IMG/VR virus record: IMGVR_UViG_3300009136_000002
Span: 11,156-75,155 of that record
DNA: 64,000 nt
Source: a virus
Direction: 5' to 3' (one strand)
Part shown: piece after piece, positions 1 to 64,000 of the stretch
Numbering within the stretch: the first letter of the stretch is position 1
How the letters are laid out: every line of letters starts with the position of its first letter
The notes under the pieces: model-generated
Database searches by the model: none
Told to the model about the DNA's origin: nothing
What the model saw: the letters and a program-made list of their open reading frames with translations, nothing else
Program-made: the position numbers and the translations under genes

Positions 1-1
1 G

Positions 2-172
2 ATTACTATTGCCGCTGGTACAGGGCTCGGCATCCTTGCCATGTTTTATGCGGGTAAAGAGCCGACCTTTGTTAATTATGTGGACTATGCACTCTTTGGA
101 TTTATGTCGGGCGCTGGTGCGGTGGGTCTGTATGAGGGTGTTTACAGAGTCGCAACTAACCCCAGGGTATGA
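2..172 (+). CDS. Holin-like membrane protein, 3' part only
   Basis: Frame 2 is open from the window edge: ITIAAGTGLGILAMFYAGK...ALFGFMSGAGAVGLYEGVYRVATNPRV*. It has two hydrophobic segments and a holin-like G..A.GLYE ending, followed by a terminator. Not in the ORF track. Confidence 0.6.
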   Translation: MTIAAGTGLGILAMFYAGKEPTFVNYVDYALFGFMSGAGAVGLYEGVYRVATNPRV

Positions 173-209
173 AAAGAGGGGCTGGCGATCCGGCCAGCCC
201 CTTTCCTTT
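172..209. terminator. Bidirectional intrinsic terminator between convergent operons
   Basis: 10-bp stem AGGGGCTGGC/GCCAGCCCCT (177-202) with A-rich and T-rich flanks. Confidence 0.75.
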
Positions 210-1086
210 AGAAGTTAGCGGCCTCTGGCAGATTCACAGGTCTTGGGATAGGACGACTTGCATTTGCTGTCTTGTTGAAATCTTTTTCATCGCTCTTGAT
301 GTGCAACGCTAGGCCAATGACATTATCTGTCTCAGGCATCGTGACTCTCTGCTGTGTGTAGACGCACAGATCAACCAGTTTGCCCTTCTCAACCCTCTGC
401 ACCTTACCTGTCTTGTAGATCAGGTAATCATTCTTGTTGCCCTTCACCAAGATCCTGCCTGTCTTAGCGTACATTTCAAGCTGTTCCCCACCGATCAATT
501 CACCCAACAATACCTGGGCGACCTCTTCGGCAGTTTCTTTGCGCTCTTTTTCTTCCGCCGCCTTCTTTAATCGTTCCTGTGCCACTCTTTCGCGTTCCGC
601 AACGGCCTCTGGAAGATCATACTGAGCCCGTTGCTGCTGGTACTGAGCTTCCCGCCGTGCATTCTCGCGCCGGACTTCCTCAAGCCCTGATTCATTGAGA
701 AGGTACGCGGCCTGTTGGTGTTGATCCCGCTCATGCTCCATCCATTGACCCCACACCATCTGTGGGAAATTGTAGGTTTCGGAATCAATCGTTGAAGTCG
801 TGTAGCTGGTGTCGTCGCTATTCATCCAACTTGACCATGTTTGTGGCATATAGATCCTTTGCTGAGGAATTGTCACCCTCAGTTGAGCCTGATACATCAT
901 GCTCTGCTGTTGGGCTTGCGTCCGTAAATCAAACTGCGCCCCCTGGACGTACTGGCCCAATCCTGAATTCGTCCAGCTTGCCGTACCTTGCATACCGTAG
1001 GCTCCACCACCAGCGTAAGAGTTTGCCGTAGTGCTGGTCTGCGTTAAGTAGGAGCCCATTGCTGACGCTGTAAGGGAAGTAGCCAT
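208..1086 (-). CDS. Hypothetical protein: Q/S/T/Y-rich N-terminus, coiled coil, small Cys-containing C-terminal domain; partner of the upstream Ubl-like gene
   Basis: Start moved to ATG 1086 (MATSLTAS) because the longer track ORF overlaps 1103-1330. C-terminus is VDLCVY...MPETDNVIGLALHIKSDEKDFNKTAN. Confidence 0.7.
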   Translation of the reverse strand: MATSLTASAMGSYLTQTSTTANSYAGGGAYGMQGTASWTNSGLGQYVQGAQFDLRTQAQQQSMMYQAQLRVTIPQQRIYMPQTWSSWMNSDDTSYTTSTIDSETYNFPQMVWGQWMEHERDQHQQAAYLLNESGLEEVRRENARREAQYQQQRAQYDLPEAVAERERVAQERLKKAAEEKERKETAEEVAQVLLGELIGGEQLEMYAKTGRILVKGNKNDYLIYKTGKVQRVEKGKLVDLCVYTQQRVTMPETDNVIGLALHIKSDEKDFNKTANASRPIPRPVNLPEAANF

Positions 1087-1102
1087 GCTTTTACCCGCCT
1101 GT

Positions 1103-1330
1103 CTAGCCCCCAGCGATAGCTGGGACGAGAATAACTTTTCCTGCTGACTTATCAAATGTTCCCATTGCCTCGGCTTTATCACCGTGTTTATCCACTCGAA
1201 ATGCCTTGTATCCTTTCTTCTTGAGCGTATTGAATTGATCTTTCGCCGCACTAACCTCCTCACTCTTGTCAGGGTTCCAGATAGTTTTGATGTCACCTTC
1301 TGGCCCAAGCACTCTAAGTTCACCCATCAC
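1103..1330 (-). CDS. Small beta-grasp/ubiquitin-like protein ending in di-glycine
   Basis: 75 aa, AGGAGG SD. Ends KVILVPAIAGG, like ThiS/MoaD/SAMP tails; the strand-helix order is compatible with a beta-grasp fold. Confidence 0.6.
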   Translation of the reverse strand: MMGELRVLGPEGDIKTIWNPDKSEEVSAAKDQFNTLKKKGYKAFRVDKHGDKAEAMGTFDKSAGKVILVPAIAGG

Positions 1331-1343
1331 TCCTCCTTTCTTA

Positions 1344-1532
1344 TTACCATCCTATTTTTTTGGAAAGCTGTGCGTCCCAGCCCCCCAGCCTCTTGAACCT
1401 AGCCTGGAAGTAGTCATACAATGGATCACGAAAACATTTACTACTGGTAGCAAATCTCCACAATCGAGCCATATCCTCGCGGCTCATTGCGTCGATCTCT
1501 GCCTTGCCTTTTGCTATCTCTTCATCCGTCAT
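1344..1532 (-). CDS. Hypothetical protein
   Basis: 62 aa; start overlaps the upstream stop (ATGA). Confidence 0.7.
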   Translation of the reverse strand: MTDEEIAKGKAEIDAMSREDMARLWRFATSSKCFRDPLYDYFQARFKRLGGWDAQLSKKIGW

Positions 1533-1810
1533 TGAAGAGTCTCCGCCTCTTTCTCTTCGTCGTTGACGAACCCTTCAACATTTTCCAAATGTTTGGACAT
1601 GGCCTTTTTAAGCATATCCAGCTTTTCCGATACTGCTCCCATGAAGAGTTTTTGTTCATACAGGTGTTCTATCATCGTATCAAGGTATTCTACTTCTCGC
1701 TCAATAAGGTCTGCTGTCATTTCAACGAGCAACTTCATACTTTCCGATGCTGCTCTCATTATCTCCATATAATCTTCGCTGTATTCATCCGTCATTCGTT
1801 TTTCTCCCAC
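1529..1810 (-). CDS. Hypothetical acidic helical protein
   Basis: 93 aa in the operon; an ATG near 1795 may be the true start. Confidence 0.65.
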   Translation of the reverse strand: MGEKRMTDEYSEDYMEIMRAASESMKLLVEMTADLIEREVEYLDTMIEHLYEQKLFMGAVSEKLDMLKKAMSKHLENVEGFVNDEEKEAETLQ

Positions 1811-1902
1811 ACAAATCTAGACGGTAAAAAAGTACCTGGAGCCGTGGTCTGCCACACCACCGCAGGGTTGCTCTTTGACAAGGAGAGGAGCCACGCAACT
1901 CC

Positions 1903-2295
1903 TCAACTCCGGCCTGATTCGGCCCCAGGCACATCGTCAATCCATTTGCCTTCTACTAGCTCTGTTCTTACTGAATCTCCGTCAAAATGCTGTGTGCTGG
2001 CCTCGATGAATCTGCACCGCCGACCATAGCTCCTGAACCTGTGCTTGCTCCCTGGCAAGATCCTGATCGAGTCACCTTCTCTTAACAGGCGATTCGTTAT
2101 GTTCCCTCTCTCGTCAACTGTGTCTAGCTCCAAGAGCCCTTCAATGACCAGGAAGGTTTCATCCTTGACCCGATGATAGTGAAACTTTCCCTTGCTCGAC
2201 CACAGACGAGCCTCACAGGTCAAGACCTTCATGCAGTACAGGTCATTGTTGGTCACGATGCGCTCGTGGCCCCAAGTTTTTGCCTCTACTCTCAT
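1903..2295 (-). CDS. Cupin-domain protein (sugar isomerase-like)
   Basis: K.WG.E start, cupin motif 1 FHYHRVKDETFLV and motif 2 GDSIRILPGSKHRF. Start placed at MRVEAK. Confidence 0.8.
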   Translation of the reverse strand: MRVEAKTWGHERIVTNNDLYCMKVLTCEARLWSSKGKFHYHRVKDETFLVIEGLLELDTVDERGNITNRLLREGDSIRILPGSKHRFRSYGRRCRFIEASTQHFDGDSVRTELVEGKWIDDVPGAESGRS

Positions 2296-2405
2296 GTGAA
2301 CACCAATTTCAGGACTCGTCCAGCTACGCAGTAGACATAGTAGAGCGCCAGGAAGTAGATAACGCCCTGGAGGAGCCAGATCCCAATGAAACCGCATTTA
2401 TCCAA
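2292..2405 (-). CDS. Small single-pass membrane protein (37 aa)
   Basis: TTG start after GGGAGA; MDKCGFIGIWLLQGVIYFLALYYVYCVAGRVLKLVFT*; stop overlaps the cupin ATG. Below the track size cutoff. Confidence 0.5.
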   Translation of the reverse strand: MDKCGFIGIWLLQGVIYFLALYYVYCVAGRVLKLVFT

Positions 2406-2471
2406 TGTGTTCTCCCGATGGTGAGGTGGGTATCAAGGTGGATTATTCCACAAGGGCAAAGCTAAGTCAAC

Positions 2472-2813
2472 TTAATAGCCAGATGATTCAATATCTGCAG
2501 CCGGATCAACTGCCTCAGATTGGTTGTCTGTCTCCGGTACGGGCTCGAATGCGTCCTGTTCCCTGGCGGAACCCAACCCCCCTCCAGCGACACTCGGCCT
2601 CTCAGGGGCGCATTGTTCATCATAGGCCTTGTGGTGCTTGTTGTATTCTTTCTCAACTGCCTGGGGATCTCGGATATACTCGGTAAGATCCTCGATCAGC
2701 TTATTTTTGGACGTATAGGCGAAGTTGGCACAGCCGACATTGACAATAAATCCCCCGCTCCCTGCGGGTCTGATCTCAATGGTTCTCATGGGTTCCATTT
2801 TGAATTCCATCAT
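2472..2813 (-). CDS. Hypothetical protein
   Basis: 113 aa, GGFIVNVGC motif, acidic tail, coupled to the upstream gene. Confidence 0.7.
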   Translation of the reverse strand: MMEFKMEPMRTIEIRPAGSGGFIVNVGCANFAYTSKNKLIEDLTEYIRDPQAVEKEYNKHHKAYDEQCAPERPSVAGGGLGSAREQDAFEPVPETDNQSEAVDPAADIESSGY

Positions 2814-3007
2814 TTCTCCTTTCTGAATTTGTCTACCTCTGGACAGGTCGCGTGATGCGGCATATAGGATCTTGCCATCACCGCCTGACCCTCGGCGTTC
2901 ATAATGATCCTGGTTTCACTCTTGGCATCGGCAGGAATGTTCTTGCCTCTGACCGTCTTGAACCAAAGGATACTGGCTCCACAACCTTTACAAGTTGACT
3001 CACGCAT
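2810..3007 (-). CDS. Small zinc-finger protein
   Basis: CKGC...PHHATCP ligand set. Confidence 0.75.
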   Translation of the reverse strand: MRESTCKGCGASILWFKTVRGKNIPADAKSETRIIMNAEGQAVMARSYMPHHATCPEVDKFRKEK

Positions 3008-3536
3008 AATACATATTCCTCAGTCTCGGTCTTGTTGGGCTCTCTTCTATATCAGCCAAAAATCTCTTTTCATCAAACTTCCTGAATCCTCGAAACGCTG
3101 GCATTCCCACGATCACAGGCCAGGGCTGTGGCAGCATCTTTAACCCTCCTCGAACCTGGGGCTCTGAGGAGTAGTCTGCCAAGTCCTCTACTTTGGCCGT
3201 AGTAGTTGCGTACAGGCCTCCAGGCTCCAGATTACCGCAACCGCGTTGTTCGGTCTGTATGTCCTGGGGATCGTCGATGTAGTAGATTTTTCCGCGTATC
3301 TCAGGCTTGAGATCCGTGGTGAGGAGTCCATAGATTTGCTCGACAAAAAAATAGGCGAACACAACTGGATCAGGTTCGCCTTTCTCTCTAGTAACGCAGT
3401 AAATCTTGTCTCCCCAATTCATCTTTTTTAGATCGCGCTTGGGAACGCGGCGGGAGACACCCATCTTCTCGGCCTCTTGCATAAAAGACCGTGGGGAATA
3501 GTACACAGCCCCTACCCAATGAAGCCAAACAATCAT
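3000..3536 (-). CDS. Hypothetical protein, possibly PUA/EVE-like N-terminus
   Basis: 178 aa; the LKKMNWGDKIYCV...VFAYFFV pattern resembles EVE/ASCH folds (weak). Confidence 0.65.
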   Translation of the reverse strand: MIVWLHWVGAVYYSPRSFMQEAEKMGVSRRVPKRDLKKMNWGDKIYCVTREKGEPDPVVFAYFFVEQIYGLLTTDLKPEIRGKIYYIDDPQDIQTEQRGCGNLEPGGLYATTTAKVEDLADYSSEPQVRGGLKMLPQPWPVIVGMPAFRGFRKFDEKRFLADIEESPTRPRLRNMYYA

Positions 3537-3537
3537 A

Positions 3538-3807
3538 TTAACCCTCCAAGATTGCTTTCAATTTTTTCTGATCGTGATCCTTCCTGCTCCAATGCTTGAC
3601 CTTTGCTTTTATCCTCAACTGTGCTGCATCCTGGTATTTATTCAAAAGGTCGATGAATTCAGTATAATCTCCCCACCCGCGCTCTTCACCTTGCGGGGGG
3701 TTACGATAGCATGGATCACAAAGAGCATATCGTGTAGTCTCGCGCTGGCAACGCCAACACGGATGGGGAGGATAGTGTGTACGTTTAACTCGCTTTCCAG
3801 CCCCCAT
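3538..3807 (-). CDS. Zinc-finger protein directly downstream of rsr
   Basis: CWRC...LCDPC, basic. Confidence 0.65.
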   Translation of the reverse strand: MGAGKRVKRTHYPPHPCWRCQRETTRYALCDPCYRNPPQGEERGWGDYTEFIDLLNKYQDAAQLRIKAKVKHWSRKDHDQKKLKAILEG

Positions 3808-3810
3808 AGC

Positions 3811-5421
3811 CTACCTGTTTGCTATGAAGTCTCCGATTATGGCTGGGGCGGCAGTATCAAAGCCAACTACGTCCATCATCCCACCATCGGTAGGATCTGC
3901 GATGGAAAACTCGTTGCTTGCCAGCCCAACGACGACTAGCTTGGCCGGAATATCCATCTTCCGGCGGTAGTCCTCAAGCGCCTGAACCGGATGAACCTTC
4001 CCAGCCCAGGTTTCATTATCGGTGTAGATCACGAAGGCATCGGCCTCGACCTTATTCTTCAAGGCCCAAAGCATAGGCAAGGCGCAATCAGTCCCGCCAA
4101 AGGGCATCCCCTGGCAATGCTTAATCACATCGTCAAGCCTCTGATGCCTGGACATATTGATCTTGCGAAGCTCATGGGAGAAAGCCATGACCGCGCATTT
4201 CTCCTCGGTCTTGAATGTGACCATAGCCATCGCGCAAGCTCCGTCACGAGGAGTAAGGTAGGGCATCCCATTGATCCCTTCCCAATCCATAGAGCTAGAA
4301 ACGTCCAGGCCGATCACAATCCGCTTACCTGTGGGCTCAACATTTTCAAATGTCTTGTAGAATCCTGCATCCAGGGCATCCACAATATCCGGCACGGCAT
4401 CCCAATCACCCTTTCCCAGGTAGCCGCGACCTTCGCCATAGATTTTAAGCGCAGCCAGGACGTTAATCGGATGAATGCGGGCCTCTCGCAACTGATTGGG
4501 ACTAACGAGCCTGTCCCGAACCCTCTCAATTACGTCCCAATTCCCTGGAATCAAGAGGCCGACCTTACCCATGTTCCCCAGGTTCCGGATCATGGCGGTC
4601 ATAGGCATCCTCTGGAGCAAGGCCTCCCATACGTCCTTCTCAGTAAGGAAGTCAGTAGGGATTGCCTCTCGCGGCAGATTGTAAAGCTGAATGAAGTTGA
4701 CGATCTCATTCTTGTGCTTTGCTTTCTTGGCGTACTCGAATCCAGCCACGACATTCAGGGGGTGAGCCCCTCTCCATTTATCAGAGTTGGGAAGCTCAAG
4801 CTCCCCGCTCACGATCCATTTATACAGCGCATTCCTGTTTGCATCGTCGGTCTTGGGGTGAGACAGTCGGAGGAGATCCCTGTGGCTCCAGCCATCACGC
4901 TGCTGGTATTTCACGGCCTGATAAGCCAACTTCTCCACATCTTTGTCCTGATACCAATGCTTGACAGCATTGCGGAGTCCTCGACCCCACCCGCGAAAGG
5001 CCTTAACGTACTTGGCGAAATGGAACAGGTGCGTCCCGATCCGCGCTACCTTTGGCAGAGCGGCCAGGGCCATCGCTCGTGTCTCTTCATCACCCAGGCC
5101 AGCGCACATTGCCAGGACGAATAGGGCCGGATCATTCTTAGGGGCTCGTCCCTTAGTAGAAACGTCCACAACAGCACCGACAACTTTAGGGCCAGCCTTC
5201 TCGATCAAACGAGCAACGGCCTTTGCGCTGTCGATGGTTAGCTTGCGCTCTTTGATGTAGTAGGTTCCGCCTTCCGTTCCCAGCATCAGAAAGCGCATAA
5301 GCCGCTCTCCATCACCTACTGGAAACACATACCCACCCGCGCTATCCCTTATCATCTGCTTGCCAGGAATCGGCTCGGTCTGTGGGGTTTCCTTTGTCTG
5401 AAAATGCTTGGTGTAGTCCAT
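3811..5421 (-). CDS. rsr: Ro60 orthologue (Rsr), TROVE plus vWA domains
   Basis: N-terminal DSAGGYVF, LMRFLMLGTEGGTYY, GWGRGLR, KYQQRDGWSHRDLLRLSHPK, MPMTAMIRNL; vWA MIDAS DVSSSM, GGTDC and YTDNETW. Confidence 0.97.
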   Translation of the reverse strand: MDYTKHFQTKETPQTEPIPGKQMIRDSAGGYVFPVGDGERLMRFLMLGTEGGTYYIKERKLTIDSAKAVARLIEKAGPKVVGAVVDVSTKGRAPKNDPALFVLAMCAGLGDEETRAMALAALPKVARIGTHLFHFAKYVKAFRGWGRGLRNAVKHWYQDKDVEKLAYQAVKYQQRDGWSHRDLLRLSHPKTDDANRNALYKWIVSGELELPNSDKWRGAHPLNVVAGFEYAKKAKHKNEIVNFIQLYNLPREAIPTDFLTEKDVWEALLQRMPMTAMIRNLGNMGKVGLLIPGNWDVIERVRDRLVSPNQLREARIHPINVLAALKIYGEGRGYLGKGDWDAVPDIVDALDAGFYKTFENVEPTGKRIVIGLDVSSSMDWEGINGMPYLTPRDGACAMAMVTFKTEEKCAVMAFSHELRKINMSRHQRLDDVIKHCQGMPFGGTDCALPMLWALKNKVEADAFVIYTDNETWAGKVHPVQALEDYRRKMDIPAKLVVVGLASNEFSIADPTDGGMMDVVGFDTAAPAIIGDFIANR

Positions 5422-5445
5422 TTCGACCCTCCTTTCAGGGTAAGC
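5419..5445 (-). promoter_or_regulatory. Ro-binding-site-like hairpin overlapping the rsr SD and start codon
   Basis: RNA GCUUACCCU-GAAAGG-AGGGUCGAA-AUG has the same CUUACCC/GGGUCGA bulged-C helix as the Y-RNA units, and contains the SD. Confidence 0.6.
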
Positions 5446-5513
5446 GGGGCAAGGAGTGAGTAAGGGATCGTTTTCAATTAGCAGTTGAATGATAACCCTA
5501 GCTCTTCGGCCCC
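5446..5513 (-). ncRNA. Mini Y-RNA-like unit E (68 nt) with Ser(GCU) anticodon stem-loop
   Basis: GGGGCCGAAGAGCUAGGGUUAUC-A-UUCAA-CUGCUAA-UUGAA-AACG-AUCCCUUACUCACUCCUUGCCCC; the ends pair into a Ro stem. Confidence 0.8.
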
Positions 5514-5524
5514 TGGTTAAAAGT

Positions 5525-5583
5525 CGGGCAAGTAGCGAACCAGCAGCTTTTCCTGATTAGGGTAACGCTGGCTCTTCGGCCCG
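5525..5583 (-). ncRNA. Mini Y-RNA-like unit D (59 nt)
   Basis: CGGGCCGAAGAGCCAGCGUUACC...UGCUGGUUCGCUACUUGCCCG; the upper stem differs from other units but keeps pairing. Confidence 0.8.
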
Positions 5584-5594
5584 TATAAAACTGA

Positions 5595-5703
5595 GTGGGC
5601 GAGTAGCGTCAAGGGATTGACCCCACCCTCGCGGGTGGCAGACCCTTTGTTGCTTAGGGGGTCTGTTAGGACTCGAACCTGATAACCCTTAACTTCGGCC
5701 CAC
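5595..5703 (-). ncRNA. YrlA-like Y RNA, unit C (109 nt)
   Basis: Ro stem GUGGGCCGAAGUUAAGGGUUAUC / AUCCCUUGACGCUACUCGCCCAC encloses a T-loop hairpin AGG-UUCGAGU-CCU, a closed stem CAGACCC/GGGUCUG and a hairpin CCACCC-GCGA-GGGUGG. Confidence 0.8.
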
Positions 5704-5715
5704 GCATTTTCGAGT

Positions 5716-5845
5716 TGGGGAGAGTGGTGGGACTCGAACCCACGGCCTCGCCATTTGCATTGGATAACCCTTAGCCATCGACCCGCAAGCGGGTAAGGAG
5801 CGGAAAGGGAATTTTCGCGCTCTAACCGACTGAGCTACACTCTCC
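5716..5845 (-). ncRNA. tRNA/Y-RNA chimera, unit B (130 nt): full cloverleaf, GCA anticodon, G-1:C73, encoded CCA, 52-nt Ro hairpin inserted between nt 28 and 29
   Basis: Acceptor GAGAGUG/CACUCUC, D arm GCUC-AGUCGGUUA-GAGC, anticodon arm CG[insert]CCA-AUGCAAA-UGGCG, variable loop AGGCC, T arm GUGGG-UUCGAGU-CCCAC. The insert (5764-5815) contains CCUUACCCGC-UU-GCGGGUCGAUGGCUAAGGGUUAU. Confidence 0.85.
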
Positions 5846-5850
5846 ATAGT

Positions 5851-5917
5851 TGGGCTAGGAATCATAGGACGGATTGGGGCAGGCGCGGCCTGCAGATAAC
5901 CATCCTACTTCGGCCCA
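5851..5917 (-). ncRNA. Mini Y-RNA-like unit A (67 nt)
   Basis: Begins immediately after the recT stop: UGGGCCGAAGUAGGAUGGUUAUC-U-GCAGGC-CGC-GCCUGC...CCGUCCUAUGAUUCCUAGCCCA. Confidence 0.8.
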
Positions 5918-7297
5918 TTACTCTTGTTCTTGTGATACTCCAAAGGTTGTGAATTCCGTGTCAGGATCGGTAGCAAAGCAATGTGAGAAATAGCCTGTGT
6001 ACCGTCCCATATACATTCGCTTAGTTAAAATGGCCCAATCGTGCCATGCTTTGAGCTGTATCCCAGCACCCTTGACAAACTTATCAATCTCCAGGGTGCG
6101 CTCGATGCTTGCCAACTGACCATCTAGTTCTTCCGGCGTTGCTTCTTCCGGCTCTTGCCCTGCGCCAAAGAGCGGCGGCTGTGCTGGTGGTTCAACTGGC
6201 GGCTCAACTGGCGGCTCAACTGGCGGCTCAACTGGCGGCTGCGGCGGTGGATCGACCATACTGAGCGGGCCTGTTGGTTCCGGCGATGCGAATGAAGGCC
6301 TCGGCCACGGTGTTCCCCAAAAGCGTTTGTGCTTGTCGTCCAATTCCTTGAGAACAGGGCTATCCGGCGGTAATAGGCCCAGCCGGACGATGTTCTCTTC
6401 TTTTGCGAGGAACGTGGTGAAGCCACTCGTTCTCAACCCGAAAAATTCTGCTATAAATTTTTCATCATCGGTTTCCGGTACAACTGGCGCTGGCGGTGGG
6501 GGCGGCACTATTGTATCAGCCAGCTTGTCCAGCCCTGTCTTTCCTGGTTCCTCGATAATCTCGCCTGTTTGTAAGTCAACGCCACTAATTACATCTAGTT
6601 GCTGATCTATCCCTGCCTCCGCTCTTTCGTCGAGACTCACGGCCAGGGACAGGGAATTGTCCACGACTGAGGACGGTAGGTACTTGACGCTGTGCCTAAT
6701 TGCTGTCTTTAAGGCCATTGCATCAAAGTCTGTTACCCAGGGGCCGGATCTTCCCGCTGGTGAGCGTTGCTGAACCGCCTTGATGTGGCTCATTGGGAGA
6801 ACCCTGAATTGAAACCCACCTTCCTTGTAAAATGCGATACAGTAAGCTGCTACCTGATCTCCGCGATCATGCTCCTCGTATGCTGGCTTGTGATGAATGT
6901 GGGGGTTAGATCCATGCTCGTAACTGAAACTATCTTTGGCATAGACTATGTGAGCCTCGATGTTCCGAAACTTGCCGGATCTCATAGCCAAGTCGATCAG
7001 ACCCATATACCCTGGGATAAACGTGACCTTCTTGGCAAAGGGAACCAAATGCGCCATATTTCTGACTCCATCCGGCTCCAGCCCCAACTGAGCGCACGTT
7101 AAGACCGCAGACAGTAAGCTCTGAGGCGTACAGTCCAGTAGCCCAGGCGTTAGCTGCACGGAGGTCATAACGATCCGGCTGAACCTGTCCACTCCGATCT
7201 GTTTTGGTAATGCAGCCGTGAGGGATTTTGAATGCTGATGGAGGAGCTGCTTTACCGATTGGATCTTGGTCTGTTGTGTCGTAAGTTGTCCGGTCAT
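5918..7297 (-). CDS. recT: RecT-family single-strand annealing protein with long Pro-rich C-terminal extension
   Basis: LLDCTPQSLLSAVLTCAQLGLEP, FIPGYMGLIDLAMRSG, SGPWVTDFDAMALKTAIR...KYLP. Start MTGQ at 7297 overlaps the yqaJ stop. Confidence 0.93.
   Translation of the reverse strand: MTGQLTTQQTKIQSVKQLLHQHSKSLTAALPKQIGVDRFSRIVMTSVQLTPGLLDCTPQSLLSAVLTCAQLGLEPDGVRNMAHLVPFAKKVTFIPGYMGLIDLAMRSGKFRNIEAHIVYAKDSFSYEHGSNPHIHHKPAYEEHDRGDQVAAYCIAFYKEGGFQFRVLPMSHIKAVQQRSPAGRSGPWVTDFDAMALKTAIRHSVKYLPSSVVDNSLSLAVSLDERAEAGIDQQLDVISGVDLQTGEIIEEPGKTGLDKLADTIVPPPPPAPVVPETDDEKFIAEFFGLRTSGFTTFLAKEENIVRLGLLPPDSPVLKELDDKHKRFWGTPWPRPSFASPEPTGPLSMVDPPPQPPVEPPVEPPVEPPVEPPAQPPLFGAGQEPEEATPEELDGQLASIERTLEIDKFVKGAGIQLKAWHDWAILTKRMYMGRYTGYFSHCFATDPDTEFTTFGVSQEQE
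6192..6239 (-). repeat. Four tandem 12-bp repeats encoding PPVE in RecT
   Basis: (TCAACTGGCGGC)x4 on the + strand. Confidence 0.9.
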
Positions 7298-8181
7298 GCC
7301 TTTCTCCTTAATGTTCTGACAGTTGCGGCATCTACCCAATATGCCTCTCTCTCATGGGCTACCCAGCTATACGTTACTCCGTTTGACAACACGCCGTAGC
7401 TTGCCAACTCTAGCTTGGACTTGATCTTGTTCTCCAGGGCTGTCTTTTCCTTTCTGAGCTGCTTTTCCTTCGCTTTGATCTCTTGTAAGTCCTCATCCCA
7501 CCAAAGAGCCTCCCCAGGTAGCGGAATGGATTCTCCGCTATCTTTGGGGTACTGGAAATGAAGGGCTTCTTTTGATGAATCTGAGTCGTCTACCGGAGGA
7601 GGATCTTGATTCTGAATTCGCTGCCAAAACTTGCCCTCTTCCTCGATAAGAATTTCCACAAAGCGGTCATTGCGTTGAACATCAACGATAAGATCGCTGT
7701 AGTCACCGAAGAATACAGCCAATGATCCCCACTCACTCCCTGTGACCGCCATTTCATGTTGGATCTGAACCTGATAATAAAGCGGTGGCTCCTCAAGCCA
7801 ATTACTCTTCATTCCAGGCCCACCAGTTTTGATCTGCAAGACCCCCTGGCCTCGATCATCAAAGGGCTCGATCAGGCGGTCTATGGTTGCCATCATAAAT
7901 TCATGCTCTGGATGCTGGTATATCGTAAAGTTGTCCGGCTTTATCGTGTCCCTACCAGTTTCCCTCTCGTAGTAGGCTGCAACTGCATCTTCGAGATCCA
8001 GACCCCATTGCATTCGCTGGTTCATTTCCTGCTCTGGCATCATCTTCAACTTGCGAAGATACAGCGATAGAGGGGATACCCAGGGGGAGATCCCCAAGAC
8101 CGCCGCAGCCTCAGACCCGCCGATCCCACCCATCCGAGCCTCAAGCCATTCGTCACGATTTTTATGAGATTTCCATTTCAT
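7294..8181 (-). CDS. YqaJ/lambda-exonuclease-like recombination nuclease
   Basis: WLEAR..GIGGSEAAAVLG.SPW, G..LE, ATIDR, LQIKT (EIK variant), YYQVQIQHEM.VTG. Confidence 0.92.
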   Translation of the reverse strand: MKWKSHKNRDEWLEARMGGIGGSEAAAVLGISPWVSPLSLYLRKLKMMPEQEMNQRMQWGLDLEDAVAAYYERETGRDTIKPDNFTIYQHPEHEFMMATIDRLIEPFDDRGQGVLQIKTGGPGMKSNWLEEPPLYYQVQIQHEMAVTGSEWGSLAVFFGDYSDLIVDVQRNDRFVEILIEEEGKFWQRIQNQDPPPVDDSDSSKEALHFQYPKDSGESIPLPGEALWWDEDLQEIKAKEKQLRKEKTALENKIKSKLELASYGVLSNGVTYSWVAHEREAYWVDAATVRTLRRKA

Positions 8182-8189
8182 GCAGGGGT

Positions 8190-8219
8190 ATCTTTACGAT
8201 TTTTTTTAGGCAAAGTCAA
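8190..8219 (-). promoter_or_regulatory. Candidate leftward promoter, near-leaderless, for the recombination/rsr operon
   Basis: TTGACT-N17-TAAAGAT, about 8 nt before the ATG; no SD. Confidence 0.45.
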
Positions 8220-8231
8220 CGATAAAATGAC

Positions 8232-8359
8232 TGTTGATAACTGCCTCAAAATAGCCCATTTTTAACGCTGGATTCTATGACAATTTGAATACTTACAATC
8301 GTTATTAACACGGTATTTACAGGTAATAAGTTATCCCCAACTGCTTAATTACATTAACA
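8232..8359. promoter_or_regulatory. Cluster of DnaA-box-like nonamers
   Basis: TGTTGATAA 8232 (reverse), TTATTAACA 8302, GTATTTACA 8313, TTATCCCCA 8331, ACATTAACA 8351 in an AT-rich intergenic region. Confidence 0.55.
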
Positions 8360-8537
8360 ATAGTCTTGATGAAACTTTTTTTCCGGCACATCAGCTCTAG
8401 CGTCGCTCATAGTGCGTGACAATTAGGGTGATTCATTTCAAGCTATTTTGTGCATATTTCTTGTTGACTCGAACCTGGGAATCGGTGTAAGCATCCCGAA
8501 GCGATCTGACAACAAACCATAGGAGGGAACCAACGAA

Positions 8538-8798
8538 ATGTCGTCGCTAAGAAATTTTCCAGTACCGAAGGCTATCAAAATCCGCGCCCTACAACACAAC
8601 CTCACACAAAAAGAGATCGCCAACATCATCACAGAGCAAACCGGAAAGTACCTCTCCCCAAGAAGGCTCAATGATATGATCCACGGACTCCGGCGAGGAG
8701 AGTGGGAGAAGTATCATCTGCTGGTTGCAGAGATACTGAATTTCAGACCATCAGAGATAAGAGATCCAGCCTTTAGTCCCAAAAGCCCTCTAACCTAG
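8538..8798 (+). CDS. Cro-like HTH regulator
   Basis: XRE-type HTH LTQKEIA...LSPRRLNDMIHG; AGGAGG SD; first gene of the rightward operon. Confidence 0.8.
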   Translation: MSSLRNFPVPKAIKIRALQHNLTQKEIANIITEQTGKYLSPRRLNDMIHGLRRGEWEKYHLLVAEILNFRPSEIRDPAFSPKSPLT

Positions 8799-8810
8799 AG
8801 AGGCCCACCG

Positions 8811-9650
8811 ATGAAATGGCTCCGTCTATGGATTGAATGGGCTCACGACCCAAAAATTATCGCTATGCCTGAGTCTATGCAGCGCAGACATATTGTTCTC
8901 CTGTGTTTGCGCCGCCAAGTAGATACCTCTACCCTCAGCGATGAAGAGATAGCATCCTATATGCGAATAGGCATGGAGGATCTTCAAGAAACCAAAGAGT
9001 TATTTACACGAAAAAACTTCATAGATAACGGCTGGAACGTACTGGCATGGGATGATCGTCAATATGATAGCGATAGCTCAACACTCCGTACTCGCAAATG
9101 GCGAAAAAGACAGAGGAAAAAAGAACGTGACAAAAAGGAAACGTCACAGGAACGTCACGGTGACGGCGTAGATACAGATACAGAAACAGATAAAGACTAT
9201 ACTTCCTCTAAAGAAGAGGAAGTATTGTCAGAACCTCCGGCTCAGACCCCCCCTTGCCCGCATGGAAAAATAAAAGAGCTTTACAACAAATACTGCAAAT
9301 CTCTTCCAGGCCTCCTTACAATGTCAAAACAACGGAAGGTTAAACTCAAAACTAGATGGGGTGAGCATCCGAATCTTGATTGGTGGCAAGCCCTCTTTGA
9401 AACAGTAGAGCAAATACCATTCTGTTGTGGTGACAATGATCGAGGATGGAAAGCCTCTTTCGATTGGCTAGTAGCAAATGATACAAATGCTCTCAAGGTA
9501 ATGGAGGGAAAGTATTTCAAGCAGGAAGTTTTGAAAAAATCTGATGGTCTTGTTGGTTGTAAAAAATGTACCCTAAGATCGGGAGCATCAACTATGGATC
9601 TCGATGAACACGGAGTTTGCTGGTCATGCAGAGAAAAAAGACGTTTTTGA
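8811..9650 (+). CDS. Phage replication initiator (O/replisome-organiser-like)
   Basis: N-terminal KWLRL...DPKI, W..RQ..SDSST.R.RKWR linker, C-terminal WKASFDWL...KVMEGKY, terminal CxxC...CxxC. Confidence 0.85.
   Translation: MKWLRLWIEWAHDPKIIAMPESMQRRHIVLLCLRRQVDTSTLSDEEIASYMRIGMEDLQETKELFTRKNFIDNGWNVLAWDDRQYDSDSSTLRTRKWRKRQRKKERDKKETSQERHGDGVDTDTETDKDYTSSKEEEVLSEPPAQTPPCPHGKIKELYNKYCKSLPGLLTMSKQRKVKLKTRWGEHPNLDWWQALFETVEQIPFCCGDNDRGWKASFDWLVANDTNALKVMEGKYFKQEVLKKSDGLVGCKKCTLRSGASTMDLDEHGVCWSCREKRRF
9124..9196. repeat. Iteron-like repeats within the initiator gene (candidate origin)
   Basis: AACGTGAC, AACGTCAC x2 and GTGACG, then ACAGAT-like hexamers, located between the two domains as in lambdoid origins. 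Confidence 0.6.
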
Positions 9651-9823
9651 GTGAGGAGGAGATCGAGCGAATCACAACAGATTTACTTGTCCAGGGGTAT
9701 GACCAAGACAGGATAATTGACCACCTGGAACGCATCAATGAACAGCGCGAGAAAAAAGAAGCCAGAGAACCGCAGCACGTTTCATCCGTTATGGATGAAG
9801 TTATGAAGAGGTTGAAACGGTGA
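9617..9823 (+). CDS. Hypothetical protein
   Basis: Coupled to neighbours; the true start may be TTG near 9647. Confidence 0.6.
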   Translation: MLVMQRKKTFLSEEEIERITTDLLVQGYDQDRIIDHLERINEQREKKEAREPQHVSSVMDEVMKRLKR

Positions 9824-10158
9824 AGCCCTATCTCTTAGCCAAAGAACGAATGAACAAGACTGAACGAGCTTACGCGGATAGCCTGTACGGACTCCAACTT
9901 GCTGGCGAGATCCTGCAGTATGAATTCGAGGGGGTGAAGTTAAGGCTGGCCCCAGGCTCATTCTACACGCCGGATTTCTATGTGGTCACGCCGGAAAGAT
10001 TTGAATTGCATGAGGTCAAAGGGTTCTGGCGCGAGGCTGCAATGGTGAGAATAAAAGTAGCGGCGGCTAAGTATCCCCACTTCAAATTCGTGGTTGTGAC
10101 AATGGATAAGCCTAGTCGCCGCTCTATAGTGAGATGGCATTTTAAGGAGATTAACTAG
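9820..10158 (+). CDS. PD-(D/E)xK endonuclease (DUF1064-like)
   Basis: NKTE..Y, YTPDF, HEVKG motifs. Confidence 0.8.
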   Translation: MKPYLLAKERMNKTERAYADSLYGLQLAGEILQYEFEGVKLRLAPGSFYTPDFYVVTPERFELHEVKGFWREAAMVRIKVAAAKYPHFKFVVVTMDKPSRRSIVRWHFKEIN

Positions 10159-11339
10159 CGGAGAAGAAACCGGATATTGACGTTGAGATCGAATTGTCCA
10201 GGTGGTTTATTCTCCAGATCGAAGATGTCTTTAATATCAGAGCTAACACCTGATTTAAATTGCTCAAACTCCCTTCTGATGCCTTGGTGGATTTTATGGA
10301 GGTTTTCAACCTGTTCACCCAATCCGTCTAGCTCCAGGGCTTCCATCCTCCGAATGAGGGCAGCGAAGTTAGCGTGGATTTCTTCTGGATCGAGAGGCAC
10401 AATGGCTGGCTCTGGATCTGCTGGCGGTGTAGGTTGAGGTAGTTTCTCGTTGAAGAATTCCCAGGCCTTTTCCGTGGATTTCTCATACCATTTCTTGTGG
10501 CTCTGAATAAACTCAATCAGATCATCGCCGGATACGTCCCTCAAGCCAGGATGGAGCTTGTAGCTCCGGCTGGATCGGCCTCCAATGAGGTCAATCATGC
10601 CGTGTGGTTCGAGTCGTTTGATAACCATTTGCAGGGTGCTAGAGATATTGGCTGGGGGTTTGCCAACTCCGGCGGCGATTTCCCTGGCGAGAAATTCCTC
10701 TGACATTGAGCGGGAGATCAGGTCGATCACGTTCTTTGATGTTCGTTTGAAGCGTAGGGCTCCGTGCTGGTATGGGCCTGATCGCTGCCCCAGGGTGATG
10801 CTCTCGCTGTTCTTGACAGGGGTTGCCTTCCAATACTTCCGAAACAATGCCTCGAATCCCATGTCCAATGCGTCATTTTTCATGCAATACTGGTAGGCCA
10901 GCCCAACTCTTTTGCGGTAGATCATCCCTGTGTCTTTGAGTTTGTTCCAGATATGAGATAATGCAGAGCTAGTATCAGCCAGGGGTTTCCCTATTTCAAC
11001 TGAGATAGCCCTTGAGTTGATAAGGGCATCCCCAGCATTGAATAGGGCATACAATACATTTTGGTTTAGTGTTGGAAAAGGTAGTTCTTTCACGCCGTAC
11101 TCCTTCCGGATCTCGAAGGGGCTCAAGCGTCTAACACGCTTTGAGACTCTTGCGGGATCATCTTCAAACCTCTCTCTCGGTCTGAATTTCTTTTTGTGTT
11201 TGGTTTTGGTTCCGATCTCTTCCTTCCTGGCTTGATCCAGGTCGTTCTGTTTTTCCTTCCCCTCCTCTCTTTCAAGGTGATCTTCCAGGGGTTCGCCGCC
11301 AACTGTAATCGCCGGAGTGCCTTCCCTCAGTTTGTCCAA
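10155..11339 (-). CDS. Protein with two winged-HTH domains and a C-terminal coiled coil
   Basis: Internal duplication SRAISVEIGKPLADTSSAL / AREIAAGVGKPPANISSTL; TTG start with AAGGAGG SD. Confidence 0.75.
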   Translation of the reverse strand: MDKLREGTPAITVGGEPLEDHLEREEGKEKQNDLDQARKEEIGTKTKHKKKFRPRERFEDDPARVSKRVRRLSPFEIRKEYGVKELPFPTLNQNVLYALFNAGDALINSRAISVEIGKPLADTSSALSHIWNKLKDTGMIYRKRVGLAYQYCMKNDALDMGFEALFRKYWKATPVKNSESITLGQRSGPYQHGALRFKRTSKNVIDLISRSMSEEFLAREIAAGVGKPPANISSTLQMVIKRLEPHGMIDLIGGRSSRSYKLHPGLRDVSGDDLIEFIQSHKKWYEKSTEKAWEFFNEKLPQPTPPADPEPAIVPLDPEEIHANFAALIRRMEALELDGLGEQVENLHKIHQGIRREFEQFKSGVSSDIKDIFDLENKPPGQFDLNVNIRFLLR

Positions 11340-11353
11340 TTCGGCCTCCTTTC

Positions 11354-11623
11354 TTAATCCCTCTCGATGCTGACTAACACGCCACCATCAAACCACAGGT
11401 AAAACGAGTAAGATGCCTGATATTTTCCGATCCGATCAAAGTTGTAGACCCATTGAGATCCGTAAACATTGTCCGGCTGTCCACAAAACATGAGGACTTG
11501 CTGTGCGGAGGCTCCTACTCCGATGATTGTATCCCTGCCACAATACATAGGCATATTATTGGCATTATACTTACCATTGCCCATAAGCGTTAGCAGGGTG
11601 GCGATTAAGAGCAGATGTTTCAT
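11354..11623 (-). CDS. Exported small protein, DUF2845-like
   Basis: Signal-like N-terminus; CG..IIGVG.S..QV...CGQP...WVYNF...F.GG.L..I pattern. Confidence 0.7.
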   Translation of the reverse strand: MKHLLLIATLLTLMGNGKYNANNMPMYCGRDTIIGVGASAQQVLMFCGQPDNVYGSQWVYNFDRIGKYQASYSFYLWFDGGVLVSIERD

Positions 11624-11717
11624 CTATCCCCTCCTTTCGTCTAGTGTGATTCTAAACTCATACACTATCTAGCGGGATAAGTACACCTATTTTTAGCTTG
11701 AAGTCGAGGTTGGTTCC

Positions 11718-12065
11718 TTGGTACAGAGGTCGAACGTGAGGACATTCGACTCAGCACATGAGGCATTGTTTTGGTGGTATGCACTAAAAGAGGTCGGCCT
11801 GGAAGTTAGGTATGTGCGTGGCGATCTCACAGGCGCAGTTGTGCAAATCAGCCGGAGAGTGCCTGTGCCTTCCGATACTTGGTGCGTGTGGATCACGTTG
11901 GATATTTTGATTTCGCGCCTTCCAGGGCGATACCAGCGCATCATAGATGAGTATTACGCGAGGGGTCGGTACATCAAGCCATTTAGACGCTGGCGGTTCT
12001 CAGGTAGGTGGAGGGCTTGTTGCAGATTGTTTTGGTCAATGCTCCCTAGTGAGTTCAAAACATGA
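11718..12065 (+). CDS. Putative transcriptional regulator (sigma region-4/late activator-like)
   Basis: ISRLPGRYQRIIDEYY resembles region-4 helices; position after the replication genes. Confidence 0.5.
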   Translation: MVQRSNVRTFDSAHEALFWWYALKEVGLEVRYVRGDLTGAVVQISRRVPVPSDTWCVWITLDILISRLPGRYQRIIDEYYARGRYIKPFRRWRFSGRWRACCRLFWSMLPSEFKT

Positions 12066-12247
12066 CTGACTCTAAGCCATACTACACAGTACGCGAGTTC
12101 GCGGAGCGGATAGGCTGGCCTCGAAGGACTGTGCGCTATTACCTCAAGAAGCGGCACATTCGAGGGCTCAAGCCACAGAATGATTGGAGGATACCCAGGA
12201 AGGAGTTGGTGCGCTGGGATCTGCTAGAGGAAAACGAAACCAGTTGA
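12062..12247 (+). CDS. Excisionase-like HTH protein
   Basis: YYTVREFAERIG....TVRYY...G....WRIP..EL. Confidence 0.8.
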   Translation: MTDSKPYYTVREFAERIGWPRRTVRYYLKKRHIRGLKPQNDWRIPRKELVRWDLLEENETS

Positions 12248-12271
12248 CATAGATTTTAATTTCATTATATT
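12244..12271 (+). promoter_or_regulatory. Sigma70-like promoter
   Basis: TTGACA-N16-TATATT with an AT-rich spacer. Confidence 0.5.
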
Positions 12272-12276
12272 TGGTC

Positions 12277-12376
12277 ACAGGTAGAGATACCCGCTCCGTT
12301 CACAGGCTTGCGGTGTTCTCAATCCTATCTCTCGGTGGGCGTGGCCCCTGGTTGATCCCCAGGGGCCACTCTTTTT
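12277..12376 (+). ncRNA. Candidate ~100-nt small RNA
   Basis: Lies between the promoter and a strong terminator, has no ORF, and has internal pairing (GAGATACCCGC/GCGGTGTTCTC). Confidence 0.4.
12341..12376 (+). terminator. Intrinsic terminator at the convergence with the early operon
   Basis: 11-bp stem GTGGCCCCTGG/CCAGGGGCCAC followed by TCTTTTT. Confidence 0.8.
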
Positions 12377-12863
12377 AGGCGAGTCCTGGGTTGGTACTCA
12401 AGATTTCATCCTTGATGTTTTCCAGGGCTTCCTCTTCCTCTTCCTCAGTCGTTGCATCCTCGATGCTGATGTCAATGTTCTGCAACTCGTTGATCCAGCC
12501 ATCCAGCCCTTCAATGCGCTCGGTTAGCAACTCCCCGCTTGCGCTGGACTCCTGCAGACTTTCCGGCATGGCCTCTAGGCTCTCCTGGCACTCTTCCATC
12601 AAGGCCTCCAGGTCGGCACTCATGCTCTCGATCAGCTCCGGCAACTCCTCGACTGTATTGATCTCATGCACAGTCCTCTCAAAATCATCCTCCAACTGCC
12701 ATAGCTGGGAGTAGAAGGCTGATTGAGTTAGCTGGTGACGCTCTGGCCGCGTCTTGCTGAATCGCTTGGGGCCATATCGAAATTTCCACCACCAGTAGGA
12801 CTCTCCCTTCAATGCAACTGGATTGTCCTTCTGCGCCTTCGCCACAAAATTAGCTCTCGCCAT
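12375..12863 (-). CDS. Hypothetical phage protein: basic-aromatic N-terminus, very acidic helical C-terminus
   Basis: KGESYWWWKFRYGPKRFSKTRP then E/D-rich helices; SD present. Confidence 0.8.
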   Translation of the reverse strand: MARANFVAKAQKDNPVALKGESYWWWKFRYGPKRFSKTRPERHQLTQSAFYSQLWQLEDDFERTVHEINTVEELPELIESMSADLEALMEECQESLEAMPESLQESSASGELLTERIEGLDGWINELQNIDISIEDATTEEEEEEALENIKDEILSTNPGLA

Positions 12864-13071
12864 CGTCCTCCTCCTTCCCTGGGGTTCTCGGCCAATCCGG
12901 TGTGTCCGGACATCGCATATCGGCCTTGATGCTCCATTTTCCCTCGGCGACCTTCTGAACGTCTAGGATCTGCAGATCGGGATTATACATTCCATCGTAT
13001 AATTCCAGGCCAACAGCTTGTCCCAAGGCCTCCTCAATGTCTGTGCTGTCAAACTCCACAATTACTCTCAT
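12850..13071 (-). CDS. Hypothetical protein
   Basis: 73 aa, coupled to neighbours. Confidence 0.65.
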   Translation of the reverse strand: MRVIVEFDSTDIEEALGQAVGLELYDGMYNPDLQILDVQKVAEGKWSIKADMRCPDTPDWPRTPGKEEDDGES

Positions 13072-13298
13072 GCTTTCCCCTTTCTCCGCGCCTCGCGGCG
13101 GATCTTCTTTCGCTTCTCGTCACAGCCTTTGTATGTCCGGCCCAGCCTCTTCGCAATGTCCTCTAGCTTTTCATCGCTTTCCAAGAGATATGCGATTTCC
13201 CTTGGTTTCCATCGTTTCCACGTTTTCTTTGCAAACTCCTGGCTGCGCTCATTGAGCCCTTGCTTGTACTTGTAATGGGCTACATTCTTGTGTCCCAT
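13068..13298 (-). CDS. Myb/SANT-like HTH protein
   Basis: WKPREIAYL......EDIAKRLGRT. Confidence 0.75.
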   Translation of the reverse strand: MGHKNVAHYKYKQGLNERSQEFAKKTWKRWKPREIAYLLESDEKLEDIAKRLGRTYKGCDEKRKKIRREARRKGKA

Positions 13299-13311
13299 CG
13301 GGTTCCACCTC

Positions 13312-13524
13312 CTATCTATCAGCTTGTTCGAGGAATTTGATTACGGCACTCTTCACAACACGCCCGCCCCAGGCGGCGAGGTAGTCGGCATCAACCTTTT
13401 GGTCAACTCCGGCTACCTTGCCGATCCTGGCCTTTTTAACCCCAGCCTCATTCTCTGTGATAACCATGCCGTAGGTTCCATCCCTGTTTGAAAACCAAAA
13501 GGTGTCGATAACCTTCAATCCCAT
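13312..13524 (-). CDS. Hypothetical protein
   Basis: 70 aa, preceded by the shared start cassette. Confidence 0.75.
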   Translation of the reverse strand: MGLKVIDTFWFSNRDGTYGMVITENEAGVKKARIGKVAGVDQKVDADYLAAWGGRVVKSAVIKFLEQADR

Positions 13525-13538
13525 CGGGTTCTCCCTCC

Positions 13539-13775
13539 TTACTCCCAGCGCAATTTCTTTCTGGCGGTCATTAGATCCAGCCGCAAGATAACTGCGTTCA
13601 GGTAGTCGTCTGATACGTCCATGTTCGTTAGGATCTCGTCCGTGGCCTGGGGCTGATCCCTCCTGGCCTGGACACAGAATTCCAGGGCGATCAGCGTGGC
13701 CTCGTAAGGCGTGGTGTTCATTACTTCCTCGCTCTTGTAGTCACAGTTGACTAGCTTGCCGCATCTAATACACAT
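13539..13775 (-). CDS. Hypothetical protein
   Basis: Start moved to MCIRC with GAGGAGG upstream; a later start is also possible. Confidence 0.55.
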   Translation of the reverse strand: MCIRCGKLVNCDYKSEEVMNTTPYEATLIALEFCVQARRDQPQATDEILTNMDVSDDYLNAVILRLDLMTARKKLRWE

Positions 13776-13779
13776 AGGC

Positions 13780-13926
13780 TTAATCCTCCTCGTAAATGAC
13801 CATGACAGTCCTGCCAAACGGAGTTGCAGCCAGCTTAACGTCATGGACTTGGTTGGATGGTATGTGATTCAAGAAATGATTCGCGTTCTCCTCAGTATCA
13901 TCGCCCCAAAACAGTTTGATTTGCAT
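13780..13926 (-). CDS. Small hypothetical protein (48 aa)
   Basis: MQIKLFWGDDTEENANHFL...TVMVIYEED*, preceded by the shared start cassette; not in the track. Confidence 0.7.
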   Translation of the reverse strand: MQIKLFWGDDTEENANHFLNHIPSNQVHDVKLAATPFGRTVMVIYEED

Positions 13927-13950
13927 CGAGTTCTCCCTCCTATCTCTCGG

Positions 13951-14397
13951 TTAGCGGTCTATGCCATCAATGATCTCGACCATTTTCTCTTCGAGGCAAT
14001 CAATTACCCTCTGGCCTCCGGCGACTGATTCTACAATCGTGTACTTGCTGATCCCTGGGTACTCGTCTGCCAGATCATCAATAGCCAATGCCACGATCTC
14101 ATGTGCCATACTGTCAATAGCCTTGGCAAGTTCATCACCTGGGTCTATTGACTCCACGGTTCCCACGGTGGCAACCACACTCATTTCCTTGGCCCAATAC
14201 CAGTAAATCTCGAAGGGGTCTTTGTGCCTGGGAAAACGAATTCCCCAAAGTTCTTCTGTCATTTCGGGTTTGAAAATCAGCTTCTCTACATGACCTATGG
14301 CATTGTTCCAGGGATCATCCTCCCCAGCTATCGGGTTGTTTACCTGGACTATCATGCCAATGGTTATTAGTACCGGAACATAGGTTTCTTTGCTCAT
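13951..14397 (-). CDS. Hypothetical acidic protein, SH3/KOW-like N-terminus
   Basis: Start MSKETY with GGAGGAG SD; IGMIVQV...GHVEK...WGIRF pattern. Confidence 0.7.
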   Translation of the reverse strand: MSKETYVPVLITIGMIVQVNNPIAGEDDPWNNAIGHVEKLIFKPEMTEELWGIRFPRHKDPFEIYWYWAKEMSVVATVGTVESIDPGDELAKAIDSMAHEIVALAIDDLADEYPGISKYTIVESVAGGQRVIDCLEEKMVEIIDGIDR

Positions 14398-14738
14398 TAG
14401 AATCTCCTCCAATCTCCAATTTGCCTTGCGATTTCCTTGGCTACTGCCTTCTGGCATCGCTCGGTGGTGGTTCCGAATGCCTCATACAATCCCCTGTAAT
14501 CATCGTCCTCCTCTGTCCAGGCGTTGTAAACCTCAACAGCTTGCATCGCTGCATCGACTAGCTCGTCACGCTCGACAAATCCCCAAAACCCACAGGTGTT
14601 GCCATTGGTATCGAGAACCTTCCCAAAGACAACACCGTCCCGCACCTGATCGTGGATCTTGTTAAGACGTTGCGTGATCTCATACTCTGGCGTTTCAAAT
14701 GCCGCGTTATCCATGTTGATCTTGATAATAAATTCCAT
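14397..14738 (-). CDS. Hypothetical phage protein
   Basis: I.MDNAAF...G.VLD.NGN.CG.W motif; shared start cassette. Confidence 0.75.
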   Translation of the reverse strand: MEFIIKINMDNAAFETPEYEITQRLNKIHDQVRDGVVFGKVLDTNGNTCGFWGFVERDELVDAAMQAVEVYNAWTEEDDDYRGLYEAFGTTTERCQKAVAKEIARQIGDWRRF

Positions 14739-14754
14739 CGGGTTCTCCCTCCTC

Positions 14755-14955
14755 TCACATAATGATTTCCATGAATCCTTTTAGTTCGTGTCTGTCGAGC
14801 CATCGCTTGTCACAGGCATTACAGTCCACATACTGAATTGCTCCCTGCTCCTCGGCCTCTAGCGGCCCCCATTCCAGGTCGCCGCTAAGACACCAGGGGC
14901 AAACGGCCCCATTCTCCGCCACATATTCCTCTTCCGTGATCTTTGGCTCTGCCAT
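14755..14955 (-). CDS. Small zinc-ribbon protein
   Basis: CPWC...CNAC; start MAEPK. Confidence 0.75.
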   Translation of the reverse strand: MAEPKITEEEYVAENGAVCPWCLSGDLEWGPLEAEEQGAIQYVDCNACDKRWLDRHELKGFMEIIM

Positions 14956-15335
14956 TACTCTTCCCTCCTGGCCCGCCATTCGTTAAAGCGATTGGTGAAC
15001 CTCTTCCAGGTGAATTGATCACAGTCGCAACTGTTAAACTCACAACGTCCGTGTCCATTGATCCCTGCGTGTTGACTGTTGAGCCCATCCCCCAGGTGTC
15101 CACAGTAACACCAGGATTTCGGCTCCTCAAAGAATTCCTCTTGCTGCATTTCTCTATCCATCGGTATCTCCTCCTTCAATGTCCCACCACAAAGGCATGG
15201 TGAGACTGATCCGTGTAGCCTCCATTGTGGCGGCGTGAAGAGTATTGATACCCTGCATTTCTGGCATCGCGCCTTGACGCTGCATATTTCGGGTGGATTT
15301 ATCGTTTCCGGTGTTTTCATGCGTTTTCCCTCCAT
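14955..15335 (-). CDS. Cys/His-rich protein with an internal in-frame start at 15161
   Basis: CQKC..CLC and CYCGH..H..C..C.C motifs; AAGGAGGAGATACCGATG lies inside the ORF. Confidence 0.6.
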   Translation of the reverse strand: MEGKRMKTPETINPPEICSVKARCQKCRVSILFTPPQWRLHGSVSPCLCGGTLKEEIPMDREMQQEEFFEEPKSWCYCGHLGDGLNSQHAGINGHGRCEFNSCDCDQFTWKRFTNRFNEWRARREE

Positions 15336-15412
15336 ATTAAATTATTTAATAGCTCTAAAATGCCGCTCAAGGCCATAACTCAAGTGGATTGATACCTGGC
15401 TATCCCCTGATT

Positions 15413-15973
15413 TCAGTAAATCAGACCTACTTGCTCCTTCGTGGCGTAGTCGATGTTTTCCATTGCCTCCTTCACCATGTATTTATGCGGATCGCCGTAA
15501 AAGCCCCAGCACGAATCAATGTGTTCTCCGTCCTCGTCCTCGGTAACATACCCATATACTTCGCCGCAAATGTGAAGATCGTACATATAAACCTCGTCCT
15601 GCAGCAACTTGATAGCCTTGTCCTCTATCTTCTGAGTTACCCTCTTCACCTTGAATTCCTCGCGCACCTTCTCCTTCGTTACCCAAATGAATCCAACTTG
15701 TCCTGAATCCCAGGGGCAACTAAATGGGGTTGTCCTCATGGTGATCCCTGAGTGGTCGAAGAGATACAAGGGGAGCGCGATAACATCGGGTCTTTCAACT
15801 ATCTCCTGAATCTCCTCCACGGTGTATTCATGCTCGTCACCCAGGCGGTAACGGCTGTGCAAGCAAGTCATGGTTCCGAGGATACTCCAATCCCTTGGTG
15901 ATCCATGCGGATCATCATCCTGGTAAACTTTAATGGTGTGGTGTCGATACTCTATTGTCTCAATGGGTTCCAT
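15413..15973 (-). CDS. Acidic phage/mobile-element hypothetical protein
   Basis: SPRDW..LG, PLYLFDHSGITM, WDSGQVG, GEVYGY, DSCWGFYG motifs; start MEPIE. Confidence 0.8.
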   Translation of the reverse strand: MEPIETIEYRHHTIKVYQDDDPHGSPRDWSILGTMTCLHSRYRLGDEHEYTVEEIQEIVERPDVIALPLYLFDHSGITMRTTPFSCPWDSGQVGFIWVTKEKVREEFKVKRVTQKIEDKAIKLLQDEVYMYDLHICGEVYGYVTEDEDGEHIDSCWGFYGDPHKYMVKEAMENIDYATKEQVGLIY

Positions 15974-16220
15974 CGGCTTGTTCCTCCTGGCGGGCCTGAT
16001 AAGCCCAGCCTGATAAGCCGCCGCGCAGCTCGTAACACCGTTCGTTGACACAAGCCCTGCAATAGCTGTGAAGCCCATCGCCCTTCTTGTGAAAGAATTC
16101 AAGGTCTGCGGGCCAATACTCCTGGCATCGAGCGCAAAGTATCTCTAGCCCCAATTCGGTGTTACGGCTGCGCCGCGCATTCTTCCGTTTAATACTCAAC
16201 GTCCCAACCCTCGCCGTCAA
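15960..16220 (-). CDS. Zinc-finger protein
   Basis: CARC...FF....DGL.SYCRAC; start uncertain. Confidence 0.65.
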   Translation of the reverse strand: MTARVGTLSIKRKNARRSRNTELGLEILCARCQEYWPADLEFFHKKGDGLHSYCRACVNERCYELRGGLSGWAYQARQEEQADGTH

Positions 16221-16374
16221 AGACTCCCTCGCCTATATCATCCTCAAGGCGTTCCCCTGGCATAAGACCCCAGCCGCAATAACATCGCGCTAGGCCTTTG
16301 TGGTCGCCACACTCGCGGCATACCCTCGCGCCGCAATAGTTCCTGAATTCATAATGATGTTGGCATTCGCTCAT
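16189..16374 (-). CDS. Small Cys-rich protein
   Basis: C.H...C...C..C..H....C.CG. Confidence 0.65.
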   Translation of the reverse strand: MSECQHHYEFRNYCGARVCRECGDHKGLARCYCGWGLMPGERLEDDIGEGVFDGEGWDVEY

Positions 16375-16541
16375 ATCCTTACACCCTCCGATCTGGCCCA
16401 GTTATAAAGCCCCTCGTCATTCAATACCCATAGCCGCCGCTCTTGGTCATTGGGATAGGGGTTGGTGTCCTGGTCTAATGCGCTGGCAATACAACGGTCT
16501 AACTCTTCCCTGTTGTTCTTGATGAATTCTGCTAGTTTCAT
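16371..16541 (-). CDS. Small hypothetical protein (56 aa)
   Basis: MKLAEFIKNNREELD...NDQERRLWVLNDEGLYNWARSEGVRI*; AGGAGG SD; not in the track. Confidence 0.75.
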   Translation of the reverse strand: MKLAEFIKNNREELDRCIASALDQDTNPYPNDQERRLWVLNDEGLYNWARSEGVRI

Positions 16542-16656
16542 CGGCTCCTACCTCCTGGTTTCTATCGGGTTCCTGGTGTTTCCCTGGTCGGCTCCTCGGG
16601 GGCGGAGGCGGCCCGCGCCCTGGTCGCCCTGGTGCTGGCTCGCCTCCTGGTGAATG

Positions 16657-16893
16657 TCAAATAATACCCATTAAAACGAGGGCCGAAACGCAACTTCCCT
16701 TGTCGCATACCTCGCACCATCCCCTGGTGCTGTCCGGCTCATAGTGGGTGGTGTACCCGCAAACCGTACAAATTGCAGGGACTAACGAATCCATGATGTA
16801 AACCTCGGCTAGATCATGCGCGGTCTTGAATCCTTCCGCCGCTACTAGATCAGCCAGCCCATAGCCTTGACGCTGTGCCTCTCTGTTGCTCAT
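16657..16893 (-). CDS. Small zinc-binding protein
   Basis: PAICTVCG...EPD...GWCEVC; start MSNRE after CAGGAGG. Confidence 0.75.
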   Translation of the reverse strand: MSNREAQRQGYGLADLVAAEGFKTAHDLAEVYIMDSLVPAICTVCGYTTHYEPDSTRGWCEVCDKGSCVSALVLMGII

Positions 16894-16941
16894 GTGCGTG
16901 GCCTCCTGGTGGGGGTTGTGGTTAGTCCAGGCCTCAAAATG

Positions 16942-16993
16942 AAAAAGCCCTGGCGGATCGGGGCGGATCGCTCCGCCCTTCACCGTCAAGGCT
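16942..16993 (-). terminator. Long terminator-like hairpin within the early operon
   Basis: AGCCUUGACGG-UGAA-GGGCGGA-GCGA-UCCGCCC-CGAU-CCGCCAGGGCU-UUUU. Confidence 0.6.
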
Positions 16994-17454
16994 CACTCAT
17001 GTACTAACCAGTCGAACAACTCGCAAATGGCCTCAAAGTCGTCCCCTGTGATCTCTCGTTCTGCTCCGTCAAACCAATCCTGAAACAAATAAACGGCCCG
17101 CTCTATCTCTCGCTCGTGGCCCTGGCCGCTGATGTAAATATCAATGTAATCGGCTGGCCCTCCCCAGGAAAAACAGACCCGCACCTTCTCGGATCTATCA
17201 ATGGATAAAATGTCTTGTTCCCAGGTTTCACGCAATACCCGCCGCGCCTCGTCTTGATCTATCTCTGGCTCCTCCTCGTCTTGTGGATCGTGGTCGGGGT
17301 TCAGATACTCGTCAATATCCGCGCCTAACTCCTCCAGGTCGGCGCGGGTGATCTCCTCCCGCCCTGTCAAGCGGCGGATCTCCTCAAACGTCCGGCGGTA
17401 GTAGCCGCCTATCCGCTCCTCGCAGGTCTTTTGCCTATTCTCTTGGTGGGTCAT
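16993..17454 (-). CDS. Highly acidic early protein
   Basis: 153 aa, E/D-rich, SWGGPAD and Y.FQDWFDGA motifs. Confidence 0.8.
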   Translation of the reverse strand: MTHQENRQKTCEERIGGYYRRTFEEIRRLTGREEITRADLEELGADIDEYLNPDHDPQDEEEPEIDQDEARRVLRETWEQDILSIDRSEKVRVCFSWGGPADYIDIYISGQGHEREIERAVYLFQDWFDGAEREITGDDFEAICELFDWLVHE

Positions 17455-17502
17455 GCTCTTAGGCCTCCTTTGTTGGGTCTTTGCCTTACCCCAGCCAAAC
17501 TA

Positions 17503-17643
17503 TCAAGCCCTGGCGGGCTCCTGGGGTTGGCTGCGCTGGCGTTTCTTCGCATATTTACTCAATCCTGGCGGCGGGCCTTCCAGCCTTCGCCGCGCCTTGG
17601 CCTTGGTTCTCCTCCTGGCTCTCTCGGTTCTCCTCTTCGCCAT
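17503..17643 (-). CDS. Arginine-rich peptide (46 aa)
   Basis: MAKRRTERARRRTKAKARRRLEGPPPGLSKYAKKRQRSQPQEPARA*; ATG overlaps the upstream TAA; GGAG SD; not in the track. Confidence 0.55.
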   Translation of the reverse strand: MAKRRTERARRRTKAKARRRLEGPPPGLSKYAKKRQRSQPQEPARA

Positions 17644-17864
17644 TACTCCTGGCCTCCTTTCTCTATTGATCGCAAATAACAAAGTCGATGCACTAGCCCT
17701 TCCTCCGGATCGTTAAAAAATCCGATGTTGTAGCCAATGGCCTCCTGGCAAATGTAACAGCCCGTTTGCGCCATGTTCCTGGTAGCATTGCAATCGCTGT
17801 GCTGGCAATACTCGTAACACGGCCCCGCGTGTTGCCCTGGCCCTGCTAAATATCCTGCCGCCAT
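17643..17864 (-). CDS. Cys/His-rich first early protein
   Basis: GPC...C.H.DC, CYIC, H..C; GAGGAGG SD. Confidence 0.75.
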   Translation of the reverse strand: MAAGYLAGPGQHAGPCYEYCQHSDCNATRNMAQTGCYICQEAIGYNIGFFNDPEEGLVHRLCYLRSIEKGGQE

Positions 17865-17909
17865 GATCCGCGCCTCCTCTCCTGTTAAAGGTTTATTGCG
17901 TGTTCCCTT

Positions 17910-17938
17910 ACCTTAAACTATGGGGCTTTTTTAGTCAA
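17910..17938 (-). promoter_or_regulatory. Leftward early sigma70-like promoter
   Basis: TTGACT-N17-TAAGGT, about 45 nt upstream of the first early gene. Confidence 0.65.
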
Positions 17939-17939
17939 G

Positions 17940-18460
17940 GGGTATTTGTACCAGTCGAGCAGATAGCCAACACCAGCCGCGAATAGGCTCTACTGCTGGG
18001 GTAATACCTCAATCCGGCAATAAAGCCCATAGGCATCAACCTATTTTGTGTTAATTATCGGCTTATCGTCTAAAGATATGGCCTCGTTTCGCAATAAGCC
18101 CCAACACCGAGCCCTGAACCCGCGTGGTTATGGGCTAGTTTACATATTATCCCTTATCGGACTAAACACCTGGGCGTTATATCGGGTTGACCCATCGGTT
18201 AGACTACCATCAGGCATCCCAGCGCGGGGATCGGAGGAGTTGAGCGCGTCCAGGTGAGGGTGAAACCTGGGGCGCAGCACTAATAGATGGTAGCTATGAA
18301 TTGAAGGGGGCATACCTGGGCGACCTTGACCAAACGGCCAATAGCTTGTATATACGACCTACCGTGAAATCTGCATAATTTTTTCAATTCTAGTGTGAGA
18401 TCCGGAATTTTTTCTGAAAATTTTCTTGAATTAGATATTCTCTTCGGCATACTCAGGGGG
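17940..18460. other. Non-coding divergent region; candidate genome terminus/packaging region
   Basis: About 500 bp without a credible ORF; short repeats ACCTGG(G)GCG x3 and GCAATAA(A)GCCC x2; A/T tracts at 18375-18430. Confidence 0.4.
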
Positions 18461-18461
18461 C

Positions 18462-18977
18462 ATGAGGTTAGATACTGAGGATAAGGCTGCGTGGGTACAG
18501 GGGTCTAAGGCTGGTGAGGATCGTTTTCGTGAGATATGCGGTTTATATTGGGATTTAGAGTTAGTTGAGAATTCTGATATTTACGGGCCTGATTTTGTGA
18601 TGGTGTTGAGTGGTGTTGAGGCGGAGTACAAGCATCGAGAGACACCGTTTCATCAGGCTGGTAGGTTATTTGGGATACCGCCGCGTTATGCTTTTACTTA
18701 TAATGTGCGGGATCATGTACGTTATAGGCGGGAGTATCCTGGGGTTCACATATTTGTACGTTGTGTTTGGTTAAAGCAAGATCCGCGTTTCAGGCCTGAG
18801 AGGTTTTTAGATGCCTGTGGGCACGGATCTTTTGCGTATTGGGATAAGTTGGTTCAGGCTGCGCCTATTCATCATTATGGTAGGCGTGAGGATGATCCTG
18901 TGAACAAGAAGCGGAGTTATGTGTTAGATATTCGGGATTTTCCTCATCTATGGTGGACTGATGGGAGGGTTTACTGA
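18462..18977 (+). CDS. PD-(D/E)xK nuclease-like protein
   Basis: G..GE..F, GPDF, EAEYK motifs. Confidence 0.6.
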   Translation: MRLDTEDKAAWVQGSKAGEDRFREICGLYWDLELVENSDIYGPDFVMVLSGVEAEYKHRETPFHQAGRLFGIPPRYAFTYNVRDHVRYRREYPGVHIFVRCVWLKQDPRFRPERFLDACGHGSFAYWDKLVQAAPIHHYGRREDDPVNKKRSYVLDIRDFPHLWWTDGRVY

Positions 18978-19432
18978 TGCCTTTGTTGTTCGATCAGTAT
19001 GTAAGGAAGCTGATGGGTCGGATGAATAAGCCTATGCCGAAGGATTTTATGGCGGCTAGGCCTCATTCTGGACAGGCATTTCAGGAACAGCAGAGGGCGA
19101 AGGCGATGGCGCGGGGAGATCCGCGCATTCAGGCAGCTCAGAAGGGCAGAAGGGGTGAGGGTGTGGCCCCTAGAACATCACAGCCCCAGGTACAGAAGGG
19201 CAGTTCTCCGATGGGTAAGCCTCAGAGTAGGATACAGGCGTTACTGAAAACGGGAAGGGCTCAGAGGCAAGGTAGGGGTGCGGCTGCTACTGGTGGGATC
19301 TCGAACCAGCCGATGCCTACGTTCCATAAGTCGTTGACTATGGCTCGTCCAGGTCAAGATCCTCGAAGGGACGTTTTTGGTGGTAGGCGTTATGGTGGCG
19401 CTAGGTCTAAAACGAGGGGAAGATTGCGATAA
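18977..19432 (+). CDS. Basic low-complexity protein
   Basis: R/K/G/Q-rich, 151 aa, coupled start. Confidence 0.6.
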   Translation: MPLLFDQYVRKLMGRMNKPMPKDFMAARPHSGQAFQEQQRAKAMARGDPRIQAAQKGRRGEGVAPRTSQPQVQKGSSPMGKPQSRIQALLKTGRAQRQGRGAAATGGISNQPMPTFHKSLTMARPGQDPRRDVFGGRRYGGARSKTRGRLR

Positions 19433-19597
19433 TGATCGAATTATGGGCCTTTTTAACACAGCCGTTACAAGTAAAGGCAGTTTACTTCGTCTTTTTTACA
19501 TATTTGGCCTTTAAATTAGGTCGAATGTTGGAATTAAAGGCTATTTGTGACTGTTTTGAGTTAATTCCCAAGGATTATTATGGAGAGGAGTTTTAAA

Positions 19598-20020
19598 ATG
19601 AAGAAACATTGGAAAATCACCCTTTTTATCGTCGCTATCCTGCTTGTGGCCGGACTAGCCCTGGCGCAAACGTGGCATACGGCGAATCAGGCTACCGTGG
19701 CTTGGGATGCGGTGACTGTCCCAGCCGATAGTACCATTGAATACGTTGTCTATCTGGCAAATGCTGTCACAGATCCCAATAAGGATAATCCTGCCGAAGT
19801 TGCCGTAACCACCGATACAGATCAGCTAATTACGCTTAATGTTGAAGGATCTTATTTTGTGGGCGTTAAATCTAGGCGCATTTTAACTGCCGATGGAACA
19901 AATGTGGGGGAAAGCGACATTTCATGGTCGGACGACCCTACGCGAGTGCTGAATGGCGAGACTTTCGGATTGCGTTACTTCGTCCCGCCCGATGCACCAA
20001 GCAATCTCAGACCTGTATAA
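19598..20020 (+). CDS. Exported fibronectin type III-like protein
   Basis: Signal peptide ending ALA-Q; TVAWDAV, YVVY, Y.VGVKS, ES..S, P.APSNL motifs. Confidence 0.75.
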   Translation: MKKHWKITLFIVAILLVAGLALAQTWHTANQATVAWDAVTVPADSTIEYVVYLANAVTDPNKDNPAEVAVTTDTDQLITLNVEGSYFVGVKSRRILTADGTNVGESDISWSDDPTRVLNGETFGLRYFVPPDAPSNLRPV

Positions 20021-20035
20021 GATATTGTAAAGGCA

Positions 20036-20290
20036 ATGGTACAGGATGCCGAAAGCCTCACGCTTGGTGACAGGCTTGCTCGAATCCGCAAGATCGTTGA
20101 GGCTATGCCTGACGGAGATCAGGACAAGGCCGATCTGATCCTGATCTTCGATGAGTATGAAAAAGCCGTTGAATCCAGGCATCAGCTCCAGGGTGCTTTG
20201 AGTGCTGCAAAATGGGCTCTGGAGGTAGCCCTGGAGAAAATATCTAAGCAAAAACAAGCACTAGACGTACTTTCAATAGGCAAAGACTAG
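20036..20290 (+). CDS. Hypothetical coiled-coil protein
   Basis: 84 aa, helical. Confidence 0.6.
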   Translation: MVQDAESLTLGDRLARIRKIVEAMPDGDQDKADLILIFDEYEKAVESRHQLQGALSAAKWALEVALEKISKQKQALDVLSIGKD

Positions 20291-20319
20291 GCCGCTTTCG
20301 ACGAGCGGCCTTTTCTTTT
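20289..20319 (+). terminator. Intrinsic terminator
   Basis: AGGCCGCT/AGCGGCCT stem followed by TTTCTTTT. Confidence 0.7.
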
Positions 20320-20335
20320 ACAGGGGGGTTAGCTC

Positions 20336-20857
20336 GTGACAACAGCACTATACCGAATATCGTCCGGCGAGGTCGTCAAGATCAGCTTATCAGATCAGAT
20401 GTGGGATGATCGAGCCCCTGCTTTTTGGGGAGTTCTGACAACCGCAGCTTATCCCGATGGCACTCAGGTTCGGCACATTGATCGTGAGTTGCGGGAGTTG
20501 GGCTTTGCTAAATTCGCCGATGTAGGCGGCAATATCGTCCGTAACGCCGTTCAAGGCGAAATTGATACCTACGCTCCCGCCCAGGAAGATGATGAGAACC
20601 AGCAGGACGCTCTAGGCGCTGGCGGGCTATTCCTGGTTCATCCACGAAACAGAAAGCTAATGACCGCCTTTGCCGACATTATCAAGGATGAAATGAATAT
20701 CCTGCGTGGTTGGCTCACTCAATTCAAAGCAGATGTGGCTGCAGCAAATAATCTCTCTGATCTCAAAAGCAGCGTTGCAGCACAGCCGGATCTTCCTGAT
20801 CGTACCCTGGCCCAACTGAAAACAGCAATTACAGCTCGAATAGACAAGGACGACTAA
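20336..20857 (+). CDS. Hypothetical protein, first of the operon with the giant Ser-rich gene
   Basis: 173 aa, GTG start after AGGGGG, TAATG coupling to the next gene. Confidence 0.75.
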   Translation: MTTALYRISSGEVVKISLSDQMWDDRAPAFWGVLTTAAYPDGTQVRHIDRELRELGFAKFADVGGNIVRNAVQGEIDTYAPAQEDDENQQDALGAGGLFLVHPRNRKLMTAFADIIKDEMNILRGWLTQFKADVAAANNLSDLKSSVAAQPDLPDRTLAQLKTAITARIDKDD

Positions 20858-21312
20858 TGGGCGTAACTAACCCGAATTACCCGACGATGGAGATCGCCCT
20901 GGCGATGGTTAATGCGCCGGATAACGCCGATGGCACAGAGCGCATGAAAAAAGGCGATATTATTGCCATTCGCAAACCAGCAGATTTCATAGGATCGCAA
21001 GAAGGCAAAATCTTTCTCTGGCTACATATTGATGGGCCAGAAGAAAATGAATTTGCTGCCTTTGCTCAACAGGTCTTTGAACCTACTGATCCTGAAACTG
21101 GCGAAAGATTCGACAAGCGAAGATACGAAGTTCCCCTCGGACGCTTACAGGTTCTATATCCCGCGTTTAATCAATCAAGAGCAACAGATCCAAATGATTT
21201 TTATCAACCATTCTTGCTCATTGACAGCGAAGATTTTGAAATTGTTGCTGCAGATCCACCATACGCAGTTAGCGGCCTAGTCTTTGATAAGGCCATAGGA
21301 GATTATCTCTAA
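20857..21312 (+). CDS. Hypothetical protein coupled to the giant Ser-rich gene
   Basis: 151 aa, TAATG overlaps at both ends. Confidence 0.75.
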   Translation: MGVTNPNYPTMEIALAMVNAPDNADGTERMKKGDIIAIRKPADFIGSQEGKIFLWLHIDGPEENEFAAFAQQVFEPTDPETGERFDKRRYEVPLGRLQVLYPAFNQSRATDPNDFYQPFLLIDSEDFEIVAADPPYAVSGLVFDKAIGDYL

Positions 21313-24300
21313 TGGCTACCTCAAGACGAGCTGCCACAAATGAGAATATCAGTACCTACGATAGCGGGGGTGGACAGGACTACTCAGCCCTTGCTACCTG
21401 GGAAGCTGCAACTGATATTGATCTCGTTACCGCTACTCAGTCTGAGGTCTTAGAGTGCTACGCTGGCTCTCACGATGATGAAGTTGTCATTGATGGCGCG
21501 ACTACGAATACTTCGTATTTCAGGATAATCCGTCCGGCCTCTGGAGAGGGTCACGATGGCTACCCCCACCAGGACGGATCAGCCGCTTATTTTGTCACTA
21601 CAACAAGCAACATAGATATGTTCTCTGTGGTTGAGGCTAACTGCCAACTTCAAGACTTGATAATGAGCCTCGATCAAGATGGTGGTAGTGCCTATTGCGC
21701 TGCCCTAGTAGGTAACAATCAGTATTTAATCGGCTGTCTAGCCATCAATCCGGTCAACATTGGCGGTGATTCTAAGGGTTTTAGAGAGAATGGCGGCAGC
21801 GGCGATACGATGTATTACATCAACAGTATCGCCATAGGCTGTGACGATGCTGCCTTTCAGTTCGATGCAGGAACAAGCTACGTCTATAACTGCCATGCCA
21901 TTGATTCAGGTGAAGGATTCAATGAGAGTGGCGGTACGGTAATCTGTAAAAACTGCCTGGGTAATGGCACTACCGGATCGCAGGACTTTGATGGCTCTTA
22001 TGATGCTGCGAGTGAATATAACTCATCAGGCGATGGCTCGGCCCCAGGTACAAACAGCCGGATCAATCAAACCTTTGCTTTCTCCGATGCTGGCAATGAT
22101 GATTTCCGGTTAGGCTACACCGATGGTGGCGCTAGGAATTTTGGTACTGATCTGAGCGCAGATGGCAATTTCGCTTTCGACGATGATATTGCTGATGGCG
22201 TTATGGGCGCGGGCAAAGCAGGAATAACACGCCCACAAGAATCAGTATGGGATATAGGCTTTCACGAGCGCACGGAAAGCTCTTCCAGCTCAAGTTCTTC
22301 ATCCTGCTCTAGTAGTTTTTCATCCAGTTCCTTCTCATCTTGCTCATCCAGTTTTTCTAGCTCAAGCTCATGCTCCTCGTCGTCCTTTTCTTCGTCCTCT
22401 TCCAGTTTCTCATCGTCCTGCAGTAGTTCATCGAGCAGTTTTTCATCTTCATCTAGCTGTTCTAGTTCGTCTTTTTCGAGTTCGAGTTCGAGTTCGTCAA
22501 GCAGCTTTTCCTCTAGTTCAAGTTCCTGTTCTAGCTCGTTTTCTTCAAGCTCTTCCTGTTCATCAAGCAGCTTTTCGTCCTCTTGTTCGTCGAGTTCTTC
22601 ATTTTCTAGCTCATCCTCTTCTTCACCTTCATGCGTTCCACCGGATTGGCGCTGGGTTGATGGTTCTCAGCTAATTGTCGGCACGATAAATACTGGCGTT
22701 TTCTGTGATACCCATGCCTGTGATCTTACTGAGTATGTAATCAATGAGCTTTCAGGTGTGGGTATTCCAGCTTTCGATCAAAGATTCACCTTTGAAAATG
22801 TACCAAAATCAACCCTTGATGTATCCATAACTGGCTACTACAGCGGCAATCCCGCTCATATCGTCAAAATAGCGATCTTTAATTACCAAACGCTCTTGTG
22901 GGATGATATGACAGGCGCAGCCCAGGACTTTCCATCACAGGCTACGCCTTCTAACTATGTATTTCCGCTCACAGGCGCGGGAACACCGTCTGATTATGTG
23001 AGTGTTGGCAATCAGCTATCAATTAAGATCGACCATCGCTCTAACGGATCAGCCGGACACACATTCCACATGGATTGTGTGCATCTGACCGATACCAGCT
23101 CTTCTAGCTCAAGTTCGTCAAGCTGCTCATCTTCCTTCTCCAGCTCATCGAGTTCATTTAGCTCTTCTTGCTCGTCAAGTTGCAGTTCGTCATTTTCATC
23201 TTCGTCAAGCTGCTCGTCCTCTTGTTCTTCAAGTTTTTCAAGTTCTAGCAGCTCTTTTTCATCGTCCTGTTCGTCGTCGAGTTTTAGCAGCTCATCGAGC
23301 TGCAGTAGCTCGTTTTCGTCCTCGTCGTCGAGCTGCAGTAGCTCATCTTTTTCGAGTTCATCATGCTCAAGCAGCTTTTCCAGTTCGAGTTCGTGCAGCT
23401 CGTCATTTTCGTCGTCCTCGTCCTCATCCTTCTCCAGCAGTTCGAGCTGTTCTTCGAGTTTTTCTTCTTCTAGCTCATGCTCGTCGAGCTTTTCATCAAG
23501 CTCATCATGCTCGTCGTCGAGCTTTTCATCTAGTTGTTCGTCCTGTTCTTCGAGCTTTTCATCATGCTCTAGCTCTTCTTCATCTTCATTAGAATGTGGA
23601 CAATGGATTGCTTACTTTGACGATTCAAGGTGGAACCCTGGGGGCATTGTTGCCCCACCATTTGCCTGTACCTGGGATTCAGTAAATTGGGAATGGGATT
23701 CTGATCTATATAGCTCACAGCAATGGGCCTATTTAGAAACACAAGGCGCATGGCGGAGTGGATACAGGCCAAGCAAGTTTCGGATTACATTCACAGGCGG
23801 CTCTCCACTATATGCCTGTAATCTGAAAGATACTGCCGGAAATGTCATTGGCGGTACGAATTTCCCGACCAATTATTTCTCCGGTCAAGTTGAAGCAATT
23901 ACTTTTTCGACATTCGATCTTAGATTTTTGGAATTACAGCATAACGGCACAACTCAATTCCAAGTTACAAATATCGAATTCTTTACGGTATGTTCCTCTT
24001 CTAGCTCTTCGTCGAGTTCATTTAGCTCTTGTTCTTCATCATTTAGCTCTTCAAGTTCGAGTTTTTCATCATCGTCGTCTTGTTCATCGAGCTTTTCAAG
24101 TAGTAGCAGCTCATTTTCATCGAGTTCATCATGCTCATCGAGCTTTTCGAGTTCATCATCTTCGTTTTCGTCCTCGTCCTCTTCATTCTCATCGTCGAGT
24201 TCCAGCTACTCAAGTTCCTCATCCTCTTCTTTATCGTCCTCCTCTTCCTCTTCGTTTTCGAGCAGTTGCTCTTCATCCTGTTCGAGTTTTTCGAGTTCTA

Positions 24301-27300
24301 GCTTTTCATCATCGTCGTCCAGCTCCTCTTTTAGCTCAAGTAGCTCTTTTTCCAGTAGTTCTTCATCATCCAGCTCTTGTTCTTCCTCAAGCTCTTCTTT
24401 TAGCTCTTCTTGCTCAAGTAGCTCTTTTTCTTCATCTTCTAGCTCATCGAGCTTTAGTAGCTCGTCGTCCTGTTCGTCGTCGTCCTTTTCGAGTTCAAGC
24501 TCTTCGAGTTTTTCGTCAAGCAGTAGCTCACGGAGTTCGTCATGCTCATCGAGCTGTTCAAGCTCTTTTTCATCGTCCTCGTTCTCGTCCTCGTCCTCGT
24601 GTTCATCAAGCAGCCCATCATCCAGCTCTTCCTCCTTCTCGTCGTCTTGCTCATCGTCCTCTTTCTCTTCGAGTAGCTTCTCGTCGTCCTCTTCGAGCTT
24701 TTCTTCTTCTTCCTGTAGCTCCTCGTTCTCATCGAGTTCGTCATGCAGCTCAAGCTCATTTTCTTCTTCTTCGAGCTGTAGTTCGTCGTCTTTTAGCTCG
24801 TCAAGTTCGGTTTCATCTAGCTCGTCATTTTCTTCTTCATCTTCTTGCTCCAGTAGCTCATTTTCGTCGTCAAGTTCATCATTTAGCTCGTCGAGTTCCT
24901 TTTCATCTTCCTGTTCATCTTCGTCGTCATTTTCCAGCTCAAGCTCTTCGAGTTTCAGCTCTTCGAGTTCGAGCTTTAGCTCTTCAAGCTCAAGTTTTTC
25001 AAGCTCTTGCTCCTCAAGCTCCTTCTCGTCCAGTAGTAGCTGTTCTTCGTCGTTTTCATCCAGTTCTAGCTGTTCTTCGTCATTCTCGTCCAGTTGTAGC
25101 TCTTCGTTCTCTTTTTCAAGCTCCTCTTCGAGTAGTTCGTTTTCAAGCTCTTCATCCTGCTCAAGCTCCTCGTTTTCGAGTTCTAGCTCCTGCAGTAGCT
25201 CCTCTTTCTCGTCGTCCAGCTCATCCTTTTCAAGCTCTTCATCAGAGAGCCTATCGTCGTCCTGCTCGTCCAGTAGCTCTCTCTCTGGCTCGGTTTCATC
25301 TTCGTGTTCGTCCTCTTCGTCCAGCCAATCTAGCTCAAGCTCAGTTTCATCTTCCTCTTCATGCTGTAGCTCCGTATCCTCTTCAAGCTCCTCTTTCTCG
25401 TCCTCATCCAGCTCCTTCTCGTCCTCAAGCTCGGTAAGTTCTTCGAGTTCGTGTGACTCGGCCTTCTCGTCCAGCTCATGCTCATCTAGCTGCAGTAGCT
25501 CATCGGAAAGCAGCTCTTGTCTGTCGTCCTCTTGCTCGTCGTCCTCTAGTTGCAGCTCTTCCTCATCGGCTGACTGTGACTCTATACCTGTCTATGGGAA
25601 CAATGTCTTAGCTGTGTATCCTGATTGGATTTGGTACGACTTTGGTAGGGTAAAGGTCAATGAGGACAGCATTGAGCAAGTACACACGGATGCTAGAAGG
25701 TATGCTGGATTTGAATCACGCAAATTCGTTGCTGAATTCAGGGCTGGGGATCAAGATCCGCAAGGCATCGAACAGCGATTTCCGATAGGGAATCCGGCCT
25801 CTCTAGGCGTAACGAGAGTCTATCAACTCTCATTTTGGATCTATCCAGTTGATCGGACTAAGATCAGAGTAACCATCAAGCATGATGATGGGACTTTGAA
25901 TGTTCATAACTATCCTGGTCTTACTCCGAATACCTGGAATCTGGTAAGCGATCTGGTCAACATTCAGAATAACACCAATACCGTGATCGCGTGGCACTCC
26001 GGCGCTACGGAATCCGGTACTTGGTATCTCGATGAGTTGGCATTGCGCTGGCTGGTCTGCCCTGGATCTTCATCGTCCTCGGAATCATCCTGTTCGAGTT
26101 CGTCTTGCTCCTCTTCCAGCGAATCCTCATCCTCACTCAGCTCCTCATCCTCTTGTAGTAGCTGTAGCTCGTGTGATTCGCTCTTCTCGTCCTCTAGCTC
26201 ATCGTCGTCGTTCTCCAGCTCATCGTCGTCCTGTAGCTCTTCAAGTACCTGTTCCTCTTCATCTTTCTCCAGTTGCAGCTCCTCTTTCTCGTCCTGCAGC
26301 TCTTCGTTCTCTTCGTCGTCGTCGTCATTTAGCTCATCTTCGAGCTGCAGCTCTAGCTGTTCGTCCAGTTTCTCATCTTCGAGTTCATCTTTTAGCTCTA
26401 GCTCTTCATCTTTCAGTAGTTCTTGCTCCTCAAGCTCATCCAGTTTGAGCTTTAGCTCAAGTTGCTCGTCCTGTGATTCTGGCTTTTCTTCAAGCTCTTC
26501 TAGCTCTTCATTCTCAAGCTCGTCGAGCTGTTCATCGTCTTTTAGCAGTTGCTCCTCTTCCTACTCGTTCTCCAGTTCGAGTTCTTCATCCTGTGATTCA
26601 GCTTTCTCTTCCAGCTCTTCGTGTAGTAGCTCATCTTCATCGTCCAGCGAGAGTTTCCAGGTCTTACAGGGACAATACTTCTATCCTCAGAGCGATGAGG
26701 GTGGATATACGGTTACTCCTGTGGGATCTGGCTCTAGCATCGCAGATCGAGTGAATAATGGCATCTTCGGGCCTGGATTCTCACCTGGGCCGGATGATAC
26801 TAACGGATTCCAGGGCAGTAACGGTGCTTACGTTAGACTTAGACTTTCAAATCCAGTTTTCCAGGGAGAAGCGATAGAAGTTAGATGTACTGTAAGGGCG
26901 TTTACTTTCTTTGCTCCACCTGGACGAGTTGATGTAAGATTCGAGTCTAGCTTTGGTGTGTCACATGGCACACGCACAATATACACGATTACTACAGGTG
27001 TTCCGGCTGATTACACGGTAAGCTGGAGTCTTAATAAGACAGCCGCAGAGCTTACAGATGCACGGTTGAGGGTTGAGTGCCAAGATCCAAGCTGGAATGA
27101 TCGAGTTACTGAGCTTGAATTACAGGTCATTATTGAAGGCTCATCTTCCAGTTCATGCTCTTCGAGTTCATCTTGTGATTCGGCATTCTCATCCTCCAGC
27201 TCTTCATCTTCGCTGAGTTCGGTGTCGGTAAGCAGTTGCTCATCTTCCTGTGATTCAGCTTTCTCATCGTCAAGCTCGTCGTCCTCACAAAGCTCTGTAT

Positions 27301-30300
27301 CTATCTCATCTTCTTCATCCAGTTACTCTAGCTCTTGCAGTTCCTCTAGCTCTTGCGATTCGGCATTCTCATCTTCATCTAGCAGCTCATCGTTCTCCAG
27401 CTCTTCATCCTCGTTCTCAAGCTCGTCGTCCTGTAGCTCGTCGTCGAGCTGCAGTTCTTGTGATTCAGCCTTCTCCTCTAGTTGCTCGTCGTCGTCATTC
27501 AGCTCGTCGAGTTCCAGCTCCTCTAGCTGTTCATCGAGCTTTAGCTCTTGCTCTTCATCGTCCTGCAGTAGCTCGTTCTCTTCATCTTCGTGTTCGAGCT
27601 GTGATTCAGCCTTCTCAAGCTCATGTTCGAGTTCAAGCTCCTCGTTCTCATCGAGCTGTTCATCGAGCTTTAGCAGTTCTAGCCCATCATTATCGTTCTC
27701 ATCCTGTAGCTCTTGCAGCTCATGTGATTCGGCTTTCTCATCGTCCAGCTCGTCGAGCTTTTCATCTTCGTCCAGCTCCTTCTCCTCCTCGTGTTCTAGC
27801 TCTTTTAGCTCAAGCTCATCTTCAAGCTGTTCATCGTCAAGTTTTTCATCGAGTTCTTGTAGCTCGTCATTTTCGTCAAGCTCAAGCTGCTCATCGTCAA
27901 GCAGCTCTTTTTCCTCGTCGAGTTCGTCTTTCTCAAGCTCGTCGTCGAGCTTTAGTTCAAGCTGTAGCAGCTCTTTCAGCTCTTCGAGTTCTTCATTCTC
28001 GTCGAGTTCAAGCTCTTTCAGCTCAAGCTGTAGCAGTAGCTCTTTCTCATCGTCGTCGTCCTTCTCAAGCAGCTCATCGTCGTTCTCGTCGAGTTCGAGT
28101 TCGTCGAGCTTTAGCTCCAGTAGCAGTTTCTCATCGTCCAGCTCTTCGTTCTCGTCAAGCTCCTCGTGTTCAAGCTCTTCGTTCTCAAGTAGCTGTTCCT
28201 CTTCAAGCTCGTCCTTCTCGTCGTCGAGTAGCTGTTCGAGTTCCTTCTCGTCGTCCTCAAGCTCTTTCTCAAGCTCAAGCTCAAATTGCTCATCTTCGAG
28301 CTGTTCATCTTCATTCAGCTCGTCGTCTTTCAGCTCGTCGTCATCGCGCTCTTCCAGCTCAAGCTCATTCTCTTCGAGTTCTTCCTCTTTCAGTAGCTCG
28401 TCAAGCTGTTCGAGTTCTTTCAGCTCTTGCAGCTCCTCGTTCTCTTCGAGTTCTGAGAGTTTTAGCAGCTCTTCTTCCTCGCAGAGTTCAAGCTCATCTT
28501 GCTCTGCCGGACAATGGATCTCCCAATTCGGTGCGCCATCTACCTTTGGCTGTGGTTTAGGTTTTGGTACAACCAAATGGTCAACAACTGGCGGCAATAC
28601 TAGGCACGTTAATAGTTCACCTGATTACTTCGATGCTTGTGGCCCTGGCGGTTTTGGGCTGGCTGCTACTGGCGCATGGAAAACTGGCTACAGACCAACA
28701 AAAATCAGGGTCACGATTACAGGTGGTACTCTCTCTTGGACGCTATCAGACGGTAGTGGAGTGATTGCCTCTGCCAGTAATCAGATAGGTTCGCCAGCGG
28801 CAGAAGTTAATATCGGCGGTCAAGTTAGCGATATTGTTAGTTTCGGGCCAGCCGATGAGTTTACTGGATGGCACATAGAGGATATTGAATTCTTCGTCTG
28901 CTCAAGCTCAAGCAGCTCTTTCTCATCCTGTTCCTCTAGCGAATCGTCGAGTTCAAGCTCTTCATCCTTCTCTTCAAGCTCTAGCTCATTTTCGTCCAGT
29001 TCGAGTTCTTTCAGCAGCTCATCCTCATGCTCATCTTCCAGCGAATCATCTTCATCGTCGCCAGTTCCGTTCTTTACAGGCATAAATCCAGACGAAGATG
29101 TTGATATTACTGGCTGGACGCTTTCAGGTCAGGCTACAGCTTGGGAATGTACGGAGGATTTTAGTGCTGGAGATCCGGCGAGGAATGATGATTATGTCTA
29201 TGCTTTAGCAGCCAATACCATAAAGCTCGGTTTTGAGAATCCTTCGTATGCTGGCAATTCCTATTATGTGAGAGTGAAATTTAGTGCGGCCTCCGGCGGG
29301 TCACAGGGTAGCCTGGGAATGTCGCTCTATGACGGTGCTAGTCAAATAGGCAGCGAACAGATATTTGCTCCGCAGTTGCTACCTGGGACTTGGAGTGAAT
29401 TTGAATACAGTTTCGCAACGACTAAGACCGCTGCAGAGCTGAGTGATATGCGAGTATGGTTCCGGTGGATTAGTGGACTCTCGATCCTTGTCAGCTCGGT
29501 ACAGATAGACATTTCCCTGGCATCTTCTTCTTCGTCCTCATTGTCGGAAAGCTCAAGCTCAGAGTCGGTAAGCTCATGCTCAAGTTCACACTCATTAAGC
29601 TCCAGTTCGTCGTGTGAATCTGGAGCATGGGTAGATGTTTTCACTCCTGAGTGGGTTTGCTCCGCTAACTGCTCATATAATGCTACCTTGGATCAGTTTG
29701 AGGAAGCTGGCCCTGGTATGAGCATACGGGAAAGCGGTACTTGGAATGTGGGTTATCGCCCGATTAAAATCAGGGCTTACGGTCATACTCCTGGCGGTTG
29801 GGGCGAGTTGAATCTGAGAGATAATGTTGGCGGTGGAAACGTCATTGCGAATGATGATGGCGGTGGTAGTGGCTATGTCGCTGGTACTCCGGTTGATATT
29901 GATTGGTCATACGGCATTGATATGGCTAGGATTGATTCACCGTGGGATACCCTAACCAATGTCCAATTCTTCATTTGTGGTTCGAGTTCAAGTAGCTCAT
30001 TCTCATCCTGTAGCTCTAGCTTTAGCAGTTCCAGCTCTTCGTTCTCCAGTTCCAGCTCTAGCTCTTCATTCTCATCTTCCAGCTCTTCGTTCTCAAGCTC
30101 ATCTTCCTTCTCGTCTAGCTCATCTTTCTCATCAAGCAGCTCTTCATTCAGTTCCTCTTCGAGTGAAAGTCAGATTTTACAAAGCCAATTCATCCGGCCT
30201 GATGAAGATGTGAGTGCCAGCAACATTACTTTTGGCTCCGGTAGTTCTAGGTGGGATCGACTGAATGATGGAATTATTACCGGAACGCCTGACGACACAA

Positions 30301-31826
30301 ATGGCGTTGGGGGTATGTTCTCCGATGATTTTCAGCGGAGCGGATTTACGAATCCTTCTTTCCAGGGAACAAGCCTAGAGATTAAAGTTCATGTTCGCTG
30401 TAAAAACGCCGACAATGAACAGTTCGATATAAAATTGTACTCAGATGGAAGCAGCCTTGATGGATCTAGCGGCCTAATTGCTGCAACGACGAGCTATGCC
30501 AATTACAGCCATAGTTTTTCAGTTCAAAAAACAGCGGCACAGCTCACGAATTTGGAAGTAAGATTTAGTAGTTTCGCCAGCGTAGAGAGCCATGAATTAT
30601 CAGAAATGGAAGTTGAAATTGTTAAGCCTTCATCTTCCAGTTCTTCTTCCTGTTCCAGTAGCTTTTCTTCATGCTCAAGCTCATTCTCAAGCTCTTCATC
30701 CTGCTTTTCTAGCAGCTCCTTTAGCTCAAGCTCATCATCTTTCAGTTCAAGCTCATCCAGTTCAAGCTCATCGCAAAGTTTCTCGACGTTTCAGACGCGA
30801 ATATGGATGTATCCATCAATACCGGATGATTTAGTTGATGGATTTACTTTCGGTGCTGGTAGTAACCCTGGCAACATCAATAACGGTATCTTTGGCCCTG
30901 GAGCATCACCGGATGATACGGCGGGAATAGGCAGCTCGTCGGACGGTTACTACGAAGCGGATCTATGGCCTAATGTCTTTTACTCAGGCCAAACAATAAA
31001 TATCAAATCCCATTGGCGACTAAAAAATGATGGCCCTGGTACTGGCGATGTGAACGTGCAACTGCGTGACGGTGGTTCACCATACACTAATACAAATATC
31101 AATCCGACTACGAGTTGGGTGACTTACACCGTAGATCACAACCTACAGTTGAATTGGATGGAAATTCAAAATATGCTCATGTGGATTGGCTTTGATGATA
31201 CGGTCAACGCTGATCGACTTTCTGAGGTGGAAGTTGAGCTTATTTTTGGTAGTTCTTCAAGCTCCAGTTCATCCTCAGAATCTTGTAGCTCATCTTCATT
31301 CTCATCGTCCTCAAGCTCATCTTCATCAGCAGCTCCATTAACGATATTGAATCCTAATGGTGACTTCGATCATACATGGAGTGGTGCTACCGGATGGGAT
31401 CAAATAAATGATTGGGATGATGGAGATCCAGCAAGGCAAAGCAGTACGATTTTTGCCAGTACAGGCGTGACTGAAAAGACAGATTTTGAGAATCCTTCAT
31501 TTTCTGGAAATTGCGAATCCATAGACGTAAAAATTGATGCCAGATGGACTAATGGGCCAACATCGGTAGGAATCTCTCTGTACGATGGTGCAAGCATCAT
31601 TGGTAGCGAACAAGTACAAGCTCTAACTCCAGCTTGGGCCGAATACTCATGGAAATTTACAACTTCCAAAACGATGGAAGAGCTTAGTGATCTGAGAGTT
31701 TGGTTCCGATTCGCTCTTGGTGGACTCAATTTTGCTTTTATAGCTGCTTGTCAGGTGGAGATACATTTGCCAACTTCAAGCTCAAGCTCAAGCTGTAGTT
31801 CATCTTCCAGTTCAACATCGACTTAG
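21312..31826 (+). CDS. Giant serine-rich multidomain protein (3504 aa), probable virion surface glycoprotein
   Basis: 10.5-kb uninterrupted ORF. N-terminal beta-helix-like domain ending WDIGFHE, then ten further globular domains, with 11 poly-Ser tracts punctuated by F and C. No signal peptide. Confidence 0.85.
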   Translation: MATSRRAATNENISTYDSGGGQDYSALATWEAATDIDLVTATQSEVLECYAGSHDDEVVIDGATTNTSYFRIIRPASGEGHDGYPHQDGSAAYFVTTTSNIDMFSVVEANCQLQDLIMSLDQDGGSAYCAALVGNNQYLIGCLAINPVNIGGDSKGFRENGGSGDTMYYINSIAIGCDDAAFQFDAGTSYVYNCHAIDSGEGFNESGGTVICKNCLGNGTTGSQDFDGSYDAASEYNSSGDGSAPGTNSRINQTFAFSDAGNDDFRLGYTDGGARNFGTDLSADGNFAFDDDIADGVMGAGKAGITRPQESVWDIGFHERTESSSSSSSSSCSSSFSSSSFSSCSSSFSSSSSCSSSSFSSSSSSFSSSCSSSSSSFSSSSSCSSSSFSSSSSSSSSSFSSSSSSCSSSFSSSSSCSSSSFSSSCSSSSSFSSSSSSSPSCVPPDWRWVDGSQLIVGTINTGVFCDTHACDLTEYVINELSGVGIPAFDQRFTFENVPKSTLDVSITGYYSGNPAHIVKIAIFNYQTLLWDDMTGAAQDFPSQATPSNYVFPLTGAGTPSDYVSVGNQLSIKIDHRSNGSAGHTFHMDCVHLTDTSSSSSSSSSCSSSFSSSSSSFSSSCSSSCSSSFSSSSSCSSSCSSSFSSSSSSFSSSCSSSSFSSSSSCSSSFSSSSSSCSSSSFSSSSCSSSFSSSSSCSSSFSSSSSSSFSSSSSCSSSFSSSSSCSSSFSSSSSCSSSSFSSSCSSCSSSFSSCSSSSSSSLECGQWIAYFDDSRWNPGGIVAPPFACTWDSVNWEWDSDLYSSQQWAYLETQGAWRSGYRPSKFRITFTGGSPLYACNLKDTAGNVIGGTNFPTNYFSGQVEAITFSTFDLRFLELQHNGTTQFQVTNIEFFTVCSSSSSSSSSFSSCSSSFSSSSSSFSSSSSCSSSFSSSSSSFSSSSSCSSSFSSSSSSFSSSSSSFSSSSSSYSSSSSSSLSSSSSSSFSSSCSSSCSSFSSSSFSSSSSSSSFSSSSSFSSSSSSSSSCSSSSSSFSSSCSSSSFSSSSSSSSFSSSSSCSSSSFSSSSSSSFSSSSSSRSSSCSSSCSSSFSSSSFSSSSSCSSSSPSSSSSSFSSSCSSSSFSSSSFSSSSSSFSSSSCSSSFSSSSSCSSSSFSSSSSCSSSSFSSSSSVSSSSSFSSSSSCSSSSFSSSSSSFSSSSSFSSSCSSSSSFSSSSSSSFSSSSSSFSSSSSSFSSSCSSSSFSSSSSCSSSFSSSSSCSSSFSSSCSSSFSFSSSSSSSSFSSSSSCSSSSFSSSSSCSSSSFSSSSSSFSSSSSESLSSSCSSSSSLSGSVSSSCSSSSSSQSSSSSVSSSSSCCSSVSSSSSSFSSSSSSFSSSSSVSSSSSCDSAFSSSSCSSSCSSSSESSSCLSSSCSSSSSCSSSSSADCDSIPVYGNNVLAVYPDWIWYDFGRVKVNEDSIEQVHTDARRYAGFESRKFVAEFRAGDQDPQGIEQRFPIGNPASLGVTRVYQLSFWIYPVDRTKIRVTIKHDDGTLNVHNYPGLTPNTWNLVSDLVNIQNNTNTVIAWHSGATESGTWYLDELALRWLVCPGSSSSSESSCSSSSCSSSSESSSSLSSSSSCSSCSSCDSLFSSSSSSSSFSSSSSSCSSSSTCSSSSFSSCSSSFSSCSSSFSSSSSSFSSSSSCSSSCSSSFSSSSSSFSSSSSSFSSSCSSSSSSLSFSSSCSSCDSGFSSSSSSSSFSSSSSCSSSFSSCSSSYSFSSSSSSSCDSAFSSSSSCSSSSSSSSESFQVLQGQYFYPQSDEGGYTVTPVGSGSSIADRVNNGIFGPGFSPGPDDTNGFQGSNGAYVRLRLSNPVFQGEAIEVRCTVRAFTFFAPPGRVDVRFESSFGVSHGTRTIYTITTGVPADYTVSWSLNKTAAELTDARLRVECQDPSWNDRVTELELQVIIEGSSSSSCSSSSSCDSAFSSSSSSSSLSSVSVSSCSSSCDSAFSSSSSSSSQSSVSISSSSSSYSSSCSSSSSCDSAFSSSSSSSSFSSSSSSFSSSSSCSSSSSCSSCDSAFSSSCSSSSFSSSSSSSSSCSSSFSSCSSSSCSSSFSSSSCSSCDSAFSSSCSSSSSSFSSSCSSSFSSSSPSLSFSSCSSCSSCDSAFSSSSSSSFSSSSSSFSSSCSSSFSSSSSSSCSSSSFSSSSCSSSFSSSSSCSSSSSSFSSSSSSFSSSSSSFSSSCSSSFSSSSSSFSSSSSSFSSSCSSSSFSSSSSFSSSSSSFSSSSSSSSFSSSSSFSSSSSSFSSSSSCSSSSFSSSCSSSSSSFSSSSSCSSSFSSSSSSFSSSSSNCSSSSCSSSFSSSSFSSSSSRSSSSSSFSSSSSSFSSSSSCSSSFSSCSSSFSSSSESFSSSSSSQSSSSSCSAGQWISQFGAPSTFGCGLGFGTTKWSTTGGNTRHVNSSPDYFDACGPGGFGLAATGAWKTGYRPTKIRVTITGGTLSWTLSDGSGVIASASNQIGSPAAEVNIGGQVSDIVSFGPADEFTGWHIEDIEFFVCSSSSSSFSSCSSSESSSSSSSSFSSSSSSFSSSSSSFSSSSSCSSSSESSSSSPVPFFTGINPDEDVDITGWTLSGQATAWECTEDFSAGDPARNDDYVYALAANTIKLGFENPSYAGNSYYVRVKFSAASGGSQGSLGMSLYDGASQIGSEQIFAPQLLPGTWSEFEYSFATTKTAAELSDMRVWFRWISGLSILVSSVQIDISLASSSSSSLSESSSSESVSSCSSSHSLSSSSSCESGAWVDVFTPEWVCSANCSYNATLDQFEEAGPGMSIRESGTWNVGYRPIKIRAYGHTPGGWGELNLRDNVGGGNVIANDDGGGSGYVAGTPVDIDWSYGIDMARIDSPWDTLTNVQFFICGSSSSSSFSSCSSSFSSSSSSFSSSSSSSSFSSSSSSFSSSSSFSSSSSFSSSSSSFSSSSSESQILQSQFIRPDEDVSASNITFGSGSSRWDRLNDGIITGTPDDTNGVGGMFSDDFQRSGFTNPSFQGTSLEIKVHVRCKNADNEQFDIKLYSDGSSLDGSSGLIAATTSYANYSHSFSVQKTAAQLTNLEVRFSSFASVESHELSEMEVEIVKPSSSSSSSCSSSFSSCSSSFSSSSSCFSSSSFSSSSSSFSSSSSSSSSSQSFSTFQTRIWMYPSIPDDLVDGFTFGAGSNPGNINNGIFGPGASPDDTAGIGSSSDGYYEADLWPNVFYSGQTINIKSHWRLKNDGPGTGDVNVQLRDGGSPYTNTNINPTTSWVTYTVDHNLQLNWMEIQNMLMWIGFDDTVNADRLSEVEVELIFGSSSSSSSSSESCSSSSFSSSSSSSSSAAPLTILNPNGDFDHTWSGATGWDQINDWDDGDPARQSSTIFASTGVTEKTDFENPSFSGNCESIDVKIDARWTNGPTSVGISLYDGASIIGSEQVQALTPAWAEYSWKFTTSKTMEELSDLRVWFRFALGGLNFAFIAACQVEIHLPTSSSSSSCSSSSSSTST

Positions 31827-31863
31827 GGCTTGCATTAGAATTTGGGCTGGTTAAAATCGGGCT

Positions 31864-32409
31864 ATGTACGATCTCAACTACTACGAAAATTTACTGAGGA
31901 TTCACAGCGCCACGGCAGAGCGGATCAGCGACATTCGCTGGCATTTTATAGAGCAAGGTGTTTACTTGCCAGCCGGACGAGGATGGCGCTCAAAGTTGAA
32001 GGTGCTGGACTATGGTTCCGGTGTCGGCTGGTTTCGAGCATGGCGACCCCCCTGGGCTGACGTATGGAGCTATGATTTGGGCCTGTATCCACAAACAGGC
32101 ATCGACATGGTTCCCTATGACGTAACGTGCTTTTGGGACGTTCTGGAGCATATTAGGGACTTTCAGGACATAGAGCCGATCCTGATGCTCTCCAAGAAAG
32201 TTGCTTGCACGGTTCCGATCATACCGGAGGAAGGCCTGAGTGAATGGAAGCATTTTAAACCAGGGGAACATTTACATTATTTCACTAAGGACTCCCTGAT
32301 CGCGCTCTTTGATAAGTTTGGATTCAGCCCTATGGTTGAAAATGATTGTGAATGTCCTCCACGCAAAGATGTAACAACCTTTTTGTTTGCTAATCGCTGG
32401 AGGCCATAA
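31864..32409 (+). CDS. Class I SAM-dependent methyltransferase
   Basis: VLDYGSGVG, YDVTCFWDVLEH, EHLHYFT. Confidence 0.9.
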   Translation: MYDLNYYENLLRIHSATAERISDIRWHFIEQGVYLPAGRGWRSKLKVLDYGSGVGWFRAWRPPWADVWSYDLGLYPQTGIDMVPYDVTCFWDVLEHIRDFQDIEPILMLSKKVACTVPIIPEEGLSEWKHFKPGEHLHYFTKDSLIALFDKFGFSPMVENDCECPPRKDVTTFLFANRWRP

Positions 32410-32636
32410 TGCTAGATTTTATCGAAATGAGGAAACAGCTCCAAAAAGCCCTGGCAAGCGGTAAATTGTTTGTGAGGATCAGCTACATGGACGAAGAGGA
32501 AACGATCCAGCATTACTACTTAACTCACAACTTTCCCAGGGAAGATATAATGCTCAGTATCGAGCATATCGCTAAAGAAATTCTTCCCGAATCCCTAGAA
32601 ACAGAAACCGAAACAGATGAGGAAGATAATCCTTAG
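32409..32636 (+). CDS. Hypothetical protein
   Basis: 75 aa, coupled to neighbours. Confidence 0.65.
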   Translation: MLDFIEMRKQLQKALASGKLFVRISYMDEEETIQHYYLTHNFPREDIMLSIEHIAKEILPESLETETETDEEDNP

Positions 32637-33543
32637 AAACGGACAGAGCCCTGGTGACGTATTGACCATGACTAGGGCTGTCGCCGACTTTGCTAACTCA
32701 TATCCTGATTTCCTGATCGACGTAAGAAGTCCCTGTGCCGAAATTTGGGAGAATAATCCCTGGCTGCATCCACTCGATGAAAACGACGAAGAGGTGGAAC
32801 AGTTCGACATCGGCTATGATGCCATTCACAACAGCGGCGTTACAGGGATACATTTCGCTGACGGATTCAGGCTGGATATTGAGAAGAAGCTCGATGTCAA
32901 GATCCTACCAACAGGGATCTTGCCGGAGCTTTGGGTTAGCGATGAAGAGAAAAGCTGGATAAATCAGGCTGAGGTTGAGTTCGGCTGGAAAGACAAATTC
33001 TGGCTCCTTAATGCCGGATCTAAGCCGGACAATGCACTCAAGCAATATCATCGCTGGCAAGAAGTTGTAGACATTCTCACACGGTTCTTTGACAACAGAA
33101 TAAAGATAGTCCAGATAGGCCATGAGGCCCATCATCATCCAGACCTTACGGGTGTCCTTTCCCTGGTAGGCAAGACGGATCTCCGGCAACTCATACGATT
33201 ATGCCATTGGTCTGAGGGAACAATAGGCCCGATCAGCTTTCAATTCGTCCTGGCCGCAGCCCTGCAGAAACCTTATGTGTGCGTGGCAGCGGGCAAAGAA
33301 GGTGTGCGCTGGCATCTATATCCTCATGGACGCTATCTTTACACAAATGGCTGTCTTGAATGCTGTGAATGGGATGGGTGCTGGCGCGGTGGGGGTCACA
33401 CTAAATGCCTGACGATGGAGAATGGATCTCCCAAATGTTTCACGATGATTAAGCCCTACATGATCGCAGATGCCGTGAAGATGTACTACGAAGGGGGCAA
33501 GCTAAACTTTGATTGGCGAGTACCACGAGAAGAAACTGGTTGA
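32617..33543 (+). CDS. GT9-like glycosyltransferase with C-terminal Cys cluster
   Basis: PGDVL, ENNP, IVQIG, LVGKTDLRQL, ISF...LAAALQKP; CCEWDGCW...C...CF.MI. Confidence 0.85.
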   Translation: MRKIILRNGQSPGDVLTMTRAVADFANSYPDFLIDVRSPCAEIWENNPWLHPLDENDEEVEQFDIGYDAIHNSGVTGIHFADGFRLDIEKKLDVKILPTGILPELWVSDEEKSWINQAEVEFGWKDKFWLLNAGSKPDNALKQYHRWQEVVDILTRFFDNRIKIVQIGHEAHHHPDLTGVLSLVGKTDLRQLIRLCHWSEGTIGPISFQFVLAAALQKPYVCVAAGKEGVRWHLYPHGRYLYTNGCLECCEWDGCWRGGGHTKCLTMENGSPKCFTMIKPYMIADAVKMYYEGGKLNFDWRVPREETG

Positions 33544-34273
33544 GTACCTTGAGCCAGGGCAGCGTGTCCTGATTCGATTCGGTCATGGCTGGGGCGATAC
33601 CCTGATGTTCATGCCGATCTTCGAGCGGCTGCAGGATCTCTACGCTGATGTGCATTTCGATCTGTATCTCGAATGTGGTCAGGAATGTATTTTCGAGTCA
33701 TTTCCGGATAAAGAGGGGCCGGATCACGATTACGTTTTCCACCTTGATTTTCCTATGTCGGAGGGATCTGGACTCACTAAAGCGCAGAAATGCTGCGTGG
33801 ATGAGCTTGGAATTGATCCTTTATCTGAAATTGCGGCTTTGCCGAAGAAACCATCGCCGATTGTTTCAGTCCATTTTCAAGGTACGGCCTTACCGAATTC
33901 GGTCAACTGTCCAGAGGAGGTAGCGCGAAAAGTATGGCAGGAGGTTTTGGATGCTGGAAAAATTCCCGTTGAAGCCCATTTTAGGCATTTGTTTCACAAT
34001 CCTGCTAATACTCGCTATGGGTTTATTGATCGTCATGTACGGTATTGTAATGCTAATTTGTCTAATCTCATCGGTCTTATACAAGTATCTTTCGCCTTTG
34101 TCGGAATTGCTTCTGGCCCTCTTGTTACTGCTCTATCAGTCATGCCGACAAGGACGTTTTACCTGGAGAGGAATCACAAGATTACGGATTATGTAAAGCA
34201 CCTGGACGTTAAGGCAGTTCATGTAGATCACTACGAGGATGGGATGGTGAGTGAATGGCTGACTACGCTATGA
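33509..34273 (+). CDS. Second GT9-like glycosyltransferase
   Basis: HGWGDTLMF.P, VSVHFQG, FVGIASGPL..A. Confidence 0.75.
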   Translation: MIGEYHEKKLVEYLEPGQRVLIRFGHGWGDTLMFMPIFERLQDLYADVHFDLYLECGQECIFESFPDKEGPDHDYVFHLDFPMSEGSGLTKAQKCCVDELGIDPLSEIAALPKKPSPIVSVHFQGTALPNSVNCPEEVARKVWQEVLDAGKIPVEAHFRHLFHNPANTRYGFIDRHVRYCNANLSNLIGLIQVSFAFVGIASGPLVTALSVMPTRTFYLERNHKITDYVKHLDVKAVHVDHYEDGMVSEWLTTL

Positions 34274-35145
34274 TTTTCAGTACCACTAGAGGCTATATGC
34301 CAGGAACGAATGGCATTTTAAATGCAATGGAATACTACGGCATGACTCACATTGATGTCTATGTGATCCAGGTAAATTTCGAGCTAGATCAGGAATACAA
34401 AGATCAATGGCCTAATGTGAATTTCGAGGTCATTGACCCTACCATGTGGCACGAGCCAAAGAATGCCGGATGGTATTGCCGATTCGCACCACCCTGGAGA
34501 GCCATTCAGCTACTCGATCAGTACAAGGTCGTCAACATTCACGGAGCCGATGTCTGCCCGCTTAAAGATGTCACCATGTACTACGACTTGTCGGCAAAGA
34601 CAGGCCAGATCATTGTCGGCACAAATGAGCAAGGCTGCGCTGATTATTCACGAATGACTGAGAAGGGGAAACACCCTTACGTCCATACCTGGATGATCCC
34701 TTACGCTGATATACCGTGCTTTGTTACTCGACATCAAAAGGCGGTTTTGGAGCTGGTTCTTGATCTTCACCGGAGGCCTGATTGCACCTTGAGTTGGATG
34801 GATGCACTCAACTATGCCTTGCGGGATCTCGAACAAGAGCCCATTGCGCTCCCTGGCAACCTGTGGGTTTTCAATCTTAGCTCCCAGGGCAAGGTGAGGA
34901 GAGAGGGAGACAAGATTTTCTATCTCGACCAGCAAATGAACCAGTTTCACAGGAAATACTGGATTGCTAACTTTTGCAGAAAGTACCTGGCTCCGAATAG
35001 TCCTAACTGCGGCCACAACCACCTGATCTTTAATCAGATGTGGAATTTTTTCAATAGAGAATGTCGAGTACAATGGCTAGAGGGCTTGGAAGTATGGGAC
35101 GGAGTACATCAGTCACAATCATTGGAACACGGCCCCAATTCATAA
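34255..35145 (+). CDS. GT-A (GT8-like) glycosyltransferase
   Basis: Y..G...ILNA, YCRF, HGAD (DxD variant), MDALNY, LPG..W, FH.KYW; paralogous to 36124-37038. Confidence 0.7.
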   Translation: MADYAMIFSTTRGYMPGTNGILNAMEYYGMTHIDVYVIQVNFELDQEYKDQWPNVNFEVIDPTMWHEPKNAGWYCRFAPPWRAIQLLDQYKVVNIHGADVCPLKDVTMYYDLSAKTGQIIVGTNEQGCADYSRMTEKGKHPYVHTWMIPYADIPCFVTRHQKAVLELVLDLHRRPDCTLSWMDALNYALRDLEQEPIALPGNLWVFNLSSQGKVRREGDKIFYLDQQMNQFHRKYWIANFCRKYLAPNSPNCGHNHLIFNQMWNFFNRECRVQWLEGLEVWDGVHQSQSLEHGPNS

Positions 35146-36134
35146 AAGCAGCCTCAATCAACTTCGATGAAGATAAGGTCGATAACTTCCTGGTTCACAC
35201 AGGCCAGCATTACGATTATGGTCTGTCCAGGCAGTTTTGGAAACTGAGAAAGAAAGAGCCGGATCAGGTACTCAACTGTGCCAGCCATGATCCGACGATC
35301 CAGATGAAGTTGATGCTGGATCAAATCGCGCCGATCCTGATCCATAGGAAACCCGACTATGTGATCGTGGTCGGCGATTGTAATTCTACCCTGGGTGGTG
35401 CTTTAACTGCGGAGCTACTGAAAATTCCGGTCATTCACATAGAGGCTGGATTAAGGTCGTTCGATTGGACTATGCCGGAGGAAAGAAACCGTTACCTGAC
35501 GGATCACCTAGCCCAGGTGAATTTCTGTGTGACAGCCGAAAACAAGAGGCAGATCGAGAGGGAAACACATTTCCCCAGGCCCATGATGCAGCAATGGTAT
35601 GGCTCACCGCCGAATCATAACTATGTGGTCGGTGACACGCTTTATGATTCGATGATGTCCTTCATAGATGAAACCGTACCGATGCTGGGTGACTATTTCC
35701 TGGCAACAGTACACAGGGAAGCGAACGCAAATGAGCATATTGAGGAAATTCTGGATGCCCTGAATTCACTCGAACAGAGGGTCATTTTCCCCAAGCATCC
35801 ACGCATTAAGCTGGAGAAAGAATATAAGAATATCGAAGTATTGAAACCAGTTGATTATGTCACGATGTTAAGCCTACAGCTTGGCGCTGATATGATCTTT
35901 ACCGACTCCGGCGGTGTTGGCCGTGAAGCTGTGTGGCTCGGCAAGCGATGTGTGATGCTGAGGGGAAATACTGAATTCCCTGAATTTGTTCATTCAGGCC
36001 ATGTGGTACTGGCTGGTCACAGCAAGGAAGCTATAGTCGATGCTCAATTCGCGCATTGGCCCTCTGAGCCCTGCGATCACGGACAGGATGGCAACGCTGG
36101 AGCGAGGATAGCGGAGGTTATCTATGGGCTCTAA
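35094..36134 (+). CDS. wecB: UDP-N-acetylglucosamine 2-epimerase (non-hydrolysing)
   Basis: GTRPQFIK, HTGQHYD, VGD.NSTL, HIEAGLRSFD..MPEE.NR, TVHRE, HPR, TDSGG. Start at 35061 is also possible. Confidence 0.93.
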   Translation: MGRSTSVTIIGTRPQFIKAASINFDEDKVDNFLVHTGQHYDYGLSRQFWKLRKKEPDQVLNCASHDPTIQMKLMLDQIAPILIHRKPDYVIVVGDCNSTLGGALTAELLKIPVIHIEAGLRSFDWTMPEERNRYLTDHLAQVNFCVTAENKRQIERETHFPRPMMQQWYGSPPNHNYVVGDTLYDSMMSFIDETVPMLGDYFLATVHREANANEHIEEILDALNSLEQRVIFPKHPRIKLEKEYKNIEVLKPVDYVTMLSLQLGADMIFTDSGGVGREAVWLGKRCVMLRGNTEFPEFVHSGHVVLAGHSKEAIVDAQFAHWPSEPCDHGQDGNAGARIAEVIYGL

Positions 36135-37038
36135 CTACGCTTACATTGTAGCCGCCAGCGAGAATTACATTCCTGGCCTGATGGCAATGTTCAACAGCAT
36201 GGAGCGGATCGGCAGTACGCACGATGTCATTCTAATTTCGTTCCGATTGCCGGATTGGTTCTTTGAGGATCTGGAACAAAGAGCTTATCCATTTCACATA
36301 AAGCTGGTTGATTCTGAGGGTGAAAATCAGATCCATCAGACAGCCATTGAGCGTTTCCGCGTGGCCTGTGAGGTCGGCACTACCTATGATGCCATTTGCT
36401 TGCTGGACGCGGATATGTGGGTCGAGGCTAATGTAGATGTGTTCTTCCTGGCTGCGAGTAAGGGACTGATCGTTACTGGCAGTAACGGCATGATTATCAA
36501 CTTCAACAAAGCCTACCAGGAACAATACCAATGCTTTCTTGAGGCTGATGAGTGGCCGTATCCGCAGATCCATACGACTGTGCCGATCTTCATAGATACT
36601 CGCAACTTCGATTGGTTCGATGAGCTTTATAAGTCCAGGCGGGTAGATGCCTGGGATGATTTCCTGTACCTGAATCTCCTGGGGATCAAGCTCCGCAAGT
36701 ACGAGAAGATGATCTGTATGCCGCCATACGCCTTCACCGGAATTCATCATTGGCAGATGAAGCCGGAAACGGGAGTGATTGAGAAGGGTGATCTACTACT
36801 CTCCGGCACAGAAGAACAAGTCTACATGGTGCATGGTAAATGGTGGGATGAGGGCTGGCTGCAGGATCTCTTGCCAACAATGGCAGGATATTGGCTCGAT
36901 GAAGGGATTAGTGAAAGAGGACAAGGAAGAACACATAATGCAATTAACTCCCTACTAAACCGTTTTCGCAGCTTGGTACAAGAAGGAGATCAATCATGGC
37001 AAACATTATTACAAGAGGGGGCGCTTTTCTTACCCTAA
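36124..37038 (+). CDS. GT-A (GT8-like) glycosyltransferase
   Basis: ASENY.PG...MFNS, ERF, LLDADM (DxD), LN.L, VHGKWW. Confidence 0.75.
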   Translation: MGSNYAYIVAASENYIPGLMAMFNSMERIGSTHDVILISFRLPDWFFEDLEQRAYPFHIKLVDSEGENQIHQTAIERFRVACEVGTTYDAICLLDADMWVEANVDVFFLAASKGLIVTGSNGMIINFNKAYQEQYQCFLEADEWPYPQIHTTVPIFIDTRNFDWFDELYKSRRVDAWDDFLYLNLLGIKLRKYEKMICMPPYAFTGIHHWQMKPETGVIEKGDLLLSGTEEQVYMVHGKWWDEGWLQDLLPTMAGYWLDEGISERGQGRTHNAINSLLNRFRSLVQEGDQSWQTLLQEGALFLP

Positions 37039-37316
37039 CCTCGATAGATACTGATGTTACGGCCTTTGATCTGTGGCCGGAACAATCCGTGGCTGGCATT
37101 CCAATTATCAGCATTGATTTCACAATTTCAGCCGGAACGGATAAATGTGTTATCAGGGAAGGATCGCTGACAGGCCCGATAATCTTCTCGAACATAGCGG
37201 GTGAACACGTTATCAAACCATTTGGCGGAAAACCTGTGCGGCCATGCCTGGACGTTTCAGAGGGCAGCTATGGTGCTACAGCCGCGCTAATCATTCACAT
37301 CGGCGATACCGGATAA
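36996..37316 (+). CDS. Hypothetical small beta-rich protein
   Basis: 106 aa, AAGGAG SD. Confidence 0.65.
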   Translation: MANIITRGGAFLTLTSIDTDVTAFDLWPEQSVAGIPIISIDFTISAGTDKCVIREGSLTGPIIFSNIAGEHVIKPFGGKPVRPCLDVSEGSYGATAALIIHIGDTG

Positions 37317-37795
37317 TGGCTAAACCTAGAGACAGCGCAGGGAAAAAGAATTCCCATGCACGGCAACACCTGTTCCTTCAAGATCACGTTGTAGACGAGA
37401 TCAGGATTAAGGAAATCGCTGAGAAAAGCGGTGTTGACTATGATCGCGTTGCCAAGTTACTGCGGGAATTGACAGGCCAGGACATTTCCAAGGAGCTACT
37501 GAAAAGCTCCTGGGATCTCATTAGGGTGCTACTTGCCGAAGCTGTAGAGTTGCGTGATCGAGTGATGATGATGCACATTATCAACGAGATCATAAAGCGC
37601 AAGGAGCCCAAACAGAGCCAGATCAAGACTGAGGGTGTAGTCGATCACAAGGTCATGGTACTGGTGCAACAATTCGAGGATAAAACCCTTGAGGATCTCA
37701 TCGCAAGAAGAGAATCTATTACCGTGGGAGAAGGAAAAGCTCGACCAGCTAGAGCTATCCCTGATCGACGCGGTACTGGAAAAGAGAAATCCTGA
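37316..37795 (+). CDS. Probable terminase small subunit
   Basis: HTH (IKEIAEKSGVDYDRVAKLL), helical core, position directly before TerL; start MAKPR. Confidence 0.6.
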   Translation: MAKPRDSAGKKNSHARQHLFLQDHVVDEIRIKEIAEKSGVDYDRVAKLLRELTGQDISKELLKSSWDLIRVLLAEAVELRDRVMMMHIINEIIKRKEPKQSQIKTEGVVDHKVMVLVQQFEDKTLEDLIARRESITVGEGKARPARAIPDRRGTGKEKS

Positions 37796-39329
37796 TCTTC
37801 TCTACGAGCTAAAGATCGAGCCATACAAGGCCGATCCGCTGGGGTTCGCCAGGGAAGTAATCGGCATGGAGCCGACTGAGGAGCAAGTCAAATTGCTCAC
37901 GGCGATCCAGGCTGGCGATCATGTATCTGCGCGATCAGGCCGTGGAATCGGCAAGACTACAGGCCTTGCAATGGTGATTTGGTGGTACATGGTTACTAAG
38001 CCTCATTGTCGTATTCCCTGTACCGCACCAACTGAGAACCAACTGCGTGACGTTCTATGGGCGGAGCTGACGAAACAGCACCGACAGATGGACGAATACT
38101 TTGCTGACTTTTTTGAACTTACTACCGACAGGATCTTTCATAAAGAGCATAAAGCAACGTGGTTCGCCGTTGCTAGAACCGCACGGAAAGAGGCTTCCGA
38201 ATCTTTTCAGGGTTTTCACGAAGAGAACATGATGTTTGTTGTCGATGAGGCCAGCGGTGTGCCGGATGAAATCTTCGAGATCCTAGAGGGCGCAATGACC
38301 GATCTCGGTAACAAGGCGCTCCTGGTCGGCAACCCGACTAGGACTTTCGGTTTCTTTCATTCTACCCACCATGAATATGCAGATAAGCCCTGGAAGGTGT
38401 TCCATTTCAGTAGCGAAGATTCAGAATTGGTTAAGAGGAATCCGCAATGGCTGGAAAACATGGCTGATCGCCCAGGCGGTAAAACTTCTAATTTTTATCG
38501 TGTTCATGTACTCGGTGAGTTTCCCATTGAAGATGATTCGACTGTCATTCCATTGCCCTGGATAGTCGCGGCTGTTGACCGCGAGATCGAATACATCAAG
38601 CCGCTATCAAACAGGCCAGTTGATTCAGTCGGTGTCGATATAGCTGCTGGGGGAGACAACGATACGGTTTTCTGTTTCATAAAAGGTGTTCGAGTTATCG
38701 GCCTTGTTGCTTATGAGAAGGAAGAAAGTATGAAGGCGGCTGGCCGGATCGCTGGTCTGACACGCAGAGGGCCGGAGACTCGGAAGTATAAAGGCAGACG
38801 CAGACCGATTGAGCCGGAGCTTATCCGAATTGATGTCTGTGGTGTTGGCATCGGAGTCTATGAAAGGCTCTTGGAGCAAGGCCTTGATGTGATGGGAATT
38901 GATGTGCGTGAAGCTACGAGCGATCCCACATTGTACGTCAACAAACGATCTGAGCTTTATTGGAAGTTAAGAGAGCATTTTGAGAGCGGGATGATAAGCA
39001 TTCCCAATGACAAGGTTCTTATCCGTGAGCTGGCATCAATCAAGTATGAGCTGGACTCGCGGGGAAGAATCTTGATCTGGAGTAAGCAGAGGATGAAGAA
39101 AGAAGGCATCAAGTCGCCGGACAGGGCGGAGGCTCTGATGCTGGCTTTCGCTGATTACTATCCAGACATAGAGAAGAATAAGCCGAAGTCATGGCAGCAG
39201 AAATGGATCGACCATACAGAGAAGAAGCCCGAAACAGATCCCTGGGAGAAGTACGCTCAGAAAGCAATGAAAGAAGATATAGGCGACATGATGTATTTCA
39301 ATGATGAGATTGCGGAGTCTATATGGTGA
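37689..39329 (+). CDS. terL: Terminase large subunit
   Basis: Walker A SGRGIGKT, TAPT..Q, Walker B VVDEASG, GNP, nuclease GVDIA..G.D and SPDRAEA. Confidence 0.95.
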   Translation: MRISSQEENLLPWEKEKLDQLELSLIDAVLEKRNPDLLYELKIEPYKADPLGFAREVIGMEPTEEQVKLLTAIQAGDHVSARSGRGIGKTTGLAMVIWWYMVTKPHCRIPCTAPTENQLRDVLWAELTKQHRQMDEYFADFFELTTDRIFHKEHKATWFAVARTARKEASESFQGFHEENMMFVVDEASGVPDEIFEILEGAMTDLGNKALLVGNPTRTFGFFHSTHHEYADKPWKVFHFSSEDSELVKRNPQWLENMADRPGGKTSNFYRVHVLGEFPIEDDSTVIPLPWIVAAVDREIEYIKPLSNRPVDSVGVDIAAGGDNDTVFCFIKGVRVIGLVAYEKEESMKAAGRIAGLTRRGPETRKYKGRRRPIEPELIRIDVCGVGIGVYERLLEQGLDVMGIDVREATSDPTLYVNKRSELYWKLREHFESGMISIPNDKVLIRELASIKYELDSRGRILIWSKQRMKKEGIKSPDRAEALMLAFADYYPDIEKNKPKSWQQKWIDHTEKKPETDPWEKYAQKAMKEDIGDMMYFNDEIAESIW

Positions 39330-39589
39330 ATCCTGTAATTGTTCAAGCCTTAATCCTTGTTGGCATGGGGATAATCGTAGCGATTGTCCTCATTTTTTTT
39401 GGCTTTCTCCTGGGTAGAAGAACCCAGGGTGAAGAAACACTCCCTATGACAGGTTTGTTCGGCCTCGACGATAAACCGCTAGAGGAAGATGTCTTTGAAA
39501 AGGCTCTTCGTTCACCGGAAGAGGGCGGTTACACGGACGAGGAATTGGATGAAATGGCTAGGGCTAGACCTTATGAGGGGATGCAATGA
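39323..39589 (+). CDS. Small protein with N-terminal transmembrane helix
   Basis: LILVGMGIIVAIVLIFFGFLLGRR, then an acidic tail. Confidence 0.7.
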   Translation: MVNPVIVQALILVGMGIIVAIVLIFFGFLLGRRTQGEETLPMTGLFGLDDKPLEEDVFEKALRSPEEGGYTDEELDEMARARPYEGMQ

Positions 39590-40053
39590 GTTTAGTAGCG
39601 GAAGTCCAAGAGTTTCAAGAAACTAAGCGGGAATTCAAGGTTGCGTGTGCGAAATGTAGGCTGTGGATAGCCAATGCCAAGGCAGAAAATCTGGATCTGC
39701 CTCTCAGGGGCTCGATGTTCGAGCGGAGAGTTGGCTGTGAGCATTGGCAGATGCCAGAACCAGATGCAACGGGAATGGGTCTGATCTGTCCACAATCCGT
39801 TAGCGAGGATCAGTACGACCAGCACCTCTTCATCCCCCACATCGCTGGCAGAGAATTAGAAGCCAACGAGCTGTATGTCTATCAGTCGAGTGAGATATTT
39901 ATCGTTGAAGAGAAAGAGGAGCCAGAACTGGAAGTAGACCTTGAACTTTGTGCCTGTGGTTGCGAAATGGAAGCTGTTAGAGATCACAAGAATGGAAATA
40001 GGTATGCAACCGTGGGCTGTCATACACGATGGGTCTATCAACAAGAGGAATAG
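39586..40053 (+). CDS. Cys-rich hypothetical protein
   Basis: CAKC, ICP, CACGC motifs. Confidence 0.7.
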   Translation: MSLVAEVQEFQETKREFKVACAKCRLWIANAKAENLDLPLRGSMFERRVGCEHWQMPEPDATGMGLICPQSVSEDQYDQHLFIPHIAGRELEANELYVYQSSEIFIVEEKEEPELEVDLELCACGCEMEAVRDHKNGNRYATVGCHTRWVYQQEE

Positions 40054-40065
40054 GAGTTGACAAAA

Positions 40066-42066
40066 ATGGCAACTGTAGAGAGTAAATTGGCAAGGTTGGC
40101 AGCGCCCGATCTCGATGAAAAGGAGCGTCAACAGATCAATAGCCTTTTGCCGCCGGATGGCGACAAGAGTGTCGGCCACGTTGCCTTTGCAATCCTTGAA
40201 CGGATTATCAAGGACAAGGACAGGAAGCGCCTACCTCAGAAATGGCATCGGAATTACGAAATGTATAGGAATCATCATTGGCGCTCCGGTGCGTCTGCTC
40301 CCATCCCCCTGGCCTCTATCAGCCTTGTGAATTCCCACATAGAGCGCACGGTCAACTTGCTCACGGATAACAATCCGACCTTCGATGTTATTGGTGAGAA
40401 TGATGATATGGCTGACAGCCTTCACAAGATGGCTCGGTACTGGTGGAACGAGACTGAGCAGCAAGACATCTATGGTGACTCCGTGAAGATGGCAGAGGTT
40501 CATGGATGCACCATCGAGAAGGTGATATTCAATCCGGCACTCAACAATGGCCTGGGTGAAGTCGAGACTATCGTAGTCGATCCACACAACTTCGGCTTTT
40601 GGCCGTTAAATGAGAAGAGAGCTGAGAAATGGGAAGTAGCGGCACACTACTACACCATGCCGATAAATCAGGTTCGTCGTAAATGGCCGGAAATGAAGGA
40701 AGTAGTCAAGCCTGATACCAAATGGAAAGAGCAACTTGGAGACAAGAGGCGCGAGGTAGTGGGCGGGAGTGTAAGGCCATTGCCAACTGGAGTTGGCGGT
40801 GACTTCGCCCAGGATCACGCCATCATGCACGGCAACCCTGCAGTAATGAAAATCATGGGTCGTGGTGATGAGGTTTTGATTTTAGAGCTATGGGTCAAGG
40901 ATTACAGTCTAATCGAAGTCGAGCAACAGGGAGCGACCATTGAGCTGGATCTAAGTACAGGGATCGTGGGAACGACAGAGCCAGCAATAGTGGAGAAAGT
41001 CCCTAAGTACCCAGGCTTTGTTCGTGTCGTTACCTCTTGTAACGGTGGTGACGTTATTCTTAACGATAGAAAGAATCCCAGCATCAATCCGACTTTGCCA
41101 GAAGAAAAAGTAGCAATGACCTTCTTATTCAATAGATTTCCTTTTACTTTAACTCCTTCGACGAAAGATCCTGTAACACCCTGGGGCTATGCAGCTATCG
41201 AGCAACTAGAACAAATCAACATAGAGATCGACAAGTCCATGAGCCAGCTAAACTACATGAAGGATCGCATGGCTCGATCACCGCTTATCAACCCGAAAGA
41301 CACCATGATCCCCAACTCTGATTTCAGCAACGCAGCCCGTATTGTGAGGCCGAAGAATAGCGTTGTTGCCAAGGCGATTAGATACATGGAGAGCCCCCCC
41401 GTTCAAAACGATATTCAGATCATCCTCAATACCTATCGTGAGCTTTTTGACAAGATCGCCGGAACCTTTGACCTTACCGATCCTTCTGTAATGAAGGGTC
41501 GTCTAGCCTTTAAGACTGTCGCGGCAATCCTAGAGAATATGCACACTCTCATCAGGGGTAAGATCAGAACCTATGGCCGGATGCTGCGTGATCGAGGCAG
41601 AATGTATATCTCGCACGTTCAAAACTGGTACACAGAGGAAAGATACTTCTTCCTGCAAGAGGATGGGATGCCAACGCAGGGTAGCTTGGTCGGGCCTGAC
41701 TCAATCACTCCTCTGCATTTCCAGGTTGTTAGCGGTTCAACTATGCCAACTTCCAGGCTGCAACAGAGAGAAGAAGCGTTGCAGCTCTTCGAGGCCGGAG
41801 CCATAGGGATCAGGGATCTCCTTGAGTCTCTGGAATGGCCGGATCGCGCTGAGATTGCCAATAGGATGGAAGCGGGAGTTATGGGGCCGCTGATCGAAAA
41901 GATGCAAGCTCTTGGCGTAGATCCACAAGCCATAGAGGTTGTTCAAGAGATAGCCAACATGGATGAAAGCACCTACAACGCTTACGTCCAGCAAGTCAAA
42001 GAGCTGCAGGGTGAACAGGCTCAAGGCGCAGCACCCGCCCTACCAGCGCCAGGAGGAGGAGCGTAA
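40066..42066 (+). CDS. Portal protein (P22-like)
   Basis: Position after TerL, ~666 aa; W.RNYEMY...HW, L.DNNP, VVDP.NF, PWG..AIEQL..I..EI.K, V.SGST.P motifs. Confidence 0.85.
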   Translation: MATVESKLARLAAPDLDEKERQQINSLLPPDGDKSVGHVAFAILERIIKDKDRKRLPQKWHRNYEMYRNHHWRSGASAPIPLASISLVNSHIERTVNLLTDNNPTFDVIGENDDMADSLHKMARYWWNETEQQDIYGDSVKMAEVHGCTIEKVIFNPALNNGLGEVETIVVDPHNFGFWPLNEKRAEKWEVAAHYYTMPINQVRRKWPEMKEVVKPDTKWKEQLGDKRREVVGGSVRPLPTGVGGDFAQDHAIMHGNPAVMKIMGRGDEVLILELWVKDYSLIEVEQQGATIELDLSTGIVGTTEPAIVEKVPKYPGFVRVVTSCNGGDVILNDRKNPSINPTLPEEKVAMTFLFNRFPFTLTPSTKDPVTPWGYAAIEQLEQINIEIDKSMSQLNYMKDRMARSPLINPKDTMIPNSDFSNAARIVRPKNSVVAKAIRYMESPPVQNDIQIILNTYRELFDKIAGTFDLTDPSVMKGRLAFKTVAAILENMHTLIRGKIRTYGRMLRDRGRMYISHVQNWYTEERYFFLQEDGMPTQGSLVGPDSITPLHFQVVSGSTMPTSRLQQREEALQLFEAGAIGIRDLLESLEWPDRAEIANRMEAGVMGPLIEKMQALGVDPQAIEVVQEIANMDESTYNAYVQQVKELQGEQAQGAAPALPAPGGGA

Positions 42067-42386
42067 TGCCGTTGTATGACTATGAGTGTACTAATTGTAA
42101 GACGGAAATAGAGCTGCACACAGGCATGGAAGAGATCCCGCGCTGCAAAACCTGTCTCGGTGATATGAGAAGGTTAATCAGCATGGGTCATGGCGCACAC
42201 AAGCGTAGTGATGCGCCTTGGATTCGCTCTGTGAACGGCTATCTGAATGATAAGGAATTTGTTGAAAAGGGTAGAGTCCCATTTATCGAAACCAGGGAGC
42301 AAGCCCGCGCTCAGATCGAGCGAGAGTATTCAGATCCACACCCAAGGGTACAGGAACTCAAGAGAGAGTACCTGGATAGATTTTAG
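42066..42386 (+). CDS. FmdB-like zinc-ribbon protein
   Basis: MPLYDYECTNC...CKTC...MRRLIS. Confidence 0.85.
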   Translation: MPLYDYECTNCKTEIELHTGMEEIPRCKTCLGDMRRLISMGHGAHKRSDAPWIRSVNGYLNDKEFVEKGRVPFIETREQARAQIEREYSDPHPRVQELKREYLDRF

Positions 42387-42395
42387 GGGGTCAGT

Positions 42396-42656
42396 ATGCC
42401 AACTATACTAGAAGGCGTTTCAAAGCCAGATGTCGGCACAAGGCCACGGAGAATCAAGGCCGCTCCAAGCGTAAAACGTGCGGTGGAATTGAGAAAAAAG
42501 AAAGAGGCTGGGAGCTTGCGCCATCAAATTGATGTGATGAAGGCTGCGGGTGTTCCAGATCCAGAGATCGAGGAGTACATTAGAAAAGAATTTGCCAAGC
42601 GCGATGAGGACAGAGTAAGGCGCGAAGCTGCGGAAAGACTTGGCACACCACCATAG
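42396..42656 (+). CDS. Small basic protein ending GTPP
   Basis: 86 aa; C-terminal half similar to 43560-44114. Confidence 0.7.
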   Translation: MPTILEGVSKPDVGTRPRRIKAAPSVKRAVELRKKKEAGSLRHQIDVMKAAGVPDPEIEEYIRKEFAKRDEDRVRREAAERLGTPP

Positions 42657-42665
42657 GAGTCCACG

Positions 42666-42827
42666 ATGCCTAGTCCAAGCAAGGGAGAGAAGCGAGAGGA
42701 TTTTGTTGGTCGCTGCATCAGCACCTTGCGCCATGAAGGTGACGAGCGCGACAACCGAATACTAGCTGGTAAATGCTATGGCATTTACGATAATTGGAAA
42801 AAGAAGGGGGGGAAGAAAAATGGCTGA
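42666..42827 (+). CDS. Small hypothetical protein (53 aa)
   Basis: MPSPSKGEKREDFVGRCI...AGKCYGIY; AGGAG SD; not in the track. Confidence 0.7.
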   Translation: MPSPSKGEKREDFVGRCISTLRHEGDERDNRILAGKCYGIYDNWKKKGGKKNG

Positions 42828-43557
42828 AAAGAAAACCATCGGCGGTTTAGGGCAGAAAACTCCAGGGCAAATGTCGAGGCAAAGCGTCGATGTAAAAACT
42901 GGAAAACCCAAAGCTGGCCCATCGTACTGGCAGAGGCTCAAGAAATATGCCACTCGTCACGAAAGACCGGAGAGAGAGCCACGAACCATGAGTGAGCGCC
43001 TGGGGCAAGTAAGCAGAACGGCTCAACGCACCTTTCCCCGCGAACCAGAAACTAGGCCAGAAGGGATTATCGACATTCGTGAACAAGCTGCGAGGGGAAA
43101 AGGCCCAGCGTTGAAAGCACAGAAAGGAACCGCAGCCGCAGCCGTGAGAAGAAGGAGGCTGTCCCTCGAAGAGAAGCAAAGAAAGGGTATGCGTGTAACT
43201 GGAGCTGATGTTCCCTCGGCTGTACCAAAAGCGCAAAGGGAAGTCTCCACTAAGGTAGGCGAAATCAAACGAACAGAAGGCGCTACTGAGGGACATCTTG
43301 GAAAGTTTGTGGGCCGTGGATATAAGCCGCCGCCACCCAAGCCAAAAGCCAAACCCAGGCCAAGGGCAAAGCCCAAGCCAACCCCGAAGAAATCCTGGCT
43401 GGATAAGTTGATAGAAGGAACACAAAAGTTGAGTGCGGAAGCGACAGCCGATGCACGAAAATACGAAGAAAGAAAGGCTGGCAAGAAGAAAGACGTAAGG
43501 AAAGTTCAAAAGAAACTTGAGAAGTTACCGCCCAAGCCGCCCAAGAGAAGGAGATAG
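42820..43557 (+). CDS. Very basic, K/R/P-rich disordered protein
   Basis: Start MAEKK; KPKAKPRPRAKPKP tract. Confidence 0.7.
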   Translation: MAEKKTIGGLGQKTPGQMSRQSVDVKTGKPKAGPSYWQRLKKYATRHERPEREPRTMSERLGQVSRTAQRTFPREPETRPEGIIDIREQAARGKGPALKAQKGTAAAAVRRRRLSLEEKQRKGMRVTGADVPSAVPKAQREVSTKVGEIKRTEGATEGHLGKFVGRGYKPPPPKPKAKPRPRAKPKPTPKKSWLDKLIEGTQKLSAEATADARKYEERKAGKKKDVRKVQKKLEKLPPKPPKRRR

Positions 43558-43559
43558 TC

Positions 43560-44114
43560 ATGCCAGAAGGATTCGGATACGGTGGTGATGAAGTAAAAGC
43601 AACCACCCACAATAAGACGTTAAAGAAGAAAGCCACATCGCAGAATCCGCCACAATCTACCCTTGCTACTCGCGCCCAGGGTGAAACACCGCAGCAAAAG
43701 CAATTCAGGAAACAGGTTAAGTCTCAAGTTGGCGATACCTCGACGCAGAAAGATGTACTCAAAGCTGCTGGCCTGAAACAGTTGCCTGGAGCTGGTATCT
43801 CTTCCACTACAAGAGCCCCTGGGATTGGTCAGAAGGATACGCGGAAGTACGATGAAGTTGATCGCGCAATTATGCGTAACACCCCTCCCCCCGCTGGAAA
43901 AGAGCCAAAAGTTTCTCGCGCTGTGCAACAAAGGAAACACCCTGGCTTGCAAAGGATGGTTGATTCGATGAGAGCTGCAGGGCTTTCAGAACAGAAAATA
44001 AATCAATATCTCTCCGTACAATACTCTGCTGGCCCAGGAACGGAGAGAAGGGCAGAAAGGAGAGAGAAGTTTTTACGGCGGCAAGCCGCAGAGAAATACG
44101 GCACTCCGCCCTAA
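43560..44114 (+). CDS. Basic disordered protein ending GTPP
   Basis: 184 aa, AAGGAG SD. Confidence 0.7.
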   Translation: MPEGFGYGGDEVKATTHNKTLKKKATSQNPPQSTLATRAQGETPQQKQFRKQVKSQVGDTSTQKDVLKAAGLKQLPGAGISSTTRAPGIGQKDTRKYDEVDRAIMRNTPPPAGKEPKVSRAVQQRKHPGLQRMVDSMRAAGLSEQKINQYLSVQYSAGPGTERRAERREKFLRRQAAEKYGTPP

Positions 44115-44135
44115 CAGTAACCTTAATCTTGGATG

Positions 44136-44167
44136 AACCGCCATCTGCAAGGATGAGCGGTTTTTTT
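44136..44167 (+). terminator. Intrinsic terminator
   Basis: AACCGCCATC/GATGAGCGGTT stem followed by a T run. Confidence 0.65.
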
Positions 44168-44189
44168 GTGTCCAAAGGAGGAACGGACA

Positions 44190-45149
44190 ATGGAACATAA
44201 CGATGAACGTGACGCTAACGACCAGCGTGAACATGATGCCGATGCTGGTGTCGGAACGTCTGCCGACGATGCCGCAACCCACGATCTCGATCTGGATGAT
44301 TTTCACGACCTCGACAAAGATCCGACTGACGAGTCGCTAAAAACGGACGACGAGGGTGTGCTGACGACAGACGAGCCGGACGCTGCTGCAGAGGAGGTTC
44401 CACCCTTCCATGAGCATCCCCGCTGGCAACAAATGTTGGCCGAAAGGGATGAACTCAAGGGACAGGTTGAGACACAGGGCGGAACCCTTGAGGAACAGGC
44501 AAGACGGATTGATGAGTACGATAGACACCTTCGGATGATGGATACCCTGTCTCGGCAACAGCCGATGCAACAGGTCACGCCGGAGCAACCCGCAACGCCA
44601 GATCCCTTCGACGAGATCCTGTCGATGCCGGAAGAGGAGATAATCGACGAATTCCAGAAATCGCCCAGGCAATTTCTACAATCATTCGGAGAGAACATCA
44701 CTCAGAAGGCATTGGCAAACGCCGAAAGCGTGGCGTATGCGAGGGCTCAGGACGATGCCATCACCAAAGGCATAGATCAGTTTGCTGACGATAATCCAGA
44801 TTTCATGGACATGGTTATCGCTGGAGACATCGCTCGGTTCATTGATCGCAATCCTATTCATAATGCCATTTCTGCCTACCACACCCTCAAGTCCCAAGGC
44901 AGCGACGAGGAGTACGACACGGAAATGGCTAATTACGAAAAACAAGTACGCGAGGACGAGCGCGAAAAAACCCTTGCATCCGTTCGCGCCAAGCAGGGAG
45001 CCCAGGTCTTAGATGGTTCCGCTGGCGCTGGAGGGCCAACTGCAGGGGCTAATACTGCCATTGATCCTGACTTGCAAGACACAGCGAAACATGGTGGTAA
45101 GCGGGCTGTCCTCACTCAACGCCTCAAAGCGTTTCGTGAGAGGTTTTAG
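44190..45149 (+). CDS. Capsid scaffolding protein
   Basis: Acidic disordered N-terminus, PFHEHPRWQ motif, coiled coil, position before the capsid gene. Confidence 0.75.
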   Translation: MEHNDERDANDQREHDADAGVGTSADDAATHDLDLDDFHDLDKDPTDESLKTDDEGVLTTDEPDAAAEEVPPFHEHPRWQQMLAERDELKGQVETQGGTLEEQARRIDEYDRHLRMMDTLSRQQPMQQVTPEQPATPDPFDEILSMPEEEIIDEFQKSPRQFLQSFGENITQKALANAESVAYARAQDDAITKGIDQFADDNPDFMDMVIAGDIARFIDRNPIHNAISAYHTLKSQGSDEEYDTEMANYEKQVREDEREKTLASVRAKQGAQVLDGSAGAGGPTAGANTAIDPDLQDTAKHGGKRAVLTQRLKAFRERF

Positions 45150-45160
45150 GAGGAACGAGC

Positions 45161-46108
45161 ATGGCTCTAACTAGGAGTGAGCTAGAGTCTACTACCCGAT
45201 ACCATTTCATCACCGATGGTGGGAAGGCCTTCGACCAGTATTTCCTGTCGAATTGGCTCATCTATCGGACGTTGAAAAGCCCGAAGTATCGTCCGGCGGG
45301 TGGTAGGCAGATCAAGGTTCCTCTGACTTATGATCGTCTGACAGGTGGGTCGTTTGACGGTGCGGATCAGTTTGATATTGCCCGAAAGGACATCATCAAC
45401 TCCGCCCTGTTCGATTGGCGACACTACTACGTCAACGTGACAATCATCTGGACGGAGGAATTGGAGAATGCAGGGCCGGAAGAAGAAGTCGATATGGTGA
45501 TTACCAAGTTGGAGAACGCCCAGGAAACTATCCGTTGGGATCTCGGCGATGGTCTGTACTCTGATGGGTCAGGCAATCTCGATAAGGATCTCGATGGCCT
45601 GGAGGCGCTTTTCGACACCACCACATCGGACGAGTATGGCGGGATCGCGGAGGATGATATGAGTCGATGGAGTGCTGGTGTGACCACTACCGCCGAACCC
45701 ATCACATCTGCTGTCCTTCGTACCATGCGAACCGATGCCAAAATCGGCGATGCGGTCATGGACAAGCCAAGTCTGATCGTGACCACGGATGCGCTTCTCG
45801 ATAGCTGGCTGAATCAGCTCCAGACACAGCAACGCTTTGTGTCGTCCAGGGCTGCGAAGGCTGGCTTTGATTCAGTCTATATGCTGGATCAGGCTGAGAT
45901 ATTCTCCGATGGGAAATGCCCTGATGGATTCGCCTATGCGATGAACGATAGGTATTGGGGTTTCGCCGTGCATAAGAGCGGTATGTTCGTCAGGACAGCC
46001 TGGAAGGTTCCGACCAATCAGGCTACCAAGTCCATGCAGATCCTCTGGAAAGGCAACATGATCTGCACAAGGCGAAATGCTCATCGGAAGCACAGTAACT
46101 TGACCTAA
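45161..46108 (+). CDS. Major capsid protein (HK97 fold)
   Basis: 315 aa after the scaffold, strong SD; GG..I..PL.Y, LY.DG.G....L.GL, P.LI.T and GF motifs; followed by a hairpin. Confidence 0.85.
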   Translation: MALTRSELESTTRYHFITDGGKAFDQYFLSNWLIYRTLKSPKYRPAGGRQIKVPLTYDRLTGGSFDGADQFDIARKDIINSALFDWRHYYVNVTIIWTEELENAGPEEEVDMVITKLENAQETIRWDLGDGLYSDGSGNLDKDLDGLEALFDTTTSDEYGGIAEDDMSRWSAGVTTTAEPITSAVLRTMRTDAKIGDAVMDKPSLIVTTDALLDSWLNQLQTQQRFVSSRAAKAGFDSVYMLDQAEIFSDGKCPDGFAYAMNDRYWGFAVHKSGMFVRTAWKVPTNQATKSMQILWKGNMICTRRNAHRKHSNLT

Positions 46109-46164
46109 ACCCCTATCTGGCGGAGAGGGGCGGCGCGAATCGCCCCTACGCTAAGGAGAGTCTA

Positions 46165-46911
46165 ATGGCTCAAGACACAACTGGAAGTAAGTATGGTTTT
46201 GAAACCACAACTGGCTTGACAATCCAACAGGGTTTCTTTGAGGAATCCGAAGAGCCGAAGCACAATATCGGAACGTGCGTGGCGATTGCTGACGGTAGGT
46301 GTTTCCACTACTCGAAGGCGGGCGCTGTTGCGCTGAGTGCTGGGAAGCTCAACATGAGTGCGCTTGCAATCGCGGGCCATGAGGATTGTGATGTCGCCGC
46401 TGTCGTGGCTGCATTCAACAAGCAAGTCACGTTGACTCCGGCAACTGCCGCTGTGACCGTGGATCAGTACGCTGAGGGCTATGTCCAGACTCGATCCGCT
46501 ACTGGTCTTGGTCAAATGCGGAAGATCCGGAGCCATCCGGCTGCGGGGATCGCGGCCAATGTGGTTGTAACCTGTTACGATCCATTCACCATTGCGCTTG
46601 ATGCAACCACCCAGGCCAATCTCATCAAGAGTCCCTATGATGAGGTTATCGAGTCTGCGGTTGAGGAGAATATCCCATCAGGCGTACCGCTGATTGATGT
46701 GCAAGCTGGTTATTTCTTCTGGAATCAGACGATGGGGCCAGCCGCCGTGCTGTCCGATGGAGCAATCGCCGCTGGCTCGGAGGTTGTTGCTGGTACTGTC
46801 GCTGGATCTGTGGCTGTCCAATCAGCTTTTCTGTTTCCGATAGTCGGCACGATGATGCTACTCAGCGTCGATGCCGAAAGCGCAGCGGTCTTTCTGCGGC
46901 TCGGAAAGTAG
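46165..46911 (+). CDS. Capsid decoration/cement-like protein
   Basis: A/V/G-rich; DGR.F.Y.KAG and YFFW.QT.GPA motifs; follows the capsid gene. Confidence 0.65.
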   Translation: MAQDTTGSKYGFETTTGLTIQQGFFEESEEPKHNIGTCVAIADGRCFHYSKAGAVALSAGKLNMSALAIAGHEDCDVAAVVAAFNKQVTLTPATAAVTVDQYAEGYVQTRSATGLGQMRKIRSHPAAGIAANVVVTCYDPFTIALDATTQANLIKSPYDEVIESAVEENIPSGVPLIDVQAGYFFWNQTMGPAAVLSDGAIAAGSEVVAGTVAGSVAVQSAFLFPIVGTMMLLSVDAESAAVFLRLGK

Positions 46912-46931
46912 GGACAATGCAGTAAACAGGT

Positions 46932-46957
46932 GGGGGAGTTTCGGCTCCCCCTTTTTT
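46932..46957 (+). terminator. Intrinsic terminator
   Basis: GGGGGAGT-TTCG-GCTCCCCC-TTTTTT. Confidence 0.85.
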
Positions 46958-47030
46958 CTCAGACATGGAAATATCCACCCACCTTGCCTGGGGTGTGTTT
47001 GGCGCTAGACAAAGCGTAAAAGGAGAAATC

Positions 47031-47288
47031 ATGGCTAATGTTTATGACATTCAGAAGATTACCAACATCGGTGATATGCGTATGACGATCACGGAGATCA
47101 CGAGTGATGGCTCTACCGTTGCCATTACCAATACCGATGTCGGTATGCACAGATTCACTCACGCTTGGCTGCAGGACATTGATGATGGCGCAGCTCTCGG
47201 TCTGGAGGTAACTGACTCCACCACTCTGACGCTAACCGCAGCCATTGGCAATACGCAGAAACAAATGCTGTTTGCCCTGGGTTACTAA
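47031..47288 (+). CDS. Small virion protein
   Basis: Start MANVY after AAGGAG; T-rich, beta-like. Confidence 0.65.
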   Translation: MANVYDIQKITNIGDMRMTITEITSDGSTVAITNTDVGMHRFTHAWLQDIDDGAALGLEVTDSTTLTLTAAIGNTQKQMLFALGY

Positions 47289-47295
47289 ATAGCAT

Positions 47296-47320
47296 GGGCG
47301 GGGTTACTCCCGCCCTTTTT
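47296..47320 (+). terminator. Intrinsic terminator
   Basis: GGGCGGGG-TTAC-TCCCGCCC-TTTTT. Confidence 0.8.
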
Positions 47321-47331
47321 GGAGGAAGTCA

Positions 47332-48567
47332 ATGACCGCGAACCTCAGTACCATTAGAAAATTCGTCCGGCAAGAGGTTGACGATCCGGCTCCCTTGCGA
47401 AAGCCCGATCCGACTGTGAGCTTTCAGCACGATGGCGGTTTCAACCAAACAACTGCCTTTGAGGATTCGTCTGAAAACTTTGAGACTTTGGGTATCGTGG
47501 TCGGTGATGTGATCTTCAATCTTACGGATGGTGGATCTCTTGCCACTATCAGGGCTATCGTCGATGGGAATGCCACGATGGACAGACTAGAGGTGGATTC
47601 GATTGATGGTGGCAATCAGAATGAATACAACCCCAACGACATAGTTTACATCTATGATCGTCATGCTCAGAAGGGGCTTGATGGGACTCGGTTTACCAAT
47701 TCAGAAGTCCTAGACGCAATCAATCAGGCACAGCTACAGGTAGCCAGGAAGTTTGGTGGTGTTCAAAAGACTGACGTTACCCAGGACATCAAGGTTCAAA
47801 CCAAGTTTCCCCTTGATAACATTTCGGGAACCTTCGTTGTGGGGGAAACCCTTACGGGTGCGAACAATGGCTACACCGCTGTCGTTGAAGTCCAGGCCTC
47901 TGACTTCTTCGTTGTAGAAGATTTCAGGGATGCCTCTGGCAACCTGGATACCACAGCCCTCTTCGAGGATAATGAAGTCCTCACAGGGAATACGAGTGCT
48001 GCTACTTGTCAGGTGAACTCACCGGACACAAGCGGTGCTGTTCCCCCAGCTCTCCAGGGATACTCCGTCAACAACTTCAACGTGGGACAGAACTTACCCA
48101 CCGATCTAAAGTCACTCGAAGCTGCCTATTATTGGGACGGTTCAACTCGCCGTGGCCTCGGAAAGCAATACATTCAAGAACTCTTTCTTCACGCTACTCC
48201 TACCAGTAGCGGTCAACCATTCATTGAGGCTGGCTGGGATGATAGCGATAGGATCTGGCTCTGGCCTCATCAGGGATACGACGATCTTAACTCTCTCCAC
48301 CTGATCTATTGGGGCTGGCCCTCAGACCTCTCCGCCGATACAGACACCACGGACTTAGACATTAAGTATGAGCGGCTGTTGATTCTTTTAGCTGCCAGGA
48401 TCTTGTCGGGACAAATGAGAGACAGCGAAATGCACGAACGACTACGGAATGATCTCATGGAGGAAACAGCCGATATTATGACAACTAGGGACGATGAGCC
48501 AAGGAGTTTCCGTCAAGAACTAAGGTGGAACCTCTACGACGAAACTGCCTTTTATGATTGGTACTAA
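47332..48567 (+). CDS. Head-tail adaptor-like protein with inserted beta domains
   Basis: L..IR..VR...DD, FT.SE..DAIN.AQ, LP.D, IWLWP, P.DL..D.D motifs; two GE.LTG repeats. Confidence 0.65.
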   Translation: MTANLSTIRKFVRQEVDDPAPLRKPDPTVSFQHDGGFNQTTAFEDSSENFETLGIVVGDVIFNLTDGGSLATIRAIVDGNATMDRLEVDSIDGGNQNEYNPNDIVYIYDRHAQKGLDGTRFTNSEVLDAINQAQLQVARKFGGVQKTDVTQDIKVQTKFPLDNISGTFVVGETLTGANNGYTAVVEVQASDFFVVEDFRDASGNLDTTALFEDNEVLTGNTSAATCQVNSPDTSGAVPPALQGYSVNNFNVGQNLPTDLKSLEAAYYWDGSTRRGLGKQYIQELFLHATPTSSGQPFIEAGWDDSDRIWLWPHQGYDDLNSLHLIYWGWPSDLSADTDTTDLDIKYERLLILLAARILSGQMRDSEMHERLRNDLMEETADIMTTRDDEPRSFRQELRWNLYDETAFYDWY

Positions 48568-48581
48568 GGAGTATTCCCAAG

Positions 48582-50999
48582 ATGATAAAACGCACATCAG
48601 GTCAATTTAGAAATAAGTTTGGCAAGCTCGTCAAGGGGATCTCTTCCTTCCTGCTAGAAAAAGATGAGCTGTCTGATGTTCAAAATATGCTGCCTGGATA
48701 CGAGTGGCGACAGCGTAAGGGCCAGAGTGAGTTGACCATCGTTCCGATAGCAGCCAATCTCGAATTCAAAAGTATGTTTCAGTTTACTCAGCTCAATCAA
48801 GCTGGAGATTATCTCCTGGCCCATGTGTACGATCCTGTGAACGGTGATCGAATCGTGAGAGCATCAGCTCTCCCGCCCGCTACTGGAATAACCTGGGTGG
48901 ATGAATACACCCTTACTGCAGGGGGAGTGCCAGCGCAGTTTGCTCAGATCCTCGATGCCGTTATCGTGGCAAACGATAAGGAGTTTCTGATCTGGCGCGG
49001 CGAATCTCATTGGCCCACAGGTGTTTGGGTGTATGACGCTTCGGAGACTGTTTACATTGACTATTGGGACGAAATGACGGATGGCCGTGACACGACCATT
49101 CTGAATCTGAGTAGCTTTCCCACGGCGGATCGCGTTCACATAATGTCCGATATGCCATTCGACAGAATTGGCGTGACCGTTGGAAACCCGAATAGTGCTG
49201 CGGCTGTTCTTTCAGTCTTTACCTATCAAGCTGGTGTCTACACGGCGGTAGCAGGGCTTGTCGATGGCACGAGCGTTACCGGACGTTCCATTTCTGTTTC
49301 GGGAGATATTACTTGGAACCTTACCGGAAATGAATCACAGACCGTCATTGACGGACAGGGCGGCTTTGTCGCCTATCTCACCTGGAATAATGTGCTGGAT
49401 GCAAGCTGTGATCTTACAGCTATGGATATGGAAACTGAGTGGGGTGAAGTCCAAGACGTATGGGACGGAGATCGTACAGATCCCTCCGGTGCTTATGTAA
49501 CTGTCGATGATGTGACCTTTGAGGACTATCTAGTCAAGGTTTTAAATACGGCTGTTTCAGATTACCTGGATGCTGGCGGTCTGCCAACGGCGGGGTACGT
49601 CTATGTTGGTTTCAACAGACAGGTAAATGCTATTGACTTCTGGCCCGATGTCGATAACGCACAGACAAACAATTCAAGCGTTGCCTCGTTAGAGTATTGG
49701 TCGAATACTGGAGCCTGGACAGCGGTAACAGGCTTAACAGATACCACGGAAGCGGGCAATTCTTCATGGACACAGAAAGGAAGTATCGGCTGGAAAGCTG
49801 TAGATCAAGATGTAGAGAAGGCCAGGATTGTAGCTGGCGATATTAACCCCTGGTACTGGTATCGAATCAAATGGGATGCAGCTTTCTCTGCAGAGGCAAG
49901 AATCTACAGGATCACAGGTATTCCCACGCCAAGAAGAATTGATTGGAGCTATGGCTGTACTGCTTGGAAGAGAAGGGCTTGGCAGATTGGCCCGAACAGA
50001 CAAGCTAATACGCTGCGCTTTTCGGCTGATGGTTTGCCTAACACATTCAACGGTGCTGACTCTGGCTACATTCAGTTTGGTGAAAGACCTGTGCTGGCTG
50101 CGATCCCCTTCTTCAATGAGCTTGTGATATGGGCTGACAAGGAAATGTGGATGCTCCAGGGCGATTCTCCAGCCAGTTTTGGCCGGATGAGGTTAAGCGC
50201 CAGGGTCGGCATTGATGCTCCGCACTCCGCAATCTCTGTAGAGAGCGGTGTAATTGATTCGAGAAATATCAGACGCATTACCCTGGCATGGTTCTTCCAG
50301 GGGATTTGGTTCTTTGATGGGATCAGGTGGTGGATAGTCTCCTCTCCAGATATAGATTCATTCTTTGATGCAGAGCATGAAGATTACATCAATCCGGACT
50401 TCGCTGACAGAACCTATGGTGACTACGATCTCGAAACCGAATGCGCTTACTGGATAGTTTACAGCGGTGTTAATCAGACCACGCCCAACAAAGTCTTAGT
50501 GATGCACATTCCAACTCTTACTTATGGAATTTTCAAATACGAAACAGAAATCTCTAGCATCCTCTCAGCCTTTAACAAGCGTTTCTATTTGGTCGGCGGA
50601 GCCTGGGATACTGGCAAACATTACTTACTCAATGACACCGACCAGGACGTTGATGCTACCGGAGTCGCAGTAGCCATTGATGCCTTTATGATTACTAAGG
50701 ATATGTGGGCTCAGTACGATCATGGCTTGAAGCAGAGAGTTTTCAGTCTTGTTATGGAGTCCCAGGATCAAGGCATGGTTGAGCTGGATGAGTATCCCGA
50801 TGGATCTAAAACACCACAAGCTACTGGCTCGAAGAAACAGACCGCGCTCGGCAAGACATTGGTTGATGTTCAATGGCAGCTTAAAGAGCATCCAGGCCAG
50901 CTTACTACTAAATTCAGAATTCGCCATAGGAGCCTGGGCGACCATTTCATACCCTATGGCTACAGCACGACCTGGGATCAGGATAGGAGCGAAGAGTAG
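48582..50999 (+). CDS. Tail tubular/hub protein (gp10-like)
   Basis: ~805 aa, beta-rich; N-terminal .QN.LP...RQR.G, LRFS, position after the adaptor. Confidence 0.65.
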   Translation: MIKRTSGQFRNKFGKLVKGISSFLLEKDELSDVQNMLPGYEWRQRKGQSELTIVPIAANLEFKSMFQFTQLNQAGDYLLAHVYDPVNGDRIVRASALPPATGITWVDEYTLTAGGVPAQFAQILDAVIVANDKEFLIWRGESHWPTGVWVYDASETVYIDYWDEMTDGRDTTILNLSSFPTADRVHIMSDMPFDRIGVTVGNPNSAAAVLSVFTYQAGVYTAVAGLVDGTSVTGRSISVSGDITWNLTGNESQTVIDGQGGFVAYLTWNNVLDASCDLTAMDMETEWGEVQDVWDGDRTDPSGAYVTVDDVTFEDYLVKVLNTAVSDYLDAGGLPTAGYVYVGFNRQVNAIDFWPDVDNAQTNNSSVASLEYWSNTGAWTAVTGLTDTTEAGNSSWTQKGSIGWKAVDQDVEKARIVAGDINPWYWYRIKWDAAFSAEARIYRITGIPTPRRIDWSYGCTAWKRRAWQIGPNRQANTLRFSADGLPNTFNGADSGYIQFGERPVLAAIPFFNELVIWADKEMWMLQGDSPASFGRMRLSARVGIDAPHSAISVESGVIDSRNIRRITLAWFFQGIWFFDGIRWWIVSSPDIDSFFDAEHEDYINPDFADRTYGDYDLETECAYWIVYSGVNQTTPNKVLVMHIPTLTYGIFKYETEISSILSAFNKRFYLVGGAWDTGKHYLLNDTDQDVDATGVAVAIDAFMITKDMWAQYDHGLKQRVFSLVMESQDQGMVELDEYPDGSKTPQATGSKKQTALGKTLVDVQWQLKEHPGQLTTKFRIRHRSLGDHFIPYGYSTTWDQDRSEE

Positions 51000-52117
51000 T
51001 GAGCAAACGGCGACCCTATATTTATCAGGATAGGGAGTGGGCTGAGATCGCCAACATACAAGAGAAAGTTGATGTCCAGGGCGATGAAGTCCCACTCAGC
51101 GAATTGGATCAGCCCTATCTTTATGGCAACGATGAGGATGATAACTATCAGCCCTATGAATATGACCACAAGAAGCCTCCCCCTGGCATTGGCCCCTGGC
51201 CCCCCGATCCCACTCCGATCCCAGGGCCGTGCAATCAAGAGGGCGGCTGTGGCTTTGTAACGCTAGTGAGCGTCCCTGAGACTGTAGAATGTGATGATTC
51301 ATACCATTTTCAAACTATTCATGTAGTTTACGGCTGCGAATCAGCAACATTTGAGGATGCCTTTCTCGTTTGGTCGTTACATGGCCCAGGCACTCTTACC
51401 CCTACGGGTGTGGGGGCAGTATATCAAGCTCCTAGTTGCTGTGATGGCGATGAAGTCACAGTATGCGTTTCCTCTATTGATGGCTCCTGTGCGGATTGCA
51501 GAACATTCCACCTAGACTGTGCTGCCTGTTGTGAAGAAATGGTTCTTGTTGGAGCGGATACCGCAAATCCTAGCACGATTTATTCTGCTGCTATAGACCC
51601 TCCGTGTCCAGGTGCGGAATGTACCGTTACCAATAATTCCGGTTGCCCGATGGAGTGCGAAGTCAATTCAGATGGCACAACGGTAAGTACGGTTGTAGCT
51701 CCGAAGAATTGCGGATCTTTTACGATCACAGTAACGGAGAACACATCAACACCGCAAAAACAAGAGGATAACTGCCCTGGTGAATCGGCATCAAAAGGTG
51801 TGCGGATCAATGGCAATGGTGGTTTTTGGAAAACTTGTTGGTCAACGGGCAGCATATTCTGTAATGGCCCCTTCTGTGGTTGTAGTTGGGAGGATGGTGA
51901 ACGAAGGTGGGGTGTGTCGGTAGGCGCAGGGATATTGTGTGGCCCTGATGCTCATACGCGCCATTGCTTTGAGGATTGGCCCCTAACAACAGGGAATATA
52001 ATTTTCTCACAATATATTGATGTAAAAGCCTGTGATACCAATGGCCCTTGTGCTGGTGGTCGTAAATGGGGTGATGGTATGTCCTATTGGGTAAATCCAG
52101 ACTGTGAATGTATATGA
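50999..52117 (+). CDS. Cysteine-rich tail-region protein
   Basis: 28 Cys counted in 372 aa; Ig-like W...G.G.L....Y.AP segment. Confidence 0.7.
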   Translation: MSKRRPYIYQDREWAEIANIQEKVDVQGDEVPLSELDQPYLYGNDEDDNYQPYEYDHKKPPPGIGPWPPDPTPIPGPCNQEGGCGFVTLVSVPETVECDDSYHFQTIHVVYGCESATFEDAFLVWSLHGPGTLTPTGVGAVYQAPSCCDGDEVTVCVSSIDGSCADCRTFHLDCAACCEEMVLVGADTANPSTIYSAAIDPPCPGAECTVTNNSGCPMECEVNSDGTTVSTVVAPKNCGSFTITVTENTSTPQKQEDNCPGESASKGVRINGNGGFWKTCWSTGSIFCNGPFCGCSWEDGERRWGVSVGAGILCGPDAHTRHCFEDWPLTTGNIIFSQYIDVKACDTNGPCAGGRKWGDGMSYWVNPDCECI

Positions 52118-52617
52118 GCCGCAAAGAAAACATAGCCGGATACTGCGAATCATTTAATCCGCAACACCTCTACTCAGTCATGCAGTTTTTGGAGTGGTTT
52201 GGTTGCTGTGAAGATTTGATAGCTCCCATACAGGCATTCTTAGATTCAAAAACCAAGGAACTCGCAACATTAAAAAGGAAAGCAAGGCAAGAGTTTGAAA
52301 AGGCTGGTATGCCCCAGGTGACTGATGAGGAAAAGCAAGTTTATAAGGATGCTGCTCCTTGCATTGAGAAGGTCGATCCATTAGATCCACTAGATGATTT
52401 TTGGCGCAGCGAACCTCAATTCGCTGAACCACCTAGACTTCGAGTGGTGGTGGGCTTCTGCCCCAAATGCACTAGCACGATGGTAGGTGATGTTTTGCCG
52501 AATTGCGAAACAGAAGAAACTGGCAGACATTTCTATAGCGAATGTACTACCTGTCGATATTACACAGAAATCTTTAAAGGCCGTAAAGGTAGATTCATAG
52601 AAATAAAGGGGGAATAA
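52108..52617 (+). CDS. Zinc-ribbon-containing protein
   Basis: CPKC...CTTC.Y. Confidence 0.7.
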   Translation: MYMSRKENIAGYCESFNPQHLYSVMQFLEWFGCCEDLIAPIQAFLDSKTKELATLKRKARQEFEKAGMPQVTDEEKQVYKDAAPCIEKVDPLDPLDDFWRSEPQFAEPPRLRVVVGFCPKCTSTMVGDVLPNCETEETGRHFYSECTTCRYYTEIFKGRKGRFIEIKGE

Positions 52618-52618
52618 A

Positions 52619-53293
52619 ATGTCAAATGGAACTACAGATTATTCGACAAGAGGAATTGTTGACAGGATGCAAGCCGCGATAGCTCCAACTTTTCGCCAGG
52701 GTACTCAAGCTGTTCGTCAAGCAGCATCAGGGGCCGCTAGGCGAAAGGGTCAGTTTGGTGCTTTCGACATCGCAAGCCAAGCAACTGAACCCTTTGGGGC
52801 TCAGATGGGTAAGGCTGCGGCTGCGGCTGGGGTAGCTGGCGAGAGCTTGGGCGCTCAGATGGAAAGGCAGTTGAGAGACTTGACTTTCCAGCGCGAACAA
52901 CTCGCAGAGTCAAAAAGGGCAGAGCAAGCTCGGATAGCTGAAATGATGGCGAGTAGGCAACAGACAGGTCAGCTCTCCATGTTTCCGCAAACTGGTTTCA
53001 CCCAAGAAATGTTGCAGAGCTTGGGCTACCCAGGCACTCCAAGGGAACCGTTCGGGCCTCAGATTGGTTTGAACCAATTCCAGAGGAGCCTTGAGGGTAT
53101 GCAACGCCGTGACCAGCTCCCAGGCGTACCATTTGATCGAGGCCCGCTTGCTGGTCGCGGTGGCATGAACGCTCAAACGCAACTAATGTTATCAAGAATG
53201 TATCCTGGCATGAGTCGGTCTATGAGAATGATGCAAGCACAGAACTTGGGTCTGATGAGTGGCCCAATCCAGCCAGGGCAATTTAGAACATAG
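52619..53293 (+). CDS. Putative DNA ejection (pilot) protein
   Basis: A/G/Q/M-rich with coiled coil; podovirus ejection-gene position. Confidence 0.55.
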   Translation: MSNGTTDYSTRGIVDRMQAAIAPTFRQGTQAVRQAASGAARRKGQFGAFDIASQATEPFGAQMGKAAAAAGVAGESLGAQMERQLRDLTFQREQLAESKRAEQARIAEMMASRQQTGQLSMFPQTGFTQEMLQSLGYPGTPREPFGPQIGLNQFQRSLEGMQRRDQLPGVPFDRGPLAGRGGMNAQTQLMLSRMYPGMSRSMRMMQAQNLGLMSGPIQPGQFRT

Positions 53294-53307
53294 AGGGGGG
53301 TGATCTC

Positions 53308-54420
53308 ATGGCTATCGAAAGAGTAGTCAGTCCCTTCGCCGCTCAGAAAAGGTCGATAAAACGACTAGAGCAAAAGGAGCGGAGGGCCAAACAAGAAGAG
53401 GGCAGAAGGCAAGCAAGGGCAAGAAGGGAAACCGAAAGGTTTGCCATGCTGAAAAGGAGAGAATCAAGGGAACGTGCTGAGGCCGCTGAGAAGCGCCATC
53501 GCCAGGACAAAATGGATAGGTTCAAGGCCGATCTCCTTGAGAGCATCAGGCTGAACAAGCCTAGTGGTATGTTTGCCAGGAAAAGGCCAAGCATAAATAA
53601 AGTCGTTGTTCACACCGGAAAAGAAGGCGTGGATTACGAGCCTTCGATCAATGAAGGACATCTAAGGGATCTGGCAGCTAGAAGTAACGCCTTGAATATG
53701 CTCGTCACAGGCCAAGCCCAGGCAGATGAAGAGGCTAAGGCTGCTCTAGCTCCAGATTACTATCCAGCGGATTACTTTAAAGGCGCGGGCGCGGAGCCTC
53801 AACAGTTTGGTCAGGCGACTATGCCCGATCAGATTACTCCGCCGATGTTCGATCCAGCTCAAGGCATTGCGAGTGGTGAGACTCAGGTTCCACCTATGCA
53901 GGGTCAACTGCCACAGGATCTCGACCTGACCAATCTTTTCCAGGGCCAGGAATACGTTGGCGAAGAGGAGCCGCCAGCACAGATGCAGCATTTGTTTAAG
54001 ATGATTGATATGTTCCAAGCCTTCGAGGGTAAGAGCGCACCAAAGCCAAGCACCACGGAGGAGAAGGTCGCAAACATACGGGCTGCGGGTGGTGGGAACA
54101 CGGAGGTACTGAGAGCCCTTGGCGCTCTGGAGAAACCTGGGGCGGGTGGTGCTGGTGATGAATCGACCAAGCTGATAAATGACATCTTGGCGAAAGCCAA
54201 TCTGCCTCAGCGATCTCAGGAAATCTTGCAGAGTACGAAACAAGGCAGAGCTGGAGGTACTGCTCCCGCTAAACCAAAAGCGACAGACGAAGAGGCCAAC
54301 ATCAAAAGGATCAGAGCCGACTTTGTTGAAAATACAGGTCTTGAGCCCTCGAATATAGAGGTTGAGAACGGCACGATAGTCGTGTATGTCGGCAATCGAA
54401 AATTTGTCGTTAGCCAATAA
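53308..54420 (+). CDS. Putative DNA ejection protein
   Basis: Charged coiled-coil N-terminus, P/Q-rich middle, position. Confidence 0.55.
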   Translation: MAIERVVSPFAAQKRSIKRLEQKERRAKQEEGRRQARARRETERFAMLKRRESRERAEAAEKRHRQDKMDRFKADLLESIRLNKPSGMFARKRPSINKVVVHTGKEGVDYEPSINEGHLRDLAARSNALNMLVTGQAQADEEAKAALAPDYYPADYFKGAGAEPQQFGQATMPDQITPPMFDPAQGIASGETQVPPMQGQLPQDLDLTNLFQGQEYVGEEEPPAQMQHLFKMIDMFQAFEGKSAPKPSTTEEKVANIRAAGGGNTEVLRALGALEKPGAGGAGDESTKLINDILAKANLPQRSQEILQSTKQGRAGGTAPAKPKATDEEANIKRIRADFVENTGLEPSNIEVENGTIVVYVGNRKFVVSQ

Positions 54421-54429
54421 GGAAACAAT

Positions 54430-57400
54430 ATGGCGAGACTAACATTCAGGGAAATAAAGCCGCTCAAATTCAAGGAGCTACCGCCCGAAACAGGTGCGGT
54501 AGATGATCTTGGAGTTGCAGACTTGCCTGGACTCGATTTTGCTCCGGCTGCTCCGGCTGCTCCCCCCCCTCAACCGTCATTCGGAGCAACGGCTGTCCAG
54601 AGAGCTGGTAGGCTGGATGAAATATCTCCCCCTGTTCAACCACCTACACCTATGTCATTCGGAGCAACGGCCATTCAGAGAGCTGCAAGAATAGATGAGC
54701 TAACGAGGGCTGAGGAGCAACCCGCCGCGAGACAAAAGGGTCGTGGCTACCTGGGGCCACTAAAGCGTCCTGATGGTCGTATCTCTACTGAGCTATCTAT
54801 TGGTGTCAATATGGATGGCGAGGAGACTGAGATCCCCACACTCGTCCCTGGATTAACCCAGGAAGAAATAGATCTACTCCTCAATATCAACGAAGGAGAA
54901 GCAAAAAAGATTCCTCAGTCGATTATAGATAAAGCAATCGACCACGCACGGAAAAGAAAGTCTGCCGGAAAGAATTTCTTCGCTCAAAGGGAAGATTTTA
55001 AACCCCCTGACATTGAAGAACTCATGGGCGTTAAGCCGAACTTCGATGTCACCCGTACCCTTTCAGACATTCCAGCCATGCCTGATATTTATGACGAGCC
55101 CGAAGGCTTGGCTGATCTAGCTCATACCGTTCAAGGCGTGGGTCAATTCGGAGCGACATTTGGAAAGGACGTTCTTAAAGAGTTTAAAGATGTAGGCAAC
55201 CTTAGCGGAGCTGCAGTTAATCAAGGGTTGGCACATTTCTCGCGCAACATGGATTCCATTGTTGAAATGTTCACGCAAGCCTACAACATGATTGTGGAAC
55301 CAATGGGCCTAGATCCCATAGAGAGGAATGAAGTATTCAAAACCGCTGCAGAGACTTACGAAAAGGGTGCGAAATGGTGGAAAGATAGAGTCAAAGATCC
55401 GTCCCTTCTTGCAGAAATACAGGGAACTTTACTCGGTGGCTCGATCCCTGCCATTGGTGAATTCATACTTGATGTACCCTACTTCATTCTCCTGGGACTG
55501 TCTAAGGGCGGTGTGAAAGAAGGCCTCAAGATGGGCCTTGAGCGTTTCATCTTAGGCCAGATTTTGCACGGCGCAGGATTTCTAACAATGGGGCCAAGAG
55601 TCGCCGCAACGGGTAGCATTGGCGCTCTCCAGGCTGCTGCTGCTGGTGGAACGAAAGAAGATATAGTTAAGGGCGCAGCGGTCATGGGCGCTCTCGGCGC
55701 AACTATGGGGCCAGGGCGTGTCGGCCTAAGAGAGGCATTGAGGGAAGTACCTTTCGGAGTGATGGAGGATGCCACAGCACTACACGATTTCGTTTACGAG
55801 AGAGTCCGTCCCATCATAGAAAACACAACAGAACTAGGGCGTGTAGACGCAGACGCAATATCGGAATGGTATTCCACCAAGCTGTCTCGGCTGGACGCTA
55901 TCCTAAGAGATCCCAATGGCCGACCTGTAGGAGAGTTGCGGGCTGCAGCCGATAATTTTAAGGCAATAACCGGAACACAACACCCGCTCGATCCCGATCT
56001 AACCGGACACGATCCGCTTAGGCAGATCCCCGAAGAAGCGGGAAGATTTCCGCAACAGCCACGCATTTTCTCTAAGCCATTTAAGTTTATGGAAGTTGGT
56101 CAGACCACGCCTGTAGAGCCAGCGCCAGAAGGCGCACCGCCTCCTGGCGAAGGCTTTGTCATGGTCGAGCCGGAGCCTACCCCACTACCCAAAGTAGGTG
56201 AGCGGCCTACCGAAGTTTCACAGCCAGAAAGTCCTGTTGTGGCTAAGGCGGGTGAACCCTTTAAGACTGAGCGTGGCGCTGAGGCAAATATACCCAAGGC
56301 TCGAAAGGGTTATCCACCGATCAAGGATTGGGAAGTTGTTCCAGTTGAGGGTGGTTTTGGTTTACTGCCGCGCCATGCCGTACCGTGGAAAATGACCGTT
56401 GAGGAGTACACAGAAAGATTTTATCTCCAGGGCAGACGCTTTGAAGATATAGCTGATGAAGAGTTTGAAGGCATCCTCAATGAGAGTCCAGGGATGAGCG
56501 ATTTCTTTGATCCCAAGACCACTAACTACAAGCTGGCAGTACGTCGATACCTTGATGATCGAATCGAGCTGCAACGAGAATTTGGTGGGATACTCCGCAA
56601 GGAACACCCTTTCGAGAAGAGGAAAGATGGTACGCCAAGAATGCAAACCATCACGATGAAGCACTACAGAGAGGTAGCCAAGGCGATCAAGGCTGGTCTG
56701 CCTGTTCCGCCCGAAGTCACAGATCCCTATCCAGCCTTGCAGGGCAAGCTCGTTCCCGAAGGTGTAATTGCGCCTGATGCTGAGGAGCTAGACGTAGGTG
56801 AAATAGCTGAAATCATCCCTGGATTACTTGCAGATGGTAACGCAACAGCACTAGGCGACATTATCGACCTACCCCCACGCTATCCGGAGCCGATCATAGT
56901 AGATCCAACTACCATCCGTACCGGATCTATGAATATCGCCAACTCTTTACTCGTGCAGGACTTTTATGAAGATGCCGGATTTGTAAAAGAAAAAGAGGAT
57001 ATGAATGCAGTTGGAGATATTGATATTACATATAAATGGCCTACTGAGCCAGAGGCAGCACCATTCCCATTCAAGGCGGGTGACACCGTGCAAACGCCTA
57101 GTGGTGAAGGCAAAATCCTTAGTGTTGGTGAGGAGAAAGCTAGGGTTGAACTCATTGACGGAACGACGGAGGCTGTTACGCTTGAGGATATATCCACGCC
57201 TATTGCACGAGAGGAGCCCAAATTCGCCGCTGAGGAGCCCGAACTTGAAATAGAGCCCGTGGCTCCTGTCGATGAAGAAGCTCCTGTAGAGGAAGCTCCT
57301 TTGGCTGCTCCCGTTGGGTTTGACAGCAAGGGTAAAGCTCTTAGGCCTGGGGATGCTGTCAGGATGGAGGGAAGGTATCCTGGTGAGCGCCTGGAGGTTG

Positions 57401-60400
57401 TGGGTAGGCATCCTTCTCGTAAGGACATAATGTATGTCAGAAAGGAAGGCCAGAAGCGAAAGTATAACGCCCATTCTAAAGAGCTTGTCAAGATTATACC
57501 CAAGATGGTGAAGCCCGCTCGTGGGCCGCAAAAAACATGGAAAACTTTAGTCGGATGGTTCCGGCTGAATCCGATTTGGGATAAGACGCTCCCAGGCGAA
57601 ACGCGTAGATTTCACGTTAAAGAATCCGGAATACCAGGACTTGTGAGCGAAAAACATGGATTGCCGTGGGATGAGCTGGAGTTGAAGGCGAAAGAAGATG
57701 GGATCTTGACCAAAGGACAGGATTGGCAGGATCTCTATCAAATGTTGGTGGATGAAGTAGGCAGATTGAATGCAGGGGAGAAAGGCCGCCCAATCGGTAC
57801 TGTAAACATAACTTCCCAAGAAAAGCAGATGGAATTGGAGTTAGAGGCAGATGAAGCGGAATGGATAGCGGAGCAAGCAACTAAGGTTGAAACCGTTTCT
57901 ACTAATACCTTGGATCTGGAGGTAGGTGACAGGGTTAATATGCCAACGCCCGAAGGCGATAGCGAGTGGTGGGGCGTAACGGACAGACTTGAGGATGGCA
58001 GTAAATGGATCTTGAAAAATAATGATGGCAAAGAGAAAACATTGCTGCTCTTTGATTGGATAGAAGTAGTAGGCGGTGAGGGCTATGGAGTAGATAGGCA
58101 AGCCCTTCGCCCGCGTCCAGGCCGGAAATCATTGACCATCGACGACGATCAAATAATCCCCTCGCTAAACAGCCTGGAAGCAAAGCTCATCAAAATTATG
58201 AGTGACGATAAGGAGCTGAACCATGCCATAGTCAAGGTCGATGGAGATCAGTCCAAAATCCTAGACAAAGAACTGTGGCTCAGTAAGGAATCGCAGCTAA
58301 GATACGGACTAGGCAGTAAGTACGACAAGATCAAATGGTCTATCGCATTGGTGAAAGGGGATTCTACCGGAAACCGTGTGTACGACATTCAAAGACCATA
58401 CGGGTATCTCAGTTTCGATCAAGAGAACAACACACTCAGCCTTTTCCCCACCTATGAGGAGCTTATAGACCCAAGCGTGGTGATACAGGTAATGCAAGAT
58501 GTGGACAAAGAACGAATAACCAAAACCACAATAATGAAGGACGTTCTCAACCAACAACCCAACAGGACAATTCCAAACGAGCTTTTACAAAATGCTTTTG
58601 ATGCCATGCCCGACGATAGGCCTTGGGATCAAAAGGTTGTTAAATACAGGGTGGATGGTCGTTACATTGATGGTCAGCAAGCAACGGTTGTGAACTTTGA
58701 AGATAACGGCTGGGGTATGTCGGGCGATATTTTCGCCTACAAATACTTAAAAATTGGAGCCAAGGGCAAGGAGAGTGATGTAGCAATGGGCGGTTTCGGG
58801 AAGGCAAACGCTGTCCTTCTCAATTATCCGAACAGTATAAAAGTAGTTACAACTGCCTGGGTGCGTGAGAATACCAAATTACCAAAAGATGATCCTGCAC
58901 GTTACAGGCGAGGGCAGACAAAGAAGGGTAAGGTACACAAAGATGCCATTAAAATGCAAGTTTCGTTAGATGTGACCCAACAACAGTTGTACGATAGCCT
59001 AGCCGAAAAAGCGTCAATGCCTATGAGGATAGATGAGGTAGATCGTGATACACCTACAGGCACAAAATATGAGGCGATCTATACCGACACGGATGAGAAT
59101 GGCTATCTTAAAGTCAGGGCCGATGAACTGGAAGAGGGATTCGGCAAGTATATCCAAACTCTTCGCACCCAATCAGTAGTCGTACAAGAGGGAACGGCTG
59201 GAGATCCCGACAACATCGTCCATACTAAAGACTTCAACGATCTATTGCCAGAGGAGCTGAAAGCCCCTAAGAAAACCATCAAGGTTCTTGGCTCAGACGT
59301 AGAGATATATTTTGTAAACACGGGGGATTACCCCAATTATCCCGTTTTTGGCAAATACCGAATCGAACAACATTTCTACAACAAAGGATTGCCACTCCAG
59401 ATCCCTACTGATAATATCGGAGGCGTATCCAGAGTGCCATTCAAGCCTGACTTCAAGCTCTATGTGAATTGGAAAAAAACACCGAAAGTAGAGCATGACG
59501 ATTATCCATTTATCAAGAATAGAACGGAGGTACTAAATCAGGCTGGGAACAAGATTGCTGTAGAAACAAACAAGCAAATTAAAATATGGGTTGATGAATA
59601 CATGGCGGGTCAGCAAGAGGACTTCGACCAAGCCATGCAGCAATCAGTCGAGTTGGAGGGAGTTACTGTATTCCTGCCGTATAGAGATCCGGCAGATGTG
59701 AAAACTGCTAGAAACGAAGTTATGAAGCACAAGAAAATGTTTAATGACTTCGCTAAAGTTGCTAACTCCTTCAATAAGTTTTTAGAGGAAGTCGGACTTC
59801 CGACGGTAAACTTTGTAATCACAATAGATCCCAGGCTGCACGGTTTTAAGACTAATCCAGACGTTACGGAACAGGAGATATATGCGATAAATTGGTTCTC
59901 CATGACCAAAGAATATACGCAGAAGGAGAGGTACAGAAATGCTGTGGCAGCAGGGGAAGATCCACTCTCCCTCAAGGGCAGAAATGTTGCCACCACTAAA
60001 CTCCATGAATACACTCACAAATTTGAGAAGGGTCACGATAAAGATTATGCCGGAACATTTGATGAACTCTTAACAATCTTTGATCCTTATAGGTTATCAT
60101 TAGTAGCGGAGGAAGCGCATGACATCTATAAGCAGTACGACAAAAGAATTGAGAGCCTTGAAGAAACTTTCCAAGAACTTGGAAAGGGGGGGCTTCTCAT
60201 TGACACAGGCTCTAGCCGGAATCTCGACGCGGAACATGAATCCGGAACAATTAAGGGCTCATCAGCGACGAGTCCGGTTGTGGGATCATTCGCAGCGTCA
60301 AGAATCCAATACGACCTCTTCGGAGAACACCAAAAAATTGAGGCTGGTGAAGAAGAAGTCCCGATAAATCCAGAGGACTTTCTCAAGAGATCATTCCCCG

Positions 60401-63400
60401 ATGCAAGCCCAGCCCAAATCAAGGCGATGCTGGCAGATCCTAAGCTGCGTAAGCAAGTAGCCAAGGGAAATATCAGCACCGAACTAGCCGATCAAACCGC
60501 CAAGAAATACAACCTAGCGAGACAATTTACACAGCGAGAAATGTTCCCAGGTGAGGCCAAGGGCCAGGGGGATCTCTTTGATCTCAGTCGCAAGGAGGTA
60601 GGCGAGGATCTGGACGACTATGCCGAAGGGCTCGGCCCTGAAGGTGGATCTTTAGTATTTAGAGGAGAACCAGGGAAGGCAGAAGGAAAGCCCTTTGAGT
60701 CTGCAGAGGAAGATGTTCAAGAAAGAGTAGAAACTTCACGCGGGAAAAAAATCGAAACACTAGCGGAGGCCTTCGAGAGGAAAAAGACGGACTTGCTAAA
60801 CAAGGCTTTCCGTGAGTTTCAACACCTACCAAAGAACAAGGAATTCGCGGAGCTAAGGAATGCCTTGCTCAAGTTGCAGAAACAAAAGGGTATTACCTCT
60901 TTGAAAATGTCGCAGAGACTCAAAGAGGTAACAAAGGATCTGAACAAAACTGATGAAACAGATTTCGCATGGAAAGTAATCCTCGACGATCTCATGGAAG
61001 AGGTTGCCCTGCAAAGGGAGCGTGGCACTCCAGAGGATGAGATAGGCTTGCCCTATGGCTACACGCCGGAAACCTTAGAAGTCGATCACATCGCTCTCAA
61101 TAGGCACATAGATGGCAATGCTGAGATCAGCGCAGCTCTCCAGCGACGAAAGGATCTATGGAACAATCTCCGCTCAGATTATACCAGGGCAATGAAGATT
61201 ATAGGGTTTGATGTCAGCAAACACCTTACTCGTGATTTCTATTTCCGGCATCAAGTCCTGCATTATGTCAACGTCATGGGCCTCTTCGGATCAGGTGAGA
61301 GGCTAAGAACTCCCAGCTATCGGAGTCATTTAAGGCCGCGAACAGGCGCTTCTCCAGACATCAATGCAGACTATCTCCAGGCTGAGAGTGAAGTCGTCGC
61401 GCAGATGCTCTATGACATCGAGATCGCCAGGACAATCGACTCTGTTAATAGGCACTACAACATTCAGGATGAACTCAAAGGACGAGCATTAGACATCAAC
61501 GACACGAAGATGCTCCAATTCTTTCAGGAGTTGGTTAGTACGCTGGAAGTCCCGCCCGACAAGGAGCCTCCGACAGCCGAAGATTTATACAAGCAAGTCC
61601 TCAATAAGAAGATGGCTATTGGTTTCGACAGGCTCGGCCAACACGCTGCGCTGGGCGAATTGCCAGTAGGTAAAGAGTATCAATGGGAGTGGTTGACCAT
61701 TGAGCTGGCTGATAACTGGCTCGAAAACAAGGCAATTAAGAAAGAACTCGGCAAGGATTGGACTAACGCAGATCGAGTGGTGCTAGGCAACAAGGCTGCA
61801 GATGCGCTAATAAAGTACGCAGCATGGGTACTCAAGGAGCATGGTGGTGAGCCTGGATCTGGCGCAGCCGCTACGATTTTCAAGGGTATGAATGAGAAGC
61901 GAAAGACCATTCAGGAAACCCTTGGGAAAGAGTATCTTGAGTGGCGCGATATGATTCCAGAAGGCTACACAACATGGCAACCGTGGGAAGGGACGACCTT
62001 CTTCATGGCCCATTCGGTTCCTGAAACCATAGCCAAACAGTTGCTTGAAGGTGAGCTAGAAAAGATAGGCATTACCAAGGATGATTTACGCAAGGCACTC
62101 ACTCGCGGAGGCCGGAGGCGAGAGTATGTTGTGAAGCAAGAGGTAGCCGACACCCTGAATGAACTCTCGACTCCCAGGATGAGGGGTTCGCTCGGAAATG
62201 TCCACGCCTATGCGATCAAGCGATGGAAAATATGGCAGCTTGTTTCACCTAGACGATTTGGCAAGTATAACTTCCGGAACCTCACAGGTGATGCCGAAGC
62301 TGCGTACCTCGGAAGTCCAGCCATATTTAAACACCTAAAGATTTCGTTCAATGAACTGTATCAGGTCTTTGTTGAAGGCAAAGATCCCGCAGAGGTGAGT
62401 GCGGAACTGAATGATTGGCTGGAACGTGGTGGGTGGGGCGCAACCCTGCAAGCTCAAGAAATGGGTGAGTTTGACTTTACTAAATCATTCCTCAAAAGAC
62501 ATGAGAAAACAGGGGTCATGGGTATCCCAGCTAAGGCGTGGGATGCCTATTGGAAAACTGCCAGGATCTCAACCGACTTCCGCGAGGCACTACTGCGCTA
62601 TGCTGCATACAGAGAAGCCATGCGTATGATGGAGGCCTCGCCGGACGGTATGCCTACGGAGTATTGGGCCTCGATACGGGACGAGATCCAGGGGCTCTCA
62701 GATATGAGGGATCGTGCTTACTTCATGTCTAATGACTTGCTTGGAGCCTATGATCGAGTGTCGGCATTGGGCCAAGAGCTACGCGAAAGATGGTTCCCCT
62801 TCTGGTCTTGGAAAGCTGTCAACTTTGTGAGATACGTCCGGCTCTTCCAAAATGCTGCACATGATGGTGAGTTTACCAAGAAACTTGGCTACAAAGCTGC
62901 TGGCACAGCCGCGAAATCACCTTTTATTGCCATGAGGATCGGCAAGATGATTCTCAAGATGCTTGCCCTGCAAGCCGCTACGTTTGCCATTGCCAATACT
63001 TTCTTTCCAAGAGAAGAGGATGATCTTCCGGAATCCATAAAGGGCAGACCTCATCTAACCTTTGGTAGGGACTCTGAGGGTAACGTCCAATACTTCCCAC
63101 GGATCGGCGCTACCTCTGACAACCTTGAGTGGCTGGGGCTGGATGCCGCTCCCTACTACATCAATCAATTTATGAGAGGCAGAATGACGCTACCGGAGAT
63201 CGCCAAAGACATGGCTAAGTCTCCATTCAATGTAGTTATCCAGGGCGGCATTCCTTTTATAAAATTAGGGGCTGAACTCCTTACTAGGCGGGCTCTTTTC
63301 CCTGATGCCTTTAAGCCAAGGACAGTCAGGGATCGCGGCTTGCATTTATTCCGCGCCTTCGGTCTGGAAAATGAATACCTGGCTATTACTGGTAAACCCT

Positions 63401-63834
63401 CCAGGCCATACTATAAGTCCGTGAAAGGAACATTGATTTACACAATAGATCCATTCCAGGCTGGCTACCGTGACACTATGGATCAAAAGACTCGGTTTAT
63501 GAGCAAGATCGGAAAGTTGAGCGAGGGCTTTCATCTAACAGATCGCGGCAATGCTCTTTACCATGCAAGGCTGGCGATGCGCTACAATGACTACGATGCG
63601 ACCATAAAATACATGGCCGAATATCTCAATTTCGGTGGGACTCTGAGAGGATTGAAGCAATCTCTGAATAATATGCACCCGCTGTCCGGTTTGAATGCTG
63701 CAGAGAAGGTGGAATTCGTTGCTAGTCTTGATGCTGAGGGGTTGGCTAAGTTTGTTCGCGCTGTGAGATATTGGGAAGAGTTAGTTACAGTAGCGCCGCC
63801 GGAGGAGAAAAGAGCATTGCGACTTCTCAAGTAG
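54430..63834 (+). CDS. Large polyvalent/ejection protein (3134 aa) with GHKL ATPase and zincin-like HExxH
   Basis: ELLQNAFDA (~58580), EDNGWGM (~58700), GGFGKA (~58790), TGT (~59056); HEYTH (60004-60018); helical C-terminal third with WFPFWSW. Confidence 0.85.
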   Translation: MARLTFREIKPLKFKELPPETGAVDDLGVADLPGLDFAPAAPAAPPPQPSFGATAVQRAGRLDEISPPVQPPTPMSFGATAIQRAARIDELTRAEEQPAARQKGRGYLGPLKRPDGRISTELSIGVNMDGEETEIPTLVPGLTQEEIDLLLNINEGEAKKIPQSIIDKAIDHARKRKSAGKNFFAQREDFKPPDIEELMGVKPNFDVTRTLSDIPAMPDIYDEPEGLADLAHTVQGVGQFGATFGKDVLKEFKDVGNLSGAAVNQGLAHFSRNMDSIVEMFTQAYNMIVEPMGLDPIERNEVFKTAAETYEKGAKWWKDRVKDPSLLAEIQGTLLGGSIPAIGEFILDVPYFILLGLSKGGVKEGLKMGLERFILGQILHGAGFLTMGPRVAATGSIGALQAAAAGGTKEDIVKGAAVMGALGATMGPGRVGLREALREVPFGVMEDATALHDFVYERVRPIIENTTELGRVDADAISEWYSTKLSRLDAILRDPNGRPVGELRAAADNFKAITGTQHPLDPDLTGHDPLRQIPEEAGRFPQQPRIFSKPFKFMEVGQTTPVEPAPEGAPPPGEGFVMVEPEPTPLPKVGERPTEVSQPESPVVAKAGEPFKTERGAEANIPKARKGYPPIKDWEVVPVEGGFGLLPRHAVPWKMTVEEYTERFYLQGRRFEDIADEEFEGILNESPGMSDFFDPKTTNYKLAVRRYLDDRIELQREFGGILRKEHPFEKRKDGTPRMQTITMKHYREVAKAIKAGLPVPPEVTDPYPALQGKLVPEGVIAPDAEELDVGEIAEIIPGLLADGNATALGDIIDLPPRYPEPIIVDPTTIRTGSMNIANSLLVQDFYEDAGFVKEKEDMNAVGDIDITYKWPTEPEAAPFPFKAGDTVQTPSGEGKILSVGEEKARVELIDGTTEAVTLEDISTPIAREEPKFAAEEPELEIEPVAPVDEEAPVEEAPLAAPVGFDSKGKALRPGDAVRMEGRYPGERLEVVGRHPSRKDIMYVRKEGQKRKYNAHSKELVKIIPKMVKPARGPQKTWKTLVGWFRLNPIWDKTLPGETRRFHVKESGIPGLVSEKHGLPWDELELKAKEDGILTKGQDWQDLYQMLVDEVGRLNAGEKGRPIGTVNITSQEKQMELELEADEAEWIAEQATKVETVSTNTLDLEVGDRVNMPTPEGDSEWWGVTDRLEDGSKWILKNNDGKEKTLLLFDWIEVVGGEGYGVDRQALRPRPGRKSLTIDDDQIIPSLNSLEAKLIKIMSDDKELNHAIVKVDGDQSKILDKELWLSKESQLRYGLGSKYDKIKWSIALVKGDSTGNRVYDIQRPYGYLSFDQENNTLSLFPTYEELIDPSVVIQVMQDVDKERITKTTIMKDVLNQQPNRTIPNELLQNAFDAMPDDRPWDQKVVKYRVDGRYIDGQQATVVNFEDNGWGMSGDIFAYKYLKIGAKGKESDVAMGGFGKANAVLLNYPNSIKVVTTAWVRENTKLPKDDPARYRRGQTKKGKVHKDAIKMQVSLDVTQQQLYDSLAEKASMPMRIDEVDRDTPTGTKYEAIYTDTDENGYLKVRADELEEGFGKYIQTLRTQSVVVQEGTAGDPDNIVHTKDFNDLLPEELKAPKKTIKVLGSDVEIYFVNTGDYPNYPVFGKYRIEQHFYNKGLPLQIPTDNIGGVSRVPFKPDFKLYVNWKKTPKVEHDDYPFIKNRTEVLNQAGNKIAVETNKQIKIWVDEYMAGQQEDFDQAMQQSVELEGVTVFLPYRDPADVKTARNEVMKHKKMFNDFAKVANSFNKFLEEVGLPTVNFVITIDPRLHGFKTNPDVTEQEIYAINWFSMTKEYTQKERYRNAVAAGEDPLSLKGRNVATTKLHEYTHKFEKGHDKDYAGTFDELLTIFDPYRLSLVAEEAHDIYKQYDKRIESLEETFQELGKGGLLIDTGSSRNLDAEHESGTIKGSSATSPVVGSFAASRIQYDLFGEHQKIEAGEEEVPINPEDFLKRSFPDASPAQIKAMLADPKLRKQVAKGNISTELADQTAKKYNLARQFTQREMFPGEAKGQGDLFDLSRKEVGEDLDDYAEGLGPEGGSLVFRGEPGKAEGKPFESAEEDVQERVETSRGKKIETLAEAFERKKTDLLNKAFREFQHLPKNKEFAELRNALLKLQKQKGITSLKMSQRLKEVTKDLNKTDETDFAWKVILDDLMEEVALQRERGTPEDEIGLPYGYTPETLEVDHIALNRHIDGNAEISAALQRRKDLWNNLRSDYTRAMKIIGFDVSKHLTRDFYFRHQVLHYVNVMGLFGSGERLRTPSYRSHLRPRTGASPDINADYLQAESEVVAQMLYDIEIARTIDSVNRHYNIQDELKGRALDINDTKMLQFFQELVSTLEVPPDKEPPTAEDLYKQVLNKKMAIGFDRLGQHAALGELPVGKEYQWEWLTIELADNWLENKAIKKELGKDWTNADRVVLGNKAADALIKYAAWVLKEHGGEPGSGAAATIFKGMNEKRKTIQETLGKEYLEWRDMIPEGYTTWQPWEGTTFFMAHSVPETIAKQLLEGELEKIGITKDDLRKALTRGGRRREYVVKQEVADTLNELSTPRMRGSLGNVHAYAIKRWKIWQLVSPRRFGKYNFRNLTGDAEAAYLGSPAIFKHLKISFNELYQVFVEGKDPAEVSAELNDWLERGGWGATLQAQEMGEFDFTKSFLKRHEKTGVMGIPAKAWDAYWKTARISTDFREALLRYAAYREAMRMMEASPDGMPTEYWASIRDEIQGLSDMRDRAYFMSNDLLGAYDRVSALGQELRERWFPFWSWKAVNFVRYVRLFQNAAHDGEFTKKLGYKAAGTAAKSPFIAMRIGKMILKMLALQAATFAIANTFFPREEDDLPESIKGRPHLTFGRDSEGNVQYFPRIGATSDNLEWLGLDAAPYYINQFMRGRMTLPEIAKDMAKSPFNVVIQGGIPFIKLGAELLTRRALFPDAFKPRTVRDRGLHLFRAFGLENEYLAITGKPSRPYYKSVKGTLIYTIDPFQAGYRDTMDQKTRFMSKIGKLSEGFHLTDRGNALYHARLAMRYNDYDATIKYMAEYLNFGGTLRGLKQSLNNMHPLSGLNAAEKVEFVASLDAEGLAKFVRAVRYWEELVTVAPPEEKRALRLLK

Positions 63835-63842
63835 GAGAGCGA

Positions 63843-64000
63843 ATGACTGATACCTGTCCACCGGAATGCAGGGTTAAAATAAATGGCATTAACGAAAACA
63901 TAAGCGAGTTGAAGGAGACAGACAAGAAACAATGGGAAGTATTTGACCAAAAAATACATGATGTGGAGGCGCTAGTGTTTGATAGGGTCAAATCCAAAAC
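63843..64000 (+). CDS. Small coiled-coil late protein, truncated by the window end
   Basis: AGGAG SD; MTDTCPPECRVKINGINENISELKETDKKQWEVFD...; the position suggests the start of the lysis module. Confidence 0.5.
   Translation, partial: MTDTCPPECRVKINGINENISELKETDKKQWEVFDQKIHDVEALVFDRVKSK

What the first reader, a model, noticed from the sequence alone, without database searches (positions are those of the whole stretch)
5419..5917. Tandem array of five Y-RNA-like units with constant Ro stems and variable payloads, directly upstream of a phage Ro60/Rsr
Seen: the ~500 nt between the recT stop and the rsr start are tiled by five units (5851-5917, 5716-5845, 5595-5703, 5525-5583, 5446-5513) separated by 5-12 nt spacers. 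All share GGG(C/U)CGA(A/U)G...GUUA(U/C)C on one strand and CU(U/C/A)RCCC on the other, forming a helix with a bulged C. The upper stems differ in sequence but keep pairing (UAGGAUGG/CCGUCCUA, AGCCAGCG/UGCUGGUU, AAGGG/CCCUU). Each carries a different module: GC hairpin, whole tRNA, T-arm plus two hairpins, small hairpin, or anticodon stem-loop. Known: this bulged helix is the Ro60-binding element of Y RNAs, and bacterial and phage Rsr loci usually carry a small number of Y RNAs that tether Ro to partners. Inference: the phage processes one transcript into a set of Ro RNPs, each showing a different RNA module, as a modular decoy or tether system, possibly against host RNA-targeting defences. No RtcB is present in the window.
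Basis: partly seen in the sequence, partly recalled or inferred. Interest (0 to 1): 0.93.

Follow-up and report, generated by a model that had tools for sequence, protein, structure and literature searches.

The report
Phage Ro60 gene with five Y RNAs
The 500 bases in front of this phage's Ro60 gene really do encode five small RNAs that share the Ro60-binding handle, one built into a complete tRNA look-alike and one carrying an anticodon-loop mimic; this kind of system is known, but those two designs seem not to have been described.

Summary
Observation confirmed. The non-coding stretch 5422-5917 (minus strand), between recT and a TROVE+vWA Ro60 gene, holds five units. All carry the published bacterial Y-RNA marks (GNCGAA(N)G, bulged C, YUAY).

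A covariance model built from the small units finds units 1, 3, 4 and 5 and nothing else significant in the 75-kb phage genome. It gave 232 further matches beside Ro60 genes in about 180 phage and MAG loci (some re-fetched), every one on the Ro60 strand, with strong covariation. Arrays are common: 63 phage loci hold 1-6 units, and five is the upper tail.

- Unit 2 is not a handle enclosing a tRNA. It is a tRNA-order molecule (open 7-bp acceptor stem, encoded CCA, D and T arms, GCA anticodon-like loop) with the Ro handle, closed by a tetraloop, inserted in the 5' strand of the anticodon stem. My scan found 106 such candidates.
- Small units often end in anticodon-loop mimics. Unit 5's loop is CUGCUAA.

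This is a Ro60/Y-RNA locus of the known kind (YrlA/YrlB; phage phiLo Yrl1/2) with new structural variants. Processing, Ro60 binding and any decoy role are inferred, not shown. This scan has already noted arrays beside a different Ro60-like family on other DNA.

The parts
3811..5421 (-). rsr: phage Ro60 orthologue (536 aa), TROVE ring plus vWA domain
   Evidence: Pfam PF05731 at 2.7e-41 and PF25045 at 1.6e-67. The closest relative is 76% identical (L003). 364 cultured phages carry homologues below 60% identity.
5419..5444 (-). Leader hairpin CUUACCC-UGAAAGGA-GGGUCGAA-AUG. It is a minimal, loop-closed copy of the Ro handle that encloses the rsr Shine-Dalgarno sequence and abuts the start codon. 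Candidate autoregulatory site (inferred).
   Evidence: Sequence; fold. Similar ACUUGCCC-loop-GGGCCGAAAGGA hairpins lie directly before rsr in L079, L126, L133, L154, L177 and L053, but in only 12 of 169 loci by a loose pattern.
5446..5513 (-). Unit 5: small Y RNA. The handle is GGGGC[C]GAAG / CUUGCCCC. The payload is an anticodon-arm mimic (stem 5485-5489 with 5473-5477; loop CUGCUAA at 5478-5484, 'anticodon' GCU).
   Evidence: R1 55.2 bits, E 1.7e-11; fold z -2.65. The orthologue L003:2585-2652 keeps the loop and swaps two stem pairs.
5525..5583 (-). Unit 4: small Y RNA with a 9-bp upper stem (GAGCCAGCG/UGCUGGUUC) and a short apical hairpin
   Evidence: R1 63.1 bits, E 1.8e-13; fold
5595..5703 (-). 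Unit 3: Y RNA in the canonical order. The payload is a T-loop hairpin (AGG-UUCGAGU-CCU), a 7-bp hairpin with a 13-nt loop, and CCACCC-GCGA-GGGUGG. There is no D arm.
   Evidence: R1 32.9 bits, E 7e-6; fold z -3.1. The orthologue L003:2798-2903 shows compensatory changes in all three hairpins.
5716..5844 (-). Unit 2: tRNA-order Y RNA.
- Open 7-bp acceptor stem, discriminator C, encoded CCA (5716-5718), D arm and T arm.
- Anticodon-like hairpin at 5751-5763 (loop AUGCAAA).
- Ro handle hairpin at about 5768-5809, closed by G(CUUG)C, inserted in the 5' strand of the anticodon stem.
   Evidence: Rfam tRNA 46.9 bits with a 65-nt insert. ARAGORN finds nothing. Family alignment A8 of 35 sequences: 88.9% of cells paired against 37-50% with slid partners. 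The long-range pairs 29-113 and 30-112 covary. The homologous fold is -30.1 kcal/mol, against an MFE of -45.3 for a different fold.
5851..5917 (-). Unit 1: small Y RNA with upper stem UAGGAUGG/CCGUCCUA and a GC-rich apical hairpin. It starts one base after the recT stop codon.
   Evidence: R1 38.1 bits, E 3.6e-7; fold z -5.2. There is no orthologue in the sibling locus L003.
5918..7339 (-). recT, the upstream gene on the same strand. No terminator-like or promoter-like site lies between it and the array.
   Evidence: Pfam RecT 8.3e-43; promoter/terminator scan

Best explanation
The region is a polycistronic array of five Y-RNA genes that serve the Ro60 (Rsr) protein encoded just downstream.

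Shown:
- Each unit carries the Ro60-binding handle: a short G-C base stem, a bulged C, the GNCGAA(N)G strand, a variable upper stem and GUUAYC.
- Each unit carries a different second module.
- Unit 2 is a complete tRNA look-alike with an open acceptor stem, an encoded CCA end and an anticodon-like loop. Its handle is inserted in the anticodon stem.
- Unit 3 carries a T-loop hairpin.
- Unit 5 carries an anticodon-arm mimic.
- Units 1 and 4 carry plain hairpins.

Inferred from the M. smegmatis and phage phiLo precedents:
- The array is transcribed with rsr, probably reading through from recT.
- It is cut into separate RNAs; RNase P would cut at the 5' end of unit 2.
- Each RNA loads onto Ro60.
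- The variable modules then tether Ro60 to, or compete for, proteins that recognise tRNA parts. Candidates are tRNA-modifying or tRNA-cleaving enzymes and exoribonucleases such as PNPase.
- A sixth, minimal handle over the rsr ribosome-binding site may let Ro60 limit its own synthesis.
For: - Pfam identifies the Ro60 gene.
- The published YrlA/YrlB motifs, GNCGAAN0-1G and YUAY (PMC4201824), are present in all five units.
- Model R1 finds four units and nothing else significant in the 75-kb genome.
- R1 gives 37, 98 and 97 matches in phage and MAG Ro60 loci. All are on the Ro60 strand and nearly all lie within about 1 kb of the gene.
- Covariation of the handle: 93% of cells paired against 39-50% with slid partners, score 0.73 against at most 0.16, and 14 of 16 pairs with double changes.
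- Family structure of unit 2 on an unfitted alignment: 88.9% paired against 37-50% slid, and 27 of 35 pairs with double changes.
- My scan found 106 distinct long tRNA-like candidates, all on the Ro60 strand.
- Anticodon-loop signature: 19 of 36 small-unit 7-nt hairpins, against a 6.9% background and a shuffle mean of 0.74. It replicates at 15 of 25 in MAG loci and at 48 of 58 in tRNA-order units.
- The sibling phage L003 keeps units 2-5 with compensatory changes.
[quoted passage not shown] Phage phiLo Ro60 binds two upstream Yrl RNAs.
Against: - There are no expression, processing or binding data.
- No promoter-like or terminator-like site flanks the array, so discrete RNAs are assumed.
- No Rfam Y_RNA or YrlA match was found at E up to 10.
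- Unit 2's motif is GUCGAUG, one step off the published pattern, and its handle is loop-closed. No studied Y RNA has that.
- The proposed unit 2 fold is 15 kcal/mol above the MFE.
- Alignments A5 and A7 were fitted to the model, which inflates pairing counts.
Confidence: 0.85

Rival explanations
1. The region is only a structured 5' leader of the rsr mRNA. Repeated Ro60 binding sites would serve autoregulation or mRNA stability, and no stable trans-acting small RNAs would be released.
For: No promoter or terminator signals lie around the array, and unit 1 abuts the recT stop codon. A handle-like hairpin sits directly on the rsr ribosome-binding site.
Against: - Unit 2 has all the marks of an RNase P / CCA-end substrate.
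- In M. smegmatis the equivalent upstream RNAs are processed and bound by Rsr.
- In some loci the units lie downstream of rsr (L084, L098, L085), which a leader cannot explain.
- Diverse payloads under selection are not needed for an operator.
Confidence: 0.07
2. Unit 2 is a working tRNA gene interrupted by an intervening sequence, and the other units are decayed remnants of a phage tRNA array.
For: Unit 2 scores 46.9 bits on the Rfam tRNA model. It has an anticodon-like loop (AUGCAAA) at the exact tRNA distance from the T stem. Many Ro60 loci lie inside tRNA arrays.
Against: - The insert is the conserved, covarying Ro handle rather than an intron, and it sits in the stem, not the loop.
- No group I intron or other intron family was hit.
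- 'Anticodons' such as GCU occur without the long variable arm of tRNA-Ser.
- The small units match one structured model specific to Ro60 loci.
Confidence: 0.04
3. The similarity among the five units is chance or a generic repeat (REP-like element) unrelated to Ro60.
For: The short motif GGGYCGAWG alone is only weakly significant (6 hits observed, 2.2 expected).
Against: All 232 model matches in other loci lie on the Ro60 strand beside the gene. Covariation is strong. The rest of the genome has no significant match.
Confidence: 0.01

Closest known systems
Bacterial YrlA / YrlB Y RNAs with Rsr (S. Typhimurium, M. smegmatis, mycobacteriophages; Chen et al. 2014, PMC4201824; Wang et al. 2018, bioRxiv 10.1101/312249)
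   Same: - Encoded beside rsr on its strand.
- GNCGAAN0-1G and YUAY motifs.
- tRNA-like T arm (unit 3) and T, D and acceptor arms (unit 2).
- Several Y RNAs cut from one precursor upstream of rsr.
- M. smegmatis YrlA ends up with an RNase P-cut acceptor stem and a CCA end.
   Different: - Published YrlA runs handle-5', T arm, closed acceptor loop, D arm, handle-3' ('circularly permuted tRNA').
- Unit 2 runs in true tRNA order, with an open acceptor stem, an encoded CCA and a loop-closed handle inside the anticodon stem.
- No unit matches Rfam YrlA (RF02553).
- Both strands of the handle are conserved here, as in animal Y RNAs. Only the 5' strand is recognisable in the Salmonella and M. smegmatis RNAs.
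- The locus has five units, against two in those species.
Thermus phage phiLo Ro60 with Yrl1 and Yrl2 (NAR 2025, PMC12135203)
   Same: A phage Ro60 gene with Y-like RNAs directly upstream, found by their CGAA motif. Binding to the phage Ro60 and to host PNPase was shown in vitro.
   Different: phiLo has two plain stem-bulge-stem RNAs, with no tRNA-like or anticodon-like modules described. Nothing has been tested for the present phage.
Animal Y RNAs and nematode stem-bulge RNAs (Rfam RF00019, RF01656)
   Same: The handle consensus GG(G/U)CCGAAG ... GGUUAUC ... ACUUG(C/A)CC with a bulged C is nearly the animal one. The nematode sbRNA model hits phage BearBQ Y units at 29 bits.
   Different: Neither model reports a hit in this window at E up to 10. 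Animal Y RNAs have no tRNA-like modules and have longer lower stems.
D. radiodurans Yrn1
   Same: A Y RNA with a T arm and an 'anticodon arm' of 5 bp (PMC4201824).
   Different: In Yrn1 the Ro stem takes the place of the acceptor stem and the loop has 6 nt. Here the acceptor stem is free and the loops have 7 nt, with U at position 2 and a purine at position 6.

Membership tests
Y RNA (Ro60-bound non-coding RNA) | Encoded next to a Ro60/Rsr orthologue on the same strand | tested here: met
   The array lies 0-500 nt upstream of a TROVE+vWA_Ro60 gene on the minus strand.
Y RNA (Ro60-bound non-coding RNA) | Conserved Ro-binding strand GNCGAAN0-1G (bacteria) / GGUCCGA (animals) with a bulged C in a helix | tested here: met
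   Units 1, 3, 4 and 5 have GCCGAAG. Unit 2 has GUCGAUG, one deviation. The helix and bulge are supported by covariation in 88 distinct homologues.
Y RNA (Ro60-bound non-coding RNA) | The 5' and 3' ends of the RNA pair to form the Ro-binding stem | tested here: inconclusive
   The sequence fits this for units 1, 3, 4 and 5. In unit 2 the stem is closed by a tetraloop and the ends form an acceptor stem. True RNA ends are unknown.
Y RNA (Ro60-bound non-coding RNA) | Physically bound by Ro60 as a discrete stable RNA | not testable with these tools
   This needs RNA sequencing, pull-down or EMSA.
YrlA (Rfam RF02553) | Match to the curated covariance model | tested here: not met
   RF02553 gives no match at E up to 10 in 5300-6050. 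The test is weak: a canonical YrlA of Gordonia phage BearBQ reaches only 26.7 bits, against a cut-off of 69.
YrlA (Rfam RF02553) | tRNA-like domain in the order T arm, closed acceptor-like stem-loop, D arm, enclosed by the Ro stem | tested here: not met
   Unit 3 has a T-loop hairpin and a 7-bp hairpin but no D arm. Unit 2 has D and T arms in tRNA order with an open acceptor stem.
tRNA (Rfam RF00005) | Cloverleaf with acceptor, D, anticodon and T arms of standard size | tested here: inconclusive
   Unit 2 scores 46.9 bits against a cut-off of 29, but with 65 nt in place of the 13-nt centre of the anticodon arm. ARAGORN rejects it. A 3-bp/7-nt anticodon-like hairpin plus two long-range pairs can complete the arm.
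tRNA (Rfam RF00005) | Aminoacylation and use in decoding | not testable with these tools
   No identity set can be assigned from the sequence: the discriminator is C and the loop reads GCA.

The most novel reading that the evidence does not exclude
Phage and bacterial Ro60 loci encode a changeable panel of tRNA and anticodon-arm baits mounted on a common Ro60 handle. Across loci the anticodon-like triplets include GCU, GCA, CAU, GAU, UUU, CUU and GUU. Each bait would capture, inhibit or report on a particular tRNA-directed enzyme, such as a host anticodon nuclease, and units are swapped between close relatives as the targets change. The tRNA-order units, with their free CCA ends, might even be charged or enter tRNA pathways while carrying Ro60.
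Probability: 0.2. Interest if true: 0.85.

Novelty: new variant of a known kind. Interest (0 to 1): 0.62.

Why it matters
What Ro60 and its Y RNAs do in bacteria and phages is still largely open. The field knows one tRNA-mimic design (YrlA) and a few plain hairpins.

This locus and its roughly 180 relatives show that the same handle is combined with at least three tRNA-derived modules:
- a full tRNA in native order with a CCA end,
- T-arm hairpins,
- anticodon-arm mimics with many different 'anticodons'.

Close relatives also differ in which units they carry. That points to tRNA-recognising proteins as the partners. It also makes the published guess that Y RNAs compete with anticodon nucleases directly testable with defined RNAs.

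The tRNA-order form is also a plausible intermediate between tRNA and the permuted YrlA.

Tried and rejected
- Megablast of the locus against cultured phages found no match. The terminase is at most 36% identical to any cultured phage, so the host is unknown.
- The Rfam E-value scan of the region found only tRNA, with no Y_RNA or YrlA. ARAGORN found no tRNA in the whole genome.
- My first loose descriptor scan gave many false hits and was dropped in favour of the covariance model.
- RNAalifold on the MAFFT alignment of small units recovered only the base stem, because the upper-stem 3' strands were out of register. I supplied the structure by hand.
- Single-sequence folding of unit 2 does not give the family fold.
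- I tested whether canonical YrlA and tRNA-order units exclude each other. They occur in 5 and 15 of 63 loci with no overlap, but the numbers are too small to mean anything.
- A 7-mer complement test for the upper stem inside tRNA-order units was only weakly discriminating: 39% perfect against 12% in shuffles.
- I looked for conserved protein partners downstream of rsr. Only the sibling locus L003 shares the neighbours, and they match no Pfam or PHROG family.
- There is no RtcB in the genome.
- The promoter and terminator scan was at chance level.
- The supplementary tables of Chen 2014 and the 2020 Annual Review were not available. I therefore cannot exclude that multi-unit phage arrays or tRNA-order forms are listed there.
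Full report
**Check of the observation**

On the minus strand the window encodes a YqaJ exonuclease (7294-8181), RecT (5918-7339) and a 536-aa Ro60 orthologue with TROVE and vWA_Ro60 domains (3811-5421). The 496 nt between recT and rsr hold no ORF of 60 aa or more on either strand.

GGGYCGAWG occurs five times there on the minus strand and only once elsewhere in 64 kb. Each copy is followed 8-9 nt later by GUUAYC. Each unit folds better than its shuffles (z -2.1 to -5.2).

**These are the published Y-RNA marks**

Chen et al. 2014 (PMC4201824) define bacterial YrlA/YrlB by a GNCGAAN0-1G motif near the 5' end, thought to be the Rsr contact, and a conserved YUAY. Units 1, 3, 4 and 5 read GCCGAAG ... 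GUUAUC or GUUACC. Unit 2 reads GUCGAUG ... GUUAUC.

The 3' strand, (A)CUUGCCC, pairs with the 5' strand so that the second C bulges, as in animal Y RNAs. In unit 2 the C-G pair next to the bulge is changed to U-A on both sides.

**Comparative test**

I built covariance model R1 from 11 small units of the window and four related loci.

- With filters off over the whole 75-kb phage genome, it scores units 4, 5, 1 and 3 at 63, 55, 38 and 33 bits. The next best match is the 5' half of unit 2 at 13 bits, and everything else is noise.
- In 25 other phage loci it gave 33 matches, in 79 further IMG/VR loci 98, and in 80 MAG or genome loci 97. A few IMG/VR loci were fetched twice under two ids.
- Every match lies on the Ro60 strand, nearly always within about 1 kb upstream and sometimes just downstream.
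- On the 88 distinct IMG/VR matches, 93% of cells pair, against 39-50% when partners are slid. The covariation score is 0.73 against at most 0.16, and 14 of 16 pairs show double changes. That alignment was fitted to the model, which inflates pairing. The strand and position bias does not depend on it.

**Arrays are common**

Across 63 non-redundant phage loci, the numbers of loci with 1, 2, 3, 4, 5 and 6 units are 18, 26, 9, 5, 4 and 1. The window's five units are in the upper tail but are not unique.

The sibling phage L003 (Ro60 76% identical; same yqaJ-recT-array-rsr-orf89-orf178 order) has four units. It lacks unit 1 and carries the unit-5-like RNA first. Unit content therefore changes between close relatives.

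Orthologous units differ by compensatory changes. Examples are the acceptor stem G-C to C-G, the T stem U-A to C-G, the upper stem C-G to G-C and the base stem A-U to G-C in unit 2, and two swapped pairs in the anticodon-like stem of unit 5.

**Unit 2 has a different architecture from the one first read**

Rfam's tRNA model matches 5719-5844 end to end at 46.9 bits, with 65 nt where the centre of the anticodon arm should be. The RNA has:

- a 7-bp acceptor stem (GAGAGUG/CACUCUC), discriminator C and an encoded CCA (5716-5718);
- a normal D arm and a normal T arm;
- a handle that lies inside, 3' strand first, closed by a G(CUUG)C tetraloop (GCAA in L003).

Exactly 10 nt before the T stem, the tRNA distance, lies a 7-nt loop AUGCAAA closed by CCA/UGG. 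Two further pairs (C28-G96, G29-C95 of the unit) join the nucleotides after the D arm to those before the variable loop.

The Ro handle is therefore an insertion in the 5' strand of an otherwise complete anticodon stem.

A simple scan for tRNA-like ends around long inserts found 106 distinct candidates in the phage and MAG loci, all on the Ro60 strand. On an unfitted MAFFT alignment of 35 of them:

- the full structure is 88.9% paired, against 37-50% with slid partners;
- 27 of 35 pairs show double changes;
- the two long-range pairs covary (pair 30-112: GC 10, CG 9, UA 6, UG 4, AU 2), and the handle's base stem is 92% paired.

Three cautions apply. The acceptor and T stems were required by my scan. 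The D stem was largely required too (at least 3 of its 4 pairs). The single-sequence MFE of unit 2 is a different fold, 15 kcal/mol lower.

**How this compares with the literature**

Published YrlA RNAs are described as resembling circularly permuted tRNAs with a closed acceptor loop. Only M. smegmatis YrlA is opened by RNase P and given CCA. I found no description of the tRNA-order form in the papers I could read.

**Anticodon-loop mimicry**

Unit 5's payload is a 5-bp stem with the loop CUGCUAA.

| Set | Units examined | With the 7-nt hairpin scored | With anticodon-loop pattern |
|---|---|---|---|
| Small units in phage loci | 95 | 36 (stem of at least 4 bp) | 19 (pyrimidine-U-NNN-purine) |
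| Small units in the independent MAG set | 66 | 25 (stem of at least 4 bp) | 15 (pyrimidine-U-NNN-purine) |
| tRNA-order candidates, at the tRNA-defined position | 106 | 58 (stem of at least 3 bp) | 48 (U33 and R37) |

The background for this pattern is 6.9% of hairpins in the same DNA. Shuffled payloads give a mean of 0.74 and a maximum of 4.

The triplets vary and include GCU, GCA, CAU, GAU, UUU, CUU, GUU, GAA and UGG. Chen et al. called the corresponding hairpin of YrlA 'V', after the variable arm, and did not note this pattern.

**Other features**

- Directly over the rsr Shine-Dalgarno sequence and start codon lies CUUACCC-UGAAAGGA-GGGUCGAA-AUG (5419-5444). This is a minimal loop-closed copy of the handle. 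Similar hairpins precede rsr in several other loci but are not general.
- The genome has no RtcB and no tRNA genes.
- No promoter-like or terminator-like site flanks the array, so transcription with the recT-rsr operon is the simplest reading.

**Mechanism and limits**

That these are Ro60-partner RNAs is well supported. That they are processed into separate RNPs rests on precedent: M. smegmatis YrlA and YrlB come from one precursor, and phage phiLo Ro60 binds two upstream Yrl RNAs and host PNPase.

The tRNA-derived modules point to tRNA-recognising proteins as partners. Hughes et al. 2020 already proposed that YrlA's tRNA-like domain could competitively inhibit an anticodon nuclease. The diversity and turnover of anticodon mimics fit that idea, but nothing here tests it.

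**Verdict**

This is a real Ro60/Y-RNA locus of a known kind. It contains structural variants, the tRNA-order Y RNA and the anticodon-arm mimics, that are widespread in public data and, as far as I could check, undescribed. Earlier reports of this scan described arrays of partner RNAs beside a different, Felix O1-type Ro60-like family on other DNA.

Noticed in passing
window 21312-31826 (+), window 54430-63834 (+), L187 241-9432 (+): This 75-kb podovirus-like genome (P22-type portal, SU10 adaptor) has three giant ORFs of 3504, 3134 and 3063 aa. The two ORFs in the window match no Pfam family. The third was only listed. Together they take up about 40% of the genome.
   Followed up: partly
L003 2585-2973 compared with window 5446-5917: In the sibling phage the unit order differs. 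The GCU anticodon-mimic unit is first in L003 and last in the window, and unit 1 has no counterpart. Units are therefore gained, lost or moved between close relatives.
   Followed up: partly
L022 2248-2468 (Gordonia phage BearBQ): The Rfam model of nematode stem-bulge RNAs (RF01656, Y-RNA homologues) matches both phage Y units at about 29 bits. That is better than the bacterial YrlA model RF02553 (26.7 bits, cut-off 69). The phage handle is closer to the animal consensus than to the curated bacterial family.
   Followed up: no
L004 1310-1425: A wcaG RNA (RF01761, 56 bits, above its cut-off) lies between Y units upstream of a phage Ro60 gene in a 296-kb viral contig.
   Followed up: no
L021 137-2550, L015 30-1940, and the MAG loci L107-L186: Many Ro60 genes sit beside or inside tRNA gene arrays. 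L021 has 18 tRNAs upstream on the Ro60 strand and L015 has 16 on the opposite strand. In 80 MAG loci my scan found 231 ordinary-length tRNA-like hits on the Ro60 strand and 1 on the other strand.
   Followed up: partly
window 3000-3807 (-): Two small genes directly after rsr (89 and 178 aa) match no Pfam or PHROG family. They are conserved only in the sibling locus L003 (60-68% identity).
   Followed up: partly
window 3991-5124 (+): A 377-aa ORF runs antisense inside rsr. It was not examined further.
   Followed up: no

What the first reader, a model, noticed from the sequence alone, without database searches (positions are those of the whole stretch)
5419..5445. Sixth Ro-site-like hairpin hides the rsr Shine-Dalgarno: probable autogenous translational control
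Seen: GCUUACCCU-GAAAGG-AGGGUCGAA-AUG reproduces the CUUACCC/GGGUCGA permuted helix of unit B. The SD (AAGGAGG) spans the loop and the 3' arm, and the AUG follows directly. Inference: Rsr not titrated by the Y RNAs would bind its own leader and block initiation, matching protein to RNA levels in the way ribosomal proteins do. I do not know this as described for Ro60.
Basis: partly seen in the sequence, partly recalled or inferred. Interest (0 to 1): 0.78.

Follow-up and report, generated by a model that had tools for sequence, protein, structure and literature searches.

The report
Y-RNA-mimic hairpin on phage Ro60 start
The ribosome-binding site of this phage's Ro60 (Rsr) gene lies inside a small hairpin that copies, with the two strands swapped, the stem by which Ro60 is thought to grip the phage's own Y RNAs. 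Similar copies sit at the same spot before Ro60 genes of many unrelated phages and bacteria, so Ro60 probably limits its own synthesis, though nobody has tested this.

Summary
On the minus strand, 5445..5419 reads G-CUUACCCU-GAAAGG-AGGGUCGAA-AUG. The helix has 5 bp, a bulged C5425, then G·U and A·U. Its 7+7 nt match the hairpin inside the tRNA-like Y unit at 5797..5778. The SD AAGGAGG spans the loop and the 3' arm, and the rsr AUG follows one base after the arm.

The hairpin is not unusually stable (-8.4 kcal/mol, z -0.49), so "hides the SD" is only half true. A bound protein, not the fold, would have to do the occluding.

A strand-permuted bulged-C hairpin ends within 20 nt of the rsr start in 43 of 155 distinct leaders, against about 5 expected. 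Counted per 70%-identity Rsr cluster, it is about 14 of 109 against 3.4. It occurs in phages, Armatimonadota, Myxococcota, Chloroflexota and others, with compensatory changes.

Within the window's own clade the support is mixed. The 98% relative keeps the hairpin but has CGAA changed to CGCA. The 76% relative has lost the local pairing.

The best reading is an autogenous translational operator that mimics Y RNA (confidence about 0.5). Binding and repression are untested. I found no paper describing this. Earlier follow-ups in this scan reached the same idea on at least 7 other genomes.

The parts
5437..5444 (-). 5' arm CUUACCCU of the leader hairpin. It corresponds to the 3' strand of a Y-RNA Ro helix.
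   Evidence: Sequence. Identical to CUUACCC at 5797..5791.
5431..5436 (-). 6-nt loop GAAAGG, which holds the first part of the SD.
5422..5430 (-). 3' arm AGGGUCGAA with bulged C5425. It carries the GNCGAA / CGAA Ro-contact motif and ends one base before the AUG.
   Evidence: Motif definitions from PMC4201824 and PMC12135203.
5428..5434 (-). Shine-Dalgarno AAGGAGG, half in the loop and half in the 3' arm, with a 6-nt spacer to the AUG.
5419..5421 (-). rsr start codon AUG.
   Evidence: ORF list. The N-terminus MDYTKH matches relatives.
3811..5421 (-). rsr (Ro60 orthologue), 536 aa.
   Evidence: Pfam TROVE 2.7e-41 and vWA_Ro60 1.6e-67. PDB 2nvo Rsr 4e-137 and 1yvp Ro60 4e-128.
5778..5797 (-). Hairpin CUUACCC-GCUUGC-GGGUCGA in the anticodon arm of the tRNA-like Y unit. 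It has the same helix and the same permuted topology as the leader hairpin.
   Evidence: 15.6 bits. Equivalent hairpins occur in tRNA-like units of L170, L104, L125, L147 and L020.
5446..5917 (-). Array of Y-RNA-like units with GGGCCGAAG 5' strands at 5916, 5701, 5582 and 5512, and CUYGCCC 3' strands. These are the presumed primary ligands of Rsr. No promoter or terminator is predicted between recT and rsr.
   Evidence: 89% conserved in L180, with compensatory changes in stems.

Best explanation
The hairpin is a cis-acting operator in the rsr mRNA that mimics the Ro-binding bulged helix of the phage's own Y RNAs. Specifically, it mimics the strand-permuted version found in the tRNA-like unit.

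The Y array and rsr are probably transcribed together from upstream. Rsr protein that is not occupied by Y RNAs would bind the leader helix. That helix contains three bases of the SD and ends one base before the AUG, so bound Rsr would sterically exclude the 30S subunit. Rsr synthesis would then track the amount of free Y RNA.

Shown here:
- the sequence and geometry of the hairpin;
- its identity to a helix in the neighbouring Y unit;
- the recurrent, position-specific presence of equivalent hairpins at rsr ribosome-binding sites in unrelated phages and bacteria, with compensatory base changes.

Inferred:
- that Rsr binds the hairpin;
- that binding represses rather than activates;
- that Y RNAs compete with the leader for Rsr.
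For: (1) Geometry. The helix has 5 bp, a bulged C, then G·U and A·U, and is identical to the unit at 5797..5778. The SD and AUG lie inside or directly against it.

(2) Motif. GUCGAA matches the bacterial Ro-contact motif GNCGAA (PMC4201824). It contains the CGAA motif that a phage Ro60 needs for full affinity. In that study a minimal stem-bulge-stem RNA bound with Kd 16.6 nM, and each CGAA base was worth 3- to 4-fold (PMC12135203).

(3) Recurrence at rsr starts.
- 43 of 155 distinct rsr leaders have a permuted bulged-C hairpin ending 20 nt or less from the start. Shuffled leaders give 5.2 +/- 2.2, and other windows in the same loci give 5%.
- The positional profile peaks only in the bin -20..-1.
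- With one representative per 70%-identity Rsr cluster, the count is 14.1 of 109 against 3.4 +/- 1.8, with a maximum of 9 in 300 shuffles.

(4) Selection for pairing.
- Seven of 8 pairs show changes on both sides.
- In the L003 phage clade, stem positions beyond those required by my scan covary: G-C/A-U and U-A/G-C/C-G.

(5) The hairpin stands alone in some loci. In L072 it follows a terminator-like hairpin and has no Y unit next to it. It is therefore not merely a junction of tandem units.

(6) The permuted topology is itself conserved in tRNA-like Y units of other loci. A hairpin of this topology is therefore a plausible Rsr ligand.

(7) In the 98% relative L180, the 29 nt from CUUGCCCC to GGGUCG are unchanged, while the Y unit just upstream is largely replaced.

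(8) Cultured phages carry the canonical form: Streptomyces phage Beuffert and Sinorhizobium phage Phosso.
Against: No binding, toeprint or reporter data exist for any Ro60 leader.

The hairpin is weak and its energy is not better than that of shuffles (z -0.49). The same holds for relatives.

Support in the window's own clade is mixed. L180 has CGAA changed to CGCA, which breaks the last pair and the motif. L020 (76% identity) has no local 5' arm and keeps only GGGCCGA at the AUG.

Only about 13% of the sampled lineages have the element, and it is scattered on the Rsr tree: 12 changes for 13 positives, no different from shuffled labels. That pattern fits repeated gain, but also an easily made and easily lost by-product of Y-unit duplication.

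The model also hits junctions between adjacent Y units (5534..5502 and 5605..5572), which shows how such a hairpin can arise without selection.

The sequence motif alone (GGYCGRA) is no more frequent in the leader bin than in the Y-array bins.

The covariation counts come from sequences that were selected for pairing, so they are biased.
Confidence: 0.5

Rival explanations
1. The hairpin is a 5'-end or processing element of the polycistronic Y-array/rsr transcript. After the Y units are cut out, a hairpin near the new 5' end of the rsr mRNA would protect it from 5'-end-dependent decay or define the cleavage site. Rsr binding may or may not be involved. Under this reading, the Ro-like sequence reflects its origin by copying a neighbouring stem.
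For: No promoter or terminator is predicted between recT and rsr, so processing of a long precursor is likely. M. smegmatis YrlA and YrlB are processed from a single precursor encoded upstream of rsr (PMC4201824). The hairpin starts 2 nt after the 3' strand of the last Y unit. In several bacterial loci it lies 4-5 nt after a Y-like unit.
Against: A stabilising hairpin needs neither a bulged C, nor the G·U/A·U lower stem, nor the conserved UUGC...GCCGAA letters. These are kept across phyla. The hairpin is always tied to the SD/AUG, at a distance of 1-20 nt, rather than to the end of the Y unit. L072 has it with no adjacent Y unit.
Confidence: 0.2
2. The hairpin is a neutral by-product of tandem duplication of Y units. 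It would be the 3' strand of one unit plus the 5' strand of a truncated next unit, or a copied piece of the tRNA-like unit, left next to rsr with no function of its own.
For: The model hits true inter-unit junctions in the same array (18.0 and 16.0 bits). The leader copy matches unit B through GGGUCGA..UGG. Units are visibly reshuffled between the window and L180. The trait is scattered on the tree and is lost in the 76% relative.
Against: The sharp positional peak at -20..-1 is not seen at other distances within the arrays. Tight dedicated loops of 3-4 nt contrast with 13-14-nt inter-unit spacers. Within-clade compensatory changes occur. The hairpin is perfectly conserved in L180 next to a replaced unit.
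Confidence: 0.15
3. Rsr binds the leader, but for a purpose other than repression. Examples are capture of nascent Rsr in cis so that it loads onto the Y RNAs of the same transcript, or activation by opening the SD-containing stem.
For: The same structural evidence for an Rsr site applies. Y units and rsr share one transcript.
Against: In most relatives the SD lies outside and just 3' of the helix. Opening the stem would not free it, whereas a 60-kDa ring bound 0-5 nt upstream would obstruct the 30S subunit. No precedent is known to me (own knowledge).
Confidence: 0.1
4. The resemblance is chance. This would be an ordinary small SD-region hairpin whose letters happen to match the Ro site.
For: The folding energy is unremarkable. 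Seven-mers such as CUUACCC occur 12 times in the window.
Against: The 7+7 nt are identical to a unit 350 nt upstream, inside a region holding 6 of the window's 14 GGGYCGA sites. The element is enriched at rsr starts elsewhere.
Confidence: 0.05

Closest known systems
Ro60/Rsr-binding bulged helix of Y RNAs. Examples: vertebrate GGUCCGA/UUGACC-type stem, bacterial and phage YrlA/YrlB/Yrl with GNCGAA or CGAA, and nematode sbRNAs.
   Same: It has the same core: G-N-C-G-A-A on one strand, a complementary strand, a single bulged C, then G·U and A·U. It is encoded next to rsr. The letters are identical to a unit of the same array.
   Different: The strand order is swapped: the 3'-strand letters come first and are closed by a 6-nt loop on what is the open end of a Y RNA. 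It has no effector or tRNA-like domain. It is part of an mRNA and overlaps the SD and AUG. No Rfam Y-RNA family matches it.
Autogenous translational operators that mimic the protein's main RNA ligand. Examples: E. coli thrS operator (tRNA-Thr anticodon-arm mimic), ribosomal-protein operators (S8, L1, S15, L20), and archaeal L7Ae binding a K-turn in its own leader. These are cited from my own knowledge.
   Same: A small copy of the ligand's recognition helix is placed on or beside the ribosome-binding site of the protein's own gene. The predicted logic is that surplus protein shuts off its own synthesis and the true ligand competes.
   Different: No binding or repression has been shown for any Ro60. 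The element is present in only a minority of rsr genes. The ligand genes lie on the same transcript just upstream.
Phage operator hairpins that contain the RBS or start codon. Examples: MS2/Qbeta coat protein on the replicase start hairpin, and T4 RegA and gp32 operators. These are cited from my own knowledge.
   Same: A weak hairpin holds the SD or AUG, and a bound protein rather than the fold itself would block initiation. The context is a phage.
   Different: The repressor here would be a Ro60 ring protein, and the operator copies a non-coding RNA partner.
tRNA-like Y units with a Ro hairpin in the anticodon arm, in this window (5844..5719) and in L170, L104, L125, L147 and L020.
   Same: They have the same permuted hairpin topology and, in the window, the same 7+7 letters.
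   Different: Those hairpins are embedded in a cloverleaf and are not next to a start codon.

Membership tests
Ro60-binding site of Y RNAs | GNCGAA(N0-1)G or CGAA motif on one strand | tested here: met
   GUCGAA lies at 5427..5422; motif as defined in PMC4201824 and PMC12135203. The trailing G comes after 2 nt rather than 0-1 and is the G of the AUG. In the near relative L180 the motif reads CGCA.
Ro60-binding site of Y RNAs | Complementary strand forming a helix with a single bulged C | tested here: met
   The pairing is 5 bp, bulged C5425, then G·U and A·U by direct pairing. The upper 5 bp appear in the MFE and centroid folds.
Ro60-binding site of Y RNAs | Helix formed by the 5' and 3' ends of a small non-coding RNA, with the variable or effector domain on the far side | tested here: not met
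   The strand order is permuted and closed by a 6-nt loop. The site lies in the rsr mRNA leader. There is no Rfam Y_RNA or YrlA hit.
Ro60-binding site of Y RNAs | Bound by Ro60/Rsr | not testable with these tools
   This needs EMSA, filter binding or CLIP.
Autogenous translational operator by ligand mimicry | Operator overlaps or abuts the SD and start codon of the regulator's own gene | tested here: met
   The SD at 5434..5428 lies in the loop and 3' arm, and the AUG is 1 nt after the arm. In relatives the distance from motif to AUG is 1-20 nt.
Autogenous translational operator by ligand mimicry | Operator resembles the protein's primary RNA ligand in the same genome | tested here: met
   It is identical to the helix of the unit at 5797..5778 and differs by one pair (U-A for C-G) from the other four units.
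Autogenous translational operator by ligand mimicry | Conserved at the same place in relatives, with covariation | tested here: inconclusive
   Enrichment is 4- to 8-fold with compensatory changes. However, it is present in only about 13% of lineages, is scattered on the tree, and is altered in the window's nearest relatives.
Autogenous translational operator by ligand mimicry | The protein represses translation of its own mRNA through the operator | not testable with these tools
   This needs reporter fusions and toeprinting.

The most novel reading that the evidence does not exclude
Ro60/Rsr proteins of many phages and bacteria set their own level by binding a strand-swapped miniature of the Y-RNA docking helix on their own ribosome-binding site. 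Y RNAs would then act as the titrating ligand, giving an r-protein-style feedback that couples Ro60 synthesis to Y-RNA supply. This has evolved repeatedly by copying a stem from the adjacent Y genes.
Probability: 0.45. Interest if true: 0.75.

Novelty: new variant of a known kind. Interest (0 to 1): 0.62.

Why it matters
It is not known how cells or phages keep Ro60 and its Y RNAs in balance. The known dependence runs one way only: Y RNAs are unstable without Ro60 (own knowledge).

A Y-RNA mimic on the rsr ribosome-binding site would supply the missing feedback. It would add Ro60 to the classic list of RNA-binding proteins that autoregulate by ligand mimicry. It would also give a 25-30-nt minimal RNA for studying Ro60 recognition.

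The idea can be tested directly with a reporter fusion and a gel shift. Cultured phages that carry the canonical form are available: Streptomyces phage Beuffert and Sinorhizobium phage Phosso.

The repeated, scattered appearance of the element is itself of interest. It is an example of regulatory sites being made by copying a piece of a neighbouring RNA gene.

Tried and rejected
- **Thermodynamics.** The MFE z-scores of the window hairpin and of five relatives are not significant. They neither support nor refute a protein-stabilised helix.
- **Rfam.** No family other than tRNA matches in window 1-12000. In related loci the only hits were tRNA, weak YrlA and the nematode sbRNA model. No described rsr-leader family was found.
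- **Nucleotide search.** A search of the leader plus array against cultured phages found no match.
- **Sequence-only motif profile.** GGYCGRA is as frequent in the Y-array bins as in the leader bin. The signal lies in the local permuted pairing plus position, not in the motif alone.
- **Long-range helix scan.** A generic scan for Y-type long-range helices was too noisy to test whether each leader helix matches its own genome's Y stems. The match was clear only for the window, L180, L020, L008, L128 and L160.
- **Tree mapping.** It shows no clustering of the trait, so a single ancient origin is not supported.
- **MAFFT alignment of the L003-clade leaders.** It misplaced two rows, so the within-clade covariation was read by eye rather than counted.
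- **Other model hits in the window.** The hits at 6178..6144 (inside recT) and 1935..1905 (end of an ORF) were inspected and judged to be chance.
- **Literature.** Searches for Ro60/Rsr autoregulation found nothing relevant. Two papers could not be read.

Full report
**What is there.** The finding lies on the minus strand. Positions 5445..5419 read G-CUUACCCU-GAAAGG-AGGGUCGAA-AUG. The AUG at 5421..5419 opens a 536-aa ORF (5421..3811). This ORF carries the TROVE and Ro60-vWA domains and matches solved Rsr/Ro60 structures at E 1e-128 to 1e-137.

The window is a virus record. The genes upstream on the same strand are a YqaJ-type exonuclease and RecT. The 496 nt between recT and rsr hold no ORF of 60 aa or more.

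That gap holds four GGGCCGAAG motifs, each with a CUYGCCC partner downstream. It also holds a tRNA-like element (Rfam tRNA 46.9 bits, 5844..5719) whose anticodon arm is replaced by a 65-nt insert containing CUUACCC-GCUUGC-GGGUCGA. No promoter or terminator is predicted between recT and rsr, so the array and rsr are probably one transcript.

**The hairpin.** The pairing is U5437-A5430, C5438-G5429, C5439-G5428, C5440-G5427 and A5441-U5426, then bulged C5425, then U5442-G5424 and U5443-A5423. The 7+7 letters are identical to those of the hairpin in the tRNA-like unit. They differ from the other four units only by U-A in place of C-G next to the bulge.

The SD AAGGAGG (5434..5428) has two G in the loop and A-G-G in the stem. 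The spacer to the AUG is 6 nt, and the 3' arm ends one base before the AUG.

GUCGAA fits the bacterial Ro-contact motif GNCGAA of Chen et al. 2014 (PMC4201824). It also contains the CGAA motif that contributes 3- to 4-fold per base to binding of a Thermus-phage Ro60 to a minimal stem-bulge-stem RNA (Kd 16.6 nM; PMC12135203).

Six of the 14 GGGYCGA sites in the 64-kb window lie on this strand between 5423 and 5916.

The fold itself is weak: -8.4 kcal/mol, z -0.49. The SD is only partly "hidden" unless something binds the helix.

**Relatives.** I collected rsr loci from IMG/VR, GTDB genomes and JGI metagenomes. Starts were called by tblastn plus SD, and leaders were read from those.

Many distant leaders carry a tight hairpin YUUGCYC-loop-GRGCCGAA, followed within 0-5 nt by the SD:
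- Armatimonadota: CUUGCCCC-NNN-GGGGCCGAAAGGAG.
- A large phage clade: CUUGCUCGUG..CACGAGCCGAA.
- Other viral contigs: CUUGUCUCGC-UUG-GCGAGACCGACAGGAGG and CUUGUCCGA-GGGA-UCGGACCGAAAAGGAAG.
- Abditibacteriaceae: UUGCUCU-UGAG-AGAGCCGAAAGAGG.

In Myxococcota the motif is fused with the SD (..GGGCCGGAGG). A third form puts the SD inside the hairpin, as in the window (GGAGGGUCGAA in L072; GGAGGGUCGGAG in L050).

**Statistics.** I used a fixed scan. It required at least 4 bp, a bulged C, two lower pairs, a loop of 12 nt or less, and a 3' end within 20 nt of the start.
- It is positive in 43 of 155 distinct leaders.
- First-order shuffles of the same leaders give 5.2 +/- 2.2.
- Other 63-nt windows of the same loci give 5%.
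- Along -700..+400, the only peak is the bin -20..-1.
- With one representative per 70%-identity Rsr cluster, the count is 14.1 of 109 against 3.4 +/- 1.8, with a maximum of 9 in 300 shuffles.

An alignment of 40 such hairpins shows changes on both sides at 7 of 8 pairs. These rows were chosen for pairing, so that count is biased. Less biased evidence comes from the L003 phage clade. There the stem positions beyond the four my scan required still covary: G-C/A-U/G-U at one position and U-A/G-C/C-G/U-G at the next.

**Limits.** About 13% of the sampled lineages have the element. On an Rsr tree it is scattered: 13 positives need 12 changes, at least 9 of them forced by well-supported branches, no different from shuffled labels. 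The element is therefore gained or lost often.

A covariance model built from the alignment scores the window's leader hairpin best (23.5 bits; the window's own hairpin was one of the model's training rows). It also hits the junctions between neighbouring Y units (5534..5502 and 5605..5572) and the hairpin of the tRNA-like unit. This shows how such a hairpin can arise as a by-product of tandem duplication.

In the window's own clade, the 98% relative L180 keeps the hairpin exactly but reads CGCA for CGAA. This happens while the Y unit just upstream is largely replaced. The 76% relative L020 keeps GGGCCGA at the AUG but has lost the local 5' arm. Only a UUGCCC 22 nt upstream could pair, and that is also the 3' strand of its last Y unit.

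The sequence motif alone is no more common in the leader bin than in the Y-array bins.

**Why I still favour an operator.**
- The position is tied to the SD/AUG, not to the end of the array.
- The loops are tight (3-4 nt), whereas inter-unit spacers are 13-14 nt.
- The letters UUGC...GCCGAA and the bulged C are kept across phyla, which a mere stabilising hairpin would not need.
- In L072 the hairpin follows a terminator-like stem and has no Y unit beside it.
- The same permuted topology is conserved inside tRNA-like Y units of several loci, so a hairpin of this topology is a plausible Rsr ligand.

A 60-kDa ring bound 0-20 nt from the AUG would lie inside the region that a 30S subunit must occupy (own knowledge). 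Repression is thus the simplest outcome, and competition by Y RNAs follows from the shared site. All of this is inference.

**Known or new.** Searches of the paper library found no description of Ro60/Rsr autoregulation or of an rsr leader element. The two key papers do not mention one. Two other papers, Green 1998 and the 2018 review, could not be read.

Rfam has no matching family. The kind of mechanism, an autogenous operator that mimics the ligand, is classical. Its use by Ro60 would be new.

The notes of this scan show that the same idea was raised and followed up on at least 7 other genomes, with the same verdict: observation confirmed, function untested. I treated these as leads only. 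The statistics above are my own.

**Verdict.** The feature is real. The most likely function is a Y-RNA-mimic translational operator for Rsr (about 0.5). The rivals are a processing or stability role (0.2), a duplication by-product (0.15), a non-repressive Rsr site (0.1) and chance (0.05).

Noticed in passing
window 5719-5844 (-): This is a tRNA-like element (Rfam tRNA 46.9 bits, full model 1-71) with a 65-nt insert in the anticodon arm that carries a permuted Ro hairpin. ARAGORN calls no tRNA there. Equivalent 106-133-nt tRNA-like units with a UUGCCC-loop-GGGCCGA hairpin lie upstream of rsr in L170, L104, L125, L147 and L020. The domain order is a circular permutation of the YrlA layout.
   Followed up: partly
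L129:1301-1370, L104:1383-1464, L107:1384-1463, L020:1410-1477 and others: The Rfam model for nematode stem-bulge RNAs (RF01656 ceN72-3_ceN74-2, the worm Y-RNA homologues) hits Y-like units just upstream of bacterial and phage rsr genes. One hit is above its gathering score (44.9 against 38 bits). The bacterial YrlA model scores only about 29 bits there.
   Followed up: no
L145, L147, L129, L132 (Myxococcota loci): In these genomes rsr sits inside dense tRNA gene arrays, with up to about 20 tRNA hits within 4.6 kb on the same strand. The arrays are interspersed with Y-like and tRNA-like units.
   Followed up: no
L205-L259 (a metagenomic rsr clade), about -55 to -25 before the start: A different conserved leader hairpin occurs here, GYGYCG-(A/G)GAGUUGG-CGRCRC, with covarying stem (GUGCCG/CGGCAC, GUGUCG/CGGCAC, GCGUCG/CGACGC) and a constant loop. 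It lies after the 3' strand CAACUUGUCCGCAG of a Y unit. It contains GNCG(A/G)G and may be another kind of Rsr-related leader element.
   Followed up: no
window 5446-5513 (-) compared with L180:1154-1211: Between the window and its 98% relative, the last Y unit is largely replaced: its payload resembles that of the preceding unit. The stems and the rsr leader stay the same. This suggests module shuffling within the array.
   Followed up: partly
L260 (Gordonia phage BearBQ), last 15 nt before the Ro gene: The sequence GGGAGCCGAC-AUG fuses the SD with a GAGCCGA Ro-type motif directly at the start codon. It resembles the window's layout but has no obvious 5' arm.
   Followed up: no
window 5382-5390 (-), conserved in relatives: The conserved N-terminal TPQTE codons of Rsr spell CAGACCGAG in many relatives, a GACCGA-like string about 40 nt into the ORF (the window itself reads a variant there). 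It is probably a coincidence of codons.
   Followed up: no

What the first reader, a model, noticed from the sequence alone, without database searches (positions are those of the whole stretch)
5446..5513. Mini Y RNA displaying a perfect Ser(GCU) anticodon stem-loop, matching the phage's Ser/Cys-heavy codon load
Seen: the payload of unit E is UUCAA-CUGCUAA-UUGAA, a 5-bp stem with a 7-nt C32-U33-GCU-A37-A38 loop, placed just 3' of GUUAUC. The GCA loop of unit B sits in the same position. Unit D can weakly form UUACC-CUAAUCA-GGAAA. Also seen: the 3504-aa protein uses hundreds of AGY and many TGY codons, which are read by GCU and GCA anticodons. Known: host anticodon nucleases such as PrrC, RloC and VapC-type toxins cut specific tRNA loops. 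Inference: Ro-protected anticodon decoys may shield the tRNAs the phage most depends on. One 17-nt hairpin could be chance.
Basis: partly seen in the sequence, partly recalled or inferred. Interest (0 to 1): 0.8.

Follow-up and report, generated by a model that had tools for sequence, protein, structure and literature searches.

The report
Anticodon-arm mimic on phage Y RNA
A 68-base RNA gene just upstream of a phage's Ro60 (Rsr) gene joins the usual Ro60-docking handle to a faithful copy of a tRNA anticodon hairpin, a design that recurs in about a third of such RNAs in phages and bacteria, but it is not tied to this phage's serine-rich gene and its job is untested.

Summary
Minus strand 5513-5446 folds into a small Y RNA: terminal helix GGGGC/GCCCC, the Rsr motif GCCGAAG, the conserved UUAUC, then UUCAA-CUGCUAA-UUGAA. 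It is the last of five units between recT and rsr. The hairpin is not chance (about p 0.002 in this window). A phage with 76% identical Rsr keeps the loop exactly while two stem pairs change on both sides. In about 260 rsr loci, 75 of 211 handle-bearing units carry a 7-nt U33/R37 hairpin at this spot, against 9.9±2.8 in shuffles. The loop frame is C32-U33-NNN-A37-A38. Stems covary and the triplet varies freely. The caps are equally common in viral and cellular loci. The codon-load idea is not supported. AGY makes up only 31% of the Ser codons in the giant ORF (33% genome-wide). A 98%-identical relative lacks this unit. Two other phages with the same loop have ordinary serine content. Triplets include non-tRNA ones (A34, UCA, UUA). 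My best reading is an Rsr-bound bait or ligand for proteins that dock on anticodon loops; a role as nuclease decoy is plausible but untested. This scan has noted similar anticodon-arm RNAs before, on other phages with Ro60-like proteins.

The parts
5446..5513 (-). Unit E: 68-nt mini Y RNA, made of an Rsr handle and an anticodon-arm-like cap
   Evidence: Sequence. Fold -20.2 kcal/mol, z -2.65. Orthologous unit in L001 at 2585-2652.
5504..5510 (-). GCCGAAG, an instance of the GNCGAAN0-1G motif thought to be the Rsr contact
   Evidence: Motif defined in Chen et al. 2014 (PMC4201824). The handle regex hits 262 times on the rsr strand against 6 on the opposite strand across the loci.
5491..5498 (-). 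GGGUUAUC, containing the conserved YUAY that precedes the 'V' stem-loop of YrlA RNAs
5473..5489 (-). Anticodon-arm mimic UUCAA-CUGCUAA-UUGAA (loop 5484-5478, triplet GCU 5482-5480)
   Evidence: Loop identical with two compensatory stem pairs in L001. Same loop in genuine tRNA-Ser(GCU) genes.
5446..5450 (-). 3' strand GCCCC of the terminal helix, pairing with GGGGC at 5513-5509
5525..5583 (-). Unit D: mini Y RNA without an anticodon-like cap
   Evidence: Conserved in L301, where a D-like copy also replaces unit E.
5595..5703 (-). Unit C: YrlA-like Y RNA (T-arm, closed acceptor-like stem, D-like hairpin)
5716..5845 (-). Unit B: tRNA-order RNA with encoded CCA, a Y handle inserted in the anticodon stem, and the arm CCA-AUGCAAA-UGG
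   Evidence: Rfam tRNA hit of 46.9 bits with a 65-nt insert. GCA kept with a compensatory stem change in L301 and in L001.
5851..5917 (-). Unit A: mini Y RNA capped by a GC-rich hairpin
3811..5421 (-). rsr (Ro60 ortholog), 536 aa
   Evidence: Pfam vWA_Ro60 1.6e-67 and TROVE 2.7e-41. PHROG 850 RNA-binding protein.
5918..7339 (-). recT, directly upstream; the array fills the recT-rsr gap
   Evidence: Pfam RecT 8.3e-43. No promoter-like or terminator-like site between recT and rsr.

Best explanation
Unit E is a small (YrlB-class) Y RNA, a partner RNA of the phage's Ro60/Rsr protein. Its two ends pair, and that stem carries the Rsr-docking handle (GCCGAAG ... UUAUC). The tip is an imitation of a tRNA anticodon arm: 5 base pairs and the loop C32-U33-GCU-A37-A38. 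It is most likely transcribed with yqaJ-recT-[five Y units]-rsr, cut out of that precursor (the tRNA-like units B and C offer RNase P/Z sites) and held by Rsr. In the particle, the cap offers an anticodon-shaped loop to a protein that normally docks on tRNA anticodon loops. I commit to a bait or competitive-ligand role. In a phage the likeliest client is a host enzyme that cuts or modifies anticodon loops. The triplet is a swappable cassette feature and does not reflect the phage's codon usage. What is shown: the anatomy, the position next to rsr, conservation with compensatory changes, the family-wide enrichment of the loop frame, and the variable triplet. What is inferred: Rsr binding, processing, and any client protein. 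My odds that it is a Y RNA with an anticodon-arm mimic are about 0.9. My odds for the bait/ligand function are about 0.4, of which the nuclease bait specifically is about 0.25.
For: Rsr gene 25 nt downstream on the same strand. GNCGAAG motif, end-pairing stem and YUAY, as defined for bacterial Y RNAs. The handle regex hits 262 times on the rsr strand and 6 times on the other strand in about 260 loci. L001 (Rsr 76% identical) has UCUAA-CUGCUAA-UUAGA: the same loop with two pairs changed on both sides. 75 of 211 units have a 7-nt U33/R37 hairpin at this spot against 9.9+-2.8 in shuffles (maximum 17). The strict YU-NNN-AA form gives 48 against 0.64+-0.84. Loop length 7 occurs 50 times against about 7 expected, while other lengths sit at background. 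Loop composition is C32 60%, U33 72%, A37 68%, A38 80%, with positions 34-36 even. Real tRNAs in the same loci show the same frame. In an orthologous family the handle is nearly invariant, the cap stem covaries (pair 30-38: AU 14, GC 5, UA 5) and the triplet varies. The same cap occurs in cultured phages: Gordonia phage BearBQ has UCUC-CUGCUAA-GAGA, and the published ET08 YrlA has CUC-AUUGAAA-GAG. In the literature, Y RNAs are modular tethers or gates. Hughes et al. 2020 raised YrlA as a possible competitive inhibitor of an anticodon nuclease. Phage Ro60 binds upstream Y-like RNAs and host PNPase. A phage Ro60-like gene counters a defence system.
Against: The closest relative (Rsr 98% identical) lacks this unit, so it is dispensable. 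The triplet behaves as unconstrained: 12% of triplets have A34 against 2.7% in tRNAs (p = 6.5e-4), and UCA and UUA also occur. Precise mimicry of nuclease targets would not predict this. The caps are as frequent in cellular loci (35%) as in viral loci (39%), so a phage-specific anti-defence role cannot be the general one. The phage has no RtcB. A bait would have to compete with abundant tRNA.
Confidence: 0.4

Rival explanations
1. The cap is structural only. It is a leftover of the tRNA from which these Y RNAs arose, and it survives because a U-turn heptaloop is a stable way to close the helix. No partner reads it.
For: The triplet is hypervariable and includes non-tRNA triplets. The unit is absent from a 98% relative. 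Triplets do not match co-encoded tRNAs (3 of 39 against 5.6+-1.8). About two thirds of units carry other caps.
Against: The 7-nt length and C32/U33/A37/A38 are kept across very distant lineages (phage, Abditibacterium MAG, soil and peat families, actinophages), although tetraloops would be more stable and shorter. All other loop lengths sit at background.
Confidence: 0.25
2. The RNA is a tether for a generic effector. As in RYPER, the cap recruits PNPase, or else an RNA repair or modification enzyme, to Rsr. That partner reads the loop shape and not the triplet.
For: Known Y RNA loops bind PNPase KH/S1 domains, and phage phiLo Yrl1/Yrl2 bind host PNPase. A variable triplet with a fixed frame fits a partner that is blind to the triplet. 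The caps are also common in cellular loci.
Against: PNPase has no known preference for anticodon-like loops. There is no RtcB in this phage. Why five different units would be needed is unexplained.
Confidence: 0.2
3. One reading: a Ser(GCU) decoy (with the Cys(GCA) unit) that shields the very tRNAs the phage needs for its Ser/Cys-rich giant protein.
For: The giant ORF is 43% Ser and 4.3% Cys. The loop equals the genuine tRNA-Ser(GCU) loop. GCA is conserved in unit B in three phages.
Against: AGY is only 31% of the ORF's Ser codons. The 98% relative lacks the GCU unit. Phages G001 and G002 carry a CUGCUAA unit but have 5.9% and 6.6% Ser and no Ser-rich ORF. GCU is not significantly over-represented (4 of 75).
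Confidence: 0.05
4. A chance hairpin, or a decayed or functional tRNA gene.
For: Taken alone it is a single 17-nt hairpin.
Against: p is about 0.002 in the window. It is conserved with compensatory changes and enriched family-wide. It has no acceptor, D or T arm, and ARAGORN and Rfam find no tRNA here.
Confidence: 0.02

Closest known systems
Small hairpin Y RNAs of bacteria (S. Typhimurium and M. smegmatis YrlB, D. radiodurans Yrn2; Chen et al. 2014, PMC4201824)
   Same: A second, simple-hairpin Y RNA encoded beside rsr on the same strand. It carries the GNCGAAN0-1G motif and is processed from a common precursor with YrlA.
   Different: [quoted passage not shown] Here the tip is a 5-bp, 7-nt anticodon-arm copy, and there are five units in tandem.
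YrlA (Rfam RF02553; Chen 2014; structure in bioRxiv 10.1101/312249)
   Same: Same handle and the same conserved YUAY. Unit E's hairpin sits where YrlA RNAs have their 'V' stem-loop. The ET08 and BearBQ YrlA V loops are themselves anticodon-like.
   Different: Unit E has no T-arm, D-arm or acceptor-like stem. The Rfam YrlA model finds nothing in this phage. The literature states that YrlA lacks an anticodon loop and reads the V hairpin as a variable arm.
Thermus phage phiLo Ro60 with Yrl1/Yrl2 (PMC12135203)
   Same: A phage Ro60 with Y-like RNAs immediately upstream that carry a CGAA motif in a stem-bulge-stem.
   Different: No anticodon-like cap is reported there (the paper never uses the word 'anticodon'). 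It has two units, not five.
Phage tRNAs with altered anticodon loops that escape tRNA-cleaving defences (van den Berg et al. 2023, eLife, cited)
   Same: Phage-encoded RNAs whose anticodon loops matter in the contest over tRNA cleavage.
   Different: Those are complete, decoding tRNAs that replace cleaved host tRNAs. Unit E cannot decode and would act only as a ligand.
D. radiodurans Yrn1 'anticodon arm' (Chen 2014)
   Same: A Y RNA modelled with a 5-bp stem in the anticodon position.
   Different: Its loop has 6 nt and is not anticodon-like in sequence.

Membership tests
Bacterial/phage Y RNA (Rsr partner RNA, criteria of Chen et al. 2014) | Encoded within about 4 kb of rsr on the same strand | tested here: met
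   The unit ends 25 nt upstream of the rsr start codon on the same strand.
Bacterial/phage Y RNA (Rsr partner RNA, criteria of Chen et al. 2014) | GNCGAAN0-1G motif near the 5' end | tested here: met
   GCCGAAG at 5510-5504. Motif definition.
Bacterial/phage Y RNA (Rsr partner RNA, criteria of Chen et al. 2014) | 5' and 3' ends pair into a long stem that holds the binding site | tested here: met
   GGGGC/GCCCC plus inner helices in the MFE and centroid structures. The same helices covary or are kept in the related family.
Bacterial/phage Y RNA (Rsr partner RNA, criteria of Chen et al. 2014) | Physical binding to Rsr and accumulation as a discrete small RNA | not testable with these tools
YrlA (Rfam RF02553) | tRNA-like effector domain with T-arm, D-arm and acceptor-like stem | tested here: not met
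   There is no T or D arm in 5513-5446. Rfam finds no YrlA at E<=10 in the region and none in the genome.
tRNA (functional tRNA-Ser) | Cloverleaf with acceptor stem, D arm, T arm and a long variable arm | tested here: not met
   ARAGORN finds 0 genes. The only Rfam tRNA hit is unit B.
tRNA anticodon arm (what it mimics; not a membership claim) | 5-bp stem and a 7-nt loop with Y32, U33, purine 37 and A38 | tested here: met
   UUCAA-CUGCUAA-UUGAA. It is identical to the loop of 6 of 7 tRNA-Ser(GCU) genes in related loci.
Anticodon-nuclease decoy or anti-defence RNA | Binds, or is cut by, a tRNA anticodon nuclease and protects infection | not testable with these tools
   This needs biochemical and genetic assays. 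There is only indirect context.

The most novel reading that the evidence does not exclude
Rsr/Ro60 handles with exchangeable anticodon-arm caps form a programmable RNA bait system. In phages they would soak up or jam host anticodon-loop nucleases. In bacteria they would act as sentinels or buffers for the same enzymes. The 'V arm' of all YrlA RNAs would then really be a retained anticodon arm of a tRNA into whose anticodon stem the Ro60 handle was inserted.
Probability: 0.2. Interest if true: 0.85.

Novelty: new variant of a known kind. Interest (0 to 1): 0.6.

Why it matters
Y RNAs are known as tethers and gates for Ro60, but what most bacterial and phage Y RNAs recruit is unknown. About a third of them present an anticodon-shaped loop: fixed frame, free triplet, covarying stem. 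That gives a concrete and testable clue, namely that the client is something that docks on tRNA anticodon loops. It also suggests that the hairpin described as a 'variable arm' in YrlA is better read as an anticodon arm. If the client proves to be a tRNA-cutting defence enzyme, this would be an RNA-based counter-defence, and in bacteria a buffer or sensor, linked to the Ro60/RtcB tRNA-damage response. Cultured phages with the same feature make the experiments straightforward: Gordonia phage BearBQ, and the Mycobacterium phages ET08 and Farewell.

Tried and rejected
1. DNA similarity search of the array against 50,697 deposited phages found no match. 2. Rfam gave only the tRNA hit at unit B. 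No YrlA or Y_RNA match appeared, even at E<=10. 3. The loose pattern GCCGAAG-N4-8-GGTTATC in viral contigs returned mostly chance hits and was not used for statistics. The tighter CUGCUAA pattern gave 4 real loci and 1 chance hit inside a coding region, L299. 5. Two reviews (PMC10870794, PMC6047535) are not held. 6. A search for a homologue of the Ser-rich ORF in phages with the same loop found none; this is a weak negative, since only the first 600 aa were used. 7. I tested whether the Y triplets copy tRNAs encoded in the same locus; they do not. 8. I considered and rejected a functional tRNA or an intron-bearing tRNA for unit E, because it has no tRNA body. I also rejected kissing between the loops of units E and B, because GCU and GCA are not complementary. 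9. My handle regex requires CGA[AT], so it misses the actinophage variant GNCGGAG. Unit counts are therefore underestimates. 10. My first two regexes for the orthologous family were too strict and were corrected.

Full report
WHAT IS THERE. The window belongs to a 75,155-bp phage genome with no ARAGORN-detectable tRNA. On the minus strand the order is a YqaJ-like exonuclease gene, recT (5918-7339), a 500-nt non-coding gap, and then a 536-aa Ro60/Rsr ortholog at 3811-5421 (Pfam vWA_Ro60 1.6e-67, TROVE 2.7e-41). Five tandem units fill the gap. Each has a GNCGAAG-type motif followed by GGUUAUC-like sequence. Unit A is a mini unit with a GC-rich cap. Unit B is a tRNA-order RNA with an encoded CCA and a 65-nt insert (Rfam tRNA 46.9 bits). 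Unit C is YrlA-like. Unit D is a mini unit. Unit E is the flagged stretch. No promoter-like or terminator-like site separates recT, the array and rsr. That fits a single precursor, as described for M. smegmatis YrlA and YrlB.

THE OBSERVATION. Unit E (5513-5446, minus strand) reads GGGGC-CGAAG-AGCUAGGG-UUAUC-A-UUCAA-CUGCUAA-UUGAA-AAC-GAUCCCUUACUCACUCCUU-GCCCC. RNAfold puts the 5-bp, 7-nt hairpin at the tip of an end-paired stem (-20.2 kcal/mol, z -2.65, 0 of 200 shuffles as good). Only six hairpins with 5 Watson-Crick pairs and a YU-NNN-RA loop occur in both strands of the 64-kb window. One sitting right behind a handle therefore has a chance of roughly 0.002. The loop CUGCUAA is the loop of genuine tRNA-Ser(GCU) genes in related loci (6 of 7). 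Unit B carries CCA-AUGCAAA-UGG in the same position. The unit D 'anticodon-like' hairpin is not convincing.

CONSERVATION. L001 is a viral contig with 76% identical Rsr, and it has four units. Its first unit is the orthologue of unit E. The handle is about 85% alike and the cap is UCUAA-CUGCUAA-UUAGA, so the loop is unchanged and two stem pairs changed on both sides. L301 (Rsr 98% identical) keeps units A to D at about 90% identity. Its unit B arm is CCU-CUGCAAA-AGG: GCA is kept and the stem is compensated. However, L301 has a second D-like unit where unit E sits here. The units therefore behave as cassettes that move or are replaced, and the GCU unit is dispensable.

FAMILY-WIDE TEST. I collected about 260 rsr loci: viral, one genome per species, and metagenomic. 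The handle pattern G.CGA[AT].{0,1}G...G[GT]TTA[CT]C occurs 262 times on the rsr strand and 6 times on the other strand, giving 211 distinct units. Directly behind the handle, 75 units have a hairpin with a 7-nt loop, U at position 33 and a purine at 37. Shuffled payloads give 9.9+-2.8 (maximum 17). In the first 140 units, random positions gave 8.7+-3.2. The strict YU-NNN-AA form gives 48 against 0.64+-0.84. Among the strongest hairpins, loop length 7 occurs 50 times against about 7 expected, and all other lengths sit at background. Without imposing any loop rule, the 7-nt loops are C32 60%, U33 72%, even at positions 34-36, A37 68% and A38 80%. The 708 real tRNAs in the same loci show the same frame. 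The caps occur in three architectures:
- mini units such as unit E (41 of 107);
- tRNA-order chimeras such as unit B;
- permuted YrlA forms, for example L296.
The caps are equally frequent in viral (39%), genomic (35%) and metagenomic (34%) units. Cultured phages have them too. Gordonia phage BearBQ YrlA has UCUC-CUGCUAA-GAGA. The published ET08 YrlA has CUC-AUUGAAA-GAG. A Streptomyces phage has CUGUGAA.

WHAT VARIES. One orthologous family has a mini unit about 125 nt upstream of rsr, and I aligned 25 to 32 sequences of it. The handle is almost invariant. The cap stem covaries: pair 30-38 is AU 14, GC 5, UA 5; pair 27-42 is UA 20, CG 3, UG 2; 97.7% of cells are paired against at most 45% when the partners are slid. 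The first two triplet positions are as variable as the flanking spacer, with triplets CGA, UCA, GUA, GUU, UGA, GAC, AUA, CAA, GAA, GCA and AUU. Across all caps, 12% of triplets begin with A, against 2.7% in real tRNAs (p = 6.5e-4). The stop-reading triplets UCA and UUA occur. Triplets match co-encoded tRNAs no more often than chance (3 of 39 against 5.6+-1.8). The loop frame is therefore selected, while the triplet is either free or diversifying. These data cannot separate those two.

THE CODON-LOAD IDEA. The 3504-aa ORF really is extraordinary, at 43% Ser with SSSSFSSSSC-type linkers. However, it uses all six Ser codons about evenly, and AGY is 31%. A mini Y RNA cannot decode. The 98% relative lacks the unit. 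Phages G001 (81% complete) and G002 carry a CUGCUAA unit but have 5.9% and 6.6% Ser, no Ser-rich ORF and no homologue of the giant ORF's first 600 aa. GCU is not significantly over-represented (4 of 75). With a CU..AA frame, most random triplets would spell some natural anticodon. 'Perfect Ser' alone therefore carries little weight.

COMPARISON WITH WHAT IS KNOWN. The GNCGAAN0-1G motif, the conserved YUAY, several Y RNAs upstream of rsr and a 'V' stem-loop after YUAY are all described (Chen 2014). YrlA is stated to lack an anticodon loop. Phage Ro60 with upstream Yrl RNAs that bind PNPase is described. The idea that YrlA might competitively inhibit an anticodon nuclease has been raised. In the papers I could read, I did not find any statement that the V or apical hairpin has the anticodon-loop frame, or that mini Y RNAs carry only such an arm. 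In the tRNA-order chimeras a conserved CG...CG closes a 5-bp stem around the insert (window, L001, L301, L298). This suggests that the handle is an insertion in the anticodon stem and that the 'V arm' is the anticodon arm. That is an inference from sequence only.

EARLIER NOTES OF THIS SCAN. Similar 'anticodon-arm on a Ro60-partner handle' RNAs were reported on other phages that have Ro60-like (DUF2828) proteins and a different handle. tRNA-order Y RNAs were reported in cyanobacteria. My tests on canonical Rsr loci are independent of those notes and agree with them.

VERDICT. The feature is real. It is a new variant of a known kind, a Y RNA with an anticodon-arm mimic. Its function is unproven. 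The phage has no RtcB. My odds for function, which overlap in part, are:
- bait or ligand for an anticodon-loop-docking protein, about 0.4 (nuclease bait about 0.25 of that);
- generic tether, about 0.2;
- structural cap only, about 0.25;
- a shield specific to the Ser/Cys codon load, about 0.05.

Noticed in passing
window 5716-5845 (-): Unit B is a full tRNA cloverleaf with an extra 5' G opposite C73 (as in tRNA-His), an encoded CCA, and a closed Y handle inserted between nt 28 and 29 of the anticodon stem. The GCA triplet is kept in L001 and L301. In L301 the stem changes from CCA/UGG to CCU/AGG and position 32 changes from A to C.
   Followed up: partly
window 21312-31826 (+): A 3504-aa ORF with 43% Ser, 7% Phe and 4.3% Cys. 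Long SSSSFSSSSC-type linkers lie between globular segments, and all six Ser codons are used about evenly.
   Followed up: partly
L301:650-1240 (+): In the near-identical phage (Rsr 98% identical) the fifth array unit is a duplicate-like copy of unit D instead of the GCU unit. The array units are exchanged like cassettes between conserved handle sequences.
   Followed up: partly
about 260 rsr loci (L001-L019, L137-L295, L301-L380): ARAGORN finds 708 distinct tRNA genes in these short loci (120 loci hold about 6.5 each), so rsr is very often embedded in tRNA arrays. 92 of the 708 show C instead of U at position 33, which is unusual and which I did not check for mis-registration.
   Followed up: no
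L320-L380, about 60-20 nt upstream of rsr: A second conserved hairpin (GUGCCGGGAGUUGGCGGCAC-like) lies between the mini Y RNA and the rsr ribosome-binding site in the soil and peat family. It may be a leader or regulatory element.
   Followed up: no
L388 (Gordonia phage BearBQ), L389 (Mycobacterium phage Farewell), L390 (ET08), L391 (Streptomyces phage): Actinophage Y RNAs use the handle variant G-N-C-G-G-A (GGCCGGA, GGTCGGA) rather than GNCGAA, so my regex misses them. Their 'V' hairpins are anticodon-like (CUGCUAA, AUUGCAA, AUUGAAA, CUGUGAA).
   Followed up: partly
window 1903-2397 (-): A 164-aa ORF matches a PHROG annotated as cysteine dioxygenase (phrog_7851, 1.7e-18). It lies a few genes downstream of rsr.
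   Followed up: no
L298:8760-8840 (+): In another phage array a tRNA-like gene has an unusual T loop (GUGCAAG) and a long anticodon-region helix. The same CAGGUGCAAGUCCUG T-arm recurs in several Armatimonadota loci (L218, L220, L235).
   Followed up: no
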